A stretch of DNA of 64,000 nucleotides from a bacterium (lineage in GTDB: Bacteria; Hydrothermota; Tepidihabitantia; B3-TA06): contig JAAYVC010000095.1 of the NCBI GenBank assembly GCA_012517375.1, positions 7,061 through 71,060 of the forward strand. The letters are read 5' to 3'. Shown here piece after piece: positions 1-64,000 of the stretch; within the stretch, counting starts at the first letter, position 1; every line of letters begins with the position of its first letter. Position numbers and translations under genes: made by a program. The notes beneath the pieces are model-generated. The model saw only the letters and a list, made by a program, of their open reading frames with translations, was not told the origin of the DNA and searched no databases.

Positions 1-784
1 GGAAAGGATCAAAACTGCGGGCATAAACCGGAGAATTAATAAGAATGCCTTCCCTATTTCGAATCATGCCTGCCGTACTCTCAAAAGCGCCCGTCTCAAG
101 GTCCAAAGCCTCTGCAAGCGGTGCTGATTCCTTATCCTTTCCTGTTAGGACCTTCCACAAGCCAAACATGAAAAGACCTTCAAATCCTGGCTTTACCCTG
201 ATAAATTTATGGGCAAAATGCGATGTGTTTGATGCTACCGAATCTACCACAATATAACGAAAATCCTTATTATCGCTCTTTGCCTTTGCAAGATATCCTG
301 ATACCACCGAAAACTGAGAATAAGGATCTCCGACGATTAATGCATATCCTGCTGACGTAACCGCGTCTTGGTTGACGCTATTTCTCTTTCCATAGTTAAA
401 GACTTTTGCCGGAGAAAAGGATACATACGCCATGTTCTTGAAACCCGATGCCGATATCCAGTTTGAATAAGCGTCGATTTCTTCAACGGAAAAAGTATTG
501 TCATAGAGAAAAAGAACCTCCTCGGGTTTGTAATCCGACAACCGCCGTCTCAGATATTCAATACCTGCCGCAATTGAGGATGATTTTCCTTCTACTATTG
601 AATGATACAATCTTTTAGGATGATTGACGAAACTCGAGGCAGCATTTCCTCTCGGACACAATCTGCCTTCATTCCTTGAATTCGCAGTGTATTCAACCCT
701 GCGGACCTCCCCGTCTTTAACCTCAAAGGAAAGCCTGCATCCGAGATTACAAAAAGGGCAAACGGTCGATTCTCTATCGCTCAT
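1..784 (-). CDS. Molybdopterin (Mo/W-bisPGD) oxidoreductase catalytic subunit, N-terminal part. It runs off the window start and has no TAT signal, so it is probably cytoplasmic, formate-dehydrogenase-like.
   Basis: I hand-translated the reverse strand. It is an open frame of 261 codons with no stop, beginning MSDRESTVCPFCNLGCRLSF...GRLCPRGNAASSFVNH. The CxxCxxxC...CP(K/R)G N-terminal 4Fe-4S motif is typical of MopB enzymes. Its ATG overlaps the upstream stop (ATGA). It is missing from the ORF track because it has no in-window stop. Confidence 0.7.
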   Translation of the reverse strand, partial: MSDRESTVCPFCNLGCRLSFEVKDGEVRRVEYTANSRNEGRLCPRGNAASSFVNHPKRLYHSIVEGKSSSIAAGIEYLRRRLSDYKPEEVLFLYDNTFSVEEIDAYSNWISASGFKNMAYVSFSPAKVFNYGKRNSVNQDAVTSAGYALIVGDPYSQFSVVSGYLAKAKSDNKDFRYIVVDSVASNTSHFAHKFIRVKPGFEGLFMFGLWKVLTGKDKESAPLAEALDLETGAFESTAGMIRNREGILINSPVYARSFDPF

Positions 785-1593
785 ACAAATGGATCCTCGA
801 GGTGTTTTATCCTGTCCCACGTGATAACCGGGCCATCCTTGCAGCAGTAAAGCTCACCCAGCCTGCAATGTCCGCATTTACCGAAACCGCAAGACATATT
901 CTTCTCCATGGAAAGATAGATATCTTCATCGGCAAATCCAAGTTCCAGCAGTCGCTTAGTGGCGAATTTCATCATTATTGGCGGACCGCAAACCACAGCC
1001 AATCCGTCTTTCGGCGAGAAAGGCAGATTATCTAATAAGATTGTTACAACACCAACCTGCTCTTTCCAGTTCTTGTCTCCAACATCAACGCTTCGTCTTA
1101 TCTCGACATTTTGGATCTTTGCCCATTCCTTAAACATTCTTTCGTAGACAATGTCCTTTGAGGTCCGAGCGCCATAGTAAAGATGTATACCTTTGTATGC
1201 TGTAGGATTGTGCGTAAGAGCGAAGAATAACGCGCGCAAAGGAGCCATCCCGACGCCACCACCAACAAGTAGAACATGACGCTTCTCGTATTTTTCTATG
1301 GAGTAAGGAACACCATAGGGTCCCCTCACAGCTAAGGAATCACCAGGTCTGGCATCGAATAATTTACCGGTAACACGTCCGACCTTCATTATTGTCATTT
1401 CAATGTTTTTCTGCTCGTAAGGGGAAGATGAAGGAGTAAACGGCGCTTCACCGACTCCGGGAACGGTTAATTCAATGAACTGTCCTGCCCTGAATGCAAG
1501 AAACGGCTTAGGTTCCAGAACGAATGTCCTGATGTTCGGAGTTTCGACAATCACTTCCTTAACAAGAGCTGGCCGGGCTTCGTAGGGATTCAT
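781..1593 (-). CDS. FAD/NAD(P)-binding oxidoreductase with a C-terminal 2Fe-2S cluster (sulfhydrogenase gamma / AsrB / PyrK-like).
   Basis: The ORF is 781..1707. I trimmed it to the internal Met (MNPYEARPALVKEV...), which abuts the upstream stop. FAD/NAD-binding motifs are present. The C-terminus CGFGKCGHCRLGELYCCKDGPV is typical of the PyrK/HydG/AsrB family. Confidence 0.75.
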   Translation of the reverse strand: MNPYEARPALVKEVIVETPNIRTFVLEPKPFLAFRAGQFIELTVPGVGEAPFTPSSSPYEQKNIEMTIMKVGRVTGKLFDARPGDSLAVRGPYGVPYSIEKYEKRHVLLVGGGVGMAPLRALFFALTHNPTAYKGIHLYYGARTSKDIVYERMFKEWAKIQNVEIRRSVDVGDKNWKEQVGVVTILLDNLPFSPKDGLAVVCGPPIMMKFATKRLLELGFADEDIYLSMEKNMSCGFGKCGHCRLGELYCCKDGPVITWDRIKHLEDPFV

Positions 1594-2612
1594 AGGGCCC
1601 CCAGAACTTTGCGTATGTCTATTTTCCCGGAACAAGCGGATATGCATCGGCCGCAGCCTGTACACGCAATAACCTTGAAGTTCCTGGGAAAACTCATGAA
1701 TTTGCATTCAAATCTGTTTCGAAGACGGTGTGAGAAATGTGCAAGGGGGTTTGCTCCCCCTCCAACTCTGCCATAGGCAGCATGGTAGCAAAAATCAAGA
1801 ACTTTGATTCTATTAAAACCCTTGTCGCTTGGAGTATCATAGAGCAGAAAACAATAGCAGGTCGGGCAAATGCGTTCACAAGCCTGACAGTCTACACAGT
1901 TTTCTAAAACCTTGGACCAGAATTTTGTATCCATTTGCTTTTCAACACGTTTATCCAAATCATTCGGAAATTCAGAAGAATTTATTTTCGATAAATTACG
2001 TTCTGCGTCGCTACGGAATTTCTCACGTCGCTTAAGCTCTTTTTCAGGAATCTCAGTGAAAAGAGTACTCGCCTTTTCTATAAATTGTTCGCCTTTCGAG
2101 GAAAGAATATCGATTAAGAGTCCTTCATCTCCGAATGAAATGTTTAGATCGCCACCCCATATCGAGTAAGGCTTCCCGCCAATGCTTGTACAAAAACATG
2201 TATCCTGCGGTTCAGGACAATCTACAGTAACTATAAAATATTTCTCCCTGCGCTCCCGATAGAATGGGTCTTCAACCTCCCCCTTTAGATATATATTATC
2301 CTGTATCTCGATAAGAGAACGGATATCACAATCCTTAGGACCTATGATAACTTTCGGCTGCGATTCTTTTGAAAAGAATTGAGGATATGATGCAACCCTT
2401 TCTCTCGAAACAAGAAAAAATTCCTTTAAAGGTTCAACTGGACGAATCGTCTTCAGAGCTTCAAGAAGCTCTTCTGGTTTGACGGTTTCGTTTTTCCATA
2501 ATTCATATACAGCTTGGCGACCCTTGTTGCGTGGATAATAGGTATCCCCCAAATGCGACAATCGGTTGTATAAAGTAGGAATCGAGGCGTTAACTAAATA
2601 AAGAGACCTCAT
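1590..2612 (-). CDS. Iron-sulfur subunit with two 4Fe-4S cluster motifs (AsrA / sulfhydrogenase beta HydB-like).
   Basis: The ORF is 340 aa with the motifs CVDCQACERICPTCYC and CTGCGRCISACSGKID. It is the first gene of a three-gene coupled operon. Confidence 0.7.
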   Translation of the reverse strand: MRSLYLVNASIPTLYNRLSHLGDTYYPRNKGRQAVYELWKNETVKPEELLEALKTIRPVEPLKEFFLVSRERVASYPQFFSKESQPKVIIGPKDCDIRSLIEIQDNIYLKGEVEDPFYRERREKYFIVTVDCPEPQDTCFCTSIGGKPYSIWGGDLNISFGDEGLLIDILSSKGEQFIEKASTLFTEIPEKELKRREKFRSDAERNLSKINSSEFPNDLDKRVEKQMDTKFWSKVLENCVDCQACERICPTCYCFLLYDTPSDKGFNRIKVLDFCYHAAYGRVGGGANPLAHFSHRLRNRFECKFMSFPRNFKVIACTGCGRCISACSGKIDIRKVLGAL

Positions 2613-2620
2613 TAACGCGA

Positions 2621-2648
2621 ACCATACTCATATTTTTTGGTTTGTCAA
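2621..2648 (-). promoter_or_regulatory. Sigma70-type promoter: TTGACA, 16-bp spacer, TATGGT. The -10 element lies 8 nt from the ATG at 2612, so the operon mRNA is probably leaderless.
   Basis: Read on the reverse strand as aatacTTGACAaaccaaaaaatatgagTATGGTtcgcgttaATG. There is no Shine-Dalgarno sequence. Confidence 0.5.
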
Positions 2649-2870
2649 GTATTTGTTCTGTAGCACTATTTGGAAAATCGTAGCACTGTTTCGTTTTAAC
2701 ATTAAAGTGAAATTTCTTGTGCTTAATGATATCAAGATTATCCGCGGAACACGAATTCTTGCAAGACCTGATGTCCTGGTGGAACAACGGCCGTGTGATG
2801 AGAAGCGTCGGATTTCCCGACGGTCTGGATTTGACAATTTACGATATGATAATACTGTTTGAAAAATGAA

Positions 2871-3180
2871 AACTCGATAATACATCCTTCAGATTCATTG
2901 TTCTTCTCAAGAATGGAACACCTATAGGAGAAACTTCCTACCTCGATCATGATACCGAAAGAAATCAGATCGAAATAGGTTTGAGATACGCAAACCCGAT
3001 CTGTGGGGACAAGGATACGGTACTGAAACCCTTAAGGTCATGACGAATTATGCCTTTGAACATTCGGGTGTGGAGCGCGCTCTTCTTAATCCATCTAAAT
3101 CCAATTCCCGGATTATCCATGTTAATGAAAAGTGCGGCTATAGAACAATTGGTGAAAAAAAAATTATTAATGGAACTTAA
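2871..3180 (+). pseudogene. Decayed GNAT N-acetyltransferase remnant: C-terminal half only, with frameshifts.
   Basis: Two frames together read ...IGETSYLDHDTERNQIEIGLRYANP / DLWGQGYGTETLKVMTNYAFEHSGVERALL...RIIHVNEKCGYRTIG. This is the classic RimJ/RimL-like GNAT core. It is interrupted by a 1-nt frameshift near 2996-2998, and an A9 tract at 3155-3163 gives alternative C-termini. There is no N-terminal half and no start codon. Confidence 0.55.
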
Positions 3181-3555
3181 AAAATGCAATTGGTTTCTGG
3201 ATGAAATCGAATCTGAAAGCATAATTCATTAAACCCTTTCCACTAATAATTCTTTATCTTCCTGAAAACATAAATCTAATACAGGAACACATAAGTTTTT
3301 TGAGGTCAATTTAGTTTGTTAATTACTGAGGTAGATTACAAGACTGGCTCTCCTTCCAATAACATTTCATAAATAAGATTCTGTTAATAGACTTGAACGC
3401 AAAAACCCAACTAAAAGTAAGATGTTATCCAGAGGACACTATCGGCTATCTTTAGGCCAAGCTGATAAATAATCGATATCCTGCGTACAATTGAATCGCA
3501 ATGACTAATCTTGACAGCTTTCAAACCAAACCGTGTTTTAAGATTAAGTTACGCA

Positions 3556-3583
3556 CTTGACAATCCGAAAAGCTGCCTTATAA
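3556..3583 (+). promoter_or_regulatory. Near-consensus sigma70 promoter: TTGACA, 16-bp spacer, TATAAT.
   Basis: The sequence is acTTGACAatccgaaaagctgcctTATAATat. An AAGGAGG RBS sits 6 nt before the ATG at 3654. Confidence 0.6.
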
Positions 3584-3653
3584 TATATCCTTATTGGAAG
3601 CTATGGAGGAGGAAGGAAAAAGATGTCGACGTTTTAACGCAAGGAGGACACTC

Positions 3654-4028
3654 ATGAAACATGAAATTTGGTATGATAACAAAGAAGATGTATTACGAGA
3701 AAGAATAATAGGTACATTAACAGAAGATGATATACCTGAATTCCTTGCCAAGGTTGCCGAATTATTTGAAGGTAAGACACGCAGACGAGCCATTATAGAT
3801 CTCACGCAGGCCTCAAAGCAGGTCTACAGCAAAAAAGCCAGACAAATGCTGTCTGAAGGTTCAGCAAAACTCGGTTATGAAGAAAAAATTGCTTTTGTGG
3901 GGGCGGACCCAACCATAAGAATGATGGCTAAGGTTCTCATTTCGGGAGCAAAATTCCTAGGCAAACCAATAACTGCTCAATTCTTTAAGACAGATAAAGA
4001 TGCGATTGACTGGTTAAATCGCCAATAA
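3654..4028 (+). CDS. SpoIIAA-like / STAS-fold protein (paralogue 1 of 5).
   Basis: I trimmed to the MKHEIWYD start, which has an RBS. The protein is 124 aa. Its C-terminal motif ...IRMMAKVL...FFKTDKDAIDWL is shared with the ORFs at 4974, 5463, 5865 and 8793. Confidence 0.6.
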   Translation: MKHEIWYDNKEDVLRERIIGTLTEDDIPEFLAKVAELFEGKTRRRAIIDLTQASKQVYSKKARQMLSEGSAKLGYEEKIAFVGADPTIRMMAKVLISGAKFLGKPITAQFFKTDKDAIDWLNRQ

Positions 4029-4051
4029 CACTATACCTTAACCATCAATCT

Positions 4052-4678
4052 ATGGACAACTCAAAAATTGACGGATATGTAAGGCCTGCAAGGCCGGAAG
4101 ATGCCACGTATGCAGCCCCTCTTATAATCGAAACGGGATACGATACTATAATCATAAGTTTCGGATCATTAAAAAAGGGAAACCATGTTTTAAAAAGAAT
4201 GTTCTCCTTGCCTTCAAATATGCACAGTTTTCAACACAGTTCCGTGTACGTTAATCAGAACAAAGTTAAAGGTTTGCTTTTAGGATATGGTTCCGAGGAG
4301 GAAAGAAAAGAAACGCTGACAAGTTCAATGCTTCTGATTTCCTCAATGGGAATCTATGGCTTACTGCTTCTTGAAAGACTTTTACGAATCAGGAATCTTA
4401 TCGGCGAAATTCCTGACGAGGATTATTATATTCATTGTCTTGCGGTAAGTCCTGAATTGCGCGGTCAAGGCATAGGCTCCCTGCTTATGAAAGAAGCGGA
4501 ACGAATAGCCAAGCTTTCAAATAAAAAAAGGATTTCGTTGCTTGTTGAAGCAAGAAACAAACGAGCCATCAAGTTCTATCTTCGGGAAGGTTTTAAGGTA
4601 ATAGGACAAAGATACGATACGAGTTTCAAACAGCGATTTAACTTCGATAGCTACATGAAAATGACAAAAGCTCTCTGA
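4052..4678 (+). CDS. GNAT family N-acetyltransferase.
   Basis: The protein is 208 aa. It has the acetyl-CoA-binding motif LAVSPELRGQGIGSLLM and ...NKRAIKFYLREGFKV. Confidence 0.8.
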   Translation: MDNSKIDGYVRPARPEDATYAAPLIIETGYDTIIISFGSLKKGNHVLKRMFSLPSNMHSFQHSSVYVNQNKVKGLLLGYGSEEERKETLTSSMLLISSMGIYGLLLLERLLRIRNLIGEIPDEDYYIHCLAVSPELRGQGIGSLLMKEAERIAKLSNKKRISLLVEARNKRAIKFYLREGFKVIGQRYDTSFKQRFNFDSYMKMTKAL

Positions 4679-4973
4679 CTGATTTAGAAAAGATCCAAAT
4701 AATCGACAAATAACTTTCGAACCAGACAACCAAAATTTCGTACTTGTCAGGATTATTACCTATTTATTACAGTAGGTTATCCATAGTATTGTGCAAAATC
4801 CTTTTCTACCTAGTATTCAGTTACAGGAAGTTTGTTTATGAGGAGTAATTTCTTATACTTAAAACGCTGGCTAAAACAGCCACGCCGTTCTAGATTTTCC
4901 ACTAAAAAATGTTTATTTCTATGCTTTATAACAGGAATTAAACAAACCTTTCTCCCTATGGAGGTAATAAGCA

Positions 4974-5354
4974 ATGGTGACTGAAAAAAAGTTCGAGGGT
5001 GCCTATAATGATGAAAAGAAGTATCTTCACGTTACGGTATACAAAATCGATTCTGCAGATGATGCGCATGGAATGTGGAAGATGATAATAAAGGAACTTG
5101 AAGGGAAAACAAATAGGGAGGTGCTTGTGGATCTGAGTCCAAATAAGCAGACCTCCGTTGCACTCTCGGCAAGAAAGGCTTTCAGGGAATACGAAGATTT
5201 TTTCACGACTATCTCCAAGGTCGCATTCATAGCGGAAAATCCAATAATCCGCATGCTCGTTAAAACGACAATGACCGTTATAGATAAAAATAAAGTCTCG
5301 AAGTATTTTAAAACCGTTTCTGAAGGTTTGGAATGGCTCAAGGAGGGCAATTGA
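4974..5354 (+). CDS. SpoIIAA-like / STAS-fold protein (paralogue 2).
   Basis: The protein is 126 aa with an RBS (GGAGGT). It contains ...VLVDLSPNKQTS... and the C-terminus IRMLVKT...YFKTVSEGLEWLKEG. Confidence 0.6.
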   Translation: MVTEKKFEGAYNDEKKYLHVTVYKIDSADDAHGMWKMIIKELEGKTNREVLVDLSPNKQTSVALSARKAFREYEDFFTTISKVAFIAENPIIRMLVKTTMTVIDKNKVSKYFKTVSEGLEWLKEGN

Positions 5355-5462
5355 ATAGCAATCTAAAAGGACAGGTTAAAAAAACATTGGAATCAAGCAG
5401 GCTGATGGAATTGTCAAATTGCCGCTTGAAAATAAATGCGAGACAAAAGGGAGTTATCTAAA

Positions 5463-5828
5463 ATGCTGCATGAGATTTATTTCGATTATAACACAGGCTC
5501 CATCAGGATGAATTTCAAGGGTTTGTTTACACCGCAAGATGCGGAAGAGTTTTTTCCGTTGACAAAAAAACTCTGCGAAGGAAAAAAACGCTGTTATCTC
5601 CTTTGTGATTTCAAGGAAGGAGGAACTGAAATACCTAAAGATAAGGAATACAGACAGTGGCTTATTAAAATGTACAAGGAATCTGGTTTCGATCGAATAG
5701 CAATCTTCAATACGTCGCCTTCCATGAGAATGCTTGCAAAGATAGCTCTCGCGGCAGCGGGACAATCTAAAAACGTCCGATTCTTCAAAACAGAAGAAGA
5801 GGCACTATCATGGTTTCAAAACGAATAA
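5463..5828 (+). CDS. SpoIIAA-like / STAS-fold protein (paralogue 3).
   Basis: I trimmed to MLHEIYFDYN, parallel to MKHEIWYDN of paralogue 1. The C-terminus is MRMLAKIAL...FFKTEEEALSWFQNE. Confidence 0.6.
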   Translation: MLHEIYFDYNTGSIRMNFKGLFTPQDAEEFFPLTKKLCEGKKRCYLLCDFKEGGTEIPKDKEYRQWLIKMYKESGFDRIAIFNTSPSMRMLAKIALAAAGQSKNVRFFKTEEEALSWFQNE

Positions 5829-5864
5829 ACAACGAAACCATAAGTTAGTAAAAGGGGTGTCATC

Positions 5865-6053
5865 ATGGATGAATACCTTATACCTCAGGCTCTGAATTTT
5901 CTCGATGAAGCCTGCAGAGAGATGAATTGGAAGAAAGTAGCGTTTATCAACGCCGGTTCTCTTGTCCTCATACAACGTCTTGCAGCAAAAGATGGAATTC
6001 GAATTTTCAACAGTAAAGATGAGGCATTGAACTGGTTGAAGGATGGATTATAA
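5865..6053 (+). CDS. Truncated SpoIIAA-like paralogue (C-terminal half only, 62 aa).
   Basis: It retains the family C-terminal motif LIQRLAAKDGIRIFNSKDEALNWLKDG. It has its own RBS (AAAAGGGGTG). Confidence 0.45.
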   Translation: MDEYLIPQALNFLDEACREMNWKKVAFINAGSLVLIQRLAAKDGIRIFNSKDEALNWLKDGL

Positions 6054-6332
6054 ACTATTTTTTTGTTAAATTATTATAATGCTATGCTCTTCACTTTCCC
6101 CTGTATCTAGTTTAGAAGATTATTGTAGGGTAATTCTGTATAATTATTCGTTAACTAATACCGTTTTTAAAAATAAGGATTATTCGAGCAATGGGGTTGC
6201 ATAAGAGGAAAATTATGTATAATTACGTTACGGGTATCGTAAAACTATTTGTATTGGTTTCAAGTGAGGTAATAAATCAGGAGGATGTAAAATCCTCAGG
6301 AAACCTCGTAATAAGATACTGAAGGAGTAAAA

Positions 6333-6986
6333 ATGGCTGAAGGAAAAGTAAAAGGAATCAGAAACTTCGAAAAGAGAATCGAAGCCATCGAAGAAGTGCT
6401 TGCTACTGCCGCTGGCGGCGATTTCATGTCAGAGATCTCCATCGATATGGAGGAACCTGATGTACTAACATCAGTTGAAACGGGCATAAATCTTTTGATT
6501 TCTGATCTCGGAGAAGAGGTACGCCAGAGTCAGAATCGTGCCCAGGAACTCCAGGATAAACTGGACCTAATCGAGAAACAAAGACAGGCAATCGAGGAGC
6601 TGTCAACACCCATAATAAAGATTTGGGATCAAGTGTTAGTCTTGCCTCTGATAGGCGCACTTGATACAAGACGTTCGCAAAAACTTACGGAATCGCTATT
6701 AAACGAGATTGCTTCAACTCAAAGCAAGGTCACGATACTTGACATCACGGGCGTTCCAACGGTGGATTCGGCAGTGGCTAACCACATACTCAAAACCGTT
6801 GCATCTGTGAAACTTCTCGGCGCCCAATGCGTAATTACAGGTATAAGACCTGAAGTCGCACAAACCATCGTTCACCTTGGAGTTGATCTATCTGAAGTCG
6901 AAACCCTATCAAATCTTTCAGAAGGACTCAAGTGGGCCTTCAAACATTTGCATCTTAAGATAACAGAAGATAACAAGAAGGCTTGA
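6333..6986 (+). CDS. rsbR: RsbR-like stressosome sensor/co-antagonist: a short N-terminal coiled-coil domain plus a C-terminal STAS domain.
   Basis: The C-terminal part STPIIKIWDQVLVLPLIGALDTRRSQKLTESLL...VTILDITGVPTVDSAVANHILKTVASVKLLGAQCVITGIRPEVAQTIVHLGVDL closely follows the RsbR STAS consensus. Confidence 0.8.
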   Translation: MAEGKVKGIRNFEKRIEAIEEVLATAAGGDFMSEISIDMEEPDVLTSVETGINLLISDLGEEVRQSQNRAQELQDKLDLIEKQRQAIEELSTPIIKIWDQVLVLPLIGALDTRRSQKLTESLLNEIASTQSKVTILDITGVPTVDSAVANHILKTVASVKLLGAQCVITGIRPEVAQTIVHLGVDLSEVETLSNLSEGLKWAFKHLHLKITEDNKKA

Positions 6987-6987
6987 A

Positions 6988-7422
6988 ATGCTGCAAAATA
7001 ATCCCGTTCCCATTCTCAAACTCAGGGATTTCCTCCTCGTTTCTATACAGACAGACCTCCATGACCGTATGGCAGAACAACTCCAATATGATATCCTCAG
7101 GCGGATTTCGGAAACGCAGGCGAAGGGCGTCTTGATAGATATCTCCGCATTAGAGATGGTCGATTCTTTCATTGGACGAACCCTTGCGGATACTGCACGA
7201 ATGGCAAACACGCTGGATGCAGAAATAGTAATAGTAGGAATGAAGCCTGCAGTCGCAATAACCCTAGTCGAACTCGGTCTTTCTCTTGGAGACGTTCAAA
7301 CCGCCCTTTCTTTGGAAGACGGATTCCACATCCTAGAAGAATCACTCCTTGATTCCAGTTCTAAAGACGAAGAGGAAGCTTCAGAAGAAACAGAGGTCGA
7401 AGAGAATGATGATTCCAATTAA
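6988..7422 (+). CDS. rsbS: RsbS-like stressosome scaffold (single STAS domain) with an acidic C-terminal tail.
   Basis: The sequence is PILKLRDFLLVSIQTDLHDRMAEQLQYDILRRISETQAKGVLIDISALEMVDSFIGRTLADTARMANTLDAEIVIVGMKPAVAITLVELGL. It starts 1 nt after the rsbR stop. Confidence 0.8.
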   Translation: MLQNNPVPILKLRDFLLVSIQTDLHDRMAEQLQYDILRRISETQAKGVLIDISALEMVDSFIGRTLADTARMANTLDAEIVIVGMKPAVAITLVELGLSLGDVQTALSLEDGFHILEESLLDSSSKDEEEASEETEVEENDDSN

Positions 7423-7792
7423 TGAGGAATCTGATATCGTTCACGCACGCAACGAAGCAAAGGAATTCGCAAAAAAGCTGGGATTCGGTCTTGTCGACCA
7501 GACAAGAATAAGCACAGCCGTATCCGAGCTCGCTCGAAACGTTTACACCTATGCAGGAAAAGGGGAGGTTACAATTCAAGAACTTTCAAATCCTCATCGG
7601 GGAATACGTATAGAGTTCAAGGATGAAGGACCTGGGATTGAAGACGTAGAACTCGCAATGCAGGACGGGTGGTCATCATCCCGGAGTATGGGCAAAGGAT
7701 TACCCGGCTCTAAAAGACTCGTCGATTTTATGGAGATAAATAGCAAACCTGGTTCAGGAACCTTAATTATTATTGAAAAATGGCTGAGTTGA
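7406..7792 (+). CDS. rsbT: RsbT-like switch serine kinase (GHKL ATPase).
   Basis: I trimmed to MMIPINEESDIVHARNEAKEFAKKLGF...ELARNVYTYAG...EDEGPGIED. The length and motifs match an anti-sigma-regulatory-factor kinase of about 130 aa. It overlaps the rsbS 3' end. Confidence 0.75.
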   Translation: MMIPINEESDIVHARNEAKEFAKKLGFGLVDQTRISTAVSELARNVYTYAGKGEVTIQELSNPHRGIRIEFKDEGPGIEDVELAMQDGWSSSRSMGKGLPGSKRLVDFMEINSKPGSGTLIIIEKWLS

Positions 7793-8796
7793 AACCAGAA
7801 AAAGGCGAACTTCAAATCGAAGTATCCGAACATATTCTCTGGGCTAAGGGTGTAGTAAAGCGATTCGCAGAAAAGCTTGGCTTCTATTCAAGCTCCCTTC
7901 ACGAAATAGAGCTTTGCGTTGCCGAACTTGCCACGAATCTTATCGTGCACAAGGTCAAAAATGGAAGATTGAGTTTTAACGCAATCTCTGAAAACGGGCT
8001 ACGCGGGATAGAAATCACGGCGCAGGACGAAGGACCTGGCATCAAAAACCTGCCGGACGCCTTGAGGGGAGGGGTAAGCTCCTCTGGCTCGTTGGGACAG
8101 GGTCTGGCTTCAGTACAACGATTTGCAGATGAATTCGAGATACATTCGAATCAGGAAGGAACGCATGTCAAAATACGCAAATACCTTCCACCTGAAAAAG
8201 AAAGCGAAGATACTTCCAGGAGAGACCTTACAGTCAGCGTTTCAGTAAGAACTCACCCCGAATCGACCGTTTGCGGAGATGGACATATAATCCGTCACGA
8301 CGGTCCAAAAACGCTTTTAGCCGTTATTGACGGCCTCGGACATGGCAAATCCGCACGGGAAGCCGCGGCCGCAGCCGAAGCTTATATACACGCTAATTAT
8401 CGGAAAACCCTGGAACAAATGCCTGAAGAATTGCATTCTATTCTGCGTCATACTAGAGGAGCGGTTGCATCCATAGCTAGAATCGACGAAGACAAGGAGA
8501 AAATTGACTACATTGGAGTCGGCAACATCAGTGCAAGATTATGGCTTCCTCAATCATCTGAAATGGTAAGGCTTGTCTCAATGAGCGGTACGCTCGGAGT
8601 CAGTCTTCGCACGCCGAGGCTTTTCAGTTATCCATGGAAAAAGAAAAGCGTTTTAATCATGCACAGCGACGGAATCCGCGAGCACTGGGAAGTTACAAAG
8701 AAAGAGCTTTCCGAATCGCCGACCGAAATAGCTCAGGAGTTGATTAAAAATTACTGGCGTAAAAACGACGATGCCACCGTTCTTGTCGCAAAATGA
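7780..8796 (+). CDS. Fusion protein: N-terminal RsbT/RsbW-like GHKL serine kinase domain plus a C-terminal PP2C (SpoIIE/RsbU/RsbX-type) phosphatase domain.
   Basis: The N-terminus VSEHILWAKGVVKRFAEKLGF...ELATNLIVHK...QDEGPGIKNL parallels RsbT. The C-terminus GDGHIIRHDGPKTLLAVIDGLGHGKSAREAA...IMHSDGI is a PP2C signature. Confidence 0.7.
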   Translation: MAELKPEKGELQIEVSEHILWAKGVVKRFAEKLGFYSSSLHEIELCVAELATNLIVHKVKNGRLSFNAISENGLRGIEITAQDEGPGIKNLPDALRGGVSSSGSLGQGLASVQRFADEFEIHSNQEGTHVKIRKYLPPEKESEDTSRRDLTVSVSVRTHPESTVCGDGHIIRHDGPKTLLAVIDGLGHGKSAREAAAAAEAYIHANYRKTLEQMPEELHSILRHTRGAVASIARIDEDKEKIDYIGVGNISARLWLPQSSEMVRLVSMSGTLGVSLRTPRLFSYPWKKKSVLIMHSDGIREHWEVTKKELSESPTEIAQELIKNYWRKNDDATVLVAK

Positions 8797-9173
8797 AACT
8801 CTTGAGTTTTACGGAGCAGGGCATATGTCGCATGCGACTCGAGGGGCTTCCCGAACCGAAAGAGATTGAAGATCTTATTGAAGAATATGTCACTCAAGTC
8901 GAGCTTCTTCCTTACTCTCTTAAAATAATATACTTTGATATTTCCAATCTCACCCACATGGGCGCGAGGGCAAGACAAGTTTTTTCGGAACTGCTTACCC
9001 AAGCTTCAATGCATTACGGCGGAAAAGTCCAGCTTGTTGTTGCAGGGGGATCACTCAATCTCAGACGTTTCATAGAGCTTTTCTGCAAAGGGATTGGATT
9101 CGTAGACCACAGCCACTTCTTTGAAACATTGAAAGAAGCTGATGATTGGGTGGCTGAATTTCTTTCTTCCTGA
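8793..9173 (+). CDS. SpoIIAA-like / STAS-fold protein (paralogue 5), a likely phospho-substrate (anti-anti-sigma-like) of the preceding kinase/phosphatase.
   Basis: It overlaps the upstream gene by ATGA. It contains ...IIYFDISNLTHMGARARQVF..., a DLS-x-SSG-like phospho-site region with Thr. The C-terminus FFETLKEADDWV matches the paralogue family. Confidence 0.55.
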   Translation: MKLLSFTEQGICRMRLEGLPEPKEIEDLIEEYVTQVELLPYSLKIIYFDISNLTHMGARARQVFSELLTQASMHYGGKVQLVVAGGSLNLRRFIELFCKGIGFVDHSHFFETLKEADDWVAEFLSS

Positions 9174-9239
9174 AACCCGTACTTGACAAAACCAAATACA
9201 ACCGCATAATAAAATTATAAACTCGTCAAGGAGGAGTCT

Positions 9240-10451
9240 TTGAATAAAACATTTCTTTTTGTCCTGGTTTTATACGCATCAACAGCGTTGATTGCAGGTG
9301 ATTCGCTAAATGTAAAGACAATTGGAAGCTACGAGTCCTCTACCCTTGCAAAATACATAACGATATCCGGGGATTATGCATATCTGTCGTGCTTTGATAT
9401 GGCGTTAAAAATCATTGATGTATCCGACAGAACCAATCCCATTGAAGTCAGCCATTATCAAACAACAGACTTCTACAATCCTAACGGAATCCACGTTTCA
9501 GGAACAAATGCCTTTCTTGCGTACGGTTTTGACAATGACAGTACAGGTATGGCTGTCGTAGATATCTCCAATGAATCCGGTCCGTTTGAAATCAGTTATA
9601 CACCAACCGAACTCAGGGCGCATGACGTTTATGTTTCCGGTTCGTACGCCTATGTTCCTGAGTGCCTGGGGCTTTGTATTTATGATATCTCTTCTCCATC
9701 AACACCGGATTCGATTGGATACTGCGAAATATCACTCTTATCCCATCCTCAATGCGTATTTGTTTCAGGTAATTATGCATACGTGGGCGGGACAAAAACC
9801 TTGAAGATAATCAATATAACCGATCCACACAAGCCCTTCGAATCAGGCTCCTGCACTGTGGAACCTTACGTTTGGGGCGTTTTCGTATCAGGTAACTACG
9901 CCTGCCTTGCGGCAGACATCTCAGGACTTAAGATACTGGACGTATCTGATCCCTCAAACCCCGCTGTTATCGGTTCGTACGACACACCTGGAAGCGCCAA
10001 TGCCGTTTACGTGTCCGGTTCTTATGCATACGTTGCGGATGACTTTGCTGGATTAAGAGTTATCGACATATCGACACCTACAACTCCACAAGAAGTGGGT
10101 TATTATGAGACCCCCAATATCGCTCTTGATGTCTATGCTTCTCATCCTTACGCTTATGTAACTTGCCAAAGCAAGGGTTTGCAAATATACGAATACGGAG
10201 AACTACCTGTATCGGTTAAGGAAACACAAGCGCAACAGCCGTGCATTTCCTGTTCTTTGAACAAACTAATCTATGATGTAGCTGAAAAGACGGATTTGAG
10301 AATATACGCTCCGAACGGTCGATTATTGTTTGTAACCCAGATATCCGGGAAAGGAGCAGTTGATTTTTCGAATAAGTTGGTAAGCGGTGTTTATTTCGCT
10401 CAACTAAGCGATGCTCCTGGGAACAGGGTTAAACTAGTTATCATGAATTGA
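9240..10451 (+). CDS. LVIVD-repeat secreted protein with a T9SS/Por-type C-terminal sorting domain.
   Basis: It has a signal peptide and TTG start. It carries 7 or more LVIVD-type repeats (VSGSYAYV...GL.I.DIS.P..P). The C-terminus is SGVYFAQLSDAPGNRVKLVIMN. Confidence 0.75.
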   Translation: MNKTFLFVLVLYASTALIAGDSLNVKTIGSYESSTLAKYITISGDYAYLSCFDMALKIIDVSDRTNPIEVSHYQTTDFYNPNGIHVSGTNAFLAYGFDNDSTGMAVVDISNESGPFEISYTPTELRAHDVYVSGSYAYVPECLGLCIYDISSPSTPDSIGYCEISLLSHPQCVFVSGNYAYVGGTKTLKIINITDPHKPFESGSCTVEPYVWGVFVSGNYACLAADISGLKILDVSDPSNPAVIGSYDTPGSANAVYVSGSYAYVADDFAGLRVIDISTPTTPQEVGYYETPNIALDVYASHPYAYVTCQSKGLQIYEYGELPVSVKETQAQQPCISCSLNKLIYDVAEKTDLRIYAPNGRLLFVTQISGKGAVDFSNKLVSGVYFAQLSDAPGNRVKLVIMN

Positions 10452-10474
10452 ATCTCTTATTAAGGTGTTTCTTA

Positions 10475-10515
10475 AAAGGAAGAAGCCGGTTGCCCGCTTC
10501 TTCCTTTTTATTATA
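10475..10515 (+). terminator. Rho-independent terminator.
   Basis: The sequence is AAAAGGAAGAAGCcggttgcccGCTTCTTCCTTTTTATTAT. Confidence 0.7.
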
Positions 10516-10544
10516 ATTGCCTTTGAACGAAAGGAGATGATTAA

Positions 10545-11597
10545 ATGAAATTGTTCGAGTTCGACACACTACCTGGTGTATATTCAATGACTACATTCCA
10601 TACCCTGGCACGAGAGGGAATCGAAGCTTTCAGCTTAGTTTCCCCTGAAACACCAATAATCAGCGTCGGCTATTTCCAGGACGCCAGCCTGGAGATTGAT
10701 TTGGACTACTGCGTGCAAAAAAATCTTCCTGTTTTCAGGCGCGAAATTGGAGGGGGAGGCGTATACCTTGATCGCAATCAGATATTCTATCACGTCATTC
10801 TTCGCCGCGACAACCCGTTGGCATCCCGAAGGATATCTGATCTATATGAGATGCTATCGATTCCACCGATAGAAACCTACAGGGAACTTGGAATAGAAAC
10901 AAAATTCCGGCCAGTTAATGATATTGTTACTTCCGACAGCGAGAGAAAGATATCGGGAGAAGGCGCAGGGGATATAGGTCCTTGCGTTGTTTTCGTCGGT
11001 TCTATAATGTTAGATTTTGATTATGATACAATGGCCCGAGTAATCAGAGTTCCTGATGAAAAATTCCGCGACAAAATTCACAAATCCATCAAGGATAATG
11101 TAACCACCGTTTTTAAAGAGACAGGCAAGCGACCTTCGAGACAAGAAATCCGCGAAATCCTCAAGAGAAAATTCTCAGCAATTCTTGGAAAATTCGAAGA
11201 AGCTGAGTTAACCAACGAGTTGATTGAACAACGCAAAGATATAACTTCGAAGATGATGGATCCGCAATTCGTTTTCAAACGCACAATGAAGAAACCTGGA
11301 GAACTTCGAATTCGCTCGGGCGTCGAGTACATCTTGGGAATCCACAAGGCCCCTGGCGGACTAATAAGAACGGCATCTGAAATCAAAAACAGCAGACTTG
11401 TTGATGTGTCCATATCCGGAGATTTCACGCTTCTACCCATTCAAGGCCTGCCTAAAATTGAGAACAGCCTTTCAGGCGTCGAACGCACTAAAGGTGAAGT
11501 CGCAAACAGGATAGAACGCGTAATCTCTGATGAAGAATTACAGGTCCCCGGAGTCTCAATCGAAGATTTTCTGCTGGCTCTGAAGATTGAAGAATAG
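10545..11597 (+). CDS. lplA: Lipoate-protein ligase A.
   Basis: The protein is 350 aa. It has the RREIGGGGVYLDRNQIFYH motif of the biotin/lipoate A/B ligase family. The length fits LplA. Confidence 0.75.
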   Translation: MKLFEFDTLPGVYSMTTFHTLAREGIEAFSLVSPETPIISVGYFQDASLEIDLDYCVQKNLPVFRREIGGGGVYLDRNQIFYHVILRRDNPLASRRISDLYEMLSIPPIETYRELGIETKFRPVNDIVTSDSERKISGEGAGDIGPCVVFVGSIMLDFDYDTMARVIRVPDEKFRDKIHKSIKDNVTTVFKETGKRPSRQEIREILKRKFSAILGKFEEAELTNELIEQRKDITSKMMDPQFVFKRTMKKPGELRIRSGVEYILGIHKAPGGLIRTASEIKNSRLVDVSISGDFTLLPIQGLPKIENSLSGVERTKGEVANRIERVISDEELQVPGVSIEDFLLALKIEE

Positions 11598-11705
11598 TTC
11601 AGCATTCGATCATTAATAATCTCTACAAACCTGAAGATAAGGTATTGACAACTAATAGTTATTTCTTATATTTCACTTTGAGAAAAATCCAACCAGGAGG
11701 AATGC

Positions 11706-12149
11706 ATGATTCATTCTAAAACAAGCCGCATAGTTCTATTGCTTGCTACCGTTCTCTTTTTTGCATTCATAAGCTGCAAAAAAGAAGACCCCCTTAAGGA
11801 AGGAGACTTAGTCTTCTGCCAGGATGATCCTGGCGAAGGTAATTTCTGGGAACCTGCGAAAGTGGTAAAGGTAGAAAATGAAACGGTGACAATAGCCTGG
11901 GATGATACCTTTATGAAAGACGGTCCTGAAGCTCAGAAAAGCATAAGTGAGGTAGTAAAACGCCAACAGGCCGATCCTAAGAAGGTTAAAGAGAACATGG
12001 CTATTATAATCCACCCGCCAGTATTTCTATATCCGTATAAAGGGATTATTGAGAAAGTCATGGGCGACCGCTATATCGTCAGATACAAGTCGGGAAGTGT
12101 TGAAAGGCACGACACAGTAGATATCACATCTCTCTATAAATACAAATAA
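11706..12149 (+). CDS. Hypothetical lipoprotein.
   Basis: It has a signal peptide with lipobox FISC. A TTGACA-N17-TATATT promoter sits at about 11644-11672. Confidence 0.5.
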   Translation: MIHSKTSRIVLLLATVLFFAFISCKKEDPLKEGDLVFCQDDPGEGNFWEPAKVVKVENETVTIAWDDTFMKDGPEAQKSISEVVKRQQADPKKVKENMAIIIHPPVFLYPYKGIIEKVMGDRYIVRYKSGSVERHDTVDITSLYKYK

Positions 12150-12166
12150 CCATTAAAGTCGTACCA

Positions 12167-12195
12167 CAAAGAGTCCCTTAAGGGACTCTTTCTTT
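12167..12195 (+). terminator. Rho-independent terminator.
   Basis: The sequence is AAAGAGTCCCttaaGGGACTCTTTcttttaa. Confidence 0.7.
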
Positions 12196-12328
12196 TAACA
12201 TGCAAAATTTATGCTTCTACGCAGTTCACCAAATAGTTGTTTTACGAGCGACTGAGAAACAAGAATGAGCTGTAAACACTTGACTCTTAACATTATACGA
12301 ATAGAATATAATTTACCGGAGGCAATAA

Positions 12329-12643
12329 ATGAATAATCAGGAATCTCAAATTCGTTTAGATGTGGAAATCAAACCTGAGCAAGCTGAAGGTGTCTATTCG
12401 AACCTCGTGCTTGTAGCCCACTCCTCTTCGGAGTTTATCTTGGATTTCGCCCGTATGCTTCCTGGATTGCCTAAAGCAAGGGTATTTTCAAGAATTGTGA
12501 TGTCTCCACAACATGTAGAACTCCTCCGCCGGACTTTAGAGGAAAACATAAAAAAATACGAGGCAAGATACGGTAAGATTGAAGTCAAGGATCAACCCGG
12601 AAGCTCTAAAGAAATGGGCTTCACTGCACCGCAACAGAAGTAA
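12329..12643 (+). CDS. Small hypothetical protein (DUF3467-like).
   Basis: The protein is 104 aa. The motif ...YSNLVLVAHSSSEFILDFARMLPG resembles the DUF3467 signature from memory. Confidence 0.45.
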   Translation: MNNQESQIRLDVEIKPEQAEGVYSNLVLVAHSSSEFILDFARMLPGLPKARVFSRIVMSPQHVELLRRTLEENIKKYEARYGKIEVKDQPGSSKEMGFTAPQQK

Positions 12644-12647
12644 CTCA

Positions 12648-13805
12648 ATGCGCTGGTTGGGAAAGCTGGCCGAACAAGAAAATGTAAAGTTATACCTGGT
12701 CGGCGGTGCAATCAGGGATAGATTGAATAAGGATAATACCTTAGACATAGATCTTGCGTGTGAAGGCAGTGTAAAGCATTTTGGGAAACGTCTTGCCAAA
12801 GAACTTGATGCAAAATTCATATACTACCCATCATTTCAGACGGGAACGATTGAATCCCTACAAGGCGCTAGAATAGACTTAGCTGCAACAAGGAAGGAAA
12901 CTTATCCCCGAAAAGGCGAACTACCTAAAGTCGAACATGCATCGATACATGAGGATATTTATCGTAGAGATTTCACAATAAACGCAATCGCCGAATCCCT
13001 AAACCCTGGTGAATACGGTAAGATTCTTGATCCCCTAAATGGAATTTCAGACATCAAAAAAAGATTAATCCGAGTGTTACACGACGAAAGCTTTGAGGAT
13101 GACCCGACCCGCATCTTCAGAGCCGTGCGTTATTCGGCAAGACTAAGATTCCGTATTGAACCCGAAACTTTTAATTTGTTAAAACGGTCGGTACCAAGAC
13201 TGATTAAGCTTTCTGGAGAACGGATTCTTTATGAGCTCAAATGTATTGCAAGAGAGGATAGCAAGGTACGCGTAAATACTATCAAACGATTAGAAGCGCT
13301 AGGCGCATTGAATTTTCTTGGCAAGCCTCTCAGGCCTCTCTCCCCTACTGAGTTGAACCGGATTTCTTCTGATGATTCATGCGCTTTTTTATGTTTTTTG
13401 CTTTCACATTTCGAAAATGCTTCTCTGTCAAAACTGCCCTTGAGCAAAAGATGCCTGAATACAATTGAAACCATATCCAAGATATATATATTGCAAACAG
13501 AACTAAAAAAACCTCGCAAACCTTCTCAGATTACTTCCGTCCTTAAGAAATATGATGAAAGAGGATTAGAGATAATTACCGTAACGAGCAAATTCAAAGT
13601 TTTCCAGAAAATAATAAGCTATCTTGAGAATTACAGCAAAATCAAAATAAAGACTACAGGAGAAGATCTCAAACGTCTTGGGATTAAACCTGGGCCAAAA
13701 TATGGTGAAATACTCGATTTAATTCTCAAAGCAAGACTTGACGGTTTAATAGAAGGGAAAAAAGAAGAAATAAGATATGCAAAGAAATTTCTCGAAGGAT
13801 GCTGA
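12648..13805 (+). CDS. tRNA nucleotidyltransferase / poly(A) polymerase family protein (CCA-adding-like head domain).
   Basis: I trimmed to MRWLGKLAEQENVKLYLVGGAIRDRLNK...DIDLA. The GG.RD and D.D nucleotidyltransferase motifs are present. Confidence 0.7.
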   Translation: MRWLGKLAEQENVKLYLVGGAIRDRLNKDNTLDIDLACEGSVKHFGKRLAKELDAKFIYYPSFQTGTIESLQGARIDLAATRKETYPRKGELPKVEHASIHEDIYRRDFTINAIAESLNPGEYGKILDPLNGISDIKKRLIRVLHDESFEDDPTRIFRAVRYSARLRFRIEPETFNLLKRSVPRLIKLSGERILYELKCIAREDSKVRVNTIKRLEALGALNFLGKPLRPLSPTELNRISSDDSCAFLCFLLSHFENASLSKLPLSKRCLNTIETISKIYILQTELKKPRKPSQITSVLKKYDERGLEIITVTSKFKVFQKIISYLENYSKIKIKTTGEDLKRLGIKPGPKYGEILDLILKARLDGLIEGKKEEIRYAKKFLEGC

Positions 13806-14461
13806 TGTTCTCAAGATTCGTTGATCCTTCATACTGGAAAGCTATATTGCTGGCCCTACCTGGAATGCTTATCGGACTGGTTTTTCATGAATTTTCCCAT
13901 GCATGGATGGCTAACAAAATGGGGGACCCCACACCAAGAGAATTCGGCAGATTAACCCTTAACCCGCTCCGCCATTTAGATATTATTGGAACCCTCGCCC
14001 TCGTTTTCCTGCGTTTCGGTTGGGCAAAGCCGGTGCCAATAAATCCGAATAATTTTAGAAATCCCCGTAGAGATATAATACTTGTCTCGCTTGCAGGACC
14101 AGGTTCAAATTTGATACTTGCTGTCTTCTTTGCTCTGCTATTTCGCTTGCTTAGTTACCTGATACCGATAGACACGCCTTTAGTAGCCTTATTCAAAGGC
14201 ATTGTGGGAATGACTGTACTTTACAATTTTCTTTTGGCTTTCTTTAATATCATCCCAATACCACCATTAGACGGTTCCCAGATTCTTTTCAGTTTACTGC
14301 CGTCGAGATTATCTAATGCCCTTCCGTGGCTGCAGCGCTACGGCTTTATAATCCTCTTACTCCTCCTTGCATTCGGCGTGCTATGGCCGGTAATAGGATT
14401 CCCCAGCGTGTTATTCACTACCCTTATTGCTGGTCCTGAAGCATTATTAGGGGGAATCTGA
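13799..14461 (+). CDS. Site-2 protease family membrane zinc metalloprotease (M50).
   Basis: It has the HEFSHAW HExxH motif in a transmembrane helix. It is a multi-pass membrane protein of about 220 aa. Confidence 0.75.
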   Translation: MLMFSRFVDPSYWKAILLALPGMLIGLVFHEFSHAWMANKMGDPTPREFGRLTLNPLRHLDIIGTLALVFLRFGWAKPVPINPNNFRNPRRDIILVSLAGPGSNLILAVFFALLFRLLSYLIPIDTPLVALFKGIVGMTVLYNFLLAFFNIIPIPPLDGSQILFSLLPSRLSNALPWLQRYGFIILLLLLAFGVLWPVIGFPSVLFTTLIAGPEALLGGI

Positions 14462-16866
14462 TGGCACGAGTAAAAACAGAAAAGAAATCTCCAAATCCAT
14501 CAAAGACAAATGGCGAAAAAACAAAAAATCAAAAAAACAAGAGAGATAATACTGATCCTATCATAGGTCTCCTTTTGATTCTTATTGCCGGCTTTGTAAC
14601 AATAAGCCTTATCAGCTTTGTTCCGAAAGGAACCGTTGATAATCCATTAAACTGGGGTGGCGTTCTTGGCTTCCTTCTCGCAAAAGCTCTTTACTCAGGG
14701 ATAGGAGTCGTTTCCTTTGTTATTCCCTTGCTGATTTTATTATGGGGAATAAATCGATTGCTGCGCAGACCTGCAAAAAAACTTTTACTGTCATCGTTAG
14801 TGCTTCTGGGTTTTTCTTTTTTTGTTGAAACAACACTGGGTTATTTTCATAACATACCGTTTTTTCCGGTAAGGACGCCCTCGGGCAAAATACTAGAATC
14901 TATGACGCTTGCCGGTAAACTAGGTTCTGCAGTATTTGATTACTTGGCAAACCTTGTAGGAAGACTGGGTCTTGGCTTCATTCTGGGATTTCTGCTGCTT
15001 ATTTCAGTTGTTCTGATATTTGACATCAATCTTCACAAACTCATTGTTAATGCAATTGAAAAGGCTAAGCGCATTTCTGAAGAAAATCGTCAGAAAAGAG
15101 CTATCATGGAAGCTACGCGGACGAAATCCGAATTCGAAGAAGAAGCGGAATTAACGCAACAGAAAGGTGAAAACGGAGAAAAAGAAACTACCGAAAAGAA
15201 TGATGAAAACAAGATAATAATCCCTACAGAGAGGATTGTGAGGCAGATTCCTGCGGAAATACCTGTAGAAGAACTTCATCTTGCAGAACTCCTGGACCCT
15301 GTAAACGAAGACTGGGATACCCTTCCGGATCATGAGGCTAAAGAAGGGGCAAAACTTCTTGTCAAAAGACTGGAGGAATTCGGGGTTACAGGCTCGGTAG
15401 GAGATATCATACCTGGACCTGTAATTACTCGATATGAGTTTCACCCTGCCCCGGGAATCAAGATATCTAAAATAATGGGACTCGCAGACGATCTTTCTCT
15501 ATCCTTGAAGGCAGAAAGAATAAGGATATTGCCGATTCCAGGGAAATCTGCCGTCGGGATAGAAATTCCCAACAGGAATCGAAAAAAAGTCGGGCTTCGC
15601 CTCGTTGTCGGCTCAAAGGATTTTCTTGATTCGCAGAGCCCTTTAACGATAGCGTTAGGAACAACAATAACCGGCGTACCGGAAGTTGCCGACCTTGCCG
15701 ATATCCCTCATCTATTAATTGCTGGCACTACAGGTTCGGGTAAATCAGTTTGTATTCACAGCCTGCTTACAAGCATGTTAATAAAATCAAGTCCAGCAGA
15801 TGTACGTTTCATGGCTATAGACCCAAAAAGGCTTGAACTGCCTGCCTATAATCCAATTCCTCACTTCATTCAGCCCGCTATTGTCGACCCCAGACAGGCA
15901 GCTAATAGTCTGGAGTTCGTAGTAAAGATCATGGAGGAAAGATACAAGGAGTTTTCTCGAGTAGGCGTCAGGGATATTGCAGGCTATAATGCTCAAACTA
16001 AGAACAAACGGCCTTATATAGTAGTCGTCGTGGACGAACTGGCCGATTTAATGCTTACTGCCCCTGCTGAAATAGAGCAACGTATTATTAGACTTGCACA
16101 AATGGCAAGAGCGGTCGGAATTCACCTGGTCTTAGCCACGCAAAGACCATCTGTAGATGTAATAACAGGACTGATAAAGGCAAACTTCCCTGGCCGAATT
16201 GCATTCCAGGTTGCCTCAAAAACAGACTCAAGAACGATTCTTGATATGAACGGAGCTGAAGCTCTTCTTGGCCGCGGAGACATGCTCTTTCTGCCCCCGG
16301 GTAAAGGCGAACCTGTAAGACTCCATGGGTCGTTCGTTTCAACAGGTGAAGCTGAAAGAATTGTTGATAAGCTCGCTGAATCGAGATTGAAATCCCTGCT
16401 TTCGACACAATTGGACGAAGAAAGGGCTTCAGAATTAGCCGAGGCCATCCTTTCCGCGGATCTCCTTGATCCCCTGCTCGATCCTTACGAACCTCTTTTC
16501 CAAACCAAACGGCAGCGCCTCGCAGAAATCATCTCTCCTGAGATACTCGCAGCCGTTGAGGGTCATTATTATCCTCCAATGGAAGAACTTGCTCCAATAA
16601 GAGAGCAGATGCAGCACACTGGTTCTATAGATGAAGTAGATGAATTCTTTGCGGAAGCGGCAAGACTCGTGATCAGGAATAAAGAAGCCTCGGTTTCGAT
16701 GCTGCAAAGACGTTTGAATGTGGGATGGGCAAGAGCTGGAAGAATAATCGATCAGCTTGAGCAAGCGACCATTGTCGGTCCTTATGAAGGCAGCAAATCC
16801 AGAAAGGTTCTGGTTCAGGATGAATCGGAACTTGAGAAAATCCTTAAGGGATTCGGGAATCTGTAG
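14461..16866 (+). CDS. ftsK: DNA translocase FtsK/SpoIIIE.
   Basis: It has N-terminal transmembrane helices and Walker A AGTTGSGKSV. It also has VVVVDELADLM, ATQRPSVDVITG, and a gamma winged-helix domain (QRRLNVGWARAGRIIDQLE). Confidence 0.95.
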   Translation: MARVKTEKKSPNPSKTNGEKTKNQKNKRDNTDPIIGLLLILIAGFVTISLISFVPKGTVDNPLNWGGVLGFLLAKALYSGIGVVSFVIPLLILLWGINRLLRRPAKKLLLSSLVLLGFSFFVETTLGYFHNIPFFPVRTPSGKILESMTLAGKLGSAVFDYLANLVGRLGLGFILGFLLLISVVLIFDINLHKLIVNAIEKAKRISEENRQKRAIMEATRTKSEFEEEAELTQQKGENGEKETTEKNDENKIIIPTERIVRQIPAEIPVEELHLAELLDPVNEDWDTLPDHEAKEGAKLLVKRLEEFGVTGSVGDIIPGPVITRYEFHPAPGIKISKIMGLADDLSLSLKAERIRILPIPGKSAVGIEIPNRNRKKVGLRLVVGSKDFLDSQSPLTIALGTTITGVPEVADLADIPHLLIAGTTGSGKSVCIHSLLTSMLIKSSPADVRFMAIDPKRLELPAYNPIPHFIQPAIVDPRQAANSLEFVVKIMEERYKEFSRVGVRDIAGYNAQTKNKRPYIVVVVDELADLMLTAPAEIEQRIIRLAQMARAVGIHLVLATQRPSVDVITGLIKANFPGRIAFQVASKTDSRTILDMNGAEALLGRGDMLFLPPGKGEPVRLHGSFVSTGEAERIVDKLAESRLKSLLSTQLDEERASELAEAILSADLLDPLLDPYEPLFQTKRQRLAEIISPEILAAVEGHYYPPMEELAPIREQMQHTGSIDEVDEFFAEAARLVIRNKEASVSMLQRRLNVGWARAGRIIDQLEQATIVGPYEGSKSRKVLVQDESELEKILKGFGNL

Positions 16867-16953
16867 AATTGACAATGTCTCTTGAAAACTTAAAATATTA
16901 CTATTCTTGGGGAAAATTTCGCTTAACACCTCGCCTTATTTAGGAGGAATAAA

Positions 16954-18333
16954 ATGATAACTTTTTTAAAAGAAATCTTAGCCCACGTTCCTTCAGATTA
17001 TGCCGAGTTGAGATACCATGACCGCCGCTTTAAGTCATTATCCGTAAGAAAAGGTGAGCCTGAAATTGCTCAATCTAATCATCTTACAGGCGTTGGTGTT
17101 CGTGTCCTTGACAGCGGCAGATGGGGTTTTTCTTCTTGTGCAGGCAGCGAAAGAACTGATATACTGAAGGCAGTTGAAAATTCTTTCACCGCTGCCAAGG
17201 TGTTGAATAAATCAAAAAAAGACCTTGCTCCAGCCAAACTAGCGAGAGGTGAATTCAGGCCAGTCATTAATGACCCCTTGGAGAACCACAGTCTTGAGGA
17301 GAAACTCGAAATAGTAAAAAAAGCAGAAGCTCTTTCAAGACGTTCAAAAAGCATAATTTCGGCTTCTAGCGGGTACGTTGAATTTATAGATAAGAAGGTT
17401 ATTGTTACTTCCGACGGAGCAGAAGCCTTAATAACGGATATCAAGCCTGAGTTCCGCTTAACCGTTGTTGCAGGCGAAGGCGCTAATATGGTCACGGCTT
17501 CAGAATCAATCGGAGTTACTGGAGGATGGAAGGAATTGTGGAGATTTCACAACTGGCAAGAGGTTGTAGAGAAAGCGGTTACAAGAGCTCAAAGGCTATT
17601 AAAGGCTGATTTCCCTAAAGGTGAAAAAACAAAGGTAATATTGAATCCAGAGCTTGTAGGGTTAATAGCCCATGAAGCAATAGGACATACAGTTGAAGCT
17701 GATTTTGTTCTTTCAGGTGCGGTTACAAAAGGGAAAATTGGGAAAAAGGTTGCAAGCGAATTGGTAACGCTGGCAGACACGGGTCCATCTCGATACGAGC
17801 CAGGAGCAGCAGGCACTCTAATTGTCGACGATGAAGGAGTCATTACCGAAAATACGGTCATTATCGAGAATGGTATACTTAAATCTTTTCTTCATAATCG
17901 CGAAAGCGCTGCAAGTTTCGGCGTCAATCCTACAGGCAACGCAAGAGCTTTTGAATACTCCGATGAACCTATCATCAGGATGAGAAACACTTACATTGAA
18001 CCTGGAAAAATAAGTTTGGAAGAACTCTTGGATTCTTCCGAAAAAGTGCTTCTGCTCGAAGGAGCTGGCAGTGGGCAAGCGGATGCAAATGCAGAGTTTA
18101 TGTTTGGAGTTCAGGAAGCGACGCTCATTGAAAAGGGCAAGAAGACCAAAACATTCAGAGGGGTTACGGTATCAGGAAATGCTTTTGAAGTTCTCCAATC
18201 CGTTGATGCGATATCTAAGGAATTTCGTTGGGCGCTCGGCTCAGGCTATTGCGGAAAGTTCCAGTCGGCTAAAGTCGACGCCGGAGGAGCATATGTCCGC
18301 TGCGAAGCAATAATTGGAGGCCGTCATGGATAA
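16954..18333 (+). CDS. tldD: Metalloprotease TldD.
   Basis: The protein is 459 aa. It has the HEAIGHTVEAD HExxxH motif typical of TldD. Confidence 0.9.
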   Translation: MITFLKEILAHVPSDYAELRYHDRRFKSLSVRKGEPEIAQSNHLTGVGVRVLDSGRWGFSSCAGSERTDILKAVENSFTAAKVLNKSKKDLAPAKLARGEFRPVINDPLENHSLEEKLEIVKKAEALSRRSKSIISASSGYVEFIDKKVIVTSDGAEALITDIKPEFRLTVVAGEGANMVTASESIGVTGGWKELWRFHNWQEVVEKAVTRAQRLLKADFPKGEKTKVILNPELVGLIAHEAIGHTVEADFVLSGAVTKGKIGKKVASELVTLADTGPSRYEPGAAGTLIVDDEGVITENTVIIENGILKSFLHNRESAASFGVNPTGNARAFEYSDEPIIRMRNTYIEPGKISLEELLDSSEKVLLLEGAGSGQADANAEFMFGVQEATLIEKGKKTKTFRGVTVSGNAFEVLQSVDAISKEFRWALGSGYCGKFQSAKVDAGGAYVRCEAIIGGRHG

Positions 18334-19663
18334 TTTACAGGGTATTGTAGAGAATCTAACAAAATGTGCCATAAAAAAAGGTGCAGATCAGGCAGAAGCA
18401 TTCGCCCAGCGCGTTGAATCCCGAGAGGTCTGGATTGAGAGCAATAAGTTCAAAACAGTAAAATCGGCGCCATCCCAAGGAATCGGCCTGAGGATAATCA
18501 GAAAAAATGCACTCGGATTTGCCTCCATTAGCAGTCTCGAGGATAGGTTCTTCGATGAACTCTGCGAAGAAGCCCTTGCTATAGCTAAAGCTAATCTTAA
18601 TGACAAACATTTGATCATCCCTGAGGCTTCAGTTTTATCGTATCTCAAAGATCTTTATGATCCTAAACTTGCGGCTCTTCAGCTTAAGGAAGTGATAAGC
18701 AAGGCTAAATTGCTGCTTGAAACCGCTCGCGGATACGATAAGCGAGTTACGGTTGATTCAGGAGGAGTATTCGTTAATGTGGGCGAAAAGGCTGTCTCAA
18801 ATTCGAATGGACTAAAAGCATATGAAGCAGAAACCAGCATCAGCACATTGATCATGGGTATGGCTAGAGACAAGGATGAGGTTTCCTCCTTCAGCATGGA
18901 ATTTGACGGAGCACTAGACTTATCAAAAATAAAAATCGAACAAACTGCCAAGAAATTTGCTGAAAATGTAATTCGATCACTTGGCGCAAGGCCCGTAAAA
19001 TCCTTTAAAGGAACGGTGTTGTTTTCACCGAATGCCGTTGCAGAAACCTTGCTCTTCCCTGTCATATTCGGAATAAACTCCCAGAATGTGCAAAAAGGGA
19101 TGAGTCGCCTATCTGGAAAACTTGGAAGTCAGATAGCCTCCAAAATCCTTAGCATTGAAGATAACGGCATACTTGAAGGAGGACTCTCTTCATCAACTTT
19201 TGACAGAGAAGGTCAACCGCATCAGAAAACCGTTATTGCTGAAGATGGAATCCTGCAGACATACCTTTACAACAGCTATACAGCCAAAAAGGACAACAAA
19301 AGATCAACAGGTCACGCAAGCGGCAGTTACAGGTCCTTACCCGGGATTGGCACAACCAATCTTGTAATACGAGAAGGTAGCGGTACAAAAAAAGATCTTA
19401 TAAAGGAAATTAAAGAAGGAATCCTTGTGACTCGGTTTTCCGGAAATTCAAATCCAATCAACGGTGATTTTTCTGGAACAGTGAAGGGAGGGTTTTATAT
19501 TAAAAACGGAAAACTCGATCACCCAATCACTAACACCATGATTGCTGGCAATGTTTTCGAGGCTATTTTGAATATTACATCCGTTTCAAAGGAAACTCAA
19601 AAGGTATTCTCGAATATACTTCCCTACATCACTGTCGAAGGAATTTCTATAACGTCATCATAA
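18314..19663 (+). CDS. pmbA: Metalloprotease PmbA/TldE.
   Basis: The protein is 449 aa. It is a TldD/PmbA-family protein without HExxH, and is the usual partner of TldD. Confidence 0.85.
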   Translation: MEAVMDNLQGIVENLTKCAIKKGADQAEAFAQRVESREVWIESNKFKTVKSAPSQGIGLRIIRKNALGFASISSLEDRFFDELCEEALAIAKANLNDKHLIIPEASVLSYLKDLYDPKLAALQLKEVISKAKLLLETARGYDKRVTVDSGGVFVNVGEKAVSNSNGLKAYEAETSISTLIMGMARDKDEVSSFSMEFDGALDLSKIKIEQTAKKFAENVIRSLGARPVKSFKGTVLFSPNAVAETLLFPVIFGINSQNVQKGMSRLSGKLGSQIASKILSIEDNGILEGGLSSSTFDREGQPHQKTVIAEDGILQTYLYNSYTAKKDNKRSTGHASGSYRSLPGIGTTNLVIREGSGTKKDLIKEIKEGILVTRFSGNSNPINGDFSGTVKGGFYIKNGKLDHPITNTMIAGNVFEAILNITSVSKETQKVFSNILPYITVEGISITSS

Positions 19664-19668
19664 GATCT

Positions 19669-20985
19669 TTGAACAAATTGACATATAAAAAAAGCCTGGA
19701 ATTTCTGTCATCTCTTATTGATTATGAAAGATGGCACCATCACAATTACGAATTCAAACTGGAAAACTACCGATACTTTCTTAATAAAATTGACAACCCT
19801 CAGTTGAAAGTCAAAAAAACCGTACTTATAGCCGGTACGAAAGGAAAGGGATCCACTGCAACAATGCTTGCCAAGCTTCTTCAATCTCAAGGAGAAACGG
19901 TAGGATTATATACCTCTCCCCATCTCTGCGATTACAGGGAAAGAATACGAATAAATGGCTCACCAATTAAACAAAATGATTTTGCTTCTATCATGGATTT
20001 TCTTCAACCATTTATAATAAAAGAAAAGCAAAGAATTACTTTTTTTGAGACGTTAACCACCATTGCATTTCTTTTTTTTCAAATGCAAAAAACGACAGTA
20101 AATGTATTTGAGATAGGATTAGGCGGGAGACTGGATGCGACCAATGTCACGGAACCAGAGTTATCAATTATTACACGAATAGGTTACGATCACACACATT
20201 TGCTCGGTAAAACCCTCGGTAAAATTGCCGGGGAAAAATGCGGGGTTCTAAGAAGAAACAAGCAAGTCGTTATTTCTTATCAGCGTAACGCAGCACTAAA
20301 AGCAATTGAAAAAAAAATTAAAGAAACAGGTGCGATAGGTGTTTATTACGGTAAGGATTATGACGCAACCCTACTTGAAGAAACTATCACGGGATTAAAG
20401 ATTCACTACAACGGCATTAATAATGATTTAGATATTAGCGTTCCTATGCTCGGAATCCATCAAATCTATAATATCTCGACGGCTCTTGCAGCCGTTGAAT
20501 TGCTTAAGCCCAATCTAAACATTAATAAAACGCAAAAATCTCTCGAAAAAATGGTAATGCCTGCACGAATCCAAATAATACAAAACAACCCCATCATAAT
20601 CCTCGATATGTCTCATAATGCCGAATCCGCCGAATGTTTGCGGGATGTACTTGATAAGCATTTCTCGAATAAAAAAAGGAAGATATTATTAATAGGTATC
20701 ACAAAGGAGAAAGCGAAGAATTCTATCCTTAAGGCTCTTTCTTCTTTCTTTTCTGAGATATACGTCACTCAGGCGGATTTGCCAAGAGCCGAATCCAGAG
20801 AGATTCTATACCGAATCTGCTGCAAATTCCACAACAAATGTTTTATGACACAATCAGTTGAAAGTGGAGTAAATCACATTGTTAATATAATGAATACCCA
20901 TGACTTATTGGTAATTACCGGTTCAGTTTACGTAGCCGGAGAGGCAGTTAAGGCTCTACAGACGAGAGAAAGGTCCAACATCTAA
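19669..20985 (+). CDS. folC: Bifunctional folylpolyglutamate synthase / dihydrofolate synthase.
   Basis: It has the Mur-ligase P-loop IAGTKGKGST and SPHL...RERI. It has a TTG start. Its AT-rich composition (about 38% GC) differs from its neighbours. Confidence 0.85.
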   Translation: MNKLTYKKSLEFLSSLIDYERWHHHNYEFKLENYRYFLNKIDNPQLKVKKTVLIAGTKGKGSTATMLAKLLQSQGETVGLYTSPHLCDYRERIRINGSPIKQNDFASIMDFLQPFIIKEKQRITFFETLTTIAFLFFQMQKTTVNVFEIGLGGRLDATNVTEPELSIITRIGYDHTHLLGKTLGKIAGEKCGVLRRNKQVVISYQRNAALKAIEKKIKETGAIGVYYGKDYDATLLEETITGLKIHYNGINNDLDISVPMLGIHQIYNISTALAAVELLKPNLNINKTQKSLEKMVMPARIQIIQNNPIIILDMSHNAESAECLRDVLDKHFSNKKRKILLIGITKEKAKNSILKALSSFFSEIYVTQADLPRAESREILYRICCKFHNKCFMTQSVESGVNHIVNIMNTHDLLVITGSVYVAGEAVKALQTRERSNI

Positions 20986-21933
20986 AGCAGACACCTTTCC
21001 TTCAAGAAAAGCATTAATTCCGACAATAGATCCTTTCATAATCATATTATGTATTTTAGCCCCGGAATTAACAATGGAATCAGAAATAATGCTGTTTTGA
21101 ATTTCAACAGTATCACCAATTGAAACATAGGGTCCTATGATAGAGTTCTCTATGATGACGCTGGATGAGATCCAACAAGGTGGTTTAATTGTTGACCCCT
21201 TAGAAGGAATCGCTCTGGAATTCAGTTTTAATAATTCTCTATTCGCTTCCAGCAATGAACTTGATGTTCCACAATCGAACCATTCATCAACTATAACAGA
21301 CCTAAGCCTCTCCCCGTTCTCTATAAGCAATGTCAATGCATCCGTTAACTGGAATTCGCCTCTTGTCTTATGATCCCTCTTGATAATATCTTCCAATGCA
21401 CTATTCAGCCTTTTAGCGGACGGCAAATAGTAAACCCCGGCGATAGCCAAATTACCCAATGGTTTTTCCGGCTTCTCGACAAGCCCTGTTATCCAATTTT
21501 TTTCATTTGTCTCTATGACTCCAAAACGCCTTGGTTCATCAACTTTTTTTGCCAAAAGAAACCCGGTCCCAACTTCGGTATCAAGAATAGCCTTTCGGTA
21601 ATCGAATGGAATTATCGTATCTGAAAGTATTATCAATACTGGTTCGTCCTGCAAATCCTTTAATGCCTGTAAAACAGCGTGGCCTAACCCAAGAGGTTCT
21701 GCTTGTTCCCAGAAAGAACAATGTCTTTCCGGATACATCTCACGCATTTTTTTGGGCAATAAAGTTTCGGGTGCACATACGATTCTATACTCTGAGATCT
21801 CGAGCTTGTCGAGATATGAAAATATGTAACCAAGGATAGTGTCACCCGCCACAAAAAGAAGAGGTTTGGGCGTGTAAAGGGTATGAGGTCTTAGACGCGT
21901 ACCCAAACCACCTGCGGGGATAACAACCTTCAA
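20956..21933 (-). CDS. Sugar-phosphate nucleotidyltransferase with a C-terminal left-handed beta-helix (mannose-1-P guanylyltransferase / GlmU-like).
   Basis: The N-terminus is MKVVIPAGGLGTRLRPHT. The C-terminus has hexapeptide repeats (IIENSIIGPYVSIGDTVEIQNSIISDS...). Confidence 0.75.
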   Translation of the reverse strand: MKVVIPAGGLGTRLRPHTLYTPKPLLFVAGDTILGYIFSYLDKLEISEYRIVCAPETLLPKKMREMYPERHCSFWEQAEPLGLGHAVLQALKDLQDEPVLIILSDTIIPFDYRKAILDTEVGTGFLLAKKVDEPRRFGVIETNEKNWITGLVEKPEKPLGNLAIAGVYYLPSAKRLNSALEDIIKRDHKTRGEFQLTDALTLLIENGERLRSVIVDEWFDCGTSSSLLEANRELLKLNSRAIPSKGSTIKPPCWISSSVIIENSIIGPYVSIGDTVEIQNSIISDSIVNSGAKIHNMIMKGSIVGINAFLEGKVSALDVGPFSRL

Positions 21934-22913
21934 GAAAGCTCCTTCTTGAGTCTTTCAATTGAATTAATTCGAAATGGATCAACACCACGGACTGAGGCCA
22001 GAAAAAAGCTCAGCAAGTCGACTTTAACTAGTAGCGAAATAAAGCGTTCCAGTCTGGTTCCACCTTCTGCATCAATGCTAAATACAGGCAGTGATTCCGG
22101 AATTATTCTTCTTAAGACAATCTCCCTGCGAACTATATTCCTGTGATTGGCAAAACCTACACCGGGGTTAATAACAACTATAGCAAGATTTCTGATATCT
22201 CCTTCATACCCAACTATTTCATTATGATTCATCTCCGGATAAACGCTCGAATGAGCTATCATCTTTGCATTTTCGTTTAGCTGACATGATAGTCTATATC
22301 CTATCGCCGAAAAGCTTGCATCAAGCGTGTGAATTATAGGTAAAGTGTTTTTGAGGCCTTCCGCAAACGACCTCATTTCTGCTTCCCAGTGTTCAGTCCG
22401 CGAATTAATCAGGTCTATTGAAGCTTCTAATTCCGATTGTGCAGCATCATAAAGATTCCAATGATAACTTAATCTGAGAAGAGGAGCGAAAAGGTATCCA
22501 ATAGAGGCTCTTGGAGGATTTCCTGGAGGTACTCTTACTATAGGATGTTCTTGTTTTATTGCATTATCTTCAAGTGTTCCGCCTGAGGTTATTGCTAAAA
22601 TATCTAATCCTCTCCTGCGCATTGAATCCCATGCAGATAATGTTTCTTCTGTGTTGCCTGAATAACTGATTGCAATCCCGAAGTGATCTTCTTTAATCCA
22701 TAAAGGCAAGGTATAGTCTTTCAGAACTTCTATCGAAACACTTGAATCGTAATAAAGGAGACCGCGAAGCAAATCCCCTGCAATCCCGGAGCCGCCCACA
22801 CCGCATATTACAATCCTAGTAAGATTTTTTTTATCAATTCTTTCTATCGTGTCTTTTGAAGATAACCACCCGTAATTTAGCTGAGATGGTATTGAACGAA
22901 TCAAGTTGAGCAA
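21930..22913 (-). CDS. Bifunctional phosphoglucose/phosphomannose isomerase (SIS domain, archaeal-type PGI/PMI).
   Basis: The protein is 327 aa. It has the SIS motifs VICGVGGSGIAGD and ISYSGNTEET. Confidence 0.7.
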   Translation of the reverse strand: MLNLIRSIPSQLNYGWLSSKDTIERIDKKNLTRIVICGVGGSGIAGDLLRGLLYYDSSVSIEVLKDYTLPLWIKEDHFGIAISYSGNTEETLSAWDSMRRRGLDILAITSGGTLEDNAIKQEHPIVRVPPGNPPRASIGYLFAPLLRLSYHWNLYDAAQSELEASIDLINSRTEHWEAEMRSFAEGLKNTLPIIHTLDASFSAIGYRLSCQLNENAKMIAHSSVYPEMNHNEIVGYEGDIRNLAIVVINPGVGFANHRNIVRREIVLRRIIPESLPVFSIDAEGGTRLERFISLLVKVDLLSFFLASVRGVDPFRINSIERLKKELS

Positions 22914-24667
22914 TAGTTCTTCCTTTCAAGGAATAATGCCGAGAGTTCCGGAAATTTACGACTTAGTTCCCTTCTAAGGTAGCGAATAACTTCAATAGGA
23001 GTAGAGTATTCCAAAGCTTTAGAAGAAATCTTTCTCAAATCCTCAATGCTCACGTTGCGTATTATATTGCGGACAACAGGCACTGCACAAGGAGTCATCG
23101 ACAATTCATCGACACCCAGACCTAGAAGTAATCCGACACCCAAAGGTTCGGCGGCCATTTCTCCGCAAACACCTACCCAGATATGTGCTTTGTGGGCAGC
23201 CCCTATTACCCGTCTGATTAGCTGAAGTATTGCAGGATGATAATGAGAAAAAAGCCTGGATATTTTTTCATTACCCCGGTCTACAGCTAAAGTATACTGA
23301 GTAAGGTCATTGGTTCCTATACTAAAGAAATCGACATACTCAGCAAATTTATCGGCCATCAGAGCAGCAGATGGTATTTCGATCATTATACCGACTTCTA
23401 TTTCAGAATTAAATGACTCCTTCTTGGATGCTAATTCATTCTGGGCTCTTTTTATGAGTAATTTTGCCCGTTTTATTTCGGAAATATCAGAAACCATCGG
23501 AAACATAATCTTTATATTTCCATGCGCAGAAGCCCGCAAAATTGCTCTTATCTGGTCCAGAAAAATATCCTCATTGTCAAAGCAGAATCGTATGGCCCGC
23601 CAGCCTAGAAATGGATTGGCTTCGCTGTATGATTGAAAAATCTTGTCCCCACCGATATCAAGAGTACGAATAATAAGAGGTTGCGGCTTCAATTGCGTTG
23701 CGGCTTCTCTATAAATTTGATACTGCTCATCCTCGGTGGGAATTCTTCTTTTTGTAAGAAAAATATACTCCGTTCTGAACAGCCCGACACCCTCTGCTCC
23801 GTATCGTTTTAACGAATATATCTCGCTTGTGAATTCAATATTAGCTGAAACATCAATCTTCCTTTCATCACGGCTAAGAGTAGCTTGAGTTGAGGAACTA
23901 ACAAATAGATCCTTCTCTTTTTCATAATCCTTTAATTCATTCCTGTAACTCGAAAGTTTATGGTCGGTGGGCCAGAAAACCACTTGTCCTCTTTGGCCGT
24001 CGATTACAACCAAACCGTCGCCGTTTCCTGCATTGTCTATTAATCGTTCCACGCCTAAGAGAGAAGGAATCTCAAGAGCTTTGGTTATTATTGCTATGTG
24101 AGAGGTTCTGCCGCCTATCTCGGTCGCCAAGCCCCGAACTAGTTTAGGATCGAGGAGAACTACCTCCGAAGGCGGAATACTATGCGCAAGAACAACCGCA
24201 CCTTCTGGAACGTCAATAATCGATAACGATGGAAGAGAAAGAAGATTCCTTAAGACTCTGTTTGTTACATCCTCGATATCAGCCATTCTTTCTTTGAATA
24301 GCCCGGCTTTTGAGGATATGAGCGGTTTTGCAATGTCTTCAACAGCCTTATTGAAAGCATATTCGGAACTGTAGGCTTGATCTATATAAGTTAGACTTTT
24401 TTCAAAGATAGCAGGATCGGATAATATTTGAATTTGCACTTCAAGGAAATTAGCGAACTCGGGTCCAAGGGAATTGCGTATTCTGATCTGAAGATCGCCT
24501 AGTTCCTTAGTTGTTGATAATAAGGTTTTCTCAAGACGTTCTTTCTCCTCTTGTACTTTTTTTTCAGGAATACGTATTCTTCTTAATTCGGGAGGAAGAG
24601 AAGTAAAGATAAACGGTTTTCCAATTCCTATCCCTCCCGATACAGCTATGCCGCGAAGGATTATCAA
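22901..24667 (-). CDS. ptsI: PTS enzyme I (PEP-protein phosphotransferase).
   Basis: It has GGRTSHIAIITKALEIPSLLGV (active-site His), RTLDIGGDK, GIMIEIPSAA and FFSIGTNDLTQY. Confidence 0.95.
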   Translation of the reverse strand: MIILRGIAVSGGIGIGKPFIFTSLPPELRRIRIPEKKVQEEKERLEKTLLSTTKELGDLQIRIRNSLGPEFANFLEVQIQILSDPAIFEKSLTYIDQAYSSEYAFNKAVEDIAKPLISSKAGLFKERMADIEDVTNRVLRNLLSLPSLSIIDVPEGAVVLAHSIPPSEVVLLDPKLVRGLATEIGGRTSHIAIITKALEIPSLLGVERLIDNAGNGDGLVVIDGQRGQVVFWPTDHKLSSYRNELKDYEKEKDLFVSSSTQATLSRDERKIDVSANIEFTSEIYSLKRYGAEGVGLFRTEYIFLTKRRIPTEDEQYQIYREAATQLKPQPLIIRTLDIGGDKIFQSYSEANPFLGWRAIRFCFDNEDIFLDQIRAILRASAHGNIKIMFPMVSDISEIKRAKLLIKRAQNELASKKESFNSEIEVGIMIEIPSAALMADKFAEYVDFFSIGTNDLTQYTLAVDRGNEKISRLFSHYHPAILQLIRRVIGAAHKAHIWVGVCGEMAAEPLGVGLLLGLGVDELSMTPCAVPVVRNIIRNVSIEDLRKISSKALEYSTPIEVIRYLRRELSRKFPELSALFLERKNYCST

Positions 24668-24924
24668 GCCTCCTCCTCTGCAAAAATAGTGCTCAAAGCC
24701 TGAAATGCTTTTTCTTCATCAGGTCCATCTATTTCAAGGATAATAGTGCTTCCTTCTTCTGCGGCAAGGGTTAAAAGAGAAAGTATACTTTTACCATTTA
24801 CTCTAATGCCATTTTTAGAAACCCAGATTTCGCTATCAAAGGTTTCTGCAGCCTTCACGAATTGAGCCGCTGGACGCGCATGAAGCCCTATTTTGTTTCT
24901 GATAATAACTTCCTTTTTTATCAT
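24664..24924 (-). CDS. ptsH: Phosphocarrier protein HPr.
   Basis: I trimmed to MIKKEVIIRNKIGLHARPAAQFV (His15 motif). The protein is 87 aa. Confidence 0.9.
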   Translation of the reverse strand: MIKKEVIIRNKIGLHARPAAQFVKAAETFDSEIWVSKNGIRVNGKSILSLLTLAAEEGSTIILEIDGPDEEKAFQALSTIFAEEEA

Positions 24925-25625
24925 ATCATGAAACCTACAACTATGACTGCAGCGAGATTGAAGAATAAACCAAGGATGAATGGAATCTTTAGAATTGAAA
25001 AAAATAGGGATACAGCAAAAAGAGGAAGGAAAATAAACCATTCAACTCGAGCGAACAAGAAATGTTCATTGTTAAGTATAAAAAGCATTAAGGAAACTAG
25101 AAAGCCTAGAATGACTCCTGCAACAATCAAAACAATTTTCTTTATCTTTGACAGCGAGGTCAACAAAGGAACCAACGCTTCTTTGCCTTTCTCCAATCCC
25201 CTTTTAAATCCAACCAGTCTTTCTCCCTGAGCGAATGCATTGAAACCCAGGAAGAATACTAACATACCTATGAGAGGTTGTCCGAAAAGTACAAATCCCA
25301 TCGAGATTAACAAAGCAGCAGGCCTTAAAAGTCTCCAATACAAATCATCTCCTTGTGCAGCAAGGCTTGTTTCTAGGAGAGATGATATCTCTTCCATCTT
25401 TTCCCCCGAGTTTTCTTTTAGCAAAACCCCGGCAAGAAAAGAGGCCAGATATGGATGGGTATTCAAAGTATTCCTGGGAATTGACACTATCCTACCTTTA
25501 TTCCTAATTGATAATGCGAGCGTCATTCCAATACGTTGTTCATTATGGAAATTCCACCCATTCTGAATAAACAGCTGAAACATATAGTTCACAAGAATTT
25601 TATACAAAACCATACTACTGCCCAT
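24921..25625 (-). CDS. PTS mannose/fructose/sorbose family IID component.
   Basis: LFIQNGWNFHNEQRIGMTLAL parallels ManZ LFQGSWNFERMQALGF. It is a multi-pass membrane protein. Its start is probably at a later Met (25613 or 25583). Confidence 0.8.
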   Translation of the reverse strand: MGSSMVLYKILVNYMFQLFIQNGWNFHNEQRIGMTLALSIRNKGRIVSIPRNTLNTHPYLASFLAGVLLKENSGEKMEEISSLLETSLAAQGDDLYWRLLRPAALLISMGFVLFGQPLIGMLVFFLGFNAFAQGERLVGFKRGLEKGKEALVPLLTSLSKIKKIVLIVAGVILGFLVSLMLFILNNEHFLFARVEWFIFLPLFAVSLFFSILKIPFILGLFFNLAAVIVVGFMI

Positions 25626-26272
25626 GATGCAAAACCCGCAAGGGCGGGAATAGCTGCCTTCTTAAGACCAATCAGGGTTAATGCTCCTGCAAGTCCTATG
25701 CTAAAAGTGGAAACTAACAATCTTTCAAACGGAATAAAAGGTATATAAGCAATCAAAGGTACTGACAGCAAACTTACAACAAATGATGCGACTGCAATAA
25801 TAACGCCCCTTAAAAATGCAACATCCAATGCCGCAGCATGAACAAAAGCAACTTCCCAAAGACTTGTTGCGCGTTCAATTCTCAAGGATATATAACCGTT
25901 TATCTTTCGTTGTACCAAGTCTAACCATCCGCCCAGTATGCTCATTATTGAGGCTAAAACAATTGCCGCAAATGCGGCTTTTTCAAAAGGAACCTTGCCG
26001 ATCAATATTAAAGTAAAAAAAACAACCGCTCCTGCGATTCCTGAAGCCTGACCGTCCAGCGGGACTTTTCTGCCTATAGGAAGCTCAACAATCCATAAAG
26101 GCTGCAGAAGCAAACCTAACAAAACCCCTTTGGAAAAATCACCGGCTGCAAAACCCAGTATTGAAGCAGATAGAAGGGGCTGGGAAATCCCGAACTCTCC
26201 AACCGAATACTTATCAAGTAATATGATTCCTGAAATCAAACACATGATAATCAATAATAATTGCGGCGTCAT
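25589..26272 (-). CDS. PTS mannose-family IIC component.
   Basis: It has a ManY-like N-terminus and is a polytopic membrane protein of 227 aa. Confidence 0.75.
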   Translation of the reverse strand: MTPQLLLIIMCLISGIILLDKYSVGEFGISQPLLSASILGFAAGDFSKGVLLGLLLQPLWIVELPIGRKVPLDGQASGIAGAVVFFTLILIGKVPFEKAAFAAIVLASIMSILGGWLDLVQRKINGYISLRIERATSLWEVAFVHAAALDVAFLRGVIIAVASFVVSLLSVPLIAYIPFIPFERLLVSTFSIGLAGALTLIGLKKAAIPALAGFASWAVVWFCIKFL

Positions 26273-26769
26273 GTTACCCTTTTTTGCATTATCATACTAA
26301 TTACATCAACTTCTTTAGAACCAGGTAAATCCTTTGCAACAATCTTGATTCCTTCTTTTGCCAAATCAAGTATAGCTCTCATCTCGGTAGAGTCAAGATA
26401 TAAATAGGGAAGAAACATTTCTCTGCCACTCTTGGCATGGATACCGCCAAGTACAAGCATAGAGATGCTGAAGCCTGACTTTACAAGATATACGGCGTCT
26501 TCAATTGATTCTATAACAACCATAATTTTTTTATCTGGGCTTTTTGTCTTCAACACGTTTATAAAATTCTTCTTCGTAAGAATTTCAATGTCAATATCAT
26601 CCGCTAGCGCGCTAGCGGCGCTTAAGAGAGTTTTTTTTAACCATGCATCTTCATCAATTCTGTCGGATATAAGAATGATTTCTTCAATACATAAAGGTAT
26701 AGCCCACCCTACAACAACCTGCCCGTGTATTAAGCGATCATCTACTCTAATTATAAGATTATTTTTCAA
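26269..26769 (-). CDS. PTS mannose-family IIB component.
   Basis: IRVDDRLIHGQVVVGW is the phospho-His motif of EIIB(Man). Confidence 0.85.
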   Translation of the reverse strand: MKNNLIIRVDDRLIHGQVVVGWAIPLCIEEIILISDRIDEDAWLKKTLLSAASALADDIDIEILTKKNFINVLKTKSPDKKIMVVIESIEDAVYLVKSGFSISMLVLGGIHAKSGREMFLPYLYLDSTEMRAILDLAKEGIKIVAKDLPGSKEVDVISMIMQKRVT

Positions 26770-27677
26770 GAACCCGCCGTGGGTATCTCTACAAATGCAG
26801 GCGAAACAATATTTCCTGCAGCATCCTTTCCCCAGATACGGGCTCTCAATGGAAGGGCAGGCAACCTATCCGCTGCAAACACGCTTATTGAAGCCTCAAG
26901 GGTTTCAGAGGCTTTAAGAGGAGGGAGTGTAATTTCCTCAAAAGATAAGTACTGCTCGAGACCGGTATCCCGCATTACAACATTGAGATATATCGAATCT
27001 GAATCACGCAATCCTTTGTTGGAAACCAAAAATAGAAGTCTCCCCTGTTCGCCAGGATCAAGAATGCCATTGGCGTTACCGTTCAAGGCGTCTTCAAAAA
27101 TAACACTCGAAATCTCAAGACGAGGCAAAACCTTTTCGGATGAAACTGGACCAGACGTGCCAACGAAACCGGAAATGTTGAGATAAACTCTTAATCCAGC
27201 ATCTTTAGGTATTAAAGTCCCTATAGTTGCTTCTACTCCAAGCATTCTTATTGGAGACCATCTGCCTGCAATTTCAATCGAAATATAGGGTGCTTTTGCT
27301 TCCCAATCGGGAGAAAGAATGAAAGACAAGGGACTTACACCGTTATATCTCTGCCCCCAGGGAGAACCCCTTATTTTCAAATAAAGCAATCTGTCAAAAA
27401 AAGCTTCTTCTTTCCAAAAAGCTATTTTCTGATAGATATTCATTGTAACCTGAAGAGGAAGAAGGGATCCAATGAATTGGCCTCCGTCAACAAATCCGTA
27501 AGATTCAACAACAGATGTTCCTATACCAAAATGAGAAATACCTAAACTGAAATCCACAAGATTCAACCGGTTAGATACGGGTACTCCAATCCCAAAACGG
27601 GCGCCTATATCGCCCCATTCTTTTACTTGAGTATCACCCCAAAAAGCCGCACAAAGCAGCAAAAAAATATTAAGCAA
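26766..27677 (-). CDS. Hypothetical secreted protein (possibly an outer-membrane protein) co-oriented with the PTS operon.
   Basis: It has a signal peptide and is 303 aa. I recognised no motif. Confidence 0.4.
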   Translation of the reverse strand: MLNIFLLLCAAFWGDTQVKEWGDIGARFGIGVPVSNRLNLVDFSLGISHFGIGTSVVESYGFVDGGQFIGSLLPLQVTMNIYQKIAFWKEEAFFDRLLYLKIRGSPWGQRYNGVSPLSFILSPDWEAKAPYISIEIAGRWSPIRMLGVEATIGTLIPKDAGLRVYLNISGFVGTSGPVSSEKVLPRLEISSVIFEDALNGNANGILDPGEQGRLLFLVSNKGLRDSDSIYLNVVMRDTGLEQYLSFEEITLPPLKASETLEASISVFAADRLPALPLRARIWGKDAAGNIVSPAFVEIPTAGS

Positions 27678-27684
27678 AACTATT

Positions 27685-28233
27685 CTACTCTATTTCGTTA
27701 ATCCAGCGGTTGAATCCTTCAAGAGCTTCTTTGCGATACATATACAAGGTGTAATTCTTTTTTCCCAAGGTCAACGTTCCCTTTCCGCCAGGAAGTCCTG
27801 TGAAAACGGTAAGAACTAACTTGATTGTACCTAGTTGCTCCCCAGAAACGATTTGTCCTAGTTCGGTAACCTTGCTTGAAAATACTTTGGCTTCCAGATA
27901 GTTGCTGCTCAATTCAATGACTTCAAGAGGATACGTATTGTATCCCAACCTGATTGCCGATGGTTTTACTAAGACTTTTTGACTTACCGGAACCGAACCC
28001 ATTGAGGTTTCAGCCGCCTCAAGCTCTTGAACTCTCGAATATATCTTTAAGACAAAAGTCTCCGGGTTGACTTTAGCAGTATCAACGGGCGGGCTTTCGT
28101 AGGCAAAACCCAAACCTATTAACTCTAAGGTGTATACGCCTTCTTCACTAGAAACCGTTCCATAAGGTAAATCGGCTGCTTGTATTACTCCTATTACCCC
28201 TAAGAAGACAACCCAAACCACGACACGCTTCAT
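27685..28233 (-). CDS. Hypothetical secreted protein.
   Basis: It has a signal peptide and is 182 aa. Confidence 0.4.
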   Translation of the reverse strand: MKRVVVWVVFLGVIGVIQAADLPYGTVSSEEGVYTLELIGLGFAYESPPVDTAKVNPETFVLKIYSRVQELEAAETSMGSVPVSQKVLVKPSAIRLGYNTYPLEVIELSSNYLEAKVFSSKVTELGQIVSGEQLGTIKLVLTVFTGLPGGKGTLTLGKKNYTLYMYRKEALEGFNRWINEIE

Positions 28234-28259
28234 GATAAGCCTCCTAAGACATTCTAAAT

Positions 28260-29945
28260 CTACAACGCAATTATGTCAACGCGGCGATTCATATCCTGGC
28301 CAACTCTCGTACGATTATTGCCACGAGGTCTGGATTCTCCGAATCCAACAACACTGATTCGATCGGAAGATATGCCGTTTCCTACAAGAAAGGATTTAAC
28401 AGATTCAGCGCGTTTTACCGATACGTAATAATTTGATTCCGAATCGCCTACGCTGTCAGTATTTCCCTGAAGTTCAATCTTAACATACGGATTTGTTTTA
28501 AGGATATCGACAACCTGCTGCAGCATAGCATAGTTTTTTGGAGAAACAAACACTTCACCTCTGCCGAAATATACAACTGGAAAAACAAGTGGTTTTGGTT
28601 GAGGTCCTTCAGCAGATTTCTCAAGCCTGAAATCTACCACAAGTTCATCTGCTTCCTTAAGAAGCATACTCTTATGTGATTTTTTGTAGGCATTTGCTTC
28701 TACATTGACCTTATAGGTTCCGGCAGGCACTATTGCTCTATAATAACCAGATACAGGATCACTCTTAAAGGATGAAATAATTGTATCTGCGCTAATATTG
28801 ACAAACGAAAGTACCGCTGAAATCGGATCTCCATCAACTGCATCGGATACTACGCCTACAACTGTTGCTCCTGCTGAATATTTGGAAAGCTCTAGCATTA
28901 CCGTTCCGCCTTCGAGCTCAATTAATTCCGAGGCGGTCTTTGTTGCTAAATAATCTGGATGCTCTGCAAGCAATGTGTACTCTCCAGACGGTCTGGATAT
29001 CGTAAACCGGCCATCGGGACCTGTAGTATAAGGTTCTATATCAGAAGATCCTTCAATTGATATTTTTGCCCCTTCAATAGGCTTCTGAGTTTCTTTATCC
29101 ACAACAAGTCCGGATATCAGTCCTTCTTTAGATGGCATCAGATCAAAACCCAGTCCAAAGCCGGCTAGCGCATGCCAGCGGAAAGGCGTCTGCATAGGCT
29201 CAAGCTCAGCACCAAGATTGATATTGAACTTTACGACTCTTCCGCCAAAACCGAAGCGCAATCCAGGAGTTACTCTTAAATAATTTGCGAAATTTGCGAA
29301 ATCATTAGATGGAATCCTTGCAGTACCGTCAACTATTATTCCTGCGAACTTGAAAGGCCAAATCTCAAGTCCGGCTCCTCCAAGAACATTGCTAGTGGTT
29401 GTAGGTCCTGTTATGTATTCATATCCGCCATTTAGATGAATGCCAAACCAGGCGGCATTAAATGTAAACAATCCAAGGCCGCCAAAACCGTAACTTTGTG
29501 CAGGCGTTCCCAAGCCGTGCATGTACGCGAAACCGTCTATGCCCGGCGCGATATATAAGTTGTTGTTTTCATTGAAATATATAGGTATTCCGCCTTTGAC
29601 CGAAAGCCCGAGATCGTTGTAAAAATCAGAAACTGCCGAACTGTAATTTCCTATGGTTGCATATCGACCGTGCCCCCACAGACCAAACTCAAGGTAATGC
29701 CAGGGCGTAAAAGAAAGTCCAAAGTATGGCAGCACTTCTGTAAGTTGCGCAGTTACCGTATCATTGCCAATCACCGTATCCTGGATATTTATCATCGTTC
29801 CAAGGGCGTTCAAGTCGATGGTAAGCATACCCATATCTTCACAGCTGCCTGAGTAAACGTTGTAAGTTCCGCGATTACCGAGATTTGTGTTGTAAGCAAA
29901 AGCGGCGGTCAAAACCAAAAGTGCTGAAATTAAGACTTTCCTCAT
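28260..29945 (-). CDS. OmpA-family outer membrane protein with carboxypeptidase-regulatory-like domains.
   Basis: It has a signal peptide and CarbopepD_reg-like segments (GLVVDKETQKPIEGAKISIEG...PDGRF). The C-terminal OmpA peptidoglycan-binding domain reads ...LQGNTDSVGDSESNYYVSVKRAESVKSFL...NRRVDI. Confidence 0.8.
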   Translation of the reverse strand: MRKVLISALLVLTAAFAYNTNLGNRGTYNVYSGSCEDMGMLTIDLNALGTMINIQDTVIGNDTVTAQLTEVLPYFGLSFTPWHYLEFGLWGHGRYATIGNYSSAVSDFYNDLGLSVKGGIPIYFNENNNLYIAPGIDGFAYMHGLGTPAQSYGFGGLGLFTFNAAWFGIHLNGGYEYITGPTTTSNVLGGAGLEIWPFKFAGIIVDGTARIPSNDFANFANYLRVTPGLRFGFGGRVVKFNINLGAELEPMQTPFRWHALAGFGLGFDLMPSKEGLISGLVVDKETQKPIEGAKISIEGSSDIEPYTTGPDGRFTISRPSGEYTLLAEHPDYLATKTASELIELEGGTVMLELSKYSAGATVVGVVSDAVDGDPISAVLSFVNISADTIISSFKSDPVSGYYRAIVPAGTYKVNVEANAYKKSHKSMLLKEADELVVDFRLEKSAEGPQPKPLVFPVVYFGRGEVFVSPKNYAMLQQVVDILKTNPYVKIELQGNTDSVGDSESNYYVSVKRAESVKSFLVGNGISSDRISVVGFGESRPRGNNRTRVGQDMNRRVDIIAL

Positions 29946-29982
29946 GTAAAGCCTCCTTTAAAAGATTTCCACATTCAAAAAG

Positions 29983-30034
29983 CAGAAATACATTTCTGCG
30001 TGTAATATTTTACAATAGAACTAAGGATTTGTCA
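29983..30034 (-). promoter_or_regulatory. Sigma70 promoter (TTGACA-N17-TAAAAT) for the OmpA-family gene, with a perfect 7-bp inverted repeat CAGAAAT-ac-ATTTCTG over the transcript start.
   Basis: The reverse strand reads gggacTTGACAaatccttagttctattgTAAAATattacacgCAGAAATgtATTTCTGc...AGGAGGctttacATG. Confidence 0.55.
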
Positions 30035-30312
30035 AGTCCCTTTAGACCTGAACTTAACTAACAAAAAATGAGCTCGTCAAGGCGCTGTAAATGCATGCTC
30101 GTCTTACTGGCTGTAAGATATTCCTTGCTTAAACTTATGATGAGTATGTTTTTACAACCTCTCGAATCCGCTATAAAGTTATCCACAATCCACAATTCAA
30201 GGAATAAGGCAGGCATAAGTGCAGTGATTCATTAATCCTGACTCGGTTTGTGGCACGCTTTCCGCTCGCCGTAGCACGCTTGAGGTCAGGTTTTATGGAC
30301 AAATACTCCCCA

Positions 30313-30356
30313 AAAGCTGGTCAAAAGATGGTCAGAAGATGGTCAAATGATGGTCA
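30313..30356 (+). repeat. Four tandem copies of the 11-bp direct repeat RAWGMTGGTCA.
   Basis: The copies are AAAGCTGGTCA AAAGATGGTCA GAAGATGGTCA AATGATGGTCA. The same unit recurs at 53412-53444 and 53542-53607. Confidence 0.9.
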
Positions 30357-30748
30357 ATTTCGAGGGTGTTGGGTGCTCAGGTATTGTTTTAAGACCCGAT
30401 CCACTGAGTGAAAGCCGACCCTATTTCTTTGTAGAGATTAAGCAGGTCGGTTTACCTTGTGCTCTTGAGCTTTTCCTTAGTCTTGGGTTCGGACAGGCCT
30501 TGTGGGAACTCAGGAGGATAATAAATAGCAATAGCCATATCTGCGCTTAATTGCTCTATTCTTTTCTTAGCATCGGCTTCGGCATCTTGCTTGGAGTAGG
30601 AACCCTCAAGAACAACGGCAAGACCTTGATAGGAAACAAGGACATCCTGTCTTCCCTTTTTCCCTATTAGTTCGGCTCTTGAGATAATGCCTGTTTGGTG
30701 AAGTAACTCTGACAGGTAAACGTTTAGAATACTCTCATAAACAAACTT

Positions 30749-32974
30749 CTACTTCAGTATCACGAACTTGACGCGCTCGGAGCGCGCGGCAAAGCGCACG
30801 ACCGCTATGTAGAGCCCGGCTGAAAGGTTCTGCACCCCGAGCTCCGCCTGTTTTACGCCCTGTATGGTTCGGAACCCGGACGAGGGAATCTCCGCAACCC
30901 TCTCCCCTGCCAGGGTGTAGATGACAACGCTTTGCGCGTCGTCGAGCGGCGTAAAGCGCACGGGCAGTCCAAGCGACGCATAGCAAGGATTAGGGTATAC
31001 GGATATTTTTTCAGACGTTGTGTCGGTGTATTTGGGCATGGTGAAGAGTGACACCCCTCCCCCTGCAGTGCCTATTGCAACACGTCCGGTGCGGTCCGCC
31101 GAGAGCGTCGTGTAGTCGAATCCCGGCATGATGGAGCTGTTGGATGTCGTGAAAATCTGCCACAGCCCTGCGGAGGTGTCGTATGCAGCGCCTGCCGGAT
31201 CGTGCACCAGCAAGCCTTTGTGCTTCATGAGGAAGTACAGTCTGCCCCAGGGATCCCGGTCCACGTCGACAATATCGTTCTCCATCATCGAAAGGTTGTT
31301 CTGGTTGTAGCGGGTTGTTGAGTTCTGGGTCCAGTGGAACACTCCCTCATTGGTTGCGCCCCAGCATCCGCCCCGGCCGTCCAGAGCTATGCCCGTAACC
31401 TTGGAGTTCGTAAGAAGACGCTCGCTGAACTCGCCGTGCTCGAGGTCGGAGACGAAGTCCTGCGGCTTGTATGAGATAAGTCCTGCGCTTGTCGCGGCCC
31501 AGAGCGTGCTGGAGTCGAACTTAAGGTCCCAGACATAGTCGTAGGGCCAGTCCAGGACCGCAATCTCTTCGAGGTCATCTGATAGGACGCGCAGCTGGTT
31601 CGAGTAGAATATGGAGACCCAGATCCTGTCCAGAGGGTCAACCGCCAGCCATGAAACCCTGTTCGACACGGGCGAAGCGCCCCATGAGTGCTCCTCCCAT
31701 GCGCCCGCGACCGGATCGAATCTTGTAACGCCTCTGCCGCCCCACCATCCTCCGAAAACAACTCTTCCCTTTGAATCAACGGCAGTGATCTTGGTGGATG
31801 CGTCGAAATCTACGGTATCATTCTCCGTATAAGCCCTGTAAATGAAGTTCTCCCAATGCCCATCGTGATATCGTGTGACGCCTCGTTCATTATAAGCAAA
31901 CCAGTGCGCGGTCCAGAGGTTCTGATTATCATCAAGAAGCGCGTGGAATATGTAGTTCGAATTAAGCCCAGGATTGTCTACAACCTTGACGCGATTCTTC
32001 TTCACGTCCCAGACAACCAGGCCGTCTCCTGCGAACTCACCTGATGCTCCCGCCCATACTCTTCCCGAAGCGTCCGTCCTTACGCAGGAAATCGTCCTCA
32101 TCCAGTGAGGGGCTGTGCCCGCAGATGCGTTTATCCAAAACCCGATAGTATCAAGCGTATCGAGAGATTCTACGTATCTGAACAGACTCTTGTAAGTCCC
32201 TGAAATTCCGAGCGTGGAAACGTAAAAAGTGTCTCCTGCCTCTGCGATAGAAGTGAACTGGGGCAGGGGGTCCTGAAAGGCATAAACAGTCTTGAAGAAG
32301 CCGGAATCCGCATCGTATCTGGCAAACCCTTTCGAACACAGCGCAACCATGGATTCTTCGATGCATACGTCTGCAACGTCGGAGGATGGAAGCCCTTTTG
32401 AAATCGCATACCACTGAGTTGAGTCTCCATTAAGATAGTAGCGCAACAAACCTATGGATGTCGCCATCCATAAATCCCCCATGAACCATGCGGCCTTTCG
32501 AATCGAATACTCTTGAGAGTTCTCAGGAGTAAAAAAGAATACATCGTCATCTTCAAAGCTGCCGGGTGTATTCATCGTTCGTATGATATAGATCCCTGTC
32601 TTTGTCACCACTGCAAGCGTATCTCCGGACAAGGCAAGAGAGAAAACAGTATCAGAAATACCCTGGTAGCGCCTGGCCGCGCCCGAAGAAGGCACGATAA
32701 GGGCCAGCCCAAGATCGGTTCCGGCCCAGAGTTCACCCGTTTGAGTAATGGCAATAGCCCTCGATGTGTTGTGAGGCAAACCGTCCGTGTTTCTGAACGA
32801 GAGCGTAAATGAAGAGTCCTCCAGCGAAAAGAAATGGACTCCGCCGTTAGTCGCGCACCATGCGCCTTCGTCCGAGGGCGCGATGTCGTAAATCCTGTTG
32901 GAGTTCAAAAGACTTGTCCATTCTCCGGCCTTTATGCTTGAGAAAAAAAGGATTGCTGTAAAAAAAGCTGTCAT
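30749..32974 (-). CDS. Secreted beta-propeller protein (two-component-regulator-propeller-like repeats) with a T9SS-type C-terminal sorting domain.
   Basis: It has a signal peptide and repeated ...GGV/GL..F...W.. propeller-like blocks. The C-terminus is AGLYIAVVRFAARSERVKFVILK. GC is about 60%. Confidence 0.6.
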   Translation of the reverse strand: MTAFFTAILFFSSIKAGEWTSLLNSNRIYDIAPSDEGAWCATNGGVHFFSLEDSSFTLSFRNTDGLPHNTSRAIAITQTGELWAGTDLGLALIVPSSGAARRYQGISDTVFSLALSGDTLAVVTKTGIYIIRTMNTPGSFEDDDVFFFTPENSQEYSIRKAAWFMGDLWMATSIGLLRYYLNGDSTQWYAISKGLPSSDVADVCIEESMVALCSKGFARYDADSGFFKTVYAFQDPLPQFTSIAEAGDTFYVSTLGISGTYKSLFRYVESLDTLDTIGFWINASAGTAPHWMRTISCVRTDASGRVWAGASGEFAGDGLVVWDVKKNRVKVVDNPGLNSNYIFHALLDDNQNLWTAHWFAYNERGVTRYHDGHWENFIYRAYTENDTVDFDASTKITAVDSKGRVVFGGWWGGRGVTRFDPVAGAWEEHSWGASPVSNRVSWLAVDPLDRIWVSIFYSNQLRVLSDDLEEIAVLDWPYDYVWDLKFDSSTLWAATSAGLISYKPQDFVSDLEHGEFSERLLTNSKVTGIALDGRGGCWGATNEGVFHWTQNSTTRYNQNNLSMMENDIVDVDRDPWGRLYFLMKHKGLLVHDPAGAAYDTSAGLWQIFTTSNSSIMPGFDYTTLSADRTGRVAIGTAGGGVSLFTMPKYTDTTSEKISVYPNPCYASLGLPVRFTPLDDAQSVVIYTLAGERVAEIPSSGFRTIQGVKQAELGVQNLSAGLYIAVVRFAARSERVKFVILK

Positions 32975-32993
32975 CTGTCCCCCTTATATTTGT

Positions 32994-35900
32994 TTATTTT
33001 AATTCATCCAACGCTTCCTGCGCCCGCATCCCGAAGGGGTCGTTGATGCCGCGCGAAGCGATGATGGCCTCGAAAATAACCCTTGCATCCTCAAGACGCT
33101 CGAGCTGAACGTAGCCCGAACCGGCCTGGAACCAGCTCTCGAGTCCCCACTGATCCTGCGGGAATTCATCGTGACATTTAAGGAACAGGGAGACCGCCTT
33201 CTCGGTATGCTCAGGGTCTGCAAAAGCGGCGTACGAACGGGCAGTCCAGTAAAGGAGCCTTGCTCTGTCCTTCGTGACGAGCGGAGTGGCCTTCTCGAAG
33301 TACGTGACCGCCTGCGAAAACTTGTACGCATTGTATGCCGTTATGCCTAGTTCGGTGTAAAGATCGCCGCGCTCCTCGGGAGAGCTGGATTCGTTCACAA
33401 GGGTTTCAAAATACTCGAAGGCTTTGTTGTATTCCTCCTTGTTCCTTGCAATAACGGCAAGATTGCGAAGAGCTGAGGAACGAAGATCAGGGTCCGCGAG
33501 AGCGTCGGAATAATGCAGGGCGGCGCTGTCAAGCTCCTGGATCATGTAGAAGAGCGTTCCCAGCTTGAAGTGAACGGCGGGTACAAGCTGGCTGCGCGGA
33601 AAGGCTTCGAGGAACGCCTTGAAATTCTCGAGGGCTTCCTCCTGCCTGCCGGCTTTTGCCGCAGTCAATCCTTTATAGTAGATGTAGTTCTCGTTGCGCA
33701 TGAGCGAACGAACGTTCGAAAGGGACGAAAGTACCTTGTCCGCTTCGTCAACACTTCCCGCGTTGAGAAGATAGCCAACCTTTTCAAGAAGCAGTGCGGA
33801 CTGGTCTCCTGGACTCAGCAGATCGAGCCTCATCCACAACGAATCCGCTTCCTTCAGTTCGCCGGAGCGGTAGAGCGCCGTCACGAGTTTGGATAGAACG
33901 AGCGTATCCGTAGGGTTGGCCGCATAGAGTTTTCGCAAGGTTGCGACGGCGTTTGAGTCCTCGCCGCCGGCAAGCTGGTGCTGAGCGACCAGGAAGTCGG
34001 CCTTTGATACAAGACTCGAATCCCTGCCTTCACTGACCAGACGTTCAAGCAGATGCCTTCCGAGTCTGTTGTGATCAACGAGGCTTAATCCGACTCCGGA
34101 CCAGTAAAGATATGGGTCCTTGAGCGCAGCGGGCCTCTGATGCATCAAGCTTTTGACATCGTCGACCTTTGCAAGCTGGCTCTCGACTTTCGCGACCTTA
34201 ATCCAGAACGAGATTTCGTCCTGGTACTCCGAATCCTCGAGAGCGCGTGCAAACTCATCCAGTTCGTTGTACTGCCTCAGCTTGAATATGAGTCCGAGCG
34301 CTTTGTGCCAGATATCCCGCGGTATCACGCCGAGCTCGACTGCCATGTTTCTGTAAAGCGAAAGCGCCTCAAGATTGCGTCCTCGAGACTCCTCTATCTC
34401 GGCCAGATTCTTTAATGCAAGATAATAGACAGTATCGTGGGGAGATATTGAAAGTATAAGGTTGAACTTCGCCGACGCGTCGCTTGTATCAGCCTCAAGC
34501 AGCGCCAGCTCCGCTAGCTCGTACAGCACGGGAAGATTGTAGGAGCTCTTCGGTTTTGTCAGATAAAGATTCTCCCACTCGCTTCGGGCCGCAACAGTAT
34601 CGCCAAGAGAAAGCTGGACACCGCCCAGAAGGAAACGGATTTCATCCGAGTAGCGGCCTTCGGGAAAGTGGTCGAGATAGTTGAGCGCCCTCTCCATCTT
34701 CTTCAGGGGATCCCTTAGTTCTATGAGGAAGAGACGGTACAGAGCGTCCTCGACGAGAGCGTCCTCAGGAAACTGCCAGTATAGATTCTCGTATCTCTCC
34801 CTTGCCTTGTCAAGCAATCTAACCTTGCCATCCTTCAGGTAAAGGCGCTCATAGGACAAGGCGGAGTAGTAAAACGCCTGAGGAGTCGCAACGGTATCAA
34901 GGAAGGAGATTGCGCCCTCGTAATCCTTCGCATCCTCGAAAAGAATCTTGCCCTTCTCCGAAGAGGTCGTTGCCCTTACCAGTTTTTTTAAGGCGGCATC
35001 GGCGTCTTTGAATTCAAAGTATTTAATGATGTCAGCTTCCCTCTGAACCTCGGAGCGGTTTACCGAATAAGGCGCCCTTTTAAGGAAATCGCTATAATAA
35101 TCGAGCGCTTCCTTGGGAAGTCCTCGCGAGTTTGCAAACCTTGCCCTTCTTAAGATGTCCTCTACCCTTTCGAATTTCGACAGAGAAAGAAGTCTATCGT
35201 ACGTCTGGAAATCTTTCTTTTCGCTGAGTGCATCCAGCACTTTTTCGAATTCATCCCATGTCTTGAAGCTGGCGTCTGTCAAAGCCCGTGCATCGTATTC
35301 GAGTCCCGATAGTATTCTTGCCTTCGCCTCGAGGGCGCGATCGGATTGAGTGAAGGAAAGCTTCTTTCGAGCATCGTCGTAAGCCTTAAGGGCTTTTGGC
35401 GTATTGCCCAGAAGCGAATAGGAAGAAGCAAGGGGAAGCAGGGCATCGTAATAATGCTGTTTTGAAGCCGATTCAAAGTACTCGACCGCATCCTCGTAGA
35501 GAGAGAAACTCTCGAAAAGTTTACCCAAGGCGTATGCCTGCGCCGGGTTGATTGTCGACGGCTCGCCCATTGCAAGACCCGCCTCCATTGAAGAAAGGCT
35601 GTCTGCCCTTGCAAGGGTTGCATCTATCTGAAGCGAAGCAACAGTTGCCGCAACCTGCGGATAGGTTTTTTCAAGATCGGCAAGATACGGTCTCAGGAGA
35701 TCTTGTCTTCCTGCGGCAAGAAGCATCTTTGCACCCATGAGCCGCAGATCAGGGTCGTCAATGGTCATATAGACATCGCGCGCGCGCTCGTACTCCTTTG
35801 CCTCCTCGAGTTTCATTGCGAGGCGAAGCTTCACGTCCTTCGCAGGTTCAAGACGCGGATATTTCATGAATAGTTCGTAGGATTTTGCGAGCTGCCCCAA

Positions 35901-36188
35901 TTCAAGGGATGAGATTACGCATCTTTCAAGAGCGTAAGGGTCAGGGTCGGAAGATTCGGCAAGATGGCGCTCAAGGTAGCGCAGGGCCTTGTCGTATCTC
36001 GAAAGCGCGAATGCGGACTGTCCGGCGATAAGAAGCGCGCTGTCCTGTGCCTCGAAACCGGGTTCAAGCAGAAGCTGTTCCATCGCGTAGAGCGCGGGTC
36101 CGTAAAGCCCGTTGCGGTAAGCCTCAACCGCCTGATCGAAATCCTCCCTGGGAGTGGAGAAAAGAAAAACGAGAAGCACAGAAAACAT
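32994..36188 (-). CDS. Large tetratricopeptide-repeat (TPR) protein, secreted or periplasmic.
   Basis: It is 1064 aa with a signal peptide. It has pervasive TPR-like A/Y/L periodicity (ALRYLER..., AIEYFE..., AVTYFEKA...). Confidence 0.7.
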   Translation of the reverse strand: MFSVLLVFLFSTPREDFDQAVEAYRNGLYGPALYAMEQLLLEPGFEAQDSALLIAGQSAFALSRYDKALRYLERHLAESSDPDPYALERCVISSLELGQLAKSYELFMKYPRLEPAKDVKLRLAMKLEEAKEYERARDVYMTIDDPDLRLMGAKMLLAAGRQDLLRPYLADLEKTYPQVAATVASLQIDATLARADSLSSMEAGLAMGEPSTINPAQAYALGKLFESFSLYEDAVEYFESASKQHYYDALLPLASSYSLLGNTPKALKAYDDARKKLSFTQSDRALEAKARILSGLEYDARALTDASFKTWDEFEKVLDALSEKKDFQTYDRLLSLSKFERVEDILRRARFANSRGLPKEALDYYSDFLKRAPYSVNRSEVQREADIIKYFEFKDADAALKKLVRATTSSEKGKILFEDAKDYEGAISFLDTVATPQAFYYSALSYERLYLKDGKVRLLDKARERYENLYWQFPEDALVEDALYRLFLIELRDPLKKMERALNYLDHFPEGRYSDEIRFLLGGVQLSLGDTVAARSEWENLYLTKPKSSYNLPVLYELAELALLEADTSDASAKFNLILSISPHDTVYYLALKNLAEIEESRGRNLEALSLYRNMAVELGVIPRDIWHKALGLIFKLRQYNELDEFARALEDSEYQDEISFWIKVAKVESQLAKVDDVKSLMHQRPAALKDPYLYWSGVGLSLVDHNRLGRHLLERLVSEGRDSSLVSKADFLVAQHQLAGGEDSNAVATLRKLYAANPTDTLVLSKLVTALYRSGELKEADSLWMRLDLLSPGDQSALLLEKVGYLLNAGSVDEADKVLSSLSNVRSLMRNENYIYYKGLTAAKAGRQEEALENFKAFLEAFPRSQLVPAVHFKLGTLFYMIQELDSAALHYSDALADPDLRSSALRNLAVIARNKEEYNKAFEYFETLVNESSSPEERGDLYTELGITAYNAYKFSQAVTYFEKATPLVTKDRARLLYWTARSYAAFADPEHTEKAVSLFLKCHDEFPQDQWGLESWFQAGSGYVQLERLEDARVIFEAIIASRGINDPFGMRAQEALDELK

Positions 36189-36197
36189 CTTGACCCG

Positions 36198-36944
36198 CTA
36201 CATGAGCATTCCGCCGTCCACCCTGATCACCTGACCGGTGATGTAGGAGGCGTCATCCGAACAAAGGAACTTGACGACCTTTGCAACGTCTTCCGGGGTG
36301 CCCGGCCGCTTCAGGGGAATCTGTTTGAGGAAGTATTCCTTGACCTCATCGGGCAGGACTTCCGTCATTGGCGTCTGGATATACCCTGGCGCCACGCAGT
36401 TTACCGTTATGTTTCTCGAGCCCAGCTCGCGTGCAAGAGTCATTGAAAAGCCAATTAGGCCCGCCTTGGATGCCGAGTAGTTTGCCTGGCCTACGTTTCC
36501 CATCTGCCCGACTACCGAACTCATATTGATTATACGGCCCCAGCGCTCCTTCATCATCGACTTGACGAAAGCCTTTGATACATTGAATGCGCCAGTGAGA
36601 TTGACCTTAAGCACCGTTTCCCAGGTATTTGAGTCCATGCGGATGAACAGCGTGTCGCGCGTTATCCCGGCGTTGTTTATTACTATGCTGACAGTGCCCT
36701 GCTCCTGCTCTATTCGCAAGGCAAGCTCATTCATCGCATCGAGAGATGTAACGTCGGCTTTGTAAAAAAAAGCCTCTCCTCCAGCGTCTTCGACGAGTTT
36801 CTTTGTTTCTTTGAGTCCTTCCTCGTTAACATCCAGAAGAATCTCGCGGTAAGTGCCTGCCAGTTCCAACGCTATTGACCTGCCTATTCCTGCTGCCGCA
36901 CCTGTTATCAATGCCCTTTTGGTTTCATTCACAATTTCCTCCAA
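36198..36944 (-). CDS. fabG: 3-oxoacyl-[ACP] reductase (SDR family).
   Basis: It has TGAAAGIGRSIA, NNAGITRD and YSASKAG catalytic-tetrad motifs. It is 248 aa. Confidence 0.85.
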   Translation of the reverse strand: MEEIVNETKRALITGAAAGIGRSIALELAGTYREILLDVNEEGLKETKKLVEDAGGEAFFYKADVTSLDAMNELALRIEQEQGTVSIVINNAGITRDTLFIRMDSNTWETVLKVNLTGAFNVSKAFVKSMMKERWGRIINMSSVVGQMGNVGQANYSASKAGLIGFSMTLARELGSRNITVNCVAPGYIQTPMTEVLPDEVKEYFLKQIPLKRPGTPEDVAKVVKFLCSDDASYITGQVIRVDGGMLM

Positions 36945-36950
36945 ACTGTA

Positions 36951-38681
36951 TCATCGAACAAGAGTCAGCGTACTCTTGCTCCGCTCTTTGACCAATCCGT
37001 TTTCGTACGTTTCGATTATATAGAAATAAAGTCCGGAAGCCACCGGTTTCTTGCCGTCGTTCCTGCCGTCCCAGTAAGCGACTCGACCGTAGACGCTTAT
37101 CTCAGCGGGCTTCTCATCGAGAACCCTGACCCGCTCGCCCGCGAGATTGTAGATGTAGACCTTGAAATCGGGGTACTGACCCTGGGTCTTTTCTTCGTCC
37201 GTAGGTTCGTAGACGATGGTTACTTTCTCCCTTTCATGCGCGTTGAAGGGATTAGGATAAGAGTAGGTTCTGCCGAGAAGAAGAGCCGCTATCTCTAATC
37301 TGGCCGTCATTATGCTGTCGGCTTCTGATATGAGGGATACGGAAGCGCCCGAAGGCACGCCGTCATAAAATCTGCTGGATGGCACCGAGGAGTTCGAGAA
37401 ACCGAAGCTGTCGGACTTCCACAGATCGGATGCCGAACCCTGGCCCGAGGTGAAGAGGAATTGAGGGCTGCCGTCGGCCTGCATAATTCCTACCAGAGGA
37501 TTCGAAAGATTGTTGTTGTTCTCCTGGGATTCATCGACATGGAGTACAAGAAGCCCGTCTCCGGGCAATCCCTTGTCGAATCCCTTGCGCCTTCGGTTTT
37601 CGGCAAGAAAATATTCTCCTATGCCGGCTTTCTCGAAAGACCACTCGGCGCCGGATGGGTTCGCAAATATCCTCCATGCCGAGGCGGATGAATTCGATTC
37701 GGCGAACTCCGCCGCATCAACCTCTTCAAGGGCTCCCCTCTCAAGCGACTGCGGTTCCACCCAGCCGAGGAGATACTTGCACCACGCAGAGGGATGAACA
37801 GGAGATGAACCAGCAGGCGTTCCGCCCCACGAACCAGATGCCATGAGGCAGAAGATGCCGAGACCTGCAGAGCCTGAGGATGGACCATCGGTGATGTAGA
37901 GGTCGGGCAAGCCGAATCCGTGGCCCCACTCGTGGCAGAATACGCCAATGCTCGATATCGTTCCATCGACGGACTCGCTTGAGCGCTCGGGGTTGATGGT
38001 GTAGACGTCTATCTTTATCTTCTGGCCCGGGTGATTGGGATCGGCATCGTTCGTCTCATAGACGCCAGGGCCTCCGTAGGACGCCCAGCCTGAGAGAGAG
38101 AACTCGTGGGACCAGATATCGCCGGTGATTCCGGTCTCCTCTGCTCCGTAGCCAACGTGTATGACGGTGAAGATATCTACATACCCGTCGCCGTCGTTGT
38201 CGTACAGCGAGTAGTCGACCGATGCATCGGACGCCTGACAGGCCTCAAGAACGAGCGCGCCTGCCGAACGCGCATAGTTGTTGCCTATGCCGTAGTTGTC
38301 GTCGGCATAGTAGGATGCAGTGTATTTTGCAGGATACGGCCCGACTACTTGGCCTCGCAGATCAACTTTTCCGTAGGAAACCTCTTCGTAATAGTCGTGC
38401 GCGGACCCGCTGGTCCAAGGTCCGTCGAAGAGCATAGCCTGAAAATCAGAGGCATCATACTCAGCCCCGACGTCTGAATACGACATGAACACTACAGGGA
38501 AACGCCTAGTTCCGGATACTGTCTGGATCTGTATGTTTCCAGTTGTTGTCCGAGCGAATCCCCTGGATTGATTCAGTCCCAGTTCTCCGTATCTTTGCCA
38601 GGCATTAGCTGATAACGTTACCCCCGCCTTGGGAGGCATTGACCACAGCAACGCAAGTGTCGCACACAGTGCGGCATTCAT
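36951..38681 (-). CDS. M6-family (immune inhibitor A-like) zinc metalloprotease with a T9SS-type C-terminal sorting domain.
   Basis: It has HEWGHGFGLPDLY (HExxH...D/E). It has a signal peptide. The C-terminus is GLYFYIIETYENGLVKERSKSTLTLVR. Confidence 0.7.
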   Translation of the reverse strand: MNAALCATLALLWSMPPKAGVTLSANAWQRYGELGLNQSRGFARTTTGNIQIQTVSGTRRFPVVFMSYSDVGAEYDASDFQAMLFDGPWTSGSAHDYYEEVSYGKVDLRGQVVGPYPAKYTASYYADDNYGIGNNYARSAGALVLEACQASDASVDYSLYDNDGDGYVDIFTVIHVGYGAEETGITGDIWSHEFSLSGWASYGGPGVYETNDADPNHPGQKIKIDVYTINPERSSESVDGTISSIGVFCHEWGHGFGLPDLYITDGPSSGSAGLGIFCLMASGSWGGTPAGSSPVHPSAWCKYLLGWVEPQSLERGALEEVDAAEFAESNSSASAWRIFANPSGAEWSFEKAGIGEYFLAENRRRKGFDKGLPGDGLLVLHVDESQENNNNLSNPLVGIMQADGSPQFLFTSGQGSASDLWKSDSFGFSNSSVPSSRFYDGVPSGASVSLISEADSIMTARLEIAALLLGRTYSYPNPFNAHEREKVTIVYEPTDEEKTQGQYPDFKVYIYNLAGERVRVLDEKPAEISVYGRVAYWDGRNDGKKPVASGLYFYIIETYENGLVKERSKSTLTLVR

Positions 38682-38685
38682 AACG

Positions 38686-39042
38686 TCACTTCTTAGTCTC
38701 CTCCTTCTCCTTCATCGAGCATCGGCCTTCAAAAAAGACGTTGTCCTGAATCACGAGCCCTTTGCATGTGACGTCGCCAGTCAGATTCGCCCCTGAATGC
38801 ATCTCAACCTTGCCGTGCGAATAGACGTTACCCTCTATTCTTCCGCCGACAAAGGCATCCTTGCAGCGAACGTCGCCTTTAACCCGGGCGCTTGAACCGG
38901 CCGTGAAGGTATCGGAGACGGTTATGTTGCCTTCGAACTCTCCGTCTATACGGAGACTGCCCTTAGTTTTAACGTTGCCTGTAATTATTGTCTCTTTTCC
39001 AATTATCGTATCAAGCTTGGCGTCTTTGCCAGTGCTATTCAT
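38686..39042 (-). CDS. Bactofilin family cytoskeletal protein.
   Basis: It is 118 aa with beta-helical repeats (GSLRIDGEFEGNITVSD...ARVKGDVRCKDAFVGGRIEGNVYSHGKVEMHSGANLTGDV). Confidence 0.8.
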   Translation of the reverse strand: MNSTGKDAKLDTIIGKETIITGNVKTKGSLRIDGEFEGNITVSDTFTAGSSARVKGDVRCKDAFVGGRIEGNVYSHGKVEMHSGANLTGDVTCKGLVIQDNVFFEGRCSMKEKEETKK

Positions 39043-39991
39043 TGTATACTCCTCCTTTATATTCGCGTTTGAGGATGAAAAGGTTAGAGGGGTCTATAGG
39101 GGTTCCTTTGTGGCGCACTTCGAAGTGAAGATGAGGTCCGCTCGAGCGGCCTGTGTTGCCCACAAAGCCCACTATTGTATTCATTTTTACTTTTTCTCCC
39201 TTTTTCACCGTAACAGACTGCAGGTGTCCGTAGAAAGTTTCGTAATAAGGCCCGTGTCGTATCTTAAGAAAATTGCCGTATGTGGAATCGACACCTACAT
39301 CGCTTACAACACCCTCAGCCGTAGCAAAAACAGGCTTCCCCTCAGACGTTGCAAAATCTATTCCGGGGTGCGATTGAGAAAAGCCACGAGAAACCTGGAA
39401 ACCTACCGTGGGTAGTACCTGAGGATAAAAACCTTCTACGTCTTTCTCTATAAGATTCGTGTCAGGAGGCAAGGTGTCCAGGCTGTCCAGCTTCGGGATA
39501 ATAGGCCTGTACTGAAAAACAAGTTCTGTTGAATCCACAGGTCCGGGAGCTTTGGCAAGTCCGAGCATTATCCTGAGCTGGTCGAGTTTCTTCTCGCTCG
39601 TCGCAAGTTCCTTTTTAAGAACGGGCAAGTTGACCAAACCCTCTTCAAGTTCGGAGTTTCTCCTTCGCAAGTAATGGACCTCAGCTACTTGTCCGTATAT
39701 TTGAAGGGAATAAATAAGCATGAAGATGACGCCCGCTACGAAAACTCCAATGCCTGATAGTATTGCCAGAACCGCGTTCCTCGAATAGGTTTTGCCGAAG
39801 TATTTGTTTGTGTAGTTGGGTGTGATATTGAAGGATATCCTCTTCGGGATACTAAGCGGTTTATCGTAACGCTTCGGGGTCCGCTCTACGGGTTTTGTTG
39901 TAGCTTCACCGTTTGGTGGTTTATCCAGCTTCAGCTCCTGCTGTTTTTTATTCGATTTCTGCTCTTTTGGCTTCATTTCACAAGCCTCCAT
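39035..39991 (-). CDS. M23 family (LytM-type) peptidoglycan endopeptidase, membrane-anchored with a coiled coil.
   Basis: It has an N-terminal transmembrane helix and coiled coil. The C-terminus is HPGIDFAT...GNFLKIRHGPYYETFYGHL...GNTGRSSGPHLHFEV. Confidence 0.85.
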   Translation of the reverse strand: MEACEMKPKEQKSNKKQQELKLDKPPNGEATTKPVERTPKRYDKPLSIPKRISFNITPNYTNKYFGKTYSRNAVLAILSGIGVFVAGVIFMLIYSLQIYGQVAEVHYLRRRNSELEEGLVNLPVLKKELATSEKKLDQLRIMLGLAKAPGPVDSTELVFQYRPIIPKLDSLDTLPPDTNLIEKDVEGFYPQVLPTVGFQVSRGFSQSHPGIDFATSEGKPVFATAEGVVSDVGVDSTYGNFLKIRHGPYYETFYGHLQSVTVKKGEKVKMNTIVGFVGNTGRSSGPHLHFEVRHKGTPIDPSNLFILKREYKGGVYNE

Positions 39992-40872
39992 ACGAGCTTA
40001 AGCAATGCATCGTAATCGGTTTTCCTTACCTTCTCGACCCCCTGAGCGTAGCGCTCTAATGGTATTCCTAATACGGCACATTCTAAACCCGCCCTTGCGA
40101 GAATGTCCGATGCCGATGAATGCTCTAAATTTATTGTATTCCTAACGACGACTTTCTCCTTCGCGGCAAGATCGCTTACATACTCCCTCGTGTTTGACGA
40201 GGGAATACTCCGCTGGGTTCTCACCGGCAACAACACGCTTCCCTCGCTGTTTTGGGATGGCGAAGGCATCGCTTCAAGAACGAACGTATTCGAGACGCTC
40301 ATACCCGCCATTGACGATGTAAGTCCCATATATCCAAGATGCTTCCCTGTGTAAAAAAGAAAGGCAACAGGCTTTTTGATTTCACCCGATTTTGATGCGA
40401 GTTCGAGCAGAATAGCCGAGGCGAGCCTGTCGGAAAGGGCGCTTGCATATATTGAATTATCTGTTTCGAAAAACTCGGGCGCCCGAACAAGAAACGTGCC
40501 TGCAGAAATATCGCCAGCGAAAAGTGGTTCGGCGCGCTGCTCCTTCCCGTCGCACGAAGGCGACACCAAATAGCGGTTTCCCTTTTCATCGAGGGCCCAG
40601 CCGCCTTCCTGAACCGGACCGGATGGAAGCGTTTTCAGATGCATTACGCCCTCAGCGTCCTTGTGTTCAACCACCCACGAACGCTGGTCGGTGTTAGTGA
40701 CAAAAAGCTCATAAGGCTCTTTCCCGCGGAAGCCCTTAAGATTTCCGAGATTGTCTATTGATACTTCAAAACCGGCATCGCTTAGTTCTTTCTTCAAATA
40801 CTCGACAAACAAAGCCTCCCTGCCCGTAGGTCCAAAAAGGAAGCAGACTTTCTTTAGCAATTCAACGTTCAA
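39973..40872 (-). CDS. M42 (TET/FrvX aminopeptidase) family paralogue that is predicted catalytically inactive.
   Basis: It aligns with the two downstream M42 genes. It has TNTDQ in place of H(M/L)D(E/Q)VG, and GKHLG in place of QEEVG. At 299 aa it is shortened. Confidence 0.55.
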   Translation of the reverse strand: MNVELLKKVCFLFGPTGREALFVEYLKKELSDAGFEVSIDNLGNLKGFRGKEPYELFVTNTDQRSWVVEHKDAEGVMHLKTLPSGPVQEGGWALDEKGNRYLVSPSCDGKEQRAEPLFAGDISAGTFLVRAPEFFETDNSIYASALSDRLASAILLELASKSGEIKKPVAFLFYTGKHLGYMGLTSSMAGMSVSNTFVLEAMPSPSQNSEGSVLLPVRTQRSIPSSNTREYVSDLAAKEKVVVRNTINLEHSSASDILARAGLECAVLGIPLERYAQGVEKVRKTDYDALLKLVWRLVK

Positions 40873-41899
40873 TGTAACGCCTCTTTAAATCATGTGTCAC
40901 TTTTTTAACTAGCTTTATTGCATTAATTATATCATCAGTGGATGAAATTGCAACAGGCGAATGTATGTATCTAGAAGGTACTGCCACAACGGCCGCATCA
41001 AGAGATTTAACCCTTACCGCAGCGCCTGCATCAGTACCGCCGACAAGAGGTCTTTTATACTGCCAAGGCAGGCCGCAAGCGTCCGCCGTATTCGTTATGA
41101 AATCCATAAGTCTTCTGCTCGCGACAACGCTTCCGTCCAGTATGGTAATGACAGGACCCTTGCCGATTCTCGGAAGCCGCGACGTGTCTTTATCGACCGG
41201 AACATCGCCTGCGCCAGTACCTTCAACGACGATTAGTATATCCGGCTTAACCCTTGCGGAGGCTATTCTTGCGCCTCGCAATCCCACCTCCTCCTGCACC
41301 GTCCAGATAAAGGTAACCGGTACATCATAGTCTTCGCGAATGAGTTCTGCGAGTATGTAGCAGCCGAGTCTGTCGTCAAAAGCTTTTCCCTTTATGATGC
41401 CGTCTCTTGCTTCGAAATTCGTATCGAAAGCGACCGGATCTCCTGGCGATACAAGGCTTTGGGCCTGCGCTTTTGATGATGCTCCTATATCCAACCTTAA
41501 ATCTTTTATGCCTATAACTTTTTTTGAATCCATGGCATCCACGAGGAAAGGCGGTACGCTGCCGATGACGCCAGGTATCCGTTCCTTTCCGACGGTCACT
41601 CTCTTCGCAAGAAGGACCCTTGGGTCTATACCGCCCAGAGGAGTAAGCTTGATATATCCATCTTCGTCCACCCTGTCGACCATCAGCCCGACCTCATCCA
41701 TGTGCGCTGCAAAGGCGAGATGAGGTCCGCGATTTCCCTTCCCCTTAGTCATATAGAGATTGCCGAGCCAGTCAGTTTCGACTTCATCGGCATAGCTTGA
41801 GACTTTGTCGTGGATGAGCGTCCTGACTTCATCTTCAAGTCCGGGAAGCCCGTTCGTGTCCGTCAGTTCTTTAAGGAATTCTCTGTCTAAAGACTCCAT
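40862..41899 (-). CDS. M42 family metallo-aminopeptidase (TET / FrvX-like).
   Basis: It has FAAHMDEVGLMV, FDDRLGCY, VQEEVGLRGA and YIHSPV, so all metal ligands are present. Confidence 0.8.
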   Translation of the reverse strand: MESLDREFLKELTDTNGLPGLEDEVRTLIHDKVSSYADEVETDWLGNLYMTKGKGNRGPHLAFAAHMDEVGLMVDRVDEDGYIKLTPLGGIDPRVLLAKRVTVGKERIPGVIGSVPPFLVDAMDSKKVIGIKDLRLDIGASSKAQAQSLVSPGDPVAFDTNFEARDGIIKGKAFDDRLGCYILAELIREDYDVPVTFIWTVQEEVGLRGARIASARVKPDILIVVEGTGAGDVPVDKDTSRLPRIGKGPVITILDGSVVASRRLMDFITNTADACGLPWQYKRPLVGGTDAGAAVRVKSLDAAVVAVPSRYIHSPVAISSTDDIINAIKLVKKVTHDLKRRYIER

Positions 41900-42927
41900 A
41901 TCTCCTTATCCGCAAACACTCTTGAAAGAAGAAGCGAGGCATTCTCGACATCCTTCATGTCCATCACCTCGACGGGCGTATGCATGTAGCGGACTGGTAT
42001 TGAAATAAGCGCCGCAGGCAAACCTTCGGCTATAAGGGTAATGACGTCCGATTCTGTGCCTGTAGAGCGTCCGAGAGGTTCCAGACCATAGGGCACGGAT
42101 AGCGTCTCAGCCTTATTTTTTATTGCCTCAAGATGCGGCTTTGACAAGACAGGACCAACGCCCAGCGTCGGGCCTGCACCCAAGGGAAATGAATAATCGC
42201 TCGATCCGTGAGAAATTCCGTATGTAACATCGGCGACAACGGCAAAAGAAGGATGAGCGGAGGACATGCTTCTTGCAGCGGATGAAGCCCCTAACATCGA
42301 GACCTCCTCCTGTGCGGATGCGACGAATAGAATCTTGCCGGGAAGCTTGCGCGCGTTGAGTTCCTTGGTAAGAAGCAAAGAAAGAAATACACCCGCCTTG
42401 TTATCCAGGCCGGCTGAGGTCACGAGAGAACCTTGAAGCGCCTTCGGTTTGGAATTCCAGACACACGGGTCTCCGGTTCCGACAATCCCTCTTAGCTCCT
42501 CAGCCTTCATACCGACGTCTATGTAAAGCTTGTCTGCAGGAATTGTCTGTCTGCGCTCTTCTTCGGTGACGAAGTGCGGCGGGCTCATACCTACAACGCC
42601 CCTTAGAGCTTTTTTCCCAAGCACGGTTAGCTCCTGTGAAACCACTATCCTAGGATCGATGCCGGGCATCTTGACGTATATGTAGCCTTCATCATCTACA
42701 TGTTCGACGATCAAGGACACCTGGTCAAGATGCGCGAAAAAAAGCGCCGTTCTCTCACCCTGGCCTATCTCCCAGCTCAGGCCTGAAGTACCAAGGTCAA
42801 AAGAACGGACGCTAATCGAATCAAGATACTCTTCAAGAAATCTCTTGGCCATTCCTTCGTGACCGGATGGAGATGGGATCTCAAGAAAACTGAAAAACAA
42901 ATCCCGGTTCATCTGGTTTTGAACCAC
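41887..42927 (-). CDS. M42 family metallo-aminopeptidase (TET / FrvX-like).
   Basis: It has FFAHLDQVSLIV, LDNKAGVF, AQEEVSMLGA and YMHTPVE. Confidence 0.8.
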   Translation of the reverse strand: MVQNQMNRDLFFSFLEIPSPSGHEGMAKRFLEEYLDSISVRSFDLGTSGLSWEIGQGERTALFFAHLDQVSLIVEHVDDEGYIYVKMPGIDPRIVVSQELTVLGKKALRGVVGMSPPHFVTEEERRQTIPADKLYIDVGMKAEELRGIVGTGDPCVWNSKPKALQGSLVTSAGLDNKAGVFLSLLLTKELNARKLPGKILFVASAQEEVSMLGASSAARSMSSAHPSFAVVADVTYGISHGSSDYSFPLGAGPTLGVGPVLSKPHLEAIKNKAETLSVPYGLEPLGRSTGTESDVITLIAEGLPAALISIPVRYMHTPVEVMDMKDVENASLLLSRVFADKEIWSL

Positions 42928-43748
42928 TCTATCAGTCTTGACAGTTCCGATTCGTCAGAGAAGAGAAGTTCTAGACGACCGCCCTTTCCGGAACGTAGGA
43001 GTCTTACCTTTACACCAAGCTTTTCTCCAAGGAATTCTTCAGTGGACGCCCTTATTCCGTCATGCTGCTTGCGCCGCTCTGGCATCGTTACCCTGTTTGA
43101 CGACTGCGCTATCTTCTCGACAGACCTCACGGTAAGTCCTTCGCTCACTATTCTGTCGCATACCTTTTCGATAAGCGATACGGACGTGATGGAAAGCATC
43201 GCCCTTGCATGTCCCTCCGATATCTTGCCCTCTTCAATGAACAATCTGGCTTTTCGCGGAAGCGACAGCAACCTCATGGTGTTCGCAACAGTGGAGCGGT
43301 CCTTTGCGACAATCCTTGCTATCTCCTCCTGGGTCATGGCGAACTCCTCGCTTAACTGCTTGTATGCAAGCGCAGACTCAATAGGATTAAGGTTCTCCCT
43401 CTGAAGGTTCTCAACCAAAGCAAGCGCCAGCATCTGCTTCTCGGTAACTTCCTTGATGACGACCGGAACGTCAGTAAGACCTGCGAGCTGGGACGCCTTA
43501 AGCCTGCGCGAGCCAGCTACAAGCTGATAGCCTGAGCCGTGTTTTCGAACGACTATCGGCTGCAGCACCCCGTGCTCCCTTATTGAAGCTGCAAGTTCGG
43601 CGACCTCCTGGCCCGTCACCTTTCTCGGCTGGTACGGGTTATCGGCAATGAGCTTTACAGGAAGCGTGAGCGGCGGTTCCTTTGAGTCCTTCTGGACGGT
43701 TGCAGGGATCAGCGCTTCGATTCCCTTTCCTAGCGCTTTTCTAGCCAC
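42909..43748 (-). CDS. parB: Chromosome partitioning protein ParB.
   Basis: It has GLTDVPVVIKEVTEKQMLALALVENLQRENLNPIE (ParB box) and a helix-turn-helix. Confidence 0.9.
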   Translation of the reverse strand: MARKALGKGIEALIPATVQKDSKEPPLTLPVKLIADNPYQPRKVTGQEVAELAASIREHGVLQPIVVRKHGSGYQLVAGSRRLKASQLAGLTDVPVVIKEVTEKQMLALALVENLQRENLNPIESALAYKQLSEEFAMTQEEIARIVAKDRSTVANTMRLLSLPRKARLFIEEGKISEGHARAMLSITSVSLIEKVCDRIVSEGLTVRSVEKIAQSSNRVTMPERRKQHDGIRASTEEFLGEKLGVKVRLLRSGKGGRLELLFSDESELSRLIEWFKTR

Positions 43749-44496
43749 GCGATATCACCTCGCTCGCAAGCTCGAGATAAGCCTGGGCGCCTCTTGAGTT
43801 GATGTCGTAGTGAAGGATGGTCTGGCCGAAGCTCGGAGCCTCGGCAAGGCGAACGTTACGCGGAATCATAGTTACGAAAACCTTTCCCGAGAAATACTTT
43901 CTTACCTCCTCTGCGACCTGGTCTGCAAGATTCGTGCGGGGGTCGTACATAGTCAGAAGCACACCGAAAATCTCGAGACCGGGATTTAGGGACTGCCTGA
44001 CGCGGTTGAGGGTATCAGTAAGCTTGCTGATTCCCTCAAGAGAATAGTACTCGCACTGAACCGGAATAAGCACGCCCTCGGCAGCAACAAGCGCATTGAG
44101 GGTAAGGATGCCGAGCGAAGGCGGAGCATCCATAATGACGTAATCGTAGGAATCAAGCCCTTCTATCGCTCGTTTAAGTCTTGCTTCCCTTGCCTCTGAG
44201 TCGATCAGCTCTATCTCAAGGCCTGCAAGATCGAGCGACGCCGGTATAATGTCAAGGTACTTTACAGAAGTACCCTGTACGGCTTCGCGGGTACGCTCCG
44301 GGTCCATGAATATCTCGTATGTAGAAAGCTTCGGCTCGCGGTTGTCTATCCCCAGACCGGATGTGGCGTTTGCCTGGGCATCCACATCGATGAGAAGAAC
44401 CCGTTTTTCGGCAACCGCTAGCGCGGCCGAAAGGTTGATGGCGGTGGTGGTCTTGCCGACCCCGCCCTTTTGGTTGACTACGGCAATCCTTCTCAT
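43741..44496 (-). CDS. parA: Chromosome partitioning ATPase ParA/Soj.
   Basis: It has the deviant Walker A motif MRRIAVVNQKGGVGKTTTAINLSAALA. Confidence 0.95.
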   Translation of the reverse strand: MRRIAVVNQKGGVGKTTTAINLSAALAVAEKRVLLIDVDAQANATSGLGIDNREPKLSTYEIFMDPERTREAVQGTSVKYLDIIPASLDLAGLEIELIDSEAREARLKRAIEGLDSYDYVIMDAPPSLGILTLNALVAAEGVLIPVQCEYYSLEGISKLTDTLNRVRQSLNPGLEIFGVLLTMYDPRTNLADQVAEEVRKYFSGKVFVTMIPRNVRLAEAPSFGQTILHYDINSRGAQAYLELASEVISRG

Positions 44497-44499
44497 TCT

Positions 44500-45810
44500 T
44501 TATGTTATTGAATTATCACCGCTTGTCAACAAAACCGCGGGAGACATAAGTTCCGGAATCTTGTATAAGTCGTCTGCAGAGACTTCCTTCTGCTCACTGG
44601 TTGTCATGTTTCGCAAGATAAAGCGTCCTTTAGCTATCTCATCGTCGCCTATTATCAGTACATACCTTGCGTTTCTTGCGGAAGCGCGCTTAAGGAGTTT
44701 GGAAAGACCTGCCTCGCGGTATTCGAGCTGGACATGGATTCCTTTTTCGCGGAGCCTGAAGGCGAGTTCCAGGCCAAAGCTTGCTCCACGTTCACCTAAA
44801 GGAAGCAAAAGAAGCGGTATGGCGTAACCCGGGAATTCGAGAATCGATTCCCCCTTCGAAGCAAGGAGCGCGCGTTCGACACCGAAAGCGAAACCTATGC
44901 CAGGAGCCGGCTGCCCGCCCATCTCCTCCATGAGGTAGTCGTACCTGCCTCCGCCGCAGACGGTATCCTGGGCGCCGAGTGTTGTCGATTTGAATTCTAT
45001 GACGGTACGGGAATAGTAGTCGAGTCCTCTGACCAGACGAGCGTTTTCGGTATACGGTATCGAAAAGGTGCCGAGACCTCTTTTGACGCCTGAAAAATGC
45101 GCCGAACACTCCTCGCACAGATATTGTGATTGCGACGGAGCGTCCTTCAGAATATTCTGACACCTTTGGAGTTTGCAGTCGAACACCCTTAAGGGATTGC
45201 GGGTCATCCTCAGCTTGCAGTCGTCGCAAAGGTCTTCTTTATGCTTTTCGAGAAAGGCCACAAGGGTTGACGTATAGCCGGGCCTGCACTCTCTGCATCC
45301 TATCGAGTTGAGTTCGAGGTAAAGCCCTGCGATTCCTATGTTCGAGAAAAGGTCGTATCCGAGTTTTATCAATTCGACGTCGACCCCAGACTCTGCCTCG
45401 CCCAGAATCTCGACGCCTATCTGCGTGTGTTCTCGGTAGCGGCCCTTTTGCGGTTTGTCCTGCCTGAACATGGGCATCATGTACCACAACCGTATGGGTA
45501 GTTTGAGATTGTTTTCCAGTACGGCGCGTATAACAGAGGGGGTTCCCTCGGGACGAAGTGCAAGTTCCCTCTGAGCCATATCCTTGAAGTGGTACATCTC
45601 CTTGGTGACGATATCGGAAGATTGACCAGTGGAACGTTCGTAAAGCTCGCAGGATTCGAATGTGGGCGTCAAAATTGGCAGGATTCCGGCCTTAAGGAAG
45701 TATCTTGAGACGAGTTCCTGGAGCTCCTGTCGCGCGAAACCCTCTCTCGGAAGGACGTCTCTGGTTCCTTTAACCCGCTGAAAGCGCACGTTTCTTTCTC
45801 CAGTAGCCAA
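44500..45810 (-). CDS. hisS: Histidine--tRNA ligase.
   Basis: It has FQRVKGTRDVLP (motif 1 region), class II motifs and GGGRYD. It is 436 aa. Its true start is possibly an internal GTG. Confidence 0.9.
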   Translation of the reverse strand: MATGERNVRFQRVKGTRDVLPREGFARQELQELVSRYFLKAGILPILTPTFESCELYERSTGQSSDIVTKEMYHFKDMAQRELALRPEGTPSVIRAVLENNLKLPIRLWYMMPMFRQDKPQKGRYREHTQIGVEILGEAESGVDVELIKLGYDLFSNIGIAGLYLELNSIGCRECRPGYTSTLVAFLEKHKEDLCDDCKLRMTRNPLRVFDCKLQRCQNILKDAPSQSQYLCEECSAHFSGVKRGLGTFSIPYTENARLVRGLDYYSRTVIEFKSTTLGAQDTVCGGGRYDYLMEEMGGQPAPGIGFAFGVERALLASKGESILEFPGYAIPLLLLPLGERGASFGLELAFRLREKGIHVQLEYREAGLSKLLKRASARNARYVLIIGDDEIAKGRFILRNMTTSEQKEVSADDLYKIPELMSPAVLLTSGDNSIT

Positions 45811-46102
45811 GAAAATATCCGGTTATTATGCCTGCTTCGTTGAATGCTATATCCCAGAAGCCCACCTGCCTTCCAGGAGCAAGAAGTTGAAGAAACTCGT
45901 TTCCTGCTCCGAAGGCGAGAACGAGAATTGCTGCCCACCATCCGAATGACCTTGAGGTAAGGTATCCCAGATACGAAAATGCAAAAAAATGCAGTATCTT
46001 ATCCATGGGGAATTTGTGAGCAGGCGTTATCCTTCCCGGTATGAGGGAAAGCGCGACCAGGAATAACACCCATACGATAAGATATACGTGATACCGCCGC
46101 AT
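45770..46102 (-). CDS. VanZ-like family membrane protein.
   Basis: It is 110 aa with 3-4 transmembrane helices. It has DKILHFFAFSYLGYL and NEFLQLLAPGRQVGFWDIAFNEAG. Confidence 0.55.
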   Translation of the reverse strand: MRRYHVYLIVWVLFLVALSLIPGRITPAHKFPMDKILHFFAFSYLGYLTSRSFGWWAAILVLAFGAGNEFLQLLAPGRQVGFWDIAFNEAGIITGYFLGYWRKKRALSAG

Positions 46103-46103
46103 C

Positions 46104-46721
46104 CTAACCCCTTATTATCTCTTTAATCCTCATGAGGCGAGTGAGATTCCCTCGCTCCATCTCCGAAAGCTTCAGGTTAATGTAGGAGATCGTTTCCTTG
46201 ATATTCGGGACCACTATGTATTCCAGGGCATTCACGCGCCGCCGGGTACGCTCAATCTCTTCGGCAACAAGTTCAAGTGTCTTCTCCTTCTCGGCCAATA
46301 GAACCATCTTTTCGAGAACGGCGAATATAGCTTCAAGCGAAAGGTCAAGCTCGGCAGACGTTTCGAGAAAACCGTAGCACCGCATTTTTCCTTCGAGCCT
46401 TGGCTTGAAGGTCGGCGCCTTTACGTTAAGGATTCTTTTCGTCCCTGATTCTATTTCGAGTTTCACAGACGGAAGCGACGTTGCGATATCGGCCGAGCGG
46501 GGATTACGCTGATTCTTGGCCAAAGCGTATCTGGCAAAGGCTTTCCTCAGTGCGTCCTCCACCTCCTTCCGGAGAGCCTGAATCTCGTCGACAAGAGAGT
46601 AGACATTGCGCATGAGCTCTTCGAGCTTGTCCTTGAGAAGTTTGTGGCCTCGCTCCGCGATAACGAGTCTCCGCCTCAGCTTCAGGAGCTCCATCCTTGT
46701 CGCGTTGACGTTCAATCTCAC
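46104..46721 (-). CDS. atpD: V-type ATP synthase subunit D.
   Basis: The N-terminus MRLNVNATRMELLKLRRRLVIAERGHKLLKDK is a hallmark of the V/A-type D subunit. Confidence 0.9.
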   Translation of the reverse strand: MRLNVNATRMELLKLRRRLVIAERGHKLLKDKLEELMRNVYSLVDEIQALRKEVEDALRKAFARYALAKNQRNPRSADIATSLPSVKLEIESGTKRILNVKAPTFKPRLEGKMRCYGFLETSAELDLSLEAIFAVLEKMVLLAEKEKTLELVAEEIERTRRRVNALEYIVVPNIKETISYINLKLSEMERGNLTRLMRIKEIIRG

Positions 46722-46772
46722 GAAAACCTCTCTTCCGCAGATTGAGCAATTCTCTTATAAAAGGTCTTCAAC

Positions 46773-48266
46773 TCAGTCCTTCTTCGAATCCTTGCCGGCA
46801 AGGGCTGCATCGAAGTATTTCGCAAGATTCTCATCACGGACGCGCTTCATTTCAGATCTTGGAAGCGTGGTCAGGAGCTCCCAGCCCAGGTCGAGCGTAT
46901 ACTCTATTGTTCTGTTCTCATATTCCGACTGGGAGATGTAGCGGCGTTCGAAATCCTCCGCAAACTTCATGTAAAGCTTATCTATATCCGTGAGAGCGGC
47001 CTCTCCGAGAATGACCGCAAGTTCCTGAGCCTCTTTCCCTCTCGCGTAAGCCGCATATAGCTGATTGAAGGAATCGGCATGATCCTCACGAGTCTTGCCT
47101 TTGCCGATGCCCTTATCCTTCAAACGAGAGAGAGAAGGAAGAACGTCTACGGGAGGCGCGACGTTCTTGTTGTTGAGGACTCGGGAGAGGATTATCTGAC
47201 CTTCGGTGATGTAGCCTGTGAGGTCGGGAATAGGATGGGTCTTATCGTCCTCAGGCATGGTAAGTATGGGTATGAGGGTTATGGAACCCTTAGAGCCTTT
47301 GATTCTTCCGGACCGCTCATAGATAGTCGCAAGATCAGTGTAGAGATAGCCGGGATAACCGCGCCTGCCGGGAATCTCCTTTCTTGCTGCCGAGATCTCG
47401 CGAAGCGCCTCGCAGTAGTTGGTCAAATCGGTCAAGATGACGAGAACGTGGTAATTCTTTGTAAAAGCCAGGTACTCGGCTGCGGTGAATGCCACGCGCG
47501 GTGTTGCGATTCGCTCGATTGCCGGGTCATCGGCAAGATTAAGAAAAAGGACGGTGCGTTCAAGAGCGCCAGTGCGTCGGAAATCCTCGATGAAAAACTC
47601 TGCCTCCTCGAAGGTAATGCCCATTGCTCCGAAGACGACTGCGAACTCCTCGCCCGTTCCAAGAACCCTGGACTGCCGGGCAATCTGCGCGGCCATGCGG
47701 TTGTGAGGAAGACCGGAACCTGAGAAGATGGGCAGCTTCTGACCGCGAACTAGCGTGTTGAGGCCGTCGATGGCGGAGATGCCTGTCTGGATGAACTCGT
47801 TAGGGTAGCTTCTTGAGAAAGGATTGATAGGAAGACCGTTTATGTCCCTGAACTCCTCGGGTATGATTGCGGGAGAGTGGTCGCGCGGCCTGCCAAGACC
47901 GTCGAATACCCTGCCTAAAAGCTCTTCGGAGACACCCAGGGTGATGCCCTTACCGAGAAAGCGCACGCGTGTTTGGCCTATTTCGATTCCGGACGAACCC
48001 TCGAATATCTGGATAAGAGCCTTATCCTGGTTGACCTCAAGCACTCTGCCCCTGCGGCGTTCGCCTGACGGAAGGTAAATCTCAACGAGTTCTTCGTATT
48101 TGACTCCCTCCACTCCCTCGACAAGAAGCAAAGGCCCTGCAACTGAGGAGATAGTCTGGTAATCGGTTATGCCTTTAAAGGCTCTAGTTACATCTGATGC
48201 ATCACTGGTGTCGCTGGTGCTACGGGTGTTACGGGTATTACTGGTATTACGGGTGTTACGGGTCAT
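46773..48266 (-). CDS. atpB: V-type ATP synthase subunit B, with an unusual ~27-aa low-complexity N-terminal extension.
   Basis: The core from [36 protein letters not shown]... onward aligns with the NtpB/AtpB consensus. The N-terminal [26 protein letters not shown] is encoded by 9-bp tandem repeats. Its ATG overlaps the atpA stop. Confidence 0.9.
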
Positions 48267-50035
48267 GATACATCCTTTCTCAAAGCTGAAATATCTGTGG
48301 TGATTTCTTCTTCGATTTTCGTGATGCTTTCCCGTTCGGCTTCAGGCAGGTATCTGACTCGGGCTATCTTCTCCCTTACGGGCAGATTGATAAGGCCGTC
48401 AAGCCCGGCGCCCTGTTCGAGCGCCTTCTTCGATTCGCGGAAGTATCTGAGTACAAGGGAGAGCATGCGCGCCTGCTTATCAAGGCTTGCGTATGTGTCA
48501 ATCTCGTGGAATGCGTTTTGATGCAGGAAATCCTCGCGGATAGAGCGCGCGGCTTCCATTATAAGGCGCTCGTTAGGCGAAAGGGCGTCAATGCCTATGA
48601 GACGGACTATCTCAGCGAGATCGGCCTCCTCCTGAAGAAGCCTCATGGCTTCCTTTGAATCCTCGAGGAACTTCGGACCGATGACCGATTTAAGGGATGA
48701 GGCTATTGAGTCAGAGTATAAGGAGTACGAACGAAGCCAGGAGATGGCAGGAAAATGGCGGGCGTAGGCAAGGTTCGCTTCAAGCGACCAGAACACCTTC
48801 ACGACGCGAAGGGTCGCCTGCACTACAGGGTCGGAAAGGTCTCCTCCGGGTGGCGAAACTGCTCCTATTACGGAAAGCGCGCCACGCCTTGAATCCGAGC
48901 CAAGGCACTCGACAAGCCCGGCCCGCTCGTAAAACTCGGCGATACGGGCGGAGAGGTATGCAGGATAACCTTCCTCGCCCGGCATCTCCTCGAGCCTGCC
49001 GGATATCTCGCGCATTGCTTCTGCCCACCTTGAGGTCGAGTCTGCCATAAGGGCCACGGAGTAGCCCATATCGCGGAAATATTCTGCGATAGTTATTCCT
49101 GTGTAGACTGAGGCTTCGCGCGCAGCAACCGGCATGTTAGATGTGTTGGCTATGAGTACCGTCCGTTTCATAAGGGGTTCTCCGGACTTGGGGTCCTTGA
49201 GTTCAGGGAACTCGATGAGAACGTCGGTCATCTCGTTACCGCGCTCTCCGCAGCCCACGTACACGATGACCTCGGCATCAGCCCATTTAGCAAGCTGGTG
49301 CTGGATTACCGTTTTTCCAGAACCGAAAGGTCCTGGAACGCAGGCGGTTCCTCCCTTACCCAGAGGGAAAAAAGCATCAACCACGCGCTGTCCGGTCGAA
49401 AGTATCTCATGCGGAGCGTATTTGCGTTCATAAGGTCTGGGCTTGCGGACCGGCCAGCGTTCGAGCATTGTCACTTCAGCCTTTTTCCCGTCGGCATTCT
49501 TGATAACGGCAACGGTTTCTTCGATTGTAAAGCTGCCGGAGTTTATCTCCACTACCTCGCCTGAAACTCCGGGCGGAACCATTATCCTGTGCTCTACAAG
49601 GATGGTTTCTTTTACCGTACCGAGGATATCGCCGGGTTTTACGTTCTGGCCTTTTTTTGCAGAAGGATTAAACTGCCACCTGCGCTGTCTTGAAAGAGCA
49701 GGGACTTCCACACCGCGGGATATGAATGCTCCCGTTTTTTCACTGATGTCGGACAATGGACGCTGGATGCCGTCGTAAATGGCTTCCATGAGTCCTGGAC
49801 CAAGCTCGACTGAAAGAGGTTCGAAGGTCGGATACACGGGTTCTCCCGGGCCTATCCCACCCGTATCTTCGTAAACCTGAATGGACGCTCTGTCGCCTGT
49901 AAGACCGATTATCTCTCCGACCAGACGTTTTTCCGAAACCTTAACCACATCGTACATCTTCGAGGTGCTCATACCCTCTGCGACAACTAGGGGTCCTGAA
50001 ACCTTAACTATGCGACCGGTATCTTCTTTTCTCAC
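48263..50035 (-). CDS. atpA: V-type ATP synthase catalytic subunit A.
   Basis: It has Walker [10 protein letters not shown] and the typical non-homologous-region insert. It is 590 aa. Confidence 0.95.
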
Positions 50036-50373
50036 TTTTGCTCCCAGTAGACATCTACTCCAATGGCCTTTTTGATTAATTCTCTCAAGCGTTCTAAAGC
50101 GTACCTTTCTCCTTCACCCAGCGAAGGAATAGGGATGTAGGTCGGGAAAACCCCGCCCTGCCGCTTTAGAAGAAATTCTCTTAAATGAGGATAAAACTCT
50201 TCGGCGTAAAATACTATCTTGTAGTCGCTCTGAGAAAGAGCTTTCGCTCTTTCAAGAGCATCCGATTTTCCTGCAACAATACCTTTAAGACCTACCGCTC
50301 TGAATGGCTCGAGCAGCTCCTTCGGTCCCAGAATACAGGCTTCGCTCGAAACCTTTTCAGTCAAACCATGCAA
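50032..50373 (-). CDS. atpF: V-type ATP synthase subunit F.
   Basis: It is about 100 aa. It has ...[23 protein letters not shown]..., a V-ATPase F-like GF.LAGI region. It lies between C and A as in ntp operons. Its start may be non-ATG. Confidence 0.65.
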
Positions 50374-51343
50374 TTGAATTCCTTACGGTTTCTTTTTCCA
50401 GTCCATACCGCAGTCCTGTGGCAACTCGCGCTATGTTCTTGCGCTCTTCACGCTTTATGAGCGCGTACCCGACAAGAGGTTCGTAACCGAATGTGAGTCT
50501 CCGCGTCGACAATAGCAACAAGAGTTCCGATTCCTTTATTTGCTTTTCAAGCAAAAGAAAACTCTCCGAAACCGCTTTTAATCCCTCTGAAAAGGATTTG
50601 TAACTGTCAATCTTTAAAACGGATGATGATATACCGTCCCTGCCCTGCTCCCACAATATTTTGAATCTTTCAATCTTTACTGCACCGTACGGCAGAAAGC
50701 CTTTTTCAAAAACATCCCATTCTCCTTCTGAGAATTTTAACCTGAGGAAGGTAAGGAGATTTGTCGAATCAACCTGGTGAACCAGAATCGCCCTCAAAAA
50801 TGAATACCCTTTTGAAACCAGATACAGATGTTCTACGAGGGCATTATCGATTATGACGTCAATACTAAAAGCGTCCACGTTCCTGATGTTTGCGGCTACT
50901 GCTTCGCCTGCCGCGTCCTTCAACCAGAGAGGCGCACTTACAGATTCTCCTTCAAGCATCTTCTTGAACACCTCAATTGAGGGTGAACCTTTGGGAACGA
51001 AGAGACTATCGTCTATTTCAGCGCCGTACAATCTGCGAAGTGCTAACTTGAGATTGGAAGCAAGATTAGGCGCATTAAAGAAGTCGCGGATGTCTTCTTC
51101 CTCAAGATAGCGCAGAAAAAAAGCTTCTTCCTCTGCCTCCGCGCGGCCGAGCATTGTATCTACGTCGTCAGCTCTTGTCTCTGAATACGGCGTATCGGCT
51201 AGAGAAGAGATGATCTGATCCTCGCTGCGCGATTCGGAAAGCCGCTCAAACTGCTGTCGGGAAAGAATTCTGGCTTCGCGCGAACGCACACGGCCTACCG
51301 CAAATCCATACCGCGGGTCTTCAGAGGGGGTATACGCGATCAT
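50357..51343 (-). CDS. atpC: V-type ATP synthase subunit C (V0 d-type).
   Basis: The N-terminus YGFAVGRVRSREARILSRQQFERL...ISSLADTPY parallels NtpC. It is 328 aa. Confidence 0.8.
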   Translation of the reverse strand: MIAYTPSEDPRYGFAVGRVRSREARILSRQQFERLSESRSEDQIISSLADTPYSETRADDVDTMLGRAEAEEEAFFLRYLEEEDIRDFFNAPNLASNLKLALRRLYGAEIDDSLFVPKGSPSIEVFKKMLEGESVSAPLWLKDAAGEAVAANIRNVDAFSIDVIIDNALVEHLYLVSKGYSFLRAILVHQVDSTNLLTFLRLKFSEGEWDVFEKGFLPYGAVKIERFKILWEQGRDGISSSVLKIDSYKSFSEGLKAVSESFLLLEKQIKESELLLLLSTRRLTFGYEPLVGYALIKREERKNIARVATGLRYGLEKETVRNSIAWFD

Positions 51344-51351
51344 GTGGAAGG

Positions 51352-51379
51352 ATTATATACAGGCGAAAAGTAGTGTCAA
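51352..51379 (-). promoter_or_regulatory. Perfect-consensus sigma70 promoter (TTGACA-N16-TATAAT) 8 nt upstream of the atpC ATG, so the V-ATPase operon mRNA is probably leaderless.
   Basis: The reverse strand reads cgggTTGACActacttttcgcctgtaTATAATccttccacATG. There is no Shine-Dalgarno sequence. Confidence 0.6.
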
Positions 51380-51480
51380 CCCGAATTCTGAAAGGACAAA
51401 TACATCGAATCAGCCACAAAACCGCTTCTCAAGGGAATAATTTAATGCTCCTGCGGTATTAATGGACAAAGGAGGATGAA

Positions 51481-52110
51481 ATGGCACAAAAAACAGCCAC
51501 CATCCGCGAACATGCAACCGAACGCATGCAGATGGGAGTGATAGGCTCACTGGGAATAGTTGTCACGCTCTTTCTGGTACTTGGAAATATGGGAATTAAA
51601 CCGATGGAAATAAAAAGGGTAAGCTCGGATCCGGTTAAATGGAACGGAACATTGATGGATGAAACAAAATACACTCCTCCGCCCATTAACAGCAAGGTCG
51701 TCGAGGTGACAAAGGCAACATCCGACGATAAGGCAGATACAACCTTACCTGGGCAAACAAATTTCAACGATATTACATTAATAGGCAACGACCGTCTGAA
51801 GAGGACGTTCGACGATGTCAACATCCCTCCTGTAAACGCTGTAAAGCCTCAACTTGTAGGAAAAATGGACGTAAGGTATCCCGAAAGGATGCGCAGACTT
51901 GAAGCCGAAGGACTCGTTATCGTAGGTGCAGCGCTCGACGAAGAAGGACTGGTCTTTGATACAAGGATTTTAAAAGGTTCCGGTTTCGCTGAACTTGACA
52001 GTGCAGCCGTAGATGCTGTCCGCAAGGCCCGCTTTACCCCTGCGATGCAGGGCGACAAGGCTCTTGCAGTCAAGATCTCGGTACCTGTAAAATTCAAACT
52101 AACGGATTAG
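51481..52110 (+). CDS. tonB: Energy transducer TonB family protein.
   Basis: It has an N-terminal transmembrane helix and a Pro-containing linker. The C-terminal TonB domain reads ...YPERMRRLEAEGLVIVGAALDEEGLVFDTRILKGSGFAELDSAAVDAVRKARFTP.... Confidence 0.8.
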   Translation: MAQKTATIREHATERMQMGVIGSLGIVVTLFLVLGNMGIKPMEIKRVSSDPVKWNGTLMDETKYTPPPINSKVVEVTKATSDDKADTTLPGQTNFNDITLIGNDRLKRTFDDVNIPPVNAVKPQLVGKMDVRYPERMRRLEAEGLVIVGAALDEEGLVFDTRILKGSGFAELDSAAVDAVRKARFTPAMQGDKALAVKISVPVKFKLTD

Positions 52111-52125
52111 CACTAGGAGGCTATC

Positions 52126-53121
52126 ATGAAGTTTTTCTTAGGAGTTATACTTGCAGTTCTGGGTTCAACTGCAGACGATGAAGCCGTAGTCAACGCAATA
52201 CCCGGAAAGGTGAGCATTCTCAACTATACAGAGGCTGAAAACCTGAGAATCTATCCCCTATCCTACTCCGGCGACGCTAAAAGCTTTATGGTTCTCAAGG
52301 ATGCCCTGGATAAAGGGCTCGTCGTTGTCAAGGAAAAGGACGAAGGCGAAGTCAATACAGTACTTGTGAAAAATAAGGGATCGAACTCCGTTTTCGCGAT
52401 GGCAGGCGAAGTCATCCTCGGCGCTAAACAGGACCGAATGATAGAAAACGACCTTATCCTTCCACCGAACTCCGGATGGCTCGAAGTCGCAGTCTACTGC
52501 ACCGAACACGGCCGCTGGTCAGGCTCAAGCAAGGAGTTTGCAGCCGCAGACATCAACGTCTCGCCTTCTGTACGAGCCAACGCACGGGCGAATAAAAATC
52601 AGTCAGAAGTCTGGGCTAAAGTAGCTGAGAATCAAGAGAAAGTAATGGGCGGCGCTTCTTCAACCGGCGCATTCAAGGATATTTACGATTCAAAATCCTA
52701 CCAGGGCGACCGCGACAAGTACTGGAAAAAGCTCAAAGACCTTGCCGACAACAACTCAAACATGAAGGGCGTTATCGTATGCGTAGGCGATGAGGTTGTA
52801 GGGATCGACCTCTTCAGTTCCCATACGATGATGAAGAGCTATTGGCATAAGTTGCTGGATTCTTATATAGTTGAAGCAATGCAGGGCGATCAGCACGGCT
52901 CCGTCTCATGGCAGGAAGCAAAAGACCTTTTGAATGAATACACAAAGGCAGACCTCGACGACGAGTATACTCCGGGATCAGGTGACTTATACGAAGTCGA
53001 AGGCGGCGATTCGCAAGGTTCTGTGATTCTTTCAGGCGGCATTCTCGTGCATACCGACCTGTTTCCCGAGCAAACCTCTAAGCCCGTGATTGACGATTAC
53101 AACCAACGATACAACGAGTAG
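52126..53121 (+). CDS. Hypothetical secreted protein.
   Basis: It is 331 aa with a signal peptide. I recognised no catalytic motif. It starts 16 nt after tonB. Confidence 0.45.
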   Translation: MKFFLGVILAVLGSTADDEAVVNAIPGKVSILNYTEAENLRIYPLSYSGDAKSFMVLKDALDKGLVVVKEKDEGEVNTVLVKNKGSNSVFAMAGEVILGAKQDRMIENDLILPPNSGWLEVAVYCTEHGRWSGSSKEFAAADINVSPSVRANARANKNQSEVWAKVAENQEKVMGGASSTGAFKDIYDSKSYQGDRDKYWKKLKDLADNNSNMKGVIVCVGDEVVGIDLFSSHTMMKSYWHKLLDSYIVEAMQGDQHGSVSWQEAKDLLNEYTKADLDDEYTPGSGDLYEVEGGDSQGSVILSGGILVHTDLFPEQTSKPVIDDYNQRYNE

Positions 53122-53199
53122 AAGTTACTATCCGACAAGGGGTTATGGAGTCTGCCCCAACGGATAACCCAATGAGCACAAAGACTCCGCATGTAGCGA

Positions 53200-53232
53200 G
53201 CGATCGCCGCCACAATAAGTGGCGGCGATTTG
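53200..53232 (+). terminator. Perfect 11-bp-stem hairpin ATCGCCGCCAC-aataa-GTGGCGGCGAT, probably the terminator of the 52126..53121 gene.
   Basis: It was seen directly in the sequence. It is followed by TTTGCTTAAGTTATT. Confidence 0.5.
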
Positions 53233-53411
53233 CTTAAGTTATTCCTTTCCTTAAGTTATAGATTGACTTAAGCTGAGGGATTCAATTCCTACGACACGTA
53301 ATAAGTGACGGCGATTTACTAAGTTATTTTTTATTTTTATTTCGATGGAACCAAGCGCATCTTTCTAAAAGGGTCCCCGCAAAGCTGCGGAGCAGGTTTG
53401 TGGGATAGAAA

Positions 53412-53444
53412 AAGATGGTCAAAAGATGATCAAAAGATGGACAA
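53412..53444 (+). repeat. Three tandem 11-bp repeats of the RAAGNTGGTCA family.
   Basis: The copies are AAAGATGGTCA AAAGATGATCA AAAGATGGACA. Confidence 0.85.
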
Positions 53445-53492
53445 TTCGGGAAATTTGCCTTCCAAAATGACCAAATAATAGGGACAAATTTA

Positions 53493-53520
53493 AAACCGCC
53501 ACTCAGGGCGGTAGGTTTTC
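53493..53520. terminator. Bidirectional rho-independent terminator-like hairpin.
   Basis: The sequence is aaACCGCCactcagGGCGGTaggttttctc. It is T-rich on both sides. Confidence 0.5.
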
Positions 53521-53541
53521 TCGGAGTATTTTTCGTGAAAA

Positions 53542-53607
53542 AAAGTAGGTCAGAAGTTGGTCAGAAGTGGGACAAAAGATGGTCAAAAGCTGGTCAAAAG
53601 ATGGACA
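53542..53607 (+). repeat. Six tandem 11-bp repeats of the RAAGNTGGTCA family.
   Basis: The copies are AAAGTAGGTCA GAAGTTGGTCA GAAGTGGGACA AAAGATGGTCA AAAGCTGGTCA AAAGATGGACA. Confidence 0.9.
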
Positions 53608-53806
53608 AATCAACCGCTAAGATGAAGTCAGATTTAATAGTTTGTTGTCAGGTTCAATGGAACGCCTCAGAGCAACATTCCAATGTCATTGCGAGGCTTC
53701 ATCCAGAAGACGAAGCAATTGCCCAAATCATCTTGATCTTTACCCTCTCCTCAGGAAGATGATTCAACGTAGGGGCCGACTTTCAAGTCGACCCGCACCG
53801 CTCGGG

Positions 53807-55057
53807 CTAGATGTTTCCTTCCTCATTTCCATCATCTTGATCTTCATTTTCTTCTTCATATCCAATTTCTTGCTTTGCTTCTTCAACGGGAAGTTCTTCG
53901 ACTTTTCTAAGTTTACCCTGTATCGTTTTCGTTTTTGTAGTGGCTCTTTTTATTGTACCACTTACAGTTTGCAATTGCTTTTGTGTGGTTTCTAAAAGCT
54001 GACCGAAGTTCCCAAACTCGGTCTTAACAGCACCTAGCAATTTCCATACTTCACTAGAACGTTTTTGGATTGTCAAAGTTCTAAACCCCATATGCAAACT
54101 ATTGAGAAATGCAGCAAGCGTCGTTGGACCATTAATTGCAACCCTAAATTCACTTTGCAGACTCTCGGATAACCCTGGTATTCTTATAATCTCCGCAAAT
54201 AGACTCTCTGTGGGTAAGAACATTATTCCAAAATCTGTAGTCTTTGGTGGATCTAAGTATTTATCTTTGATTGATCTAGCTTCTTTTTTGATTGTATCCG
54301 CTAGTTGTTTTCTAGCTATCTCAATCAGCGTGACATCTGCCTTTTCTTGGGCTTCAAGCAATTTGGAATAATCTGCCTGTGGAAATTTTGCATCTATAGG
54401 TAGAAAGACCTCTCCTCCATCCTCATCGCTTTTACCAGGCAACTTTATGGCGTATTCAACCCTCTCTTTTGACCCCTTCTTTATTTGCACATCTTTTTCG
54501 TATTGTTCAGGTGTTAATATTTCTTCAAGAAGATTGCCTAGTTGAATCTCCCCCCAAGTACCTCTAGCTTTCACATTGGTTAATACTTTCTTGAAATCGC
54601 CAACATCGGCCGCCAAAGTCTTCATCTCACCAAGCCCCTGCTGAACGGATTCAAGTTGCTTACTTACCTGATTGAACGATTCACCTAAACGTTTTTCAAG
54701 AGTTGTGTGTAGTTTTTCATCAACTGTTTGTCGCATTTGTTCAAGTTTTTTTTCATTGTCTTCCCGTAATTCCTTTAGCTTCTGATCCATAGTATCTCTC
54801 ATGTAATCAAGTCTTTTCCCAGTTGATTCGGATAAGTCTTTTATTTGATTATTTACTTCTTCCCTAAGAACCTTAGCGTTTTCATTGGATTCTTTTCGAT
54901 TGGTTGCAAACTCACCACGTACAGTACTTCCTAATTCGTTATTAAAACCTTTTAAGATTTCTGATATTTTTTCCTCACTTTTAGTGGGTTTTTTTAGAAG
55001 CACAAATACAAGTAGAACGATAACCACAATCAAAAGAGAAAGCAGAACATATTGCAT
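53807..55057 (-). CDS. rmuC: DNA recombination protein RmuC.
   Basis: It has an N-terminal transmembrane helix and a long coiled coil. The RmuC domain reads ...GTWGEIQLGNLLEEILTPEQYEKDVQ.... It has an acidic C-terminal tail. GC is low (about 40%). Confidence 0.8.
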   Translation of the reverse strand: MQYVLLSLLIVVIVLLVFVLLKKPTKSEEKISEILKGFNNELGSTVRGEFATNRKESNENAKVLREEVNNQIKDLSESTGKRLDYMRDTMDQKLKELREDNEKKLEQMRQTVDEKLHTTLEKRLGESFNQVSKQLESVQQGLGEMKTLAADVGDFKKVLTNVKARGTWGEIQLGNLLEEILTPEQYEKDVQIKKGSKERVEYAIKLPGKSDEDGGEVFLPIDAKFPQADYSKLLEAQEKADVTLIEIARKQLADTIKKEARSIKDKYLDPPKTTDFGIMFLPTESLFAEIIRIPGLSESLQSEFRVAINGPTTLAAFLNSLHMGFRTLTIQKRSSEVWKLLGAVKTEFGNFGQLLETTQKQLQTVSGTIKRATTKTKTIQGKLRKVEELPVEEAKQEIGYEEENEDQDDGNEEGNI

Positions 55058-55094
55058 AGAAACCTCCTGTTTGGTTTCTTTTTTTTGAATTCGG

Positions 55095-55125
55095 AATTAC
55101 GAAATCTTACCCCTTTTCCCTTCCT
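55095..55125 (-). promoter_or_regulatory. Sigma70-like promoter (TTGACA-N16-TAAGAT) for rmuC.
   Basis: The reverse strand reads gcTTGACAaggaagggaaaaggggTAAGATttcg. The RBS is CAGGAGG. Confidence 0.45.
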
Positions 55126-55263
55126 TGTCAAGCCCATTCTTATCAGGAACTTAAGGCGTAAAAGAATCCGTCATCGCGAGGGAGTCGAAGGCGACCGTGG
55201 CGATCTCATAGCACTATCTCAAAAAACGCAAGAAAGAGCCATGTGTTTTAAGCATGTTGCCAT

Positions 55264-55322
55264 GAGATTGCTTCGATTGCTCGAAGCAATCTCGCAAAGA
55301 CAAGGGGCTTAAGCCCCTTGTC
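55264..55322. promoter_or_regulatory. Two adjacent perfect palindromes: a 13-bp-arm inverted repeat (GAGATTGCTTCGA-ttgc-TCGAAGCAATCTC) and a 24-bp perfect palindrome (GACAAGGGGCTTAAGCCCCTTGTC).
   Basis: They were seen directly. They lie between the transporter 3' end and the rmuC promoter, so they could be a terminator or a dimeric-regulator site. Confidence 0.6.
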
Positions 55323-55521
55323 TGAAAAAAGGCTGAAGGCGATTGTTCCGCAAGCGTCGCCCTTCGGACTCACGGCCGCTAGAAGCATCCTCAGAATGAC
55401 GTGGGAGTGTTGTTACGGGTCCCCCTCCCTGGTGGACAGCGTGCCCCTTGGGGTGCCTGCACCTCATAGGGTAGGGGGTTGGGGGCGGGGACATCCGGGG
55501 GGTCCCCAAACGAGAACGCAG

Positions 55522-56781
55522 TTATCGATTGGGGTGCTGGAACAGCAGAAGCCAGACCGCGAACGTCACGATTGCGACAGCGATAACGGATGGAACCAGC
55601 CACTTGTAGACCGAACCCCAGCTTGCCCGAAAGTACTCGCGGGATAAGGCAAGGCAGAGATGCGAGGGCGAAAGCATGACGCCGAAGAAGCCAAACGCAT
55701 AGGCGAGCATGACGAGTCCGGGGTCATGACCGATGAAGGGCGCGAGCAGGGGGAACGTGGTTGCAACGTAAGCCTGGTTAAGCCCCACGAGGAGCCCGAC
55801 GACGAAGGGCAGGAACATTATCATGGCGACGATGAGGGAGGAGGGGGCGCCGGAAAGCATAGGACCCAGACCGGCGAGGGCGGACGAGCGGTCGAGCATG
55901 TACTTGAAGAACATGACCGAAGCCATTAGCGATATAACGCGCCAGTCGAGCGCGGAAAGGATGAGCTTTCCTGAGCCTTTGAGAGGCACCTTGTAGAATA
56001 TCCACGAAGAGACCAGAACGACGAGCATGACCGCGGAAACGGGAATCTTGATTATCGAACCCAGCGCCTGCGTGATAGCGATGAGGACGACGATGATCAT
56101 GAGAGGAAACGCGCCGTAGAGCACGTCTTTTGTGGAGGAGCTGCCCTTGCCCGGCAGGCGTTCGGGACGAACATCTCTGCGCTTGACGAATGCGAAGAGG
56201 ATAACGGCGCCTGCGGCTATAGCGAGCAGGGTGACGAACGACTGGTGGACGATAACGGAGCCGACTGTCAAGTTCTTGATGATGGCGAAGCCCACGATAA
56301 GGCCTGGGTACAGCGGCCAGAAGTACTCCCACACGTGCCTGAACCAGTAGTTGATGTAGACCGCAAGCCCTGGCTTTATTCCGTAGGGCTTTATCTGCTC
56401 CTCGGTCATTGGGGCCGTGAAGTATGCGCCGCCCGGCATTGGCAGGAGACCGACGAACATCGGAATCGTGACCACGCTCACGCGAGAGCCGCGCAGCAGG
56501 TAGTCGGCGCCTCCGGCGAAGCGGGAGAGGATTCCGCGCTCCTTCATCATCTTGCCGAGGATCTCGATGAAGCATACGATGAGGATGGTGTCAATGGTGT
56601 AGAAATCGATGACGCTATCGAGAAAGGTCCTCGCGATATCGAACGCAGGCATGGTGAAGAGTATGCCGGTTACTATTGCGCCGAGCAGGATGGGAACGAA
56701 CGTCGGCAGCCTGAAAATCATGACCAGGATGATGACGCCGAAGATGATTCCGAGTTTTGCGAGGAGAGGTAAGTGCTCCAT
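55522..56781 (-). CDS. Polytopic membrane transporter (DUF401-like / ion-transporter superfamily).
   Basis: It is 419 aa with about 12 predicted transmembrane helices. It has no ATP-binding motifs. The family assignment is from memory. GC is about 60%. Confidence 0.45.
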   Translation of the reverse strand: MEHLPLLAKLGIIFGVIILVMIFRLPTFVPILLGAIVTGILFTMPAFDIARTFLDSVIDFYTIDTILIVCFIEILGKMMKERGILSRFAGGADYLLRGSRVSVVTIPMFVGLLPMPGGAYFTAPMTEEQIKPYGIKPGLAVYINYWFRHVWEYFWPLYPGLIVGFAIIKNLTVGSVIVHQSFVTLLAIAAGAVILFAFVKRRDVRPERLPGKGSSSTKDVLYGAFPLMIIVVLIAITQALGSIIKIPVSAVMLVVLVSSWIFYKVPLKGSGKLILSALDWRVISLMASVMFFKYMLDRSSALAGLGPMLSGAPSSLIVAMIMFLPFVVGLLVGLNQAYVATTFPLLAPFIGHDPGLVMLAYAFGFFGVMLSPSHLCLALSREYFRASWGSVYKWLVPSVIAVAIVTFAVWLLLFQHPNR

Positions 56782-57097
56782 AACGCTCGATTATACGGGC
56801 TTTGGGAACGAGGTCAACTCGTGCGGCCCTGTTCTCGACAAAAAGGAATAAATTTCTACACAGGTTGTATTGCGAGTATACTATAAACTTGCGAGACAGC
56901 AAGGAGGGCGCGCCTGGAAGGCGCTTGGCGGAAGTTTTACTTCCGCAATTTTACTGCCGGTCTTTAAGGAGGCGCCTGGGCGGCGCCGTGTTGAACCCAA
57001 TGCTGCGATGGGCGTCATGGGGTCCCTTGAAAATCACAGAGTGATTTTCAAGGCTGGTGTTTCCTGTCTCCGTAAAACAAACCTAAAGGAGATAACA

Positions 57098-58558
57098 ATG
57101 TCAACCCTGAAAAAACTAATGGTTATCGTCGCAGTGATGCTTGTGAGCGCAAGCCTTTTCGCCGAAAGGATTGAAGGCTATGCCAGCCCTTGGGCCGTCA
57201 AAGGCATCTCACAAGTTTATGTTAACTACGGATATCTGGGTCACGACGACTACGGGGTTTATGGCAAAGATAGCTCAAGCAATAACCATGGATATCTTGG
57301 TTCAGACGACTACGGTGCTTATGGAAAACATTCTTCCTCGGGCAACTATGGATACCTGGGTTCATATTATTACGGGGCCTACGGATACGACAGCTCGTCA
57401 GGAAACTACGGGTACCTGGCACACAACCTTTACGGCGCATATGGAAGGAGCAGCGGCAATTACGGTTATCTAGGTTCATCTTCCAACGGCGCATACGGCA
57501 GCAGCTCTTCGGGCAACTACGGCATTCTTGGATCTTCCAGCTATGGAGCCTACGGAAGATACACCAACGGCAACTACGCATATCTCGGCGGTTCCACGAA
57601 AGCTTTGGGCTCATACGCGGCGACCGCGGCCTCTTACGCCGCCCACTTCTCTCATATCAGCGGCTCATATATGTATCTTGGAGCCAATTCGTACGGGGCG
57701 TTCTTCCATGGCCCGGGGTCGTCCTCGGCAACTATTTGCAACTCCTCGGATATAGGAATCGGAGCGTACGGTCCTGAAGATGCCGCATACTTTACGGGCG
57801 ACGTTACCGTTTCGGGCGACCTTTACGTAACAGGCGACAAGGACAACGTGATCAAGCTCGACGACGGCACGTGGGTCACCATGTCGGCAACCGAGGCGCC
57901 CTATCCGGAGTACACGATATCGGGACGGACAAAGCTCTCCAACGGCACAGCGAGGATAGAGTTCGATGAGCCGTACCCAAAGGTGATTTCAAAGGAAATC
58001 CCGATAAAGGTAATCGTGACGCCCGAAGGTTCTTACAGCGGCATATACGTGAAGGACGTGTCGGTAAATGGTTTTACGGCTGTTTCCGATGTTGGCGACC
58101 GCAACGCGACCTTCAGCTGGATGGCTATTGCGCGAGTAAAGGGGAAGGAACAAAAGACCGACTACGGGGCGGTCACAGCGAAGATGCAGAAGCTTGAGGC
58201 CTCGCAGAGGCTGCTCGGGCTCCCGAATCGCAATACACCGATGGAACACGAGGAAGCTTTGGAGCCTCGGAAAATCCAGTCGCTGCCGGAGCTTCGTCTT
58301 TCAGCGCCTGAGCTGAGTGCGGGTAATTTGACCATCGAATACGAGCTACCCACTGCTTCAAGCGCAACCCTTTCCGTTTTTGACGAATCAGGCAGGCTGG
58401 TGCGGACGCTTGCGAGCAGTCAAATGAGTAAAGGCAATCACATCCTCTTCTGGGATCGCACGGACGACGCGGGCCGTGCGGTATCCGCAGGCGTCTACTA
58501 CATGAGACTCGACGCCGGCGCCGACACAAAGACGGCGAAGGTGACTATCGTCAAGTAA
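57098..58558 (+). CDS. Secreted Gly/Tyr-rich tandem-repeat protein with a T9SS-type C-terminal sorting domain.
   Basis: I trimmed to MSTLKKLMVIVAVMLVSASLFA (signal peptide). It has about 7 repeats of about 17 aa (NYGYLGSDDYGAYGKHSSSG...). The C-terminus is GVYYMRLDAGADTKTAKVTIVK. Confidence 0.7.
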   Translation: MSTLKKLMVIVAVMLVSASLFAERIEGYASPWAVKGISQVYVNYGYLGHDDYGVYGKDSSSNNHGYLGSDDYGAYGKHSSSGNYGYLGSYYYGAYGYDSSSGNYGYLAHNLYGAYGRSSGNYGYLGSSSNGAYGSSSSGNYGILGSSSYGAYGRYTNGNYAYLGGSTKALGSYAATAASYAAHFSHISGSYMYLGANSYGAFFHGPGSSSATICNSSDIGIGAYGPEDAAYFTGDVTVSGDLYVTGDKDNVIKLDDGTWVTMSATEAPYPEYTISGRTKLSNGTARIEFDEPYPKVISKEIPIKVIVTPEGSYSGIYVKDVSVNGFTAVSDVGDRNATFSWMAIARVKGKEQKTDYGAVTAKMQKLEASQRLLGLPNRNTPMEHEEALEPRKIQSLPELRLSAPELSAGNLTIEYELPTASSATLSVFDESGRLVRTLASSQMSKGNHILFWDRTDDAGRAVSAGVYYMRLDAGADTKTAKVTIVK

Positions 58559-58582
58559 ATCATTTAAGGATAAAATGACGGG

Positions 58583-58600
58583 CGGCGAAAGCCGCCCTTA
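58583..58600 (+). terminator. Rho-independent terminator-like hairpin.
   Basis: The sequence is GGGCGGCgaaaGCCGCCC followed by ttaccttt. Confidence 0.55.
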
Positions 58601-58741
58601 CCTTTACCCAAAGCTGGTTCGCATCTTAGCGGGGACGCCGAATCGCAGGATTGTATTGCCACTTTCATCTGGACGATCCTTTTTGTCTCGAGAATAAAAA
58701 CGGGGCCTTCAAGCGAGAACGACTTTATCGCTTGGGGTTAA

Positions 58742-59509
58742 TTAAAGCGGCAGAAAAATCTGGCGCCTGCCTGTCTGCGGGTGCCGGCCCTCGACCGGCC
58801 GCACTCCCCAGTAACGTTCTATGATCTCTGGCTTAAGGAGCGCGTCGGGAGAATCGTCCTCGGCTAGCCGGCCGCGGGCGAAGATGAGCATCCGGTTCGA
58901 GCAGAGCGCGGCCTGGTTGAGGTCGTGCGCAACGAGAACGATGCAAATCCCCTCCTCGTTCAAGCTTCTGAGAAGCGCGAGCACATCGTGCTGGTGTGCA
59001 AGATCTAGATGATTGAGAGGTTCATCGAGAAGGATTACGGATGGCTCCTGCACGAGCGCTCGACAGATAACGGCGAGTTGGCGCTCTCCAGATGAGATAT
59101 TGTTGATGGACTTTTCCGCGAGATGGAGAATACCAAGCCTCTCGAGCGCCGAGCGGGCTAGGGCGTAATCGGATGAGCGATAGCGCTCGAGCGCGCCAAG
59201 GTAAGGATGGCGTCCATGAAGCACGGTCTCGATAACGGTAAAATCAAGGCTGAAACGGCTCTCCTGCGCAACGTATGCAAGGCTTCTGGCAAGCTCGCGT
59301 CGGCTGATGGAATCGAGCTCGGTACTGTTAAATAGGATACCGCCGGACGATGGATGAAGAAGACGCGCGAGAAGCTTCACGAACGTGCTCTTTCCTGCCC
59401 CGTTCGGTCCAACAACGGATACGAATTCGCTCTTGCCGATGCTCGCCGAGAGGTTCTCGAAAAGAGGCCGTCTCGGATAGGAGAAGGAAAGCGCGCGAAC
59501 ATCAAACAC
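58742..59509 (-). CDS. ABC transporter ATP-binding protein (iron-siderophore/cobalamin type, BtuD/FecE-like).
   Basis: It has Walker A GPNGAGKST, the signature LSGGERQ and Walker B ILLDEP. Confidence 0.9.
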   Translation of the reverse strand: MFDVRALSFSYPRRPLFENLSASIGKSEFVSVVGPNGAGKSTFVKLLARLLHPSSGGILFNSTELDSISRRELARSLAYVAQESRFSLDFTVIETVLHGRHPYLGALERYRSSDYALARSALERLGILHLAEKSINNISSGERQLAVICRALVQEPSVILLDEPLNHLDLAHQHDVLALLRSLNEEGICIVLVAHDLNQAALCSNRMLIFARGRLAEDDSPDALLKPEIIERYWGVRPVEGRHPQTGRRQIFLPL

Positions 59510-60446
59510 TAAGCCTCCTTTTCATGATGAAGAGGAAGAACGGCACGCCTATAATCGTTGTGACAACCGAAAGTGGCAGATAAACGTTCGTAGCCATGGA
59601 AAAAAGCCTGAGCGCGAGATCGGAGGCGAGAAGCAAAGATGCTCCAACAAGGACGCTTGCCGGAAGAACCCGCAAGTGTCTGGGCCCGAAGAGGAAACGG
59701 ACGATATGGGGAACAATAAGCCCCACGAAGCTCACGGCGCCTGCAAATGCGACAACGACACCAACGAGCAAGGCGGATATTATAAAGACCTCGGAAGTCA
59801 GTCTGCGCGTGTTGACTCCCAGCGTTTCCGCGGCTTCTACGTTGGATGAAAGGATATCGAGCGAGCGCCATCGACCGAGTATCCATGCGGCGCCTGCAAC
59901 GGAAAGCGATGCCGAAACGATAAATGTCCAGAGTTCCTGCGGGGTAAAGATGATGTTGGTCGAACCCATAAGAAGATAGATGATCTGGGAAAGTTCGGAG
60001 CGTGAAAGCACCATGAGCACCATTACAAGGCTCGAACAGACGAAGCTCAGGGCAACCCCTGAGAGTATGAGGGATAGCCTGGTCGCCCTGCCGCGAACGC
60101 TGGCTATTGCGTACACGAGCGCAAGCGCGCCTATTGCTCCTGCGAACGCGAATAAAGGCCTGCCGAAAACGGACGTCCACCCGAAAAGAAGCGAAAGGGC
60201 GACACCGACTCCCGCACCTGAGGATGAGCCGATTATATAAGGGTCTACTAAAGGGTTTTCGAGAAGCCCCTGCAAGCTGGCGCCCACGAATGCAAGAATA
60301 CCGCCCGCAAATACGGTCAAAATCACCCTCGGAAGCCGGAAAACCAGCAGCTCAAGGGAGAATCCGGCAGGTCCCAAAAAGCAAGAAAGGATTACAAGCG
60401 CGGCAAGAAGGATACCAAGAAGCAGCCAGCCCAGACTAGTGCGCAT
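59502..60446 (-). CDS. ABC transporter permease (FecCD/BtuC family).
   Basis: It is 314 aa with about 9 transmembrane helices. It has the FecCD-type pattern ...GAIGALALV..RLSL...G. Confidence 0.85.
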   Translation of the reverse strand: MRTSLGWLLLGILLAALVILSCFLGPAGFSLELLVFRLPRVILTVFAGGILAFVGASLQGLLENPLVDPYIIGSSSGAGVGVALSLLFGWTSVFGRPLFAFAGAIGALALVYAIASVRGRATRLSLILSGVALSFVCSSLVMVLMVLSRSELSQIIYLLMGSTNIIFTPQELWTFIVSASLSVAGAAWILGRWRSLDILSSNVEAAETLGVNTRRLTSEVFIISALLVGVVVAFAGAVSFVGLIVPHIVRFLFGPRHLRVLPASVLVGASLLLASDLALRLFSMATNVYLPLSVVTTIIGVPFFLFIMKRRLSV

Positions 60447-61344
60447 GAGTGACGATGGAATCTGTTTTTACGAGAGCACCGACAAAACGAGGACCCGGAC
60501 GCATCATCTCGTCAAGCGGAAGAGAATCAAAAACCAGCCTTTCCCTTACAGCGGGGATGCCGGACCAGCCGATGCGCGAAAGCACGGATTCCCGACTCGC
60601 GCCGGGATAAAGAAGCAGTATGACCCTTGGCGAGCGTTTGATGACCTCCTCCTGGTCAATAGCAGGATACCCTTCACGTTCGGAAAATACGTTGCGAAGC
60701 CCTATTTTTTCGAGTCCATCGGTAATGTATGTCTTTCCGACGGTAATCAAGGGACTCGACGATATCTCAACGTAGACAGAAACGGTTTCCCTTTTTTCTA
60801 TCGAGGCAAGCTCCCTGCGAAGACTGTCTGCAAGCCGCTTTCCCTTCTCGTGAACGCCGACAGTATCCGCTAGCGATTCAATCTGTTCAAGCATCTCCTT
60901 AATGCTGGAGGGATCCCTGAACACGGCTACCCTGTATCCCATTGTCTTCAGGGACACAGCAAGCTGAGACTGCGTCGGCGTCGTAACAAGAATTAAATCC
61001 GGCTTCAACGCCTCGAGCTTTTCAGGATCTGGAGAAAGAAAATCGCCGACAGTTGGCTTAGTTAATGCATCTTTAGGATAGTCGCAGAAGGTCGTAACAC
61101 CCGCAAGCCTTGATTCCGCGCCCAATGCATACACTATCTCGGTAAGACTCGGTACAAGCGAAACAATCCTCTTTGGATGACCTTCGCTCTTCTGTCTGCC
61201 AGATGGAAAGCAGGAACTAAGGCTTAAAGCGAGGAGAAAGAGGAGTATTCCTTGAGTACTCTTTATAAACTTCGCCCCATTCAACGGCAAGCTTGCGCTC
61301 CTCGAATCTAATTTCAAGATACCACAAAGGAAGTCCCACAACAA
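60436..61344 (-). CDS. ABC transporter periplasmic substrate-binding lipoprotein (BtuF/FecB-like).
   Basis: It has lipobox LSLSSC. It has PKRIVSLVPSLTEIVYALG, typical of the cobalamin/siderophore-binding class. It overlaps the upstream ICMT gene by about 128 nt as annotated, so its true start is probably a downstream non-ATG codon. Confidence 0.7.
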   Translation of the reverse strand: MLWDFLCGILKLDSRSASLPLNGAKFIKSTQGILLFLLALSLSSCFPSGRQKSEGHPKRIVSLVPSLTEIVYALGAESRLAGVTTFCDYPKDALTKPTVGDFLSPDPEKLEALKPDLILVTTPTQSQLAVSLKTMGYRVAVFRDPSSIKEMLEQIESLADTVGVHEKGKRLADSLRRELASIEKRETVSVYVEISSSPLITVGKTYITDGLEKIGLRNVFSEREGYPAIDQEEVIKRSPRVILLLYPGASRESVLSRIGWSGIPAVRERLVFDSLPLDEMMRPGPRFVGALVKTDSIVTHAH

Positions 61345-61852
61345 CGGTCAAAAGCATAGCCCAAGGCGAAAAGAAGACAATGGGCACGGCAAACATGATG
61401 AGAAGCATCCCGATATAGCGGGGATGTCTTGAAAGCTGCCATGGTCTTGTCCTGAGTACATCCTTGGGATTCTTTTTTGATTTTATGACGAAAAGAGACC
61501 AGAGCCGGACAGATATACCTGAGGCAAAGATGAGTAACCCAAGAACGCCGAACAAAGGATAAAGAAACCGGATCTCGGTCCCGCCGAAAGCGTCCCAGGG
61601 CGCGAGACCCTGAAGGGCATAGAAGTAAATTGCAAAACCGGCCTTTAGCCAGGGATTGAAGTTCGGTACAAGACTCGACTGGAAAAACAACGCTCCAAGG
61701 TAAAACTCGACGCCCAGCCACAAGAGCCATAAGGAAAAATATACTATCGGTATAGCCGCTTCCGAGCCCGCGACATCTCCAAAAAGATTCTTTACGAAGT
61801 TGAAAAGATACAAAACCACGAAAAGGGTCCAGAGCAGTCTTCCCCATCTCAT
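61217..61852 (-). CDS. Isoprenylcysteine carboxyl methyltransferase (ICMT/PEMT) family membrane protein.
   Basis: I trimmed to MRWGRLLWTLF. The C-terminus is RTRPWQLSRHPRYIGMLLIMFAVPIVFFSPWAML...EERKLAVEWGEVYKEY. Confidence 0.65.
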   Translation of the reverse strand: MRWGRLLWTLFVVLYLFNFVKNLFGDVAGSEAAIPIVYFSLWLLWLGVEFYLGALFFQSSLVPNFNPWLKAGFAIYFYALQGLAPWDAFGGTEIRFLYPLFGVLGLLIFASGISVRLWSLFVIKSKKNPKDVLRTRPWQLSRHPRYIGMLLIMFAVPIVFFSPWAMLLTVVVGLPLWYLEIRFEERKLAVEWGEVYKEYSRNTPLSPRFKP

Positions 61853-61893
61853 CCCGCTCTTCTTTTCATCTTTTTTTGCAACTGCTATCTGCG

Positions 61894-63033
61894 TCAATCG
61901 TCCTCCTTTGCAAACATTTGCTTGGCTAACCATCCCGACACAAGACCTGTCGGTCTTGCTTGCACTCCCTCAAAAGCCATGTTGCCGACAAAAAGGGATG
62001 ACGGTACGATTACTTCTTTCACGTTCAAACCCAAATCTTTTTTGTTTTCTCCCGCCGACGCGATATAGTCCTCGCTTGAAACCGCAAGAAAAATCTCCGG
62101 GGAGAAAATCCTTCGCATCTGGCCGAAGGTTATATCACCTGCCGGCAACGAATCTCTGACAAACCCGTCTCCCAGGTAGACTATAGCGCCCTCCTGGGAT
62201 GCAGATTTCAAGATATTTTCAGCAAGCGTTCGAAGCGAATCCCTGCCTATGCCTTGAGCGCTGAAACCTATGATCTCGGAATCCATTGAATCGACTTTGG
62301 CGCTCCATAGCGAGTACGGATTAAGCGTCGACTGACCGGCTGGCCTTATAGGCTTCTCTTTGAGTCTGAATTCCCGAGCGCTTTGAATACTTAGGGTCAA
62401 GTCGCGGGACCTTCCTCCTCTGGAAATCGACTCGATTCCCGATGCGGCCTTGTTCAAGGAATCAGTGTTGAAGAAAAAAAAGTAGTCTGATTGAAGCGCG
62501 AGGAAAGATGCGGTAACGGGTAAAAGCGAGTCGGTATCTAAGAATTTCAAGCCCGCTGAACCCATTCCTTCGGGGAAAGCGGGCGCTGCAGCTGAAAAAG
62601 CAAGTCTGTAAGGACTCTGGGTTCTGATCATGTAGCGCGGAAGAGGATATCTCATCGAATCGTCGCAAAGATTGAGACTGACGATAAAGAAATCGGCCTC
62701 TGCTGATAGTTGCTTGAGCTTTTCTGCACCAAGATAAAGCCAAGTCGAAGGTGGAAGGAATATGTCAGCCCCCAGAGTATCACAGAGAAAGAGCTCCTTC
62801 TCGCCCTCCCACCATGCAAGATCGGCAAGAGTTGAAAAGGATGAATCATCAATTATAACAAGCGGTTTGTTGAATGATTTTATCGAGGAGTAGAGCGCGG
62901 AAAACTCGGCGTCCGAGCGAGGAAGTTCTGAGATGTACAGTATATCGAGCTCGCTCCTTGCTTTTTTAACGGATTGCGACGCGCATCCTGCCAAAAACAA
63001 AAAAATCGAGACGAGTGTAAGCCAACGCTTCAT
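61894..63033 (-). CDS. Hypothetical lipoprotein.
   Basis: It has lipobox FLFLAGC and is 379 aa. Any 5'-nucleotidase C-terminal resemblance is weak. Confidence 0.4.
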   Translation of the reverse strand: MKRWLTLVSIFLFLAGCASQSVKKARSELDILYISELPRSDAEFSALYSSIKSFNKPLVIIDDSSFSTLADLAWWEGEKELFLCDTLGADIFLPPSTWLYLGAEKLKQLSAEADFFIVSLNLCDDSMRYPLPRYMIRTQSPYRLAFSAAAPAFPEGMGSAGLKFLDTDSLLPVTASFLALQSDYFFFFNTDSLNKAASGIESISRGGRSRDLTLSIQSAREFRLKEKPIRPAGQSTLNPYSLWSAKVDSMDSEIIGFSAQGIGRDSLRTLAENILKSASQEGAIVYLGDGFVRDSLPAGDITFGQMRRIFSPEIFLAVSSEDYIASAGENKKDLGLNVKEVIVPSSLFVGNMAFEGVQARPTGLVSGWLAKQMFAKEDD

Positions 63034-63250
63034 AAGGCATTATAAGACATGCTCCCCGATATGTCAACCGAAAAACAAATTGACTTCCCAAGTCGATACG
63101 CCCCCCCGCGACAAGGATTTATCTATCGGGTATAGCCAAAGTTTCGGTTATCACATCAAGTTTGCGGTCATGGGAAAGTCTATAAGTCGATAGCGACTTG
63201 ATCGAGTGTCGATATCTAATACATGCAAGAGATTATGACGCCGGTTATAC

Positions 63251-63278
63251 TTGACTCCTCCCCTGACCCGTGTAAGAT
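63251..63278 (+). promoter_or_regulatory. Sigma70 promoter TTGACT-N16-TAAGAT ending 5 nt before the rmlA ATG, so the mRNA is probably leaderless.
   Basis: The sequence is acTTGACTcctcccctgacccgtgTAAGATagcgcATGAAAC. There is no Shine-Dalgarno sequence. Confidence 0.5.
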
Positions 63279-63283
63279 AGCGC

Positions 63284-64000
63284 ATGAAACTTCACAAAGG
63301 CGTAATACTTGCCGGAGGAATGGGAACAAGGCTCTCACCCCTGACCAACGTTACGAACAAGCATCTCCTGCCTGTTTACGATAAGCCGATGGTGCTTTAT
63401 CCCTTAGAGAAACTGGTCGAGGCCGGAATCGAGGAAATCCTTCTCGTTACCGGCGGCGAGTTTGCGGGCGATTTTTTAAGGCTCCTCGGCAATGGCAAGA
63501 AGTTCGGCATCAAGGGGCTGCACTACACCTACCAGGACGGACACGGCGGAATCGCCGAGGCGCTTTCCCTGGCTGAGGATTTTTCAGAAGACGAGCCGGT
63601 TATCGTGATACTTGGGGACAACATCTTTTCAGCCCCCCTCCTCCCCTACATAAATAAGTATAATGCGACCGGCGCTGGAGCTATGATTCTTTTGAAGGAA
63701 GTCAAGGATGCATGCAGGTTCGGCGTGGCTTCTGTAGACGGAAAAAGAGTTTCAAAGATAGTCGAGAAGCCTAAGAATCCAGAATCAAACCTTGCCGTCA
63801 CAGGCATCTACTTCTACGACAAAAGGGTATTCGAGATTGTCAAGGGACTTTCACCGTCTGCAAGAAACGAGCTTGAGATTACGGACGTGAACAACACGTA
63901 CATCTCATGGGGCCAGATGCGTTGGGCAAAGCTTTCAGGTTGGTGGACGGACGCCGGCACCTTCGAATCGCTCTACCGTGCGACAGAACTCGCGAGAAAA
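63284..64000 (+). CDS. rfbA: Glucose-1-phosphate thymidylyltransferase (RmlA-like), N-terminal 239 codons; it runs off the window end.
   Basis: MKLHKGVILAGGMGTRLSPLTNVTNKHLLPVYDKPMVLYPLEKLVEAGIEEILLVTG parallels the RmlA N-terminus (GGSGTRL...K.LLP.YDKPMI.YPL). There is no stop in the window, so it is missing from the ORF track. Confidence 0.8.
   Translation, partial: MKLHKGVILAGGMGTRLSPLTNVTNKHLLPVYDKPMVLYPLEKLVEAGIEEILLVTGGEFAGDFLRLLGNGKKFGIKGLHYTYQDGHGGIAEALSLAEDFSEDEPVIVILGDNIFSAPLLPYINKYNATGAGAMILLKEVKDACRFGVASVDGKRVSKIVEKPKNPESNLAVTGIYFYDKRVFEIVKGLSPSARNELEITDVNNTYISWGQMRWAKLSGWWTDAGTFESLYRATELARK

Follow-up and report, generated by a model that had tools for sequence, protein, structure and literature searches.

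The intergenic gap at positions 53122–53806 of the window (the whole 64-kb stretch of DNA analyzed) consists of three layers: the 3′ UTR of the tonB/ARPP-1 operon, a local duplication, and a repeat mosaic of ~430 nt (53371–53797) that is one instance of a repeat specific to Stahlbacteria/WOR-3. This repeat family is previously undescribed and occurs at many intergenic sites in every sampled Stahlbacteria/WOR-3 genome. The preferred reading of the mosaic is a BOX/BIME-like composite repeat. Our best explanation, about as likely as not, is that its arrays of 11-bp units are phased, iteron-like protein-binding DNA. On this explanation, the element belongs to a genome repeat/architecture layer and is no dedicated regulator of ARPP-1 or rmuC.

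Organization of the ARPP-1/rmuC gap

The gap is bounded by ARPP-1 on the left (52126–53121, plus strand) and rmuC on the right (53807–55057, minus strand). An earlier note, made from the sequence alone, had described it as unusually long, repeat-dense and non-coding, and we agree; every feature listed there was recovered at the same position. Its suggestion of an ncRNA or regulatory hub held in part. Some of the gap (the 3′ UTR and hairpin M2) looks like selected one-strand structure, whereas the arrays and three of the hairpins belong to dispersed families and are not special to this locus. The reading of the gap as a dedicated ncRNA is weak, and that of a regulatory hub, though conceivable, is not supported; we saw no sign that ARPP-1 or rmuC is controlled from the gap. 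A comparison of the syntenic region in relatives identified the ARPP-1 mosaic as orthologous in the window, L079, L085, L088 and L029. ARPP-1 served as the anchor; the best non-self RmuC was ~61% identical and not syntenic, and orthology through rmuC was abandoned.

The first layer (53122–53236) begins with a conserved plus-strand stem-loop at 53129–53166, with outer stem TATCCG/CGGATA and inner stem GGGGT/GCCCC. Its 3′ arm is CCCCAACGGATAA, which had previously been taken for a recurrent motif of the window; this did not hold, with 3 loose matches against 1.3 expected. The stem-loop is ~90% identical to that of L085, whose ARPP-1 is only 84% identical. Downstream, the predicted intrinsic terminator of the tonB/ARPP-1 operon (53203–53236, plus strand) combines a perfect 11-bp stem (arms 53203–53213 and 53219–53229), an AATAA loop and the tract TTTGCTT. 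It was also flagged in the terminator scan, having a GC-rich hairpin, a T-rich tract and a same-strand gene directly 5′. The position of this hairpin is kept in three other species, with a different but compensated stem sequence. RNAalifold on the window, L085, L088 and L086 gave 25 pairs for stem-loop and terminator, seven of them changed on both sides, and the folding z-score of the two together was −5.2. The first ~115 nt of the gap are thus predicted from sequence to be the structured 3′ end of the tonB/ARPP-1 transcript.

The absence of a plausible ORF was borne out, with no Pfam match for any of four gap ORFs. The 30-codon candidate at 53145–53237 (MESAPTDNPMSTKTPHV...), itself without a Pfam match, is frameshifted in L085, reduced to 10 codons in L088 and lacks an ATG in L086. 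Because the ORF is broken in relatives and has no Pfam match, the conservation of 53145–53237 was read as structure and not as protein.

The second layer is a plus-strand tandem-duplication unit of 86 bp at 53233–53318 (AATAAGTGRC...TTAAGTTATT...). It carries three CTTAAG sites, at 53233, 53250 and 53268, which form imperfect inverted repeats. The direct repeat noticed earlier pairs 53214–53234 with 53300–53320 (21 nt at 90% identity) and is longer if one indel is allowed. There are two copies of the unit in the window, three (~85 bp) in L085 and one in the sister strain (L079/L083, 99% identical), which shows a clean 86-bp gap at the duplication. The unit was not found at any other fetched locus. 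The duplication is gained and lost among close relatives.

The third layer runs from a covarying hairpin (M2) through array B, a terminator-like hairpin (M7), array C and hairpin M6 to a GTAG-tagged REP-like hairpin (M5). M2 (53371–53409, plus strand) is a 14-bp hairpin of the form GGTCCCCG-stem-G(N)A loop-stem-TGGGG, with an A-rich junction into array B; the window copy has lost the outermost pair. Across 21 aligned copies, 91.5% of cells were paired, compared with 40–51% when the arms were slid, and 8 of 14 pairs were changed on both sides, which none of 500 shuffles matched. The hairpin covaries and uses G·T pairs, and it lies on the same strand as the arrays in 72 of 76 cases.

Tandem Repeats Finder recovered both 11-bp arrays, at 53410–53444 (3.2 copies) and 53541–53609 (6.3 copies). 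Array B (53410–53446, plus strand) has three units with hexamers TGGTCA, TGATCA and TGGACA; the sister strain has four, the extra one being a TACCCA unit. It is followed by a degenerate M3-like 3′ module at 53447–53462 (plus strand, AATTCGGGAAATTTGCC), a weak match to the M3 consensus AAA.gGGGg.a.TTT.GGG. Module M7 (53493–53520) is terminator-like on either strand, and the bidirectional hairpin proposed there was confirmed at 53495–53512. It has the stem ACCGCC/GGCGGT, an A-run on its 5′ side and TAGGTTTTCT on its 3′ side. In L039, the M7 stem is compensated and the tail identical; M7 is absent from the orthologous spacer of L085. Array C (53541–53609, plus strand), 96 bp from array B, has six units (AGGTCA, TGGTCA, GGGACA, TGGTCA, TGGTCA, TGGACA), the last being the TGGACA that closes 90% of arrays.

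Module M6 (53687–53719, plus strand) has the form CATTGCGAG-[variable palindrome]-CGAAGCAAT; in its 13 copies in genome loci, the self-complementary insert is different each time. Module M5 (53769–53796, plus strand), the confirmed hairpin adjoining the rmuC stop, consists of GTAG followed by GGGCCGAC-loop-GTCG(G/A)CCC. It was found in ~20 copies in genome loci, with compensated stem variants (GAC/GTC, GGT/ACC). The window copy fits the pattern GGGCCGAC-N5-6-GTCGGCCC at 53773–53794 with one mismatch. In L085, M5 is kept although rmuC is absent there.

A third array, not linked to the gap in the earlier note, lies at 30296–30356 of the window. This array A (plus strand, four clear and two degenerate units) is ~350 nt upstream of an OmpA-like gene and points away from it. 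In L013, an array stands in the same relative orientation ~290 nt upstream of a 65%-identical OmpA-like gene. A GC step at 30 kb prompted the idea of a genomic island bounded by array A and arrays B/C, which was not supported: ordinary chromosomal genes lie on both sides, and synteny with L013 is on one side only. In the window as a whole, RAAGNTGGTCA was seen seven times against 0.32 expected, and none of 100 shuffles reached seven. The window composites have M2 or a degenerate M1 in place of a clean M1.

A polar composite repeat family

More than seven lineages together yielded 204 arrays of the 11-bp unit RAAG-N-TGG-W-CA. Scanning 185,579 species genomes for the exact pattern returned 70 loci, ~63 of them in six WOR-3/Stahlbacteria MAGs, with up to ~20 loci per sampled MAG; a scan of metagenomes returned at least 120 loci. 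The spacer RAAG, on which detection did not rely, carried 1.4–2 bits per position over 367 units, and the N position 0.06 bit. The consensus is common to all seven lineages compared, and lineages with a protein identity of only 55–88% retain the same 10 of 11 positions. By eye, the sigma-54 and IHF consensuses match the unit only partially.

Several matches were set aside. Those in Streptomyces, Nonomuraea and Limnobacter were attributed to chance (DNA of 68–75% GC, no array architecture), as was one in Omnitrophota that by eye resembles a coding repeat. The matches in Bacteroidales and Cloacimonetes are different 11-mer arrays, TGGTCA(G/T)AAG(G/C), and the Ga0126342 contigs carry an unrelated AT-rich satellite.

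Arrays comprise 3–9 head-to-tail units and are polar, with TGGTCA as the first hexamer in 77% and TGGACA as the last in 90%. Each composite is built of a 5′ module (M1 or M2), the polar array and a 3′ module (M3 or M4). In 61 arrays, M1 stands at a constant distance of 8 nt on the 5′ side of the first hexamer; it is invariably on the strand of the array and has a sharp 5′ edge. M3 (25/25) and M4 (45/45) come ~5 nt past the 3′ end of the array, likewise on its strand. The hairpins M5 and M6 occur singly, 26–1287 nt from arrays and in either orientation; M5 lies downstream in 41 cases and upstream in four, while M6 is on the 3′ side in 23 of 23 cases and never upstream. The M1 and M3/M4 consensuses show no inverted-repeat relationship to one another.

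Without exception, the arrays are intergenic, and the four gene-orientation contexts are equally common (16, 14, 13 and 13, one of the counts of 13 being that of convergent gaps). Along contigs, arrays point both ways. In the first four contigs that carried two arrays, the two always pointed the same way. A replication-strand bias of the KOPS/Chi type was nevertheless rejected, because orientation was mixed on four long metagenome contigs (L138 has opposite arrays 3 kb apart) and did not correlate with neighboring genes.

Many array loci are syntenic between MAGs with flanks 73–92% identical. Modules can be present at one and absent from the other of two orthologous loci, as with M2 in L025 vs. 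L040 and M4 in L073 vs. L031.

Proposed phased binding sites and competing explanations

We infer that the arrays act as DNA. According to the best explanation, each 11-bp unit would be the site of a sequence-specific protein conserved across the lineage, and, with one unit per helical turn, all sites would face the same side of a segment that is intrinsically curved. This arrangement could support a short nucleoprotein filament or a bend, comparable to plasmid iterons or the direct repeats of response regulators. The targets of selection would be the motif and the presence of multiple units rather than any individual unit, leaving slippage and gene conversion free to reshuffle them. As for the hairpin modules, these would be REP-like ssDNA or RNA elements that collect beside the arrays. 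A point against the DNA-binding reading is that the G·T pairs in M2 and in GTAG hairpins suit a single folded strand (RNA or ssDNA) better than duplex DNA (PMC3733652).

The arrays are predicted to be strongly curved. In a wedge model, with parameters reportedly those of Bolshoy et al. 1991, arrays B, C and A formed the 2nd, 3rd and 7th strongest curvature peaks in the 64 kb. A run of eight consensus units had an end-to-end/contour ratio of 0.60, compared with 0.97 in shuffles, and predicted curvature was greatest at periods of 10–11 bp.

Comparison with the sister strain revealed rapid turnover. Array C differed by seven substitutions in 69 nt (10%) and array B by 5% plus a one-unit indel, against a background of 0.2–0.8%; the arrays are thus ~20-fold more divergent than their flanks, and the variants lead mostly away from the consensus. 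The family persists at orthologous loci, and single units turn over rapidly. The ~20-fold divergence is also expected from relaxed constraint with slippage, and it counts against the DNA-binding reading.

A possible, if somewhat unlikely, explanation is a selfish composite repeat without host function, in which M1-(11-mer)n-M3/M4 is a non-autonomous BOX/MITE-like element spread by a trans-acting enzyme. Enzyme recognition and gene conversion among copies would maintain the consensus, and the copies in the window would be ancient insertions that have partly decayed. Near-identical composites at non-orthologous loci of one genome (L007, L012) suggest duplication or mobility, for which a host function is not required, and speak against the binding reading. 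The same direction is indicated by the sharp element edges and A-Bn-C modular build, the presence or absence of modules between orthologous loci, and the fast unit turnover with decay in the sister strain. L066 has an array that is missing from the syntenic window region, where no filled and empty site pair could be aligned. Pneumococcal BOX shows a similar strain-to-strain variation in boxB number (PMC3049150).

However, clustering of 1,558 flanking ORFs (~60 loci, 8-kb blocks) yielded no recurrent transposase-like family and no binding-protein candidate; the clusters consisted only of secreted-protein families and spurious repeat translations. Neither terminal inverted repeats nor target-site duplications were seen. 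REP and MITE families tend to differ from species to species, whereas here 10 of 11 positions are maintained across the diverged lineages and arrays stay at orthologous sites, a persistence longer than is typical of such families.

We consider it quite unlikely that the element works at the RNA level, with transcribed arrays (as sRNA or UTR) offering an RNA-binding protein repeated single-stranded UGGUCAAAAG sites by which it is titrated or recruited. In this model, M2 is a 5′ stabilizing hairpin and M7 a terminator, and the window candidate is 53371–53520 (plus strand). M2, array B and the terminator-like hairpin with its U-run do form a plausible unit of ~150 nt (z = −3.0), in the predicted fold of which the array is mostly unpaired. 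The covariation of M2 with G·U-compatible pairs on the array strand and the strict one-strand polarity of the modules are also consistent with such a role. However, no sigma-70-like promoter was found upstream of M2 by scanning or within M1 by inspection of the consensus. M7 follows arrays only in the window, the sister strain and L039, and elsewhere M3 or M4 stands there without a terminator. In co-directional gene pairs, arrays run with and against transcription equally often (13 vs. 16), and where checked (window, L088, L012, L017, L057) they sit past the terminator of the upstream gene. No promoter/terminator frame is conserved around the arrays, because the flanking modules vary from copy to copy. 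The proposed Rfam comparison likewise returned nothing: none of the Rfam 15 covariance models reached its gathering score in the 64-kb window or E ≤ 1 in 52900–54000.

It is very unlikely that the arrays are operators of an OmpR/PhoB-type response regulator (or other global TF) that define a regulon, the gap being a regulated unannotated transcript. Pho boxes consist of CTGTCATAAAT repeats, and in Streptomyces the operators of PhoP are built of 11-nt direct repeat units. The arrays share with operators of the OmpR/PhoB family the winged-helix direct-repeat build: head-to-tail tandem units with an 11-bp period, a conserved block of 6–7 bp, an A/T-rich segment (here an A-rich 4-bp minor-groove segment) and a variable unit number. 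In L007, L057 and L017, an array lies ~100–130 nt upstream of a good promoter. In contrast to the operators, which have a fixed place and orientation relative to the promoter, the arrays have neither. About a quarter of them, including those of the window gap, lie between convergent genes, and no orientation or distance to a start is favored. At the OmpA-like gene, ~270 nt separate the array from the conserved −35 downstream of it. By inspection, no −10 stands at a fixed distance past the last unit. A promoter within M1, or one using the last TGGACA as its −35, was also rejected, the spacing to −10-like hexamers being wrong or variable.

An artefact of metagenome assembly (a collapsed, expanded or chimeric repeat), raised earlier as a possible refutation, can practically be dismissed: independent Logan contigs are identical to the window up to position 53581, both arrays are spanned, with the module order unchanged, by four contigs of the sister strain that come from separate runs, and an NCBI MAG and JGI contigs show this architecture as well. 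The Logan contigs with identical rmuC do end at 53581, inside array C, and the repeat therefore breaks short-k assemblies.

Known counterparts and significance

The likeness seen between the family and BOX is one of architecture. The boxB module is ~45 bp, and the internal unit here is far shorter, with one position free and a consensus spanning a class-level lineage. Like BOX, the element is a composite interspersed intergenic repeat with a fixed 5′ module, a strain-variable tandem internal module and a 3′ module; it clusters with other small repeats and gives rise to spurious ORFs (PMC3049150). This build was found in the family, with M1 in 61 arrays, M3 or M4 in 70 and a strain-variable unit number. 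For BOX, terminal inverted repeats and target-site duplications have been reported (PMC3049150), neither of which was seen here.

M5 corresponds to the REP/GTAG palindromes, being a short, GC-rich, intergenic and multi-copy stem-loop with compensated stems after an unpaired GTAG (PMC3733652). It has a palindromic stem-loop with a stem of 5–13 bp; GTAG was part of the search pattern, and the hairpin directly follows it in ~20 of 23 matches. WOR-3 is not among the phyla with GTAG repeats listed in that work (PMC3733652). Such palindromes are associated with RAYT (Y1) transposases; the ORFs in the 8-kb blocks around arrays included no recurrent transposase-like family. Like BIMEs, the gap combines hairpins with other conserved motifs in a mosaic (PMC2817692). 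REPs in BIMEs are regularly spaced in alternating orientation (PMC2817692), whereas the hairpins here are single, in either orientation and on one side of a tandem array, an arrangement different from that of a BIME.

The parC centromere of plasmid R1 has two sets of five strongly curved 11-bp iterons, each iteron bound by one ParR dimer (PMC2241845). Arrays B and C similarly form two blocks of 11-bp direct repeats split by a short spacer, with curvature that here is predicted. Unlike these arrays, parC is single per plasmid, has the par promoter between its blocks and adjoins parM/parR (PMC2241845). Here, each sampled MAG has many sites, the blocks are separated by a terminator-like hairpin, and the neighbors are ARPP-1 and rmuC. 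Cyanobacterial STRR heptamers and mycobacterial MIRU-VNTR are also short tandem arrays with strain-variable copy number in the intergenic DNA of one lineage. The present arrays resemble them in these respects and differ in unit length and sequence, in their polarity, with TGGTCA first and TGGACA last, and in being joined to defined flanking modules.

An extension of the binding explanation, speculative and on the whole unlikely, is that the arrays are chromosomal iterons on which a putative lineage-conserved protein polymerizes head-to-tail from the M1/M2 edge, producing polar curved landmarks. Such landmarks would serve as barriers or in chromosome organization and would steer the insertion of REP-like hairpins, always to the 3′ side.

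WOR-3/Stahlbacteria have one recently isolated cultured representative (PMC12285271) and are otherwise known almost wholly from MAGs. We found no repeat family described for them in the searchable literature. The short motif is constant throughout the lineage; it interrupts short-read assemblies, marks breaks in synteny as well as variable gene slots, and varies between strains that are nearly identical. It can be used as a lineage marker, a strain-typing locus and a warning flag for MAG fragmentation. Among bacterial interspersed repeats, the combination of a strict motif, quick unit turnover, rigid polarity and hairpin repeats almost only on one side is unusual. Should there be a cognate protein, the family would offer a tractable way into chromosome organization or repeat mobilization in an uncultivated lineage; if the landmark idea is true, the iterons would be a new host-encoded type of site that structures the repeat landscape.

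Composition of the intergenic region between ARPP-1 and rmuC

The 685-bp gap (53122–53806) separates a plus-strand ARPP-1-domain gene (52126–53121), preceded by a TonB_C gene, from rmuC on the minus strand (53807–55057). All features that the earlier note had described in the gap were recovered: a perfect 11-bp hairpin (53203–53229), a direct repeat (53214 and 53300), CTTAAG inverted repeats, two arrays of an 11-bp unit, B (53410–53444) and C (53541–53609), a hairpin scanning as a terminator on both strands (53495–53512), and a hairpin adjoining the rmuC stop at the gap's rmuC end. The sequence CCCCAACGGATAA, proposed as a repeated motif, did not recur within the window. RAAGNTGGTCA occurred seven times in the window versus 0.32 expected, a count reached by 0 of 100 shuffles; three of these matches form a third array, A (30313–30345), which had not previously been tied to the gap.

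The window comes from a 117-kb ENA metagenome contig. The gap sequence is not an assembly artefact, an option raised earlier. Two Logan assemblies with an identical rmuC match the window exactly and end at 53581 inside array C, indicating that the repeat breaks short-k assemblies; the sequence as far as this point was thus reproduced independently. Four contigs of a sister strain (~99% identity overall, 97% in ARPP-1), one sequencing run each, span both arrays with the gene order of the window.

ARPP-1 homologues led to orthologous loci at 97%, 84%, 67% and 64% identity. The ~115 nt past the ARPP-1 stop are ~90% identical between the window and the fetched locus L085, and contain a stem-loop (53129–53166) followed by a terminator hairpin. 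Across four species, 7 of the 25 predicted pairs were kept through two-sided changes, and the fold had z = −5.2. Our reading is that the tonB/ARPP-1 operon ends here in a structured 3′ UTR with an intrinsic terminator. In ARPP-1 itself, the final ~15 codons (53081–53121) diverge sharply from those of the sister strain, which is 99% identical otherwise; the gene shows 17 substitutions and 15 gap columns, mostly at the 3′ end, and the following 3′ UTR is identical. The 30-bp direct repeats said to flank CTTAAG sites exist, yet they are actually parts of two copies of a local tandem unit of ~86 bp, present once in the sister strain (a clean 86-bp deletion), twice in the window, three times in L085 and in no other fetched locus. 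In BLAST of the gap against all loci, only segments of a downstream repeat mosaic recurred, and 53122–53350 was locally unique.

The view that the gap lacks a plausible ORF was upheld: four ORFs in the gap had no Pfam match, and a 30-codon ORF in the ARPP-1 3′ stretch was not conserved in relatives. The suggestion of an unannotated ncRNA or regulatory hub was not supported. The proposed Rfam search gave no match at gathering score in the whole window and none at E ≤ 1 in the gap. We are highly confident that the gap is neither an ncRNA gene nor a control region specific to this locus; it combines the 3′ end of a gene with a single copy of a composite, lineage-specific interspersed repeat.

Distribution and anatomy of the arrays

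A scan for TGGTCANAAGNTGGTCANAAGNTGG in one genome per species (185,579 species) returned 70 loci, ~63 of them in six MAGs labelled Candidatus Stahlbacteria / candidate division WOR-3; a similar scan of JGI metagenomes returned at least 120. Window proteins are 52–88% identical to those of the MAG loci, which places the window organism in the WOR-3/Stahlbacteria lineage. Outside WOR-3, three matches in DNA of 68–75% GC lacked array architecture and are apparently due to chance, as is an Omnitrophota match, which looks like a coding repeat on visual inspection. Contigs L149 and L158 (JGI Ga0126342) carry an unrelated AT-rich satellite sharing a 10-mer by chance; irregular TTGGTCAAAAG-like repeats fill both strands around an inverted repeat. 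Matches in a Bacteroidales MAG (L068, 5226–5385) and a Cloacimonetes MAG (L050, 1616–1643) are different 11-bp tandem arrays, with a TGGTCA core and GAAGG, TAAGG or TAAGC spacers. In L068, heptamer arrays come next, like those adjoining WOR-3 arrays. Such 11-bp tandem arrays in other FCB-group genomes may represent a wider repeat style. No paper in the searchable literature mentioned the motif, and a WOR-3 genome survey that we examined did not mention repeats.

In 367 units from 77 arrays, the RAAG spacer, which was not used in detection, carried 1.4–2 bits per position, and the following N 0.06 bit. Arrays comprised 3–9 units, most commonly five. Arrays begin with the hexamer TGGTCA in 77% of cases and end with TGGACA in 90%; TACCCA was a third, internal unit type. 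The consensus AAAGnTGGwCA was common to all seven lineages. Every unit includes an A4 tract and is repeated at a period of 11 bp. Curvature was calculated over the 64-kb window with a wedge model, using dinucleotide parameters that are reportedly those of Bolshoy et al. 1991. With these values, arrays B, C and A ranked as the 2nd, 3rd and 7th most curved segments, the end-to-end/contour ratio of eight consensus units was 0.60 versus 0.97 for shuffles, and the effect peaked at periods of 10–11 bp.

By a simple longest-ORF proxy for genes, arrays were almost always intergenic. The convergent setting in the window is not special, as all four flanking-gene orientations were equally common (16, 14, 13 and 13 arrays). 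Array orientation along contigs was mixed, and none of the gene families recurring beside the arrays is a plausible candidate for mobilisation or binding.

Modular architecture and turnover

A census of 204 arrays in 1.3 Mb showed them embedded in mosaics of other recurrent modules. M1 spans 38 nt and has a sharply defined 5′ edge (AACTCGTCAGGTTTGAGTGCAACTCGTCACAA...); in 61 arrays it precedes the first hexamer by exactly 8 nt, without exception on the same strand. M2, a hairpin usually joined to the array by an A-run, shares the strand of the array in 72 of 76 cases. Among 21 copies of M2, 91.5% of cells were paired versus 40–51% with the 3′ partners slid, and 8 of 14 pairs change on both sides, which 0 of 500 shuffles reached; this hairpin is real and under selection. 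At one position, 17 of the 21 copies have a G.T pair, indicating that one particular strand folds, and the loop is usually GAA within GCGAAGC. On the 3′ side, M3 (25/25) and M4 (45/45) follow the last hexamer by ~5 nt on the same strand. Two REP-like hairpins occur in either orientation: M5 (GTAG plus GGGCCGAC...GTCGGCCC), downstream of arrays 41 times and upstream four, and M6 (CATTGCGAG-variable palindrome-CGAAGCAAT), downstream 23 times and never upstream. The M4 hairpin GCGACTNCGTCGC leads into long heptamer tandem repeats (TGCAAAA/ATCAAAT, AGATTAA/AGATTGG, CAGCTGA/CGGCTGA) in L018, L059, L062, L030 and other loci, reminiscent of cyanobacterial STRR arrays.

In keeping with this plan, the window gap comprises, in order, M2 (53371), array B, a weak M3-like stretch, the terminator-like M7 (also present in L039), array C, M6 (53687) and M5 (53769). 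Array A lies in a second long gap (29946–30748), with a degenerate M1-like stretch at ~30241–30270 and an M3-like stretch after the array. The OmpA-like gene there has a sigma-70-type promoter (TTGACA-17-TAAAAT, minus strand, ~30015–30045) conserved in L013. Position 30179 carries a perfect DnaA-box-like TTATCCACA; the corresponding place in L013 reads TTATCCCCA. G+C steps near array A from ~0.41 (1–30000) to ~0.51 (30001–50000); genes on both sides of ~30000 look chromosomal, and synteny with L013 is confined to the OmpA side; array A may mark a boundary of recombination or acquisition. The stretch from array A to the next gene carries an unlisted open frame of ~100 codons (30400–30745, minus strand, …LSELLHQTGIISRAELIGKKGRQDVLVSYQGLAVVLEGSYSKQDAEADAKKRIEQLSADMAIAIYYPPEF…), perhaps a fragment of a gene.

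Numerous array loci show synteny across MAGs with flanks only 73–92% identical; the array stays put, while unit number, N bases and neighbouring modules vary. Three array loci of other genomes are syntenic with the window, which has an array at two of them, upstream of the OmpA-like gene (similar distance, same relative orientation) and beside the V-ATPase/DUF401 interval, and none at the third. Besides the window, the sister strain (L079), L085 and L088 have the mosaic 3′ of the ARPP-1 terminator, and it also occurs in MAG095, which lacks tonB and ARPP-1. Against a background divergence of 0.2–0.8% between window and sister strain, array C differs at 7 of 69 positions, and array B at two positions plus one whole unit. 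The motif is thus stable in the long term, with single units changing ~20 times faster than their surroundings.

The slot between mosaic and DUF401 gene is variable (window 53807–55521; L085 7960–9094; L029 4905–6152): rmuC occupies it in the window and sister strain, L085 has an unrelated 233-aa gene there, and in MAG095 it is empty. Conservation extends through M5 and the following ~17 nt as far as the stop codon of rmuC. The 464-nt gap from the rmuC start to the DUF401 end (55058–55521) contains none of the named modules. Between the sister strains it is more divergent than the flanking DNA, with 8 substitutions and 4 gap columns (1.7%). Elsewhere, a geneX-mosaic-geneY arrangement is present in two MAGs (L057, MAG095; L017, CSMAG_1024); in E44_bin36 (L007, L012) the two flanks lie on separate contigs, each beside a near-identical M1-array copy, which suggests rearrangement with breakpoints inside the repeat.

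Possible function and relation to known repeats

We favour phased, putatively protein-binding DNA as the array mechanism, at a probability of about 0.5. All but one of the 11 positions are fixed, the remaining one being free; the period equals one helical turn, organisation is polar and head-to-tail, and curvature is predicted. The arrays are also indifferent to gene orientation and, where checked, follow upstream terminators. In plasmid R1 parC, 11-bp iterons on curved DNA bind one ParR dimer each (PMC2241845). Winged-helix direct-repeat operators have a similar unit, whereas the arrays have no fixed relation to promoters.

A purely selfish BOX/MITE-like element, the main rival, appears rather unlikely. 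It would account for sharp edges, near-identical copies at different loci and fast decay, but less well for a motif that is constant class-wide and for arrays that are retained at orthologous sites. An RNA-level role is considerably more doubtful: although one-strand hairpins and the M2-array-terminator order in the window agree with it, no conserved promoter or terminator frame surrounds the arrays. A centromere function is ruled out, since each sampled MAG holds many arrays.

In design, the closest analogue of the mosaic is pneumococcal BOX, built as boxA-(boxB)n-boxC with a strain-variable number of boxB (PMC3049150). By sequence definition, M5 is a GTAG-tagged REP (PMC3733652). The mosaic is not a BIME, defined by regularly alternating REPs. 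What is new here is an array family within the known class of bacterial interspersed composite repeats, unusual in its very short phased unit, its polar build and its REP-like hairpins on one side.

Follow-up and report, generated by a model that had tools for sequence, protein, structure and literature searches.

A small family of 31-base REP-like hairpins in one group of uncultured WOR-3 bacteria

Two stem-loops in the 64-kb window (the whole stretch of DNA that was analyzed) are members of a small, previously undescribed family of 31-base REP-like hairpins in one group of uncultured WOR-3 bacteria. Copy A (55504..55534, + strand) overlaps the end of a DUF401 membrane-protein gene, and copy B (58707..58737, + strand) lies just past the stop codon of an ABC-transporter ATPase gene. 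What recurs across the family is an architecture and not the CGATAA...CGTTCTCG interior. We consider A and B to belong to a lineage-specific, low-copy REP-like family of a WOR-3 subclade, and its members to be probably 3'-end mRNA hairpins, a reading to which we assign a probability of about 0.5. The feature is of an ordinary kind in an unusual organism.

Copies A and B

In the family orientation, with the GGGGT head first, copy A is read on the + strand as ggggggt CCCCAAACGAGAAC gca GTTATCGATTGGGG t. The DUF401 mRNA, transcribed from the - strand (55534->55504), reads CCCCAATCGATAACTGCGTTCTCGTTTGGGG, then ACCCCCC. The predicted RNA fold of this copy (-13.8 kcal/mol, z -2.75) has a 14-pair stem with two internal mismatches and a 3-nt loop. 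The sequence-only reading had proposed a stem of 8-9 bp and a 13-nt loop; with the longer stem and the shorter loop, the TAA in copy A falls in the upper stem. That the transporter gene ends within the stem-loop is borne out: copy A is 3'-terminal to the DUF401 gene (55522..56781, - strand), overlaps 13 nt of its coding sequence and contains its last three codons (P-N-R) and TAA. The protein has 419 aa here, and homologues from other lineages have 414 aa, ending five codons earlier (...WLFFF*). In arising at the DUF401 end, copy A probably substituted its own stop codon for the native one and so lengthened the gene by five codons. At the DUF401 end in the related contig L011 there is a decayed 5' arm (CAT CCT AAA CTA TAG), and 16 nt of the 3' arm are missing. 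A comparable arrangement is found 3 kb beyond the window, where the stop codon of a NUDIX gene lies inside a family member with a long interior (...NRGPQGH*).

Copy B is read on the + strand as cggggc CTTCAAGCGAGAAC gac TTTATCGCTTGGGG t and on the - strand (58737->58707) as CCCCAAGCGATAAAGTCGTTCTCGCTTGAAG. It is located between convergent genes, those of the ATPase and of a protein with a FlgD_ig domain. The ATPase gene (58742..59509, - strand) is the last of a Peripla_BP_2 / FecCD / ABC_tran operon, and in its mRNA copy B starts 4 nt past the TAA. The places previously given for A and B are confirmed, and the gap between stop codon and copy B, previously put at 3 nt, is corrected. On the - strand only the lower 7-10 pairs of copy B form; its outer stem is weakened there by C.A mismatches, which are G.U pairs on the + strand.

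A and B are identical at 23 of 28 positions (also when counted by eye), one fewer than the approximately 24 of 28 reported earlier. This identity is not significant alone, because comparing every 28-mer of the 64-kb window with every other should yield about one pair of 23/28 by chance. An all-against-all comparison of the window's 28-mers gave 17 direct pairs with at least 23/28, most of them in obvious repeat arrays, and at least one of them (4426/54747) is apparently a chance pair; palindromy also halves the number of independent positions. It could therefore be argued that A and B are unrelated GC-ended hairpins that resemble each other by chance, the more so as no other copy of the A/B sequence was found in the public collections scanned. 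We regard this as very improbable. Both copies have an off-stem GGGG(T/C) head, a T past the stem, the 31-nt geometry and a G.A mismatch at stem position 11, and, as described below, their inner identity is the highest of any non-orthologous family pair and a model built without either of them recovers both. It is family membership, not pairwise identity, that makes A and B real.

A hairpin family conserved in structure and position

The family unit is GGGGT + [CCCC-N10 / 3-nt loop / N10-GGGG] + T, a 31-nt hairpin of 14 pairs. A few members have longer interiors, of up to ~57 nt, with the ends kept. Only GGGGT, CCCC/GGGG and a loose RCAAA...TTTGY are common to the members, and the head itself varies (GGGGC in B, GGGGA in the L057 member at 1785). 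The architecture was found in at least eight related WOR-3 contigs. A scan for hairpins of 14 bp with a 3-nt loop gave CCCC...GGGG members in the window and in L011, L014, L015, L016, L049 and L057, and the L053 member was recognized by eye. The elements are absent from L012, L013, L018 and L022. Every member also has W+CCCC or GGGG+W adjoining it, which played no part in the selection. GGGGWCCCC occurs 13 times in 67.7 kb from close relatives, where 0.76 occurrences are expected, and is missing from 101 kb of unrelated metagenome loci.

We built a covariance model (R2) from 11 elements of other genomes only, with no sequence from the window. With this model copy A is found at E=1e-4 (55495-55543) and copy B at E=8e-3 (58698-58746). 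Over the 128 kb of strand searched, A and B take the four top ranks together with members at 53375 and 57024; the best unrelated matches have E>=1. Model R1 also recovers members that were not used in building it (L015 6123, L016 3435, L008 4839 and L044 7204). Across 14 members, 89.8% of cells are paired, and only 37-48% are when the partner columns are slid. Ten of the 14 pairs have changed on both sides, a count that is partly circular as members were first picked as hairpins. Predicted RNA folds in the family range from about -9 to -22 kcal/mol, with z-scores down to -8. Wobble pairs do not clearly point to one strand as the transcribed one (10 G.U in the family orientation against 6 in the opposite one, with L053 going against the majority). 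Several members share a purine-purine mismatch at stem positions 10-11.

The sequence-only reading missed two members in the window. The first (53375..53405, + strand; gggt CCCCGCAAAGCTGC gga GCAGGTTTGTGGGA t) is the best match to R2 (E=9.8e-10), with a predicted RNA fold of -19.5 kcal/mol (z -4.4). The convergent genes ARPP-1 and RmuC flank it, with their stops ~250-400 nt away, and it directly adjoins an array of 11-nt repeats; its orthologues in L011, L014, L015 and L016 adjoin the same repeats. The second (57024..57054, + strand; ggggt CCCTTGAAAATCAC aga GTGATTTTCAAGGC; R2 E=2.5e-4) has a predicted RNA fold of -19.7 kcal/mol (z -3.6). It is placed in the divergent (promoter) region common to the FlgD_ig gene and DUF401, ends 43 nt upstream of the likely ATG of the FlgD_ig gene (57098) and has a weak orthologue at L011 5677-5701. 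A probable decayed member (58598..58643, - strand) adjoins the terminator hairpin of the FlgD_ig gene. It gives only weak model matches (7.9 bits, E=5.8; with R2 10.4 bits, E=1.2), and, partly by eye, it is the positional counterpart of intact members at L011 3909-3939 and L057 1785-1815. The third partial copy claimed earlier, at 53140-53170 (GGGGTTAT...ATAACCC), proved to be a different hairpin, which was scored neither by the pattern searches nor by either covariance model.

Four copies and one remnant are thus present within 5.4 kb (53.3-58.8 kb), and another is found 3 kb outside the window. The covariance models found no member in the other 58 kb of the window, despite ~10 intergenic gaps of >100 nt, and looser searches gave no further A/B-type copy in the window and 8 kb beyond it. 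In an exact-pattern scan, CCAANCGATAANNNCGTTCTCGNTTG had 0 matches in 185,579 species genomes. AANCGATAANNNCGTTCTCGNTT had 18 matches in JGI metagenomes, which we judge to be chance because none has CCCC/GGGG flanks, and the family signature GGGGTCCCCRCAA-N15-TTGYGGGG had 0 matches in IMG/VR. On these results the A/B sequence is no widely distributed repeat, and the expectation that this specific sequence would recur widely does not hold. Rfam gave 0 matches at gathering thresholds in the whole window; at E<=1, the 52.9-59.0 kb region has only an unrelated sub-threshold PrrB_RsmZ match (19 bits vs 44, 58477-58605). We found nothing relevant in the literature on GGGGTCCCC/GGGGACCCC or on WOR-3 repeats.

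The position of the hairpin past the ATPase gene is conserved between species. It lies 4-5 nt past the stop codon of the ATPase gene in the window and in L011, L057 and L053, and in L049 hairpins are placed at 0 and ~44 nt. The ATPase genes of these lineages agree at only 0.48-0.60 of third codon positions, and apart from the hairpin the spacer is unalignable. In L011 and L053 the ATPase genes are 94% identical in nucleotide sequence and the homology ends exactly at the stop codon and hairpin, which implies that the hairpin moves together with the variable sequence behind it.

Of all non-orthologous pairs in the family, A and B are the most closely related. Their inner identity of 18/23, compared with a family mean of 10.6/23, is the highest among such pairs and equals that of the best orthologous pairs, and they are separated by only 3.2 kb. 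Because of this kinship, A was probably copied from B or converted by it, or the reverse, by local duplication or gene conversion. Logan assemblies run uninterrupted through A and B, so the two are not identical multi-copy repeats. The assembly graph branches at 55436/55437 of the window, which may reflect either a multi-copy repeat or strain polymorphism.

Terminators and DNA-level sites as alternatives

A stable stem-loop that closes an operon right past the stop codon is also what an intrinsic terminator looks like, and a conserved terminator had been among the initial suggestions. A and B could serve the ABC operon and DUF401 as terminators or attenuators that lack a U-tract, possibly Rho-dependent with C-rich, G-poor tracts downstream, and their similarity would then reflect shared constraints. 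Each of the two copies marks the extreme end of a transcription unit. Downstream of A, RmuC is served by a good sigma-70-type promoter of its own (55131-55104), so that transcription of DUF401 must end between the two genes. A C-rich, G-poor tract follows A (ACCCCCCGGATGTCCCCGCCCCCAACCCCCTACCC) and the orthologues of B in L011, L053 and L057, but copy B of the window has no such tract behind it.

Several observations make a terminator function unlikely. Neither copy has a U-tract behind it, whichever way it is read (ACCCCCCGG comes after A and CCCCG after B), and neither is called by a terminator scan. Canonical stem-plus-U-tract terminators do occur elsewhere in the window: one at 10476-10506 is followed by TTTATTAT, GGGCGGC-GAAA-GCCGCCC follows the FlgD_ig gene and GGGTCGACTT-GAAA-GTCGGCCC follows RmuC. 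A stronger terminator-like palindrome (GACAAGGGGCTTAAGCCCCTTGTC TTTG) is located at 55301-55324, 200 nt downstream of A. Unlike intrinsic terminators, the elements have a long stem (14 bp) that is AU-rich inside and has conserved mismatches. Two members are also away from 3' ends, one before a start codon (57024) and one ~250-400 nt off the stops (53375).

The elements may instead be DNA hairpin or cruciform sites for a structure-specific protein, such as an HUH/Y1 transposase (the case in REP-RAYT systems), a site-specific recombinase, or a nucleoid or replication protein. The position at gene ends would then mark places where insertions or recombination junctions are tolerated, with no RNA function. 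The conserved parts of the element are the stem foot and the 5' GGGGT head, the layout recognized by hairpin-binding HUH enzymes. The ends are kept while interior length varies, the purine-purine mismatch recurs at stem positions 10-11 and all five copies in or just beyond the window have one orientation. The best-scoring member always adjoins the array of 11-nt direct repeats, in five genomes, and the end of L011/L053 homology exactly at the stop codon and hairpin fits this possibility as well. In addition, two directly oriented copies flank the FlgD_ig gene, a gene that the P0003 lineage lacks. Against these points, no transposase, integrase or recombinase gene is present in the ~45 kb annotated, and orthologous positions are kept between species, so that the copies have not been recently mobile. 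The right-hand limit of the FlgD_ig segment is ~200 nt from the nearest hairpin and not at a hairpin, and the hairpin at the P0003 'empty site' (TGGAGTGCAACAAC CAG GTTGTTGCACTCCA) has the family geometry but none of the family sequence signature; on both counts we rejected insertion of a FlgD_ig cassette. We consider a purely DNA-level role possible but doubtful.

A further and rather unlikely proposal is that the GGGGT hairpins are cis-acting sites of an undescribed, WOR-3-specific nucleoprotein system and not selfish REP-like leftovers. A hairpin- or cruciform-binding protein would recognize the conserved stem foot and work with the conserved 11-nt direct-repeat arrays (GGTCAAAAGAT). In at least five genomes these arrays abut the best member, and the region is ~10 kb from parAB. 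Such a system might serve replication, segregation or the control of recombination, and the gene-end copies would be additional sites of it in one orientation. Alternatively, the hairpin might be the structured 5' module of a small RNA that carries the repeats.

A replication origin was also considered, given the 11-nt repeats, parAB and a minimum of the cumulative GC skew near 52-56 kb. We rejected it: DnaA boxes (TTATCCACA) number 18 against 11.5 expected, which is not a clear enrichment, none of them is in the hairpins, and the skew tracks gene orientation (1-20 kb +, 20-51 kb -). The best match to parS (TGTTTCACGTGAAACA) has 3 mismatches, which is at chance level, and the geometry and consensus of dif do not fit. 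Integron attC sites resemble the elements in being imperfect palindromes at or overlapping the preceding stop codon, with structure kept more than sequence. They were rejected as well, as the elements have 31 nt instead of 57-141, lack RYYYAAC/GTTRRRY core sites (the apex CGATAAC/GTTCTCG is unfit) and show no extrahelical-base pattern, integrase or cassette array; the flanks are syntenic core genes (the ABC operon and DUF401).

REP-like hairpins, probably of mRNA 3' ends

The initial suggestion of a REP-like element holds up best, given a recurrent small extragenic imperfect palindrome at gene ends with conserved ends, a GGGGT flank, kept pairing and recurrence in relatives. REPs are G+C-rich stem-loops that are biased to positions between convergent genes and affect mRNA stability, and their head is GTAG (PMC3184786). 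The elements described here are likewise short (about 30 nt), extragenic imperfect palindromes that favor 3' gene ends and convergent pairs. Their 31 nt, 14 pairs and 3-nt loop are within the ~20-40 nt of a REP palindrome; B and the 53375 member are between convergent genes, A is 3'-terminal and the 57024 member is in a divergent region. Sometimes they form inverted pairs (L011 3611/3909, L057 1633/1785), and they have a short conserved head by the stem, recurrent internal mismatches and the ability to fold in the mRNA of the upstream gene.

The elements also differ from the REP and BIME sequences of Enterobacteria, Pseudomonas and Stenotrophomonas. Their conserved head is GGGGT and not GTAG/GGAG. 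Only the stem ends are conserved and interiors differ within a genome, whereas REP copies are similar in sequence; no within-genome consensus emerges at the low mean inner identity of the family, to which the A-B pair is the exception. Few, clustered copies are visible instead of hundreds of dispersed ones, and their positions are orthologous from species to species. No RAYT or IS200-type transposase (PF01797) is among the annotated genes of the window at 24.9-63 kb and the 8 kb beyond it, where annotation is incomplete. As in some MITEs and other small repeats, copy A and the NUDIX-associated copy supply the last codons and the stop of the host gene, but terminal inverted repeats around a unique core, target-site duplications and signs of recent mobility are all lacking.

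By analogy with enterobacterial REP sequences, a REP-like element transcribed with its upstream gene would form a stable hairpin at, or a few nt past, the stop codon and act as a barrier to 3'-to-5' exonucleases, and would thus define and stabilize the 3' end of the upstream message. In E. coli, a REP within ~15 nt of a stop codon lowers translation. Being so near the stop codon, the WOR-3 hairpin may also slow translation termination. We infer this RNA-level role from the analogy.

If correct, this would be the first REP-like hairpin family described in the candidate division WOR-3, an almost wholly uncultured phylum. The elements would give host genes stop codons and short C-terminal extensions, and so would affect gene calling, as for DUF401 and the NUDIX tail. 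They would mark the junctions of mosaic, recombining segments beside a variable secreted-protein gene, and would help to explain the fragmentation of assemblies in particular spacers of these organisms. The finding opens no long-standing question and is of descriptive value, unless the connection with the 11-nt repeat arrays turns out to be a functional one. It would provide a small, testable set of 3'-end elements for the definition of mRNA ends in the WOR-3 lineage.

Copies A and B at two gene ends

Copy A (55534 to 55504, minus strand) reads CCCCAATCGATAACTGCGTTCTCGTTTGGGG and copy B (58737 to 58707, minus strand) reads CCCCAAGCGATAAAGTCGTTCTCGCTTGAAG. The minus-strand reading bears out the claim of an earlier sequence-only reading that the TAA of the DUF401 membrane protein gene (55522..56781) sits within copy A. 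As had also been noted, copy B lies just past the stop (TAA) of the ABC ATPase gene, but at 4 nt rather than 3 nt; this gene, 58742..59509, closes a Peripla_BP_2/FecCD/ABC_tran operon. The two copies are indeed alike, although at 23 of 28 aligned positions and not about 24. The architecture first described, a stem of 8-9 bp with the stop codon in a 13-nt loop, is replaced, in A, by a stem of 14 pairs that has two internal mismatches and a 3-nt loop (-13.8 kcal/mol, z -2.75), the stop codon being in the upper stem. On the minus strand, copy B pairs only at the lower 7 positions and at two outer ones; on the plus strand, through G.U pairs, it has 10 contiguous pairs (-12.0 kcal/mol, z -4.1). Across the family, wobble-pair asymmetry does not tell which strand matters. 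The supposed third partial copy at 53140-53170 is a distinct hairpin (GGGTTAT...ATAACCC), recovered by no search or model.

Copy A has remodelled its host gene. DUF401 homologues from other lineages have 414 aa and end in ...WLFFF*; the window protein runs on to ...LLLFQHPNR*, and the hairpin 5' arm encodes P-N-R and the stop. Just past the window, a NUDIX gene (...NRGPQGH*) also has its stop within a family member, one with a long interior.

An all-versus-all comparison of 28-mers in the window gave 17 direct pairs with at least 23 of 28 matches, most of them in evident repeat arrays or internal gene repeats. At least one (4426/54747) is chance-like, in agreement with about one pair expected, and the A-B sequence identity by itself is insufficient to exclude chance. 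No further copy of the A/B sequence was found in the window and 8 kb beyond it or in one genome per species of GTDB, and the 18 matches to a loosened A/B core in JGI metagenomes, about the chance expectation, all lack the CCCC/GGGG flanks. The claim of recurrence is not supported for the A/B sequence and holds for the architecture of a hairpin family in relatives, and with that family considered a chance likeness of A and B is very improbable.

A hairpin family in related genomes

The window occupies bases 29673-93672 in an ENA metagenome contig of 117 kb (ERZ928041, k127_20843), and among reference genomes its closest are MAGs of candidate division WOR-3 / "Stahlbacteria". Orthologous loci (L numbers) were gathered via the DUF401 protein and the ATPase. 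Just past the ATPase stop, relatives have hairpins that agree in geometry and differ in their interiors: CCCCAAAATAATAC TCC GTATTCTTTTGGGG in L011 and CCCCGAAAGAATAC GAA GTATTCTTTCGGGG in L057 (both at 4 nt), TTTCATGACGCTAC CCG GTATCGTCATGGGG in L053 (5 nt), and CCCCAAGCCGTTGC TTC GCAACGTCTCGGGG in L049 (about 44 nt), which has a second, degenerate copy at 0 nt. ACCCC follows each of these hairpins.

A blind scan for hairpins with a 14-bp stem and a 3-nt loop recovered further members at L011 3909 and 8989, L014 8155, L015 6475, L016 4022 and L057 1785, and two in the window that had been overlooked (53375-53405 and 57024-57054). In one orientation, all members share the consensus GGGGT + CCCC-N10 / N3 / N10-GGGG + T, in which the GGGGT head played no part in member selection. 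In 67.7 kb of close relatives GGGGWCCCC turns up 13 times (0.76 expected), and in 101 kb of unrelated metagenome loci not once. In a 14-member alignment 89.8% of cells are paired, falling to 37-48% when partners are slid by 1-3 columns, and 10 of 14 stem pairs vary on both sides; this count is partly circular, since members were first picked as hairpins. The independent test is a covariance model built from 11 members from other genomes only and run unfiltered over the whole window. Its best four matches, all on the plus strand, are the family members at 53366-53414 (E 1e-9), 55495-55543 (copy A, E 1e-4), 57015-57062 (E 2.5e-4) and 58698-58746 (copy B, E 8e-3), and unrelated matches begin at E about 1. 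A second model of the family (R1) recovers members outside its training set, including long-interior variants with the ends kept (L016 3435-3504, L044 7204-7277, L008 4839-4913).

Positional conservation within a mosaic region

Every window copy has a positional counterpart in L011. The member at 53375 corresponds to L011 8989, each adjoining 11-nt repeat arrays; B to 3611; a remnant at 58598-58643 to 3909; and, weakly, 57024 to 5677. Opposite A, L011 has a decayed 5' arm (CAT CCT AAA CTA TAG) and a 16-nt gap for the 3' arm, then ACCCCCCG as in the window. These lineages have a third-codon identity of 0.48-0.68, and their spacers otherwise resist alignment. Because paired 31-nt stems stay at fixed positions despite such divergence, the comparison argues for selection on hairpin structure.

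The hairpins do not merely track the neighbouring gene. The ATPase genes of L011 and L053 share 94% nucleotide identity, their hairpins match at only 18 of 31 positions, and homology stops at the stop codon; the L011 hairpin is closer to that of L057, though ATPase identity with L057 is only 75%. The L011 ATPase gene (2839-3606) is only 76% identical to that of the window, and its DUF401 gene (6001-7260) is 86% identical in nucleotides and 93% in amino acids. These differences in closest kin imply a recombination breakpoint between the two genes, and the region is a recombination mosaic with the hairpin in the variable downstream segment. The inner identity of A and B (18/23) is the highest of all pairs, level with orthologous pairs (family mean 10.6), and at position 11 of the stem both carry a G.A mismatch. 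The likeness of the two sites, 3.2 kb apart, would most simply be explained by local duplication or gene conversion.

The 11-nt direct repeats, whose units (GGTCAAAAGAT and variants) measure about one helical turn, show conservation across at least five WOR-3 genomes and always adjoin the best-scoring family member. Arrays lie at 30289-30368, 53398-53455 and 53529-53630 (plus strand) and at L011 8880-8990, L014 8030-8150, L015 6500-6590 and L016 3970-4020. About half of the units come close to a relaxed DnaA box (TTGTCCAC), and parA (43741-44496) and parB (42909-43748) are 10 kb away; neither canonical parS nor DnaA-box enrichment was found. At 30 kb G+C goes up from about 0.41 to about 0.51, the step coinciding with an 800-nt spacer that has one array and a perfect TTATCCACA (30179); at 50 kb it falls to 0.46.

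The spacer downstream of DUF401 is dense with further short repeats common to diverged WOR-3 genomes (55301-55324, 55330-55392, 55420-55441; L016 about 3170-3460 and about 3805, L047 about 2640, L044 5690-5920, L015 6280-6430), among them a perfect palindrome GACAAGGGGCTTAAGCCCCTTGTC, TCCCCCTCCCTGGTGGACAGC, and GTCATTCTGAGG/GTCATTGCGAG...CGAAGGGCGA...GCAATCTC. The unit ACCCGTAAC(AC) turns up repeatedly (48204-48266, minus strand, and 55405-55417; L011 7262-7345 and 3680-3760), one copy being downstream of hairpin A. As in-frame tandem repeats of 9 nt it encodes 16 residues of the V-ATPase B subunit N-terminus, and it stands about six times in tandem after the L011 DUF401 gene (CCCCCGTAACAC); CCCCTCAG-like tandem repeats follow the L011 hairpin B. 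Independent Logan contigs end at identical bases (about 55436/55437 in the window; ends of L041-L046 and L049-L052): about 85 nt past the DUF401 stop in five samples of the window lineage and 79 nt past it in the P0003 lineage, with contigs of the L049 lineage breaking off 205 nt past the ATPase stop. Such shared ends resemble branch points in the assembly graph, caused by a repeat or by polymorphism.

The FlgD_ig ORF (T9SS-type C-terminal domain, 56870-58558, plus strand) holds four 60-nt tandem repeats (57223-57451) and probably starts at ATG 57098 (486 aa, RBS AAAGGAGA), not at TTG 56870 (562 aa). The gene is wholly absent from the P0003 lineage, in which 92 nt separate the ATPase gene from DUF401. 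This spacer carries a perfect 31-nt hairpin, TGGAGTGCAACAAC CAG GTTGTTGCACTCCA (L041 7944-7974, L044 4352-4382, L048 30-60), like the family in its 14-bp/3-nt-loop geometry but without the CCCC/GGGG/GGGGT signature. A -35-like TTGCAC that precedes the conserved DUF401 TATAAT by 16 nt overlaps the 3' arm of this hairpin.

A proposed REP-like family

Copies A and B stand at gene ends, and a conserved terminator had been among the first suggestions. No U-tract follows either copy, a terminator scan calls neither, and the genome has canonical terminators: at 10476-10506, followed by a T-run; after the FlgD_ig gene (GGGCGGC-GAAA-GCCGCCC); and, as a hairpin, after RmuC. The intrinsic reading is rejected, and atypical or Rho-linked terminators are improbable. 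The hairpins could instead be DNA-level sites of a structure-specific protein or recombinase, which we consider unlikely though less so. The annotated neighbouring genes include no transposase or recombinase, parS is absent and DnaA boxes are not enriched. attC sites were ruled out by length and core sequences, and no Rfam family matches the hairpins. Logan assemblies from several samples are unbroken across A and B, which are therefore not identical multi-copy repeats.

REPs are G+C-rich stem-loops with a conserved head, a bias to convergent genes, an effect on mRNA stability and an association with RAYT (PMC3184786). The earlier suggestion of a REP-like element survives in that we file the hairpins as a lineage-specific, low-copy REP-like family; they are not strict REPs, since the head is GGGGT instead of GTAG, interiors are unconserved, copies are few and clustered, and no RAYT gene is seen among annotated neighbours.

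By analogy with REPs, an element transcribed with its upstream gene would fold, right where the coding region ends on its 3' side, into a stable hairpin that would protect and define the message end. Since a ribosome at the stop codon has the 5' arm within its footprint, the hairpin may also modulate termination. In E. coli, a REP near a stop codon affects translation.

The original observation is real and its description needed redoing, its interpretation being right in part. The existence of the hairpins, their family membership and their conserved structure and position are established here. The family is a modest one; what could raise it above this is the link of its best member to conserved 11-nt repeat arrays.
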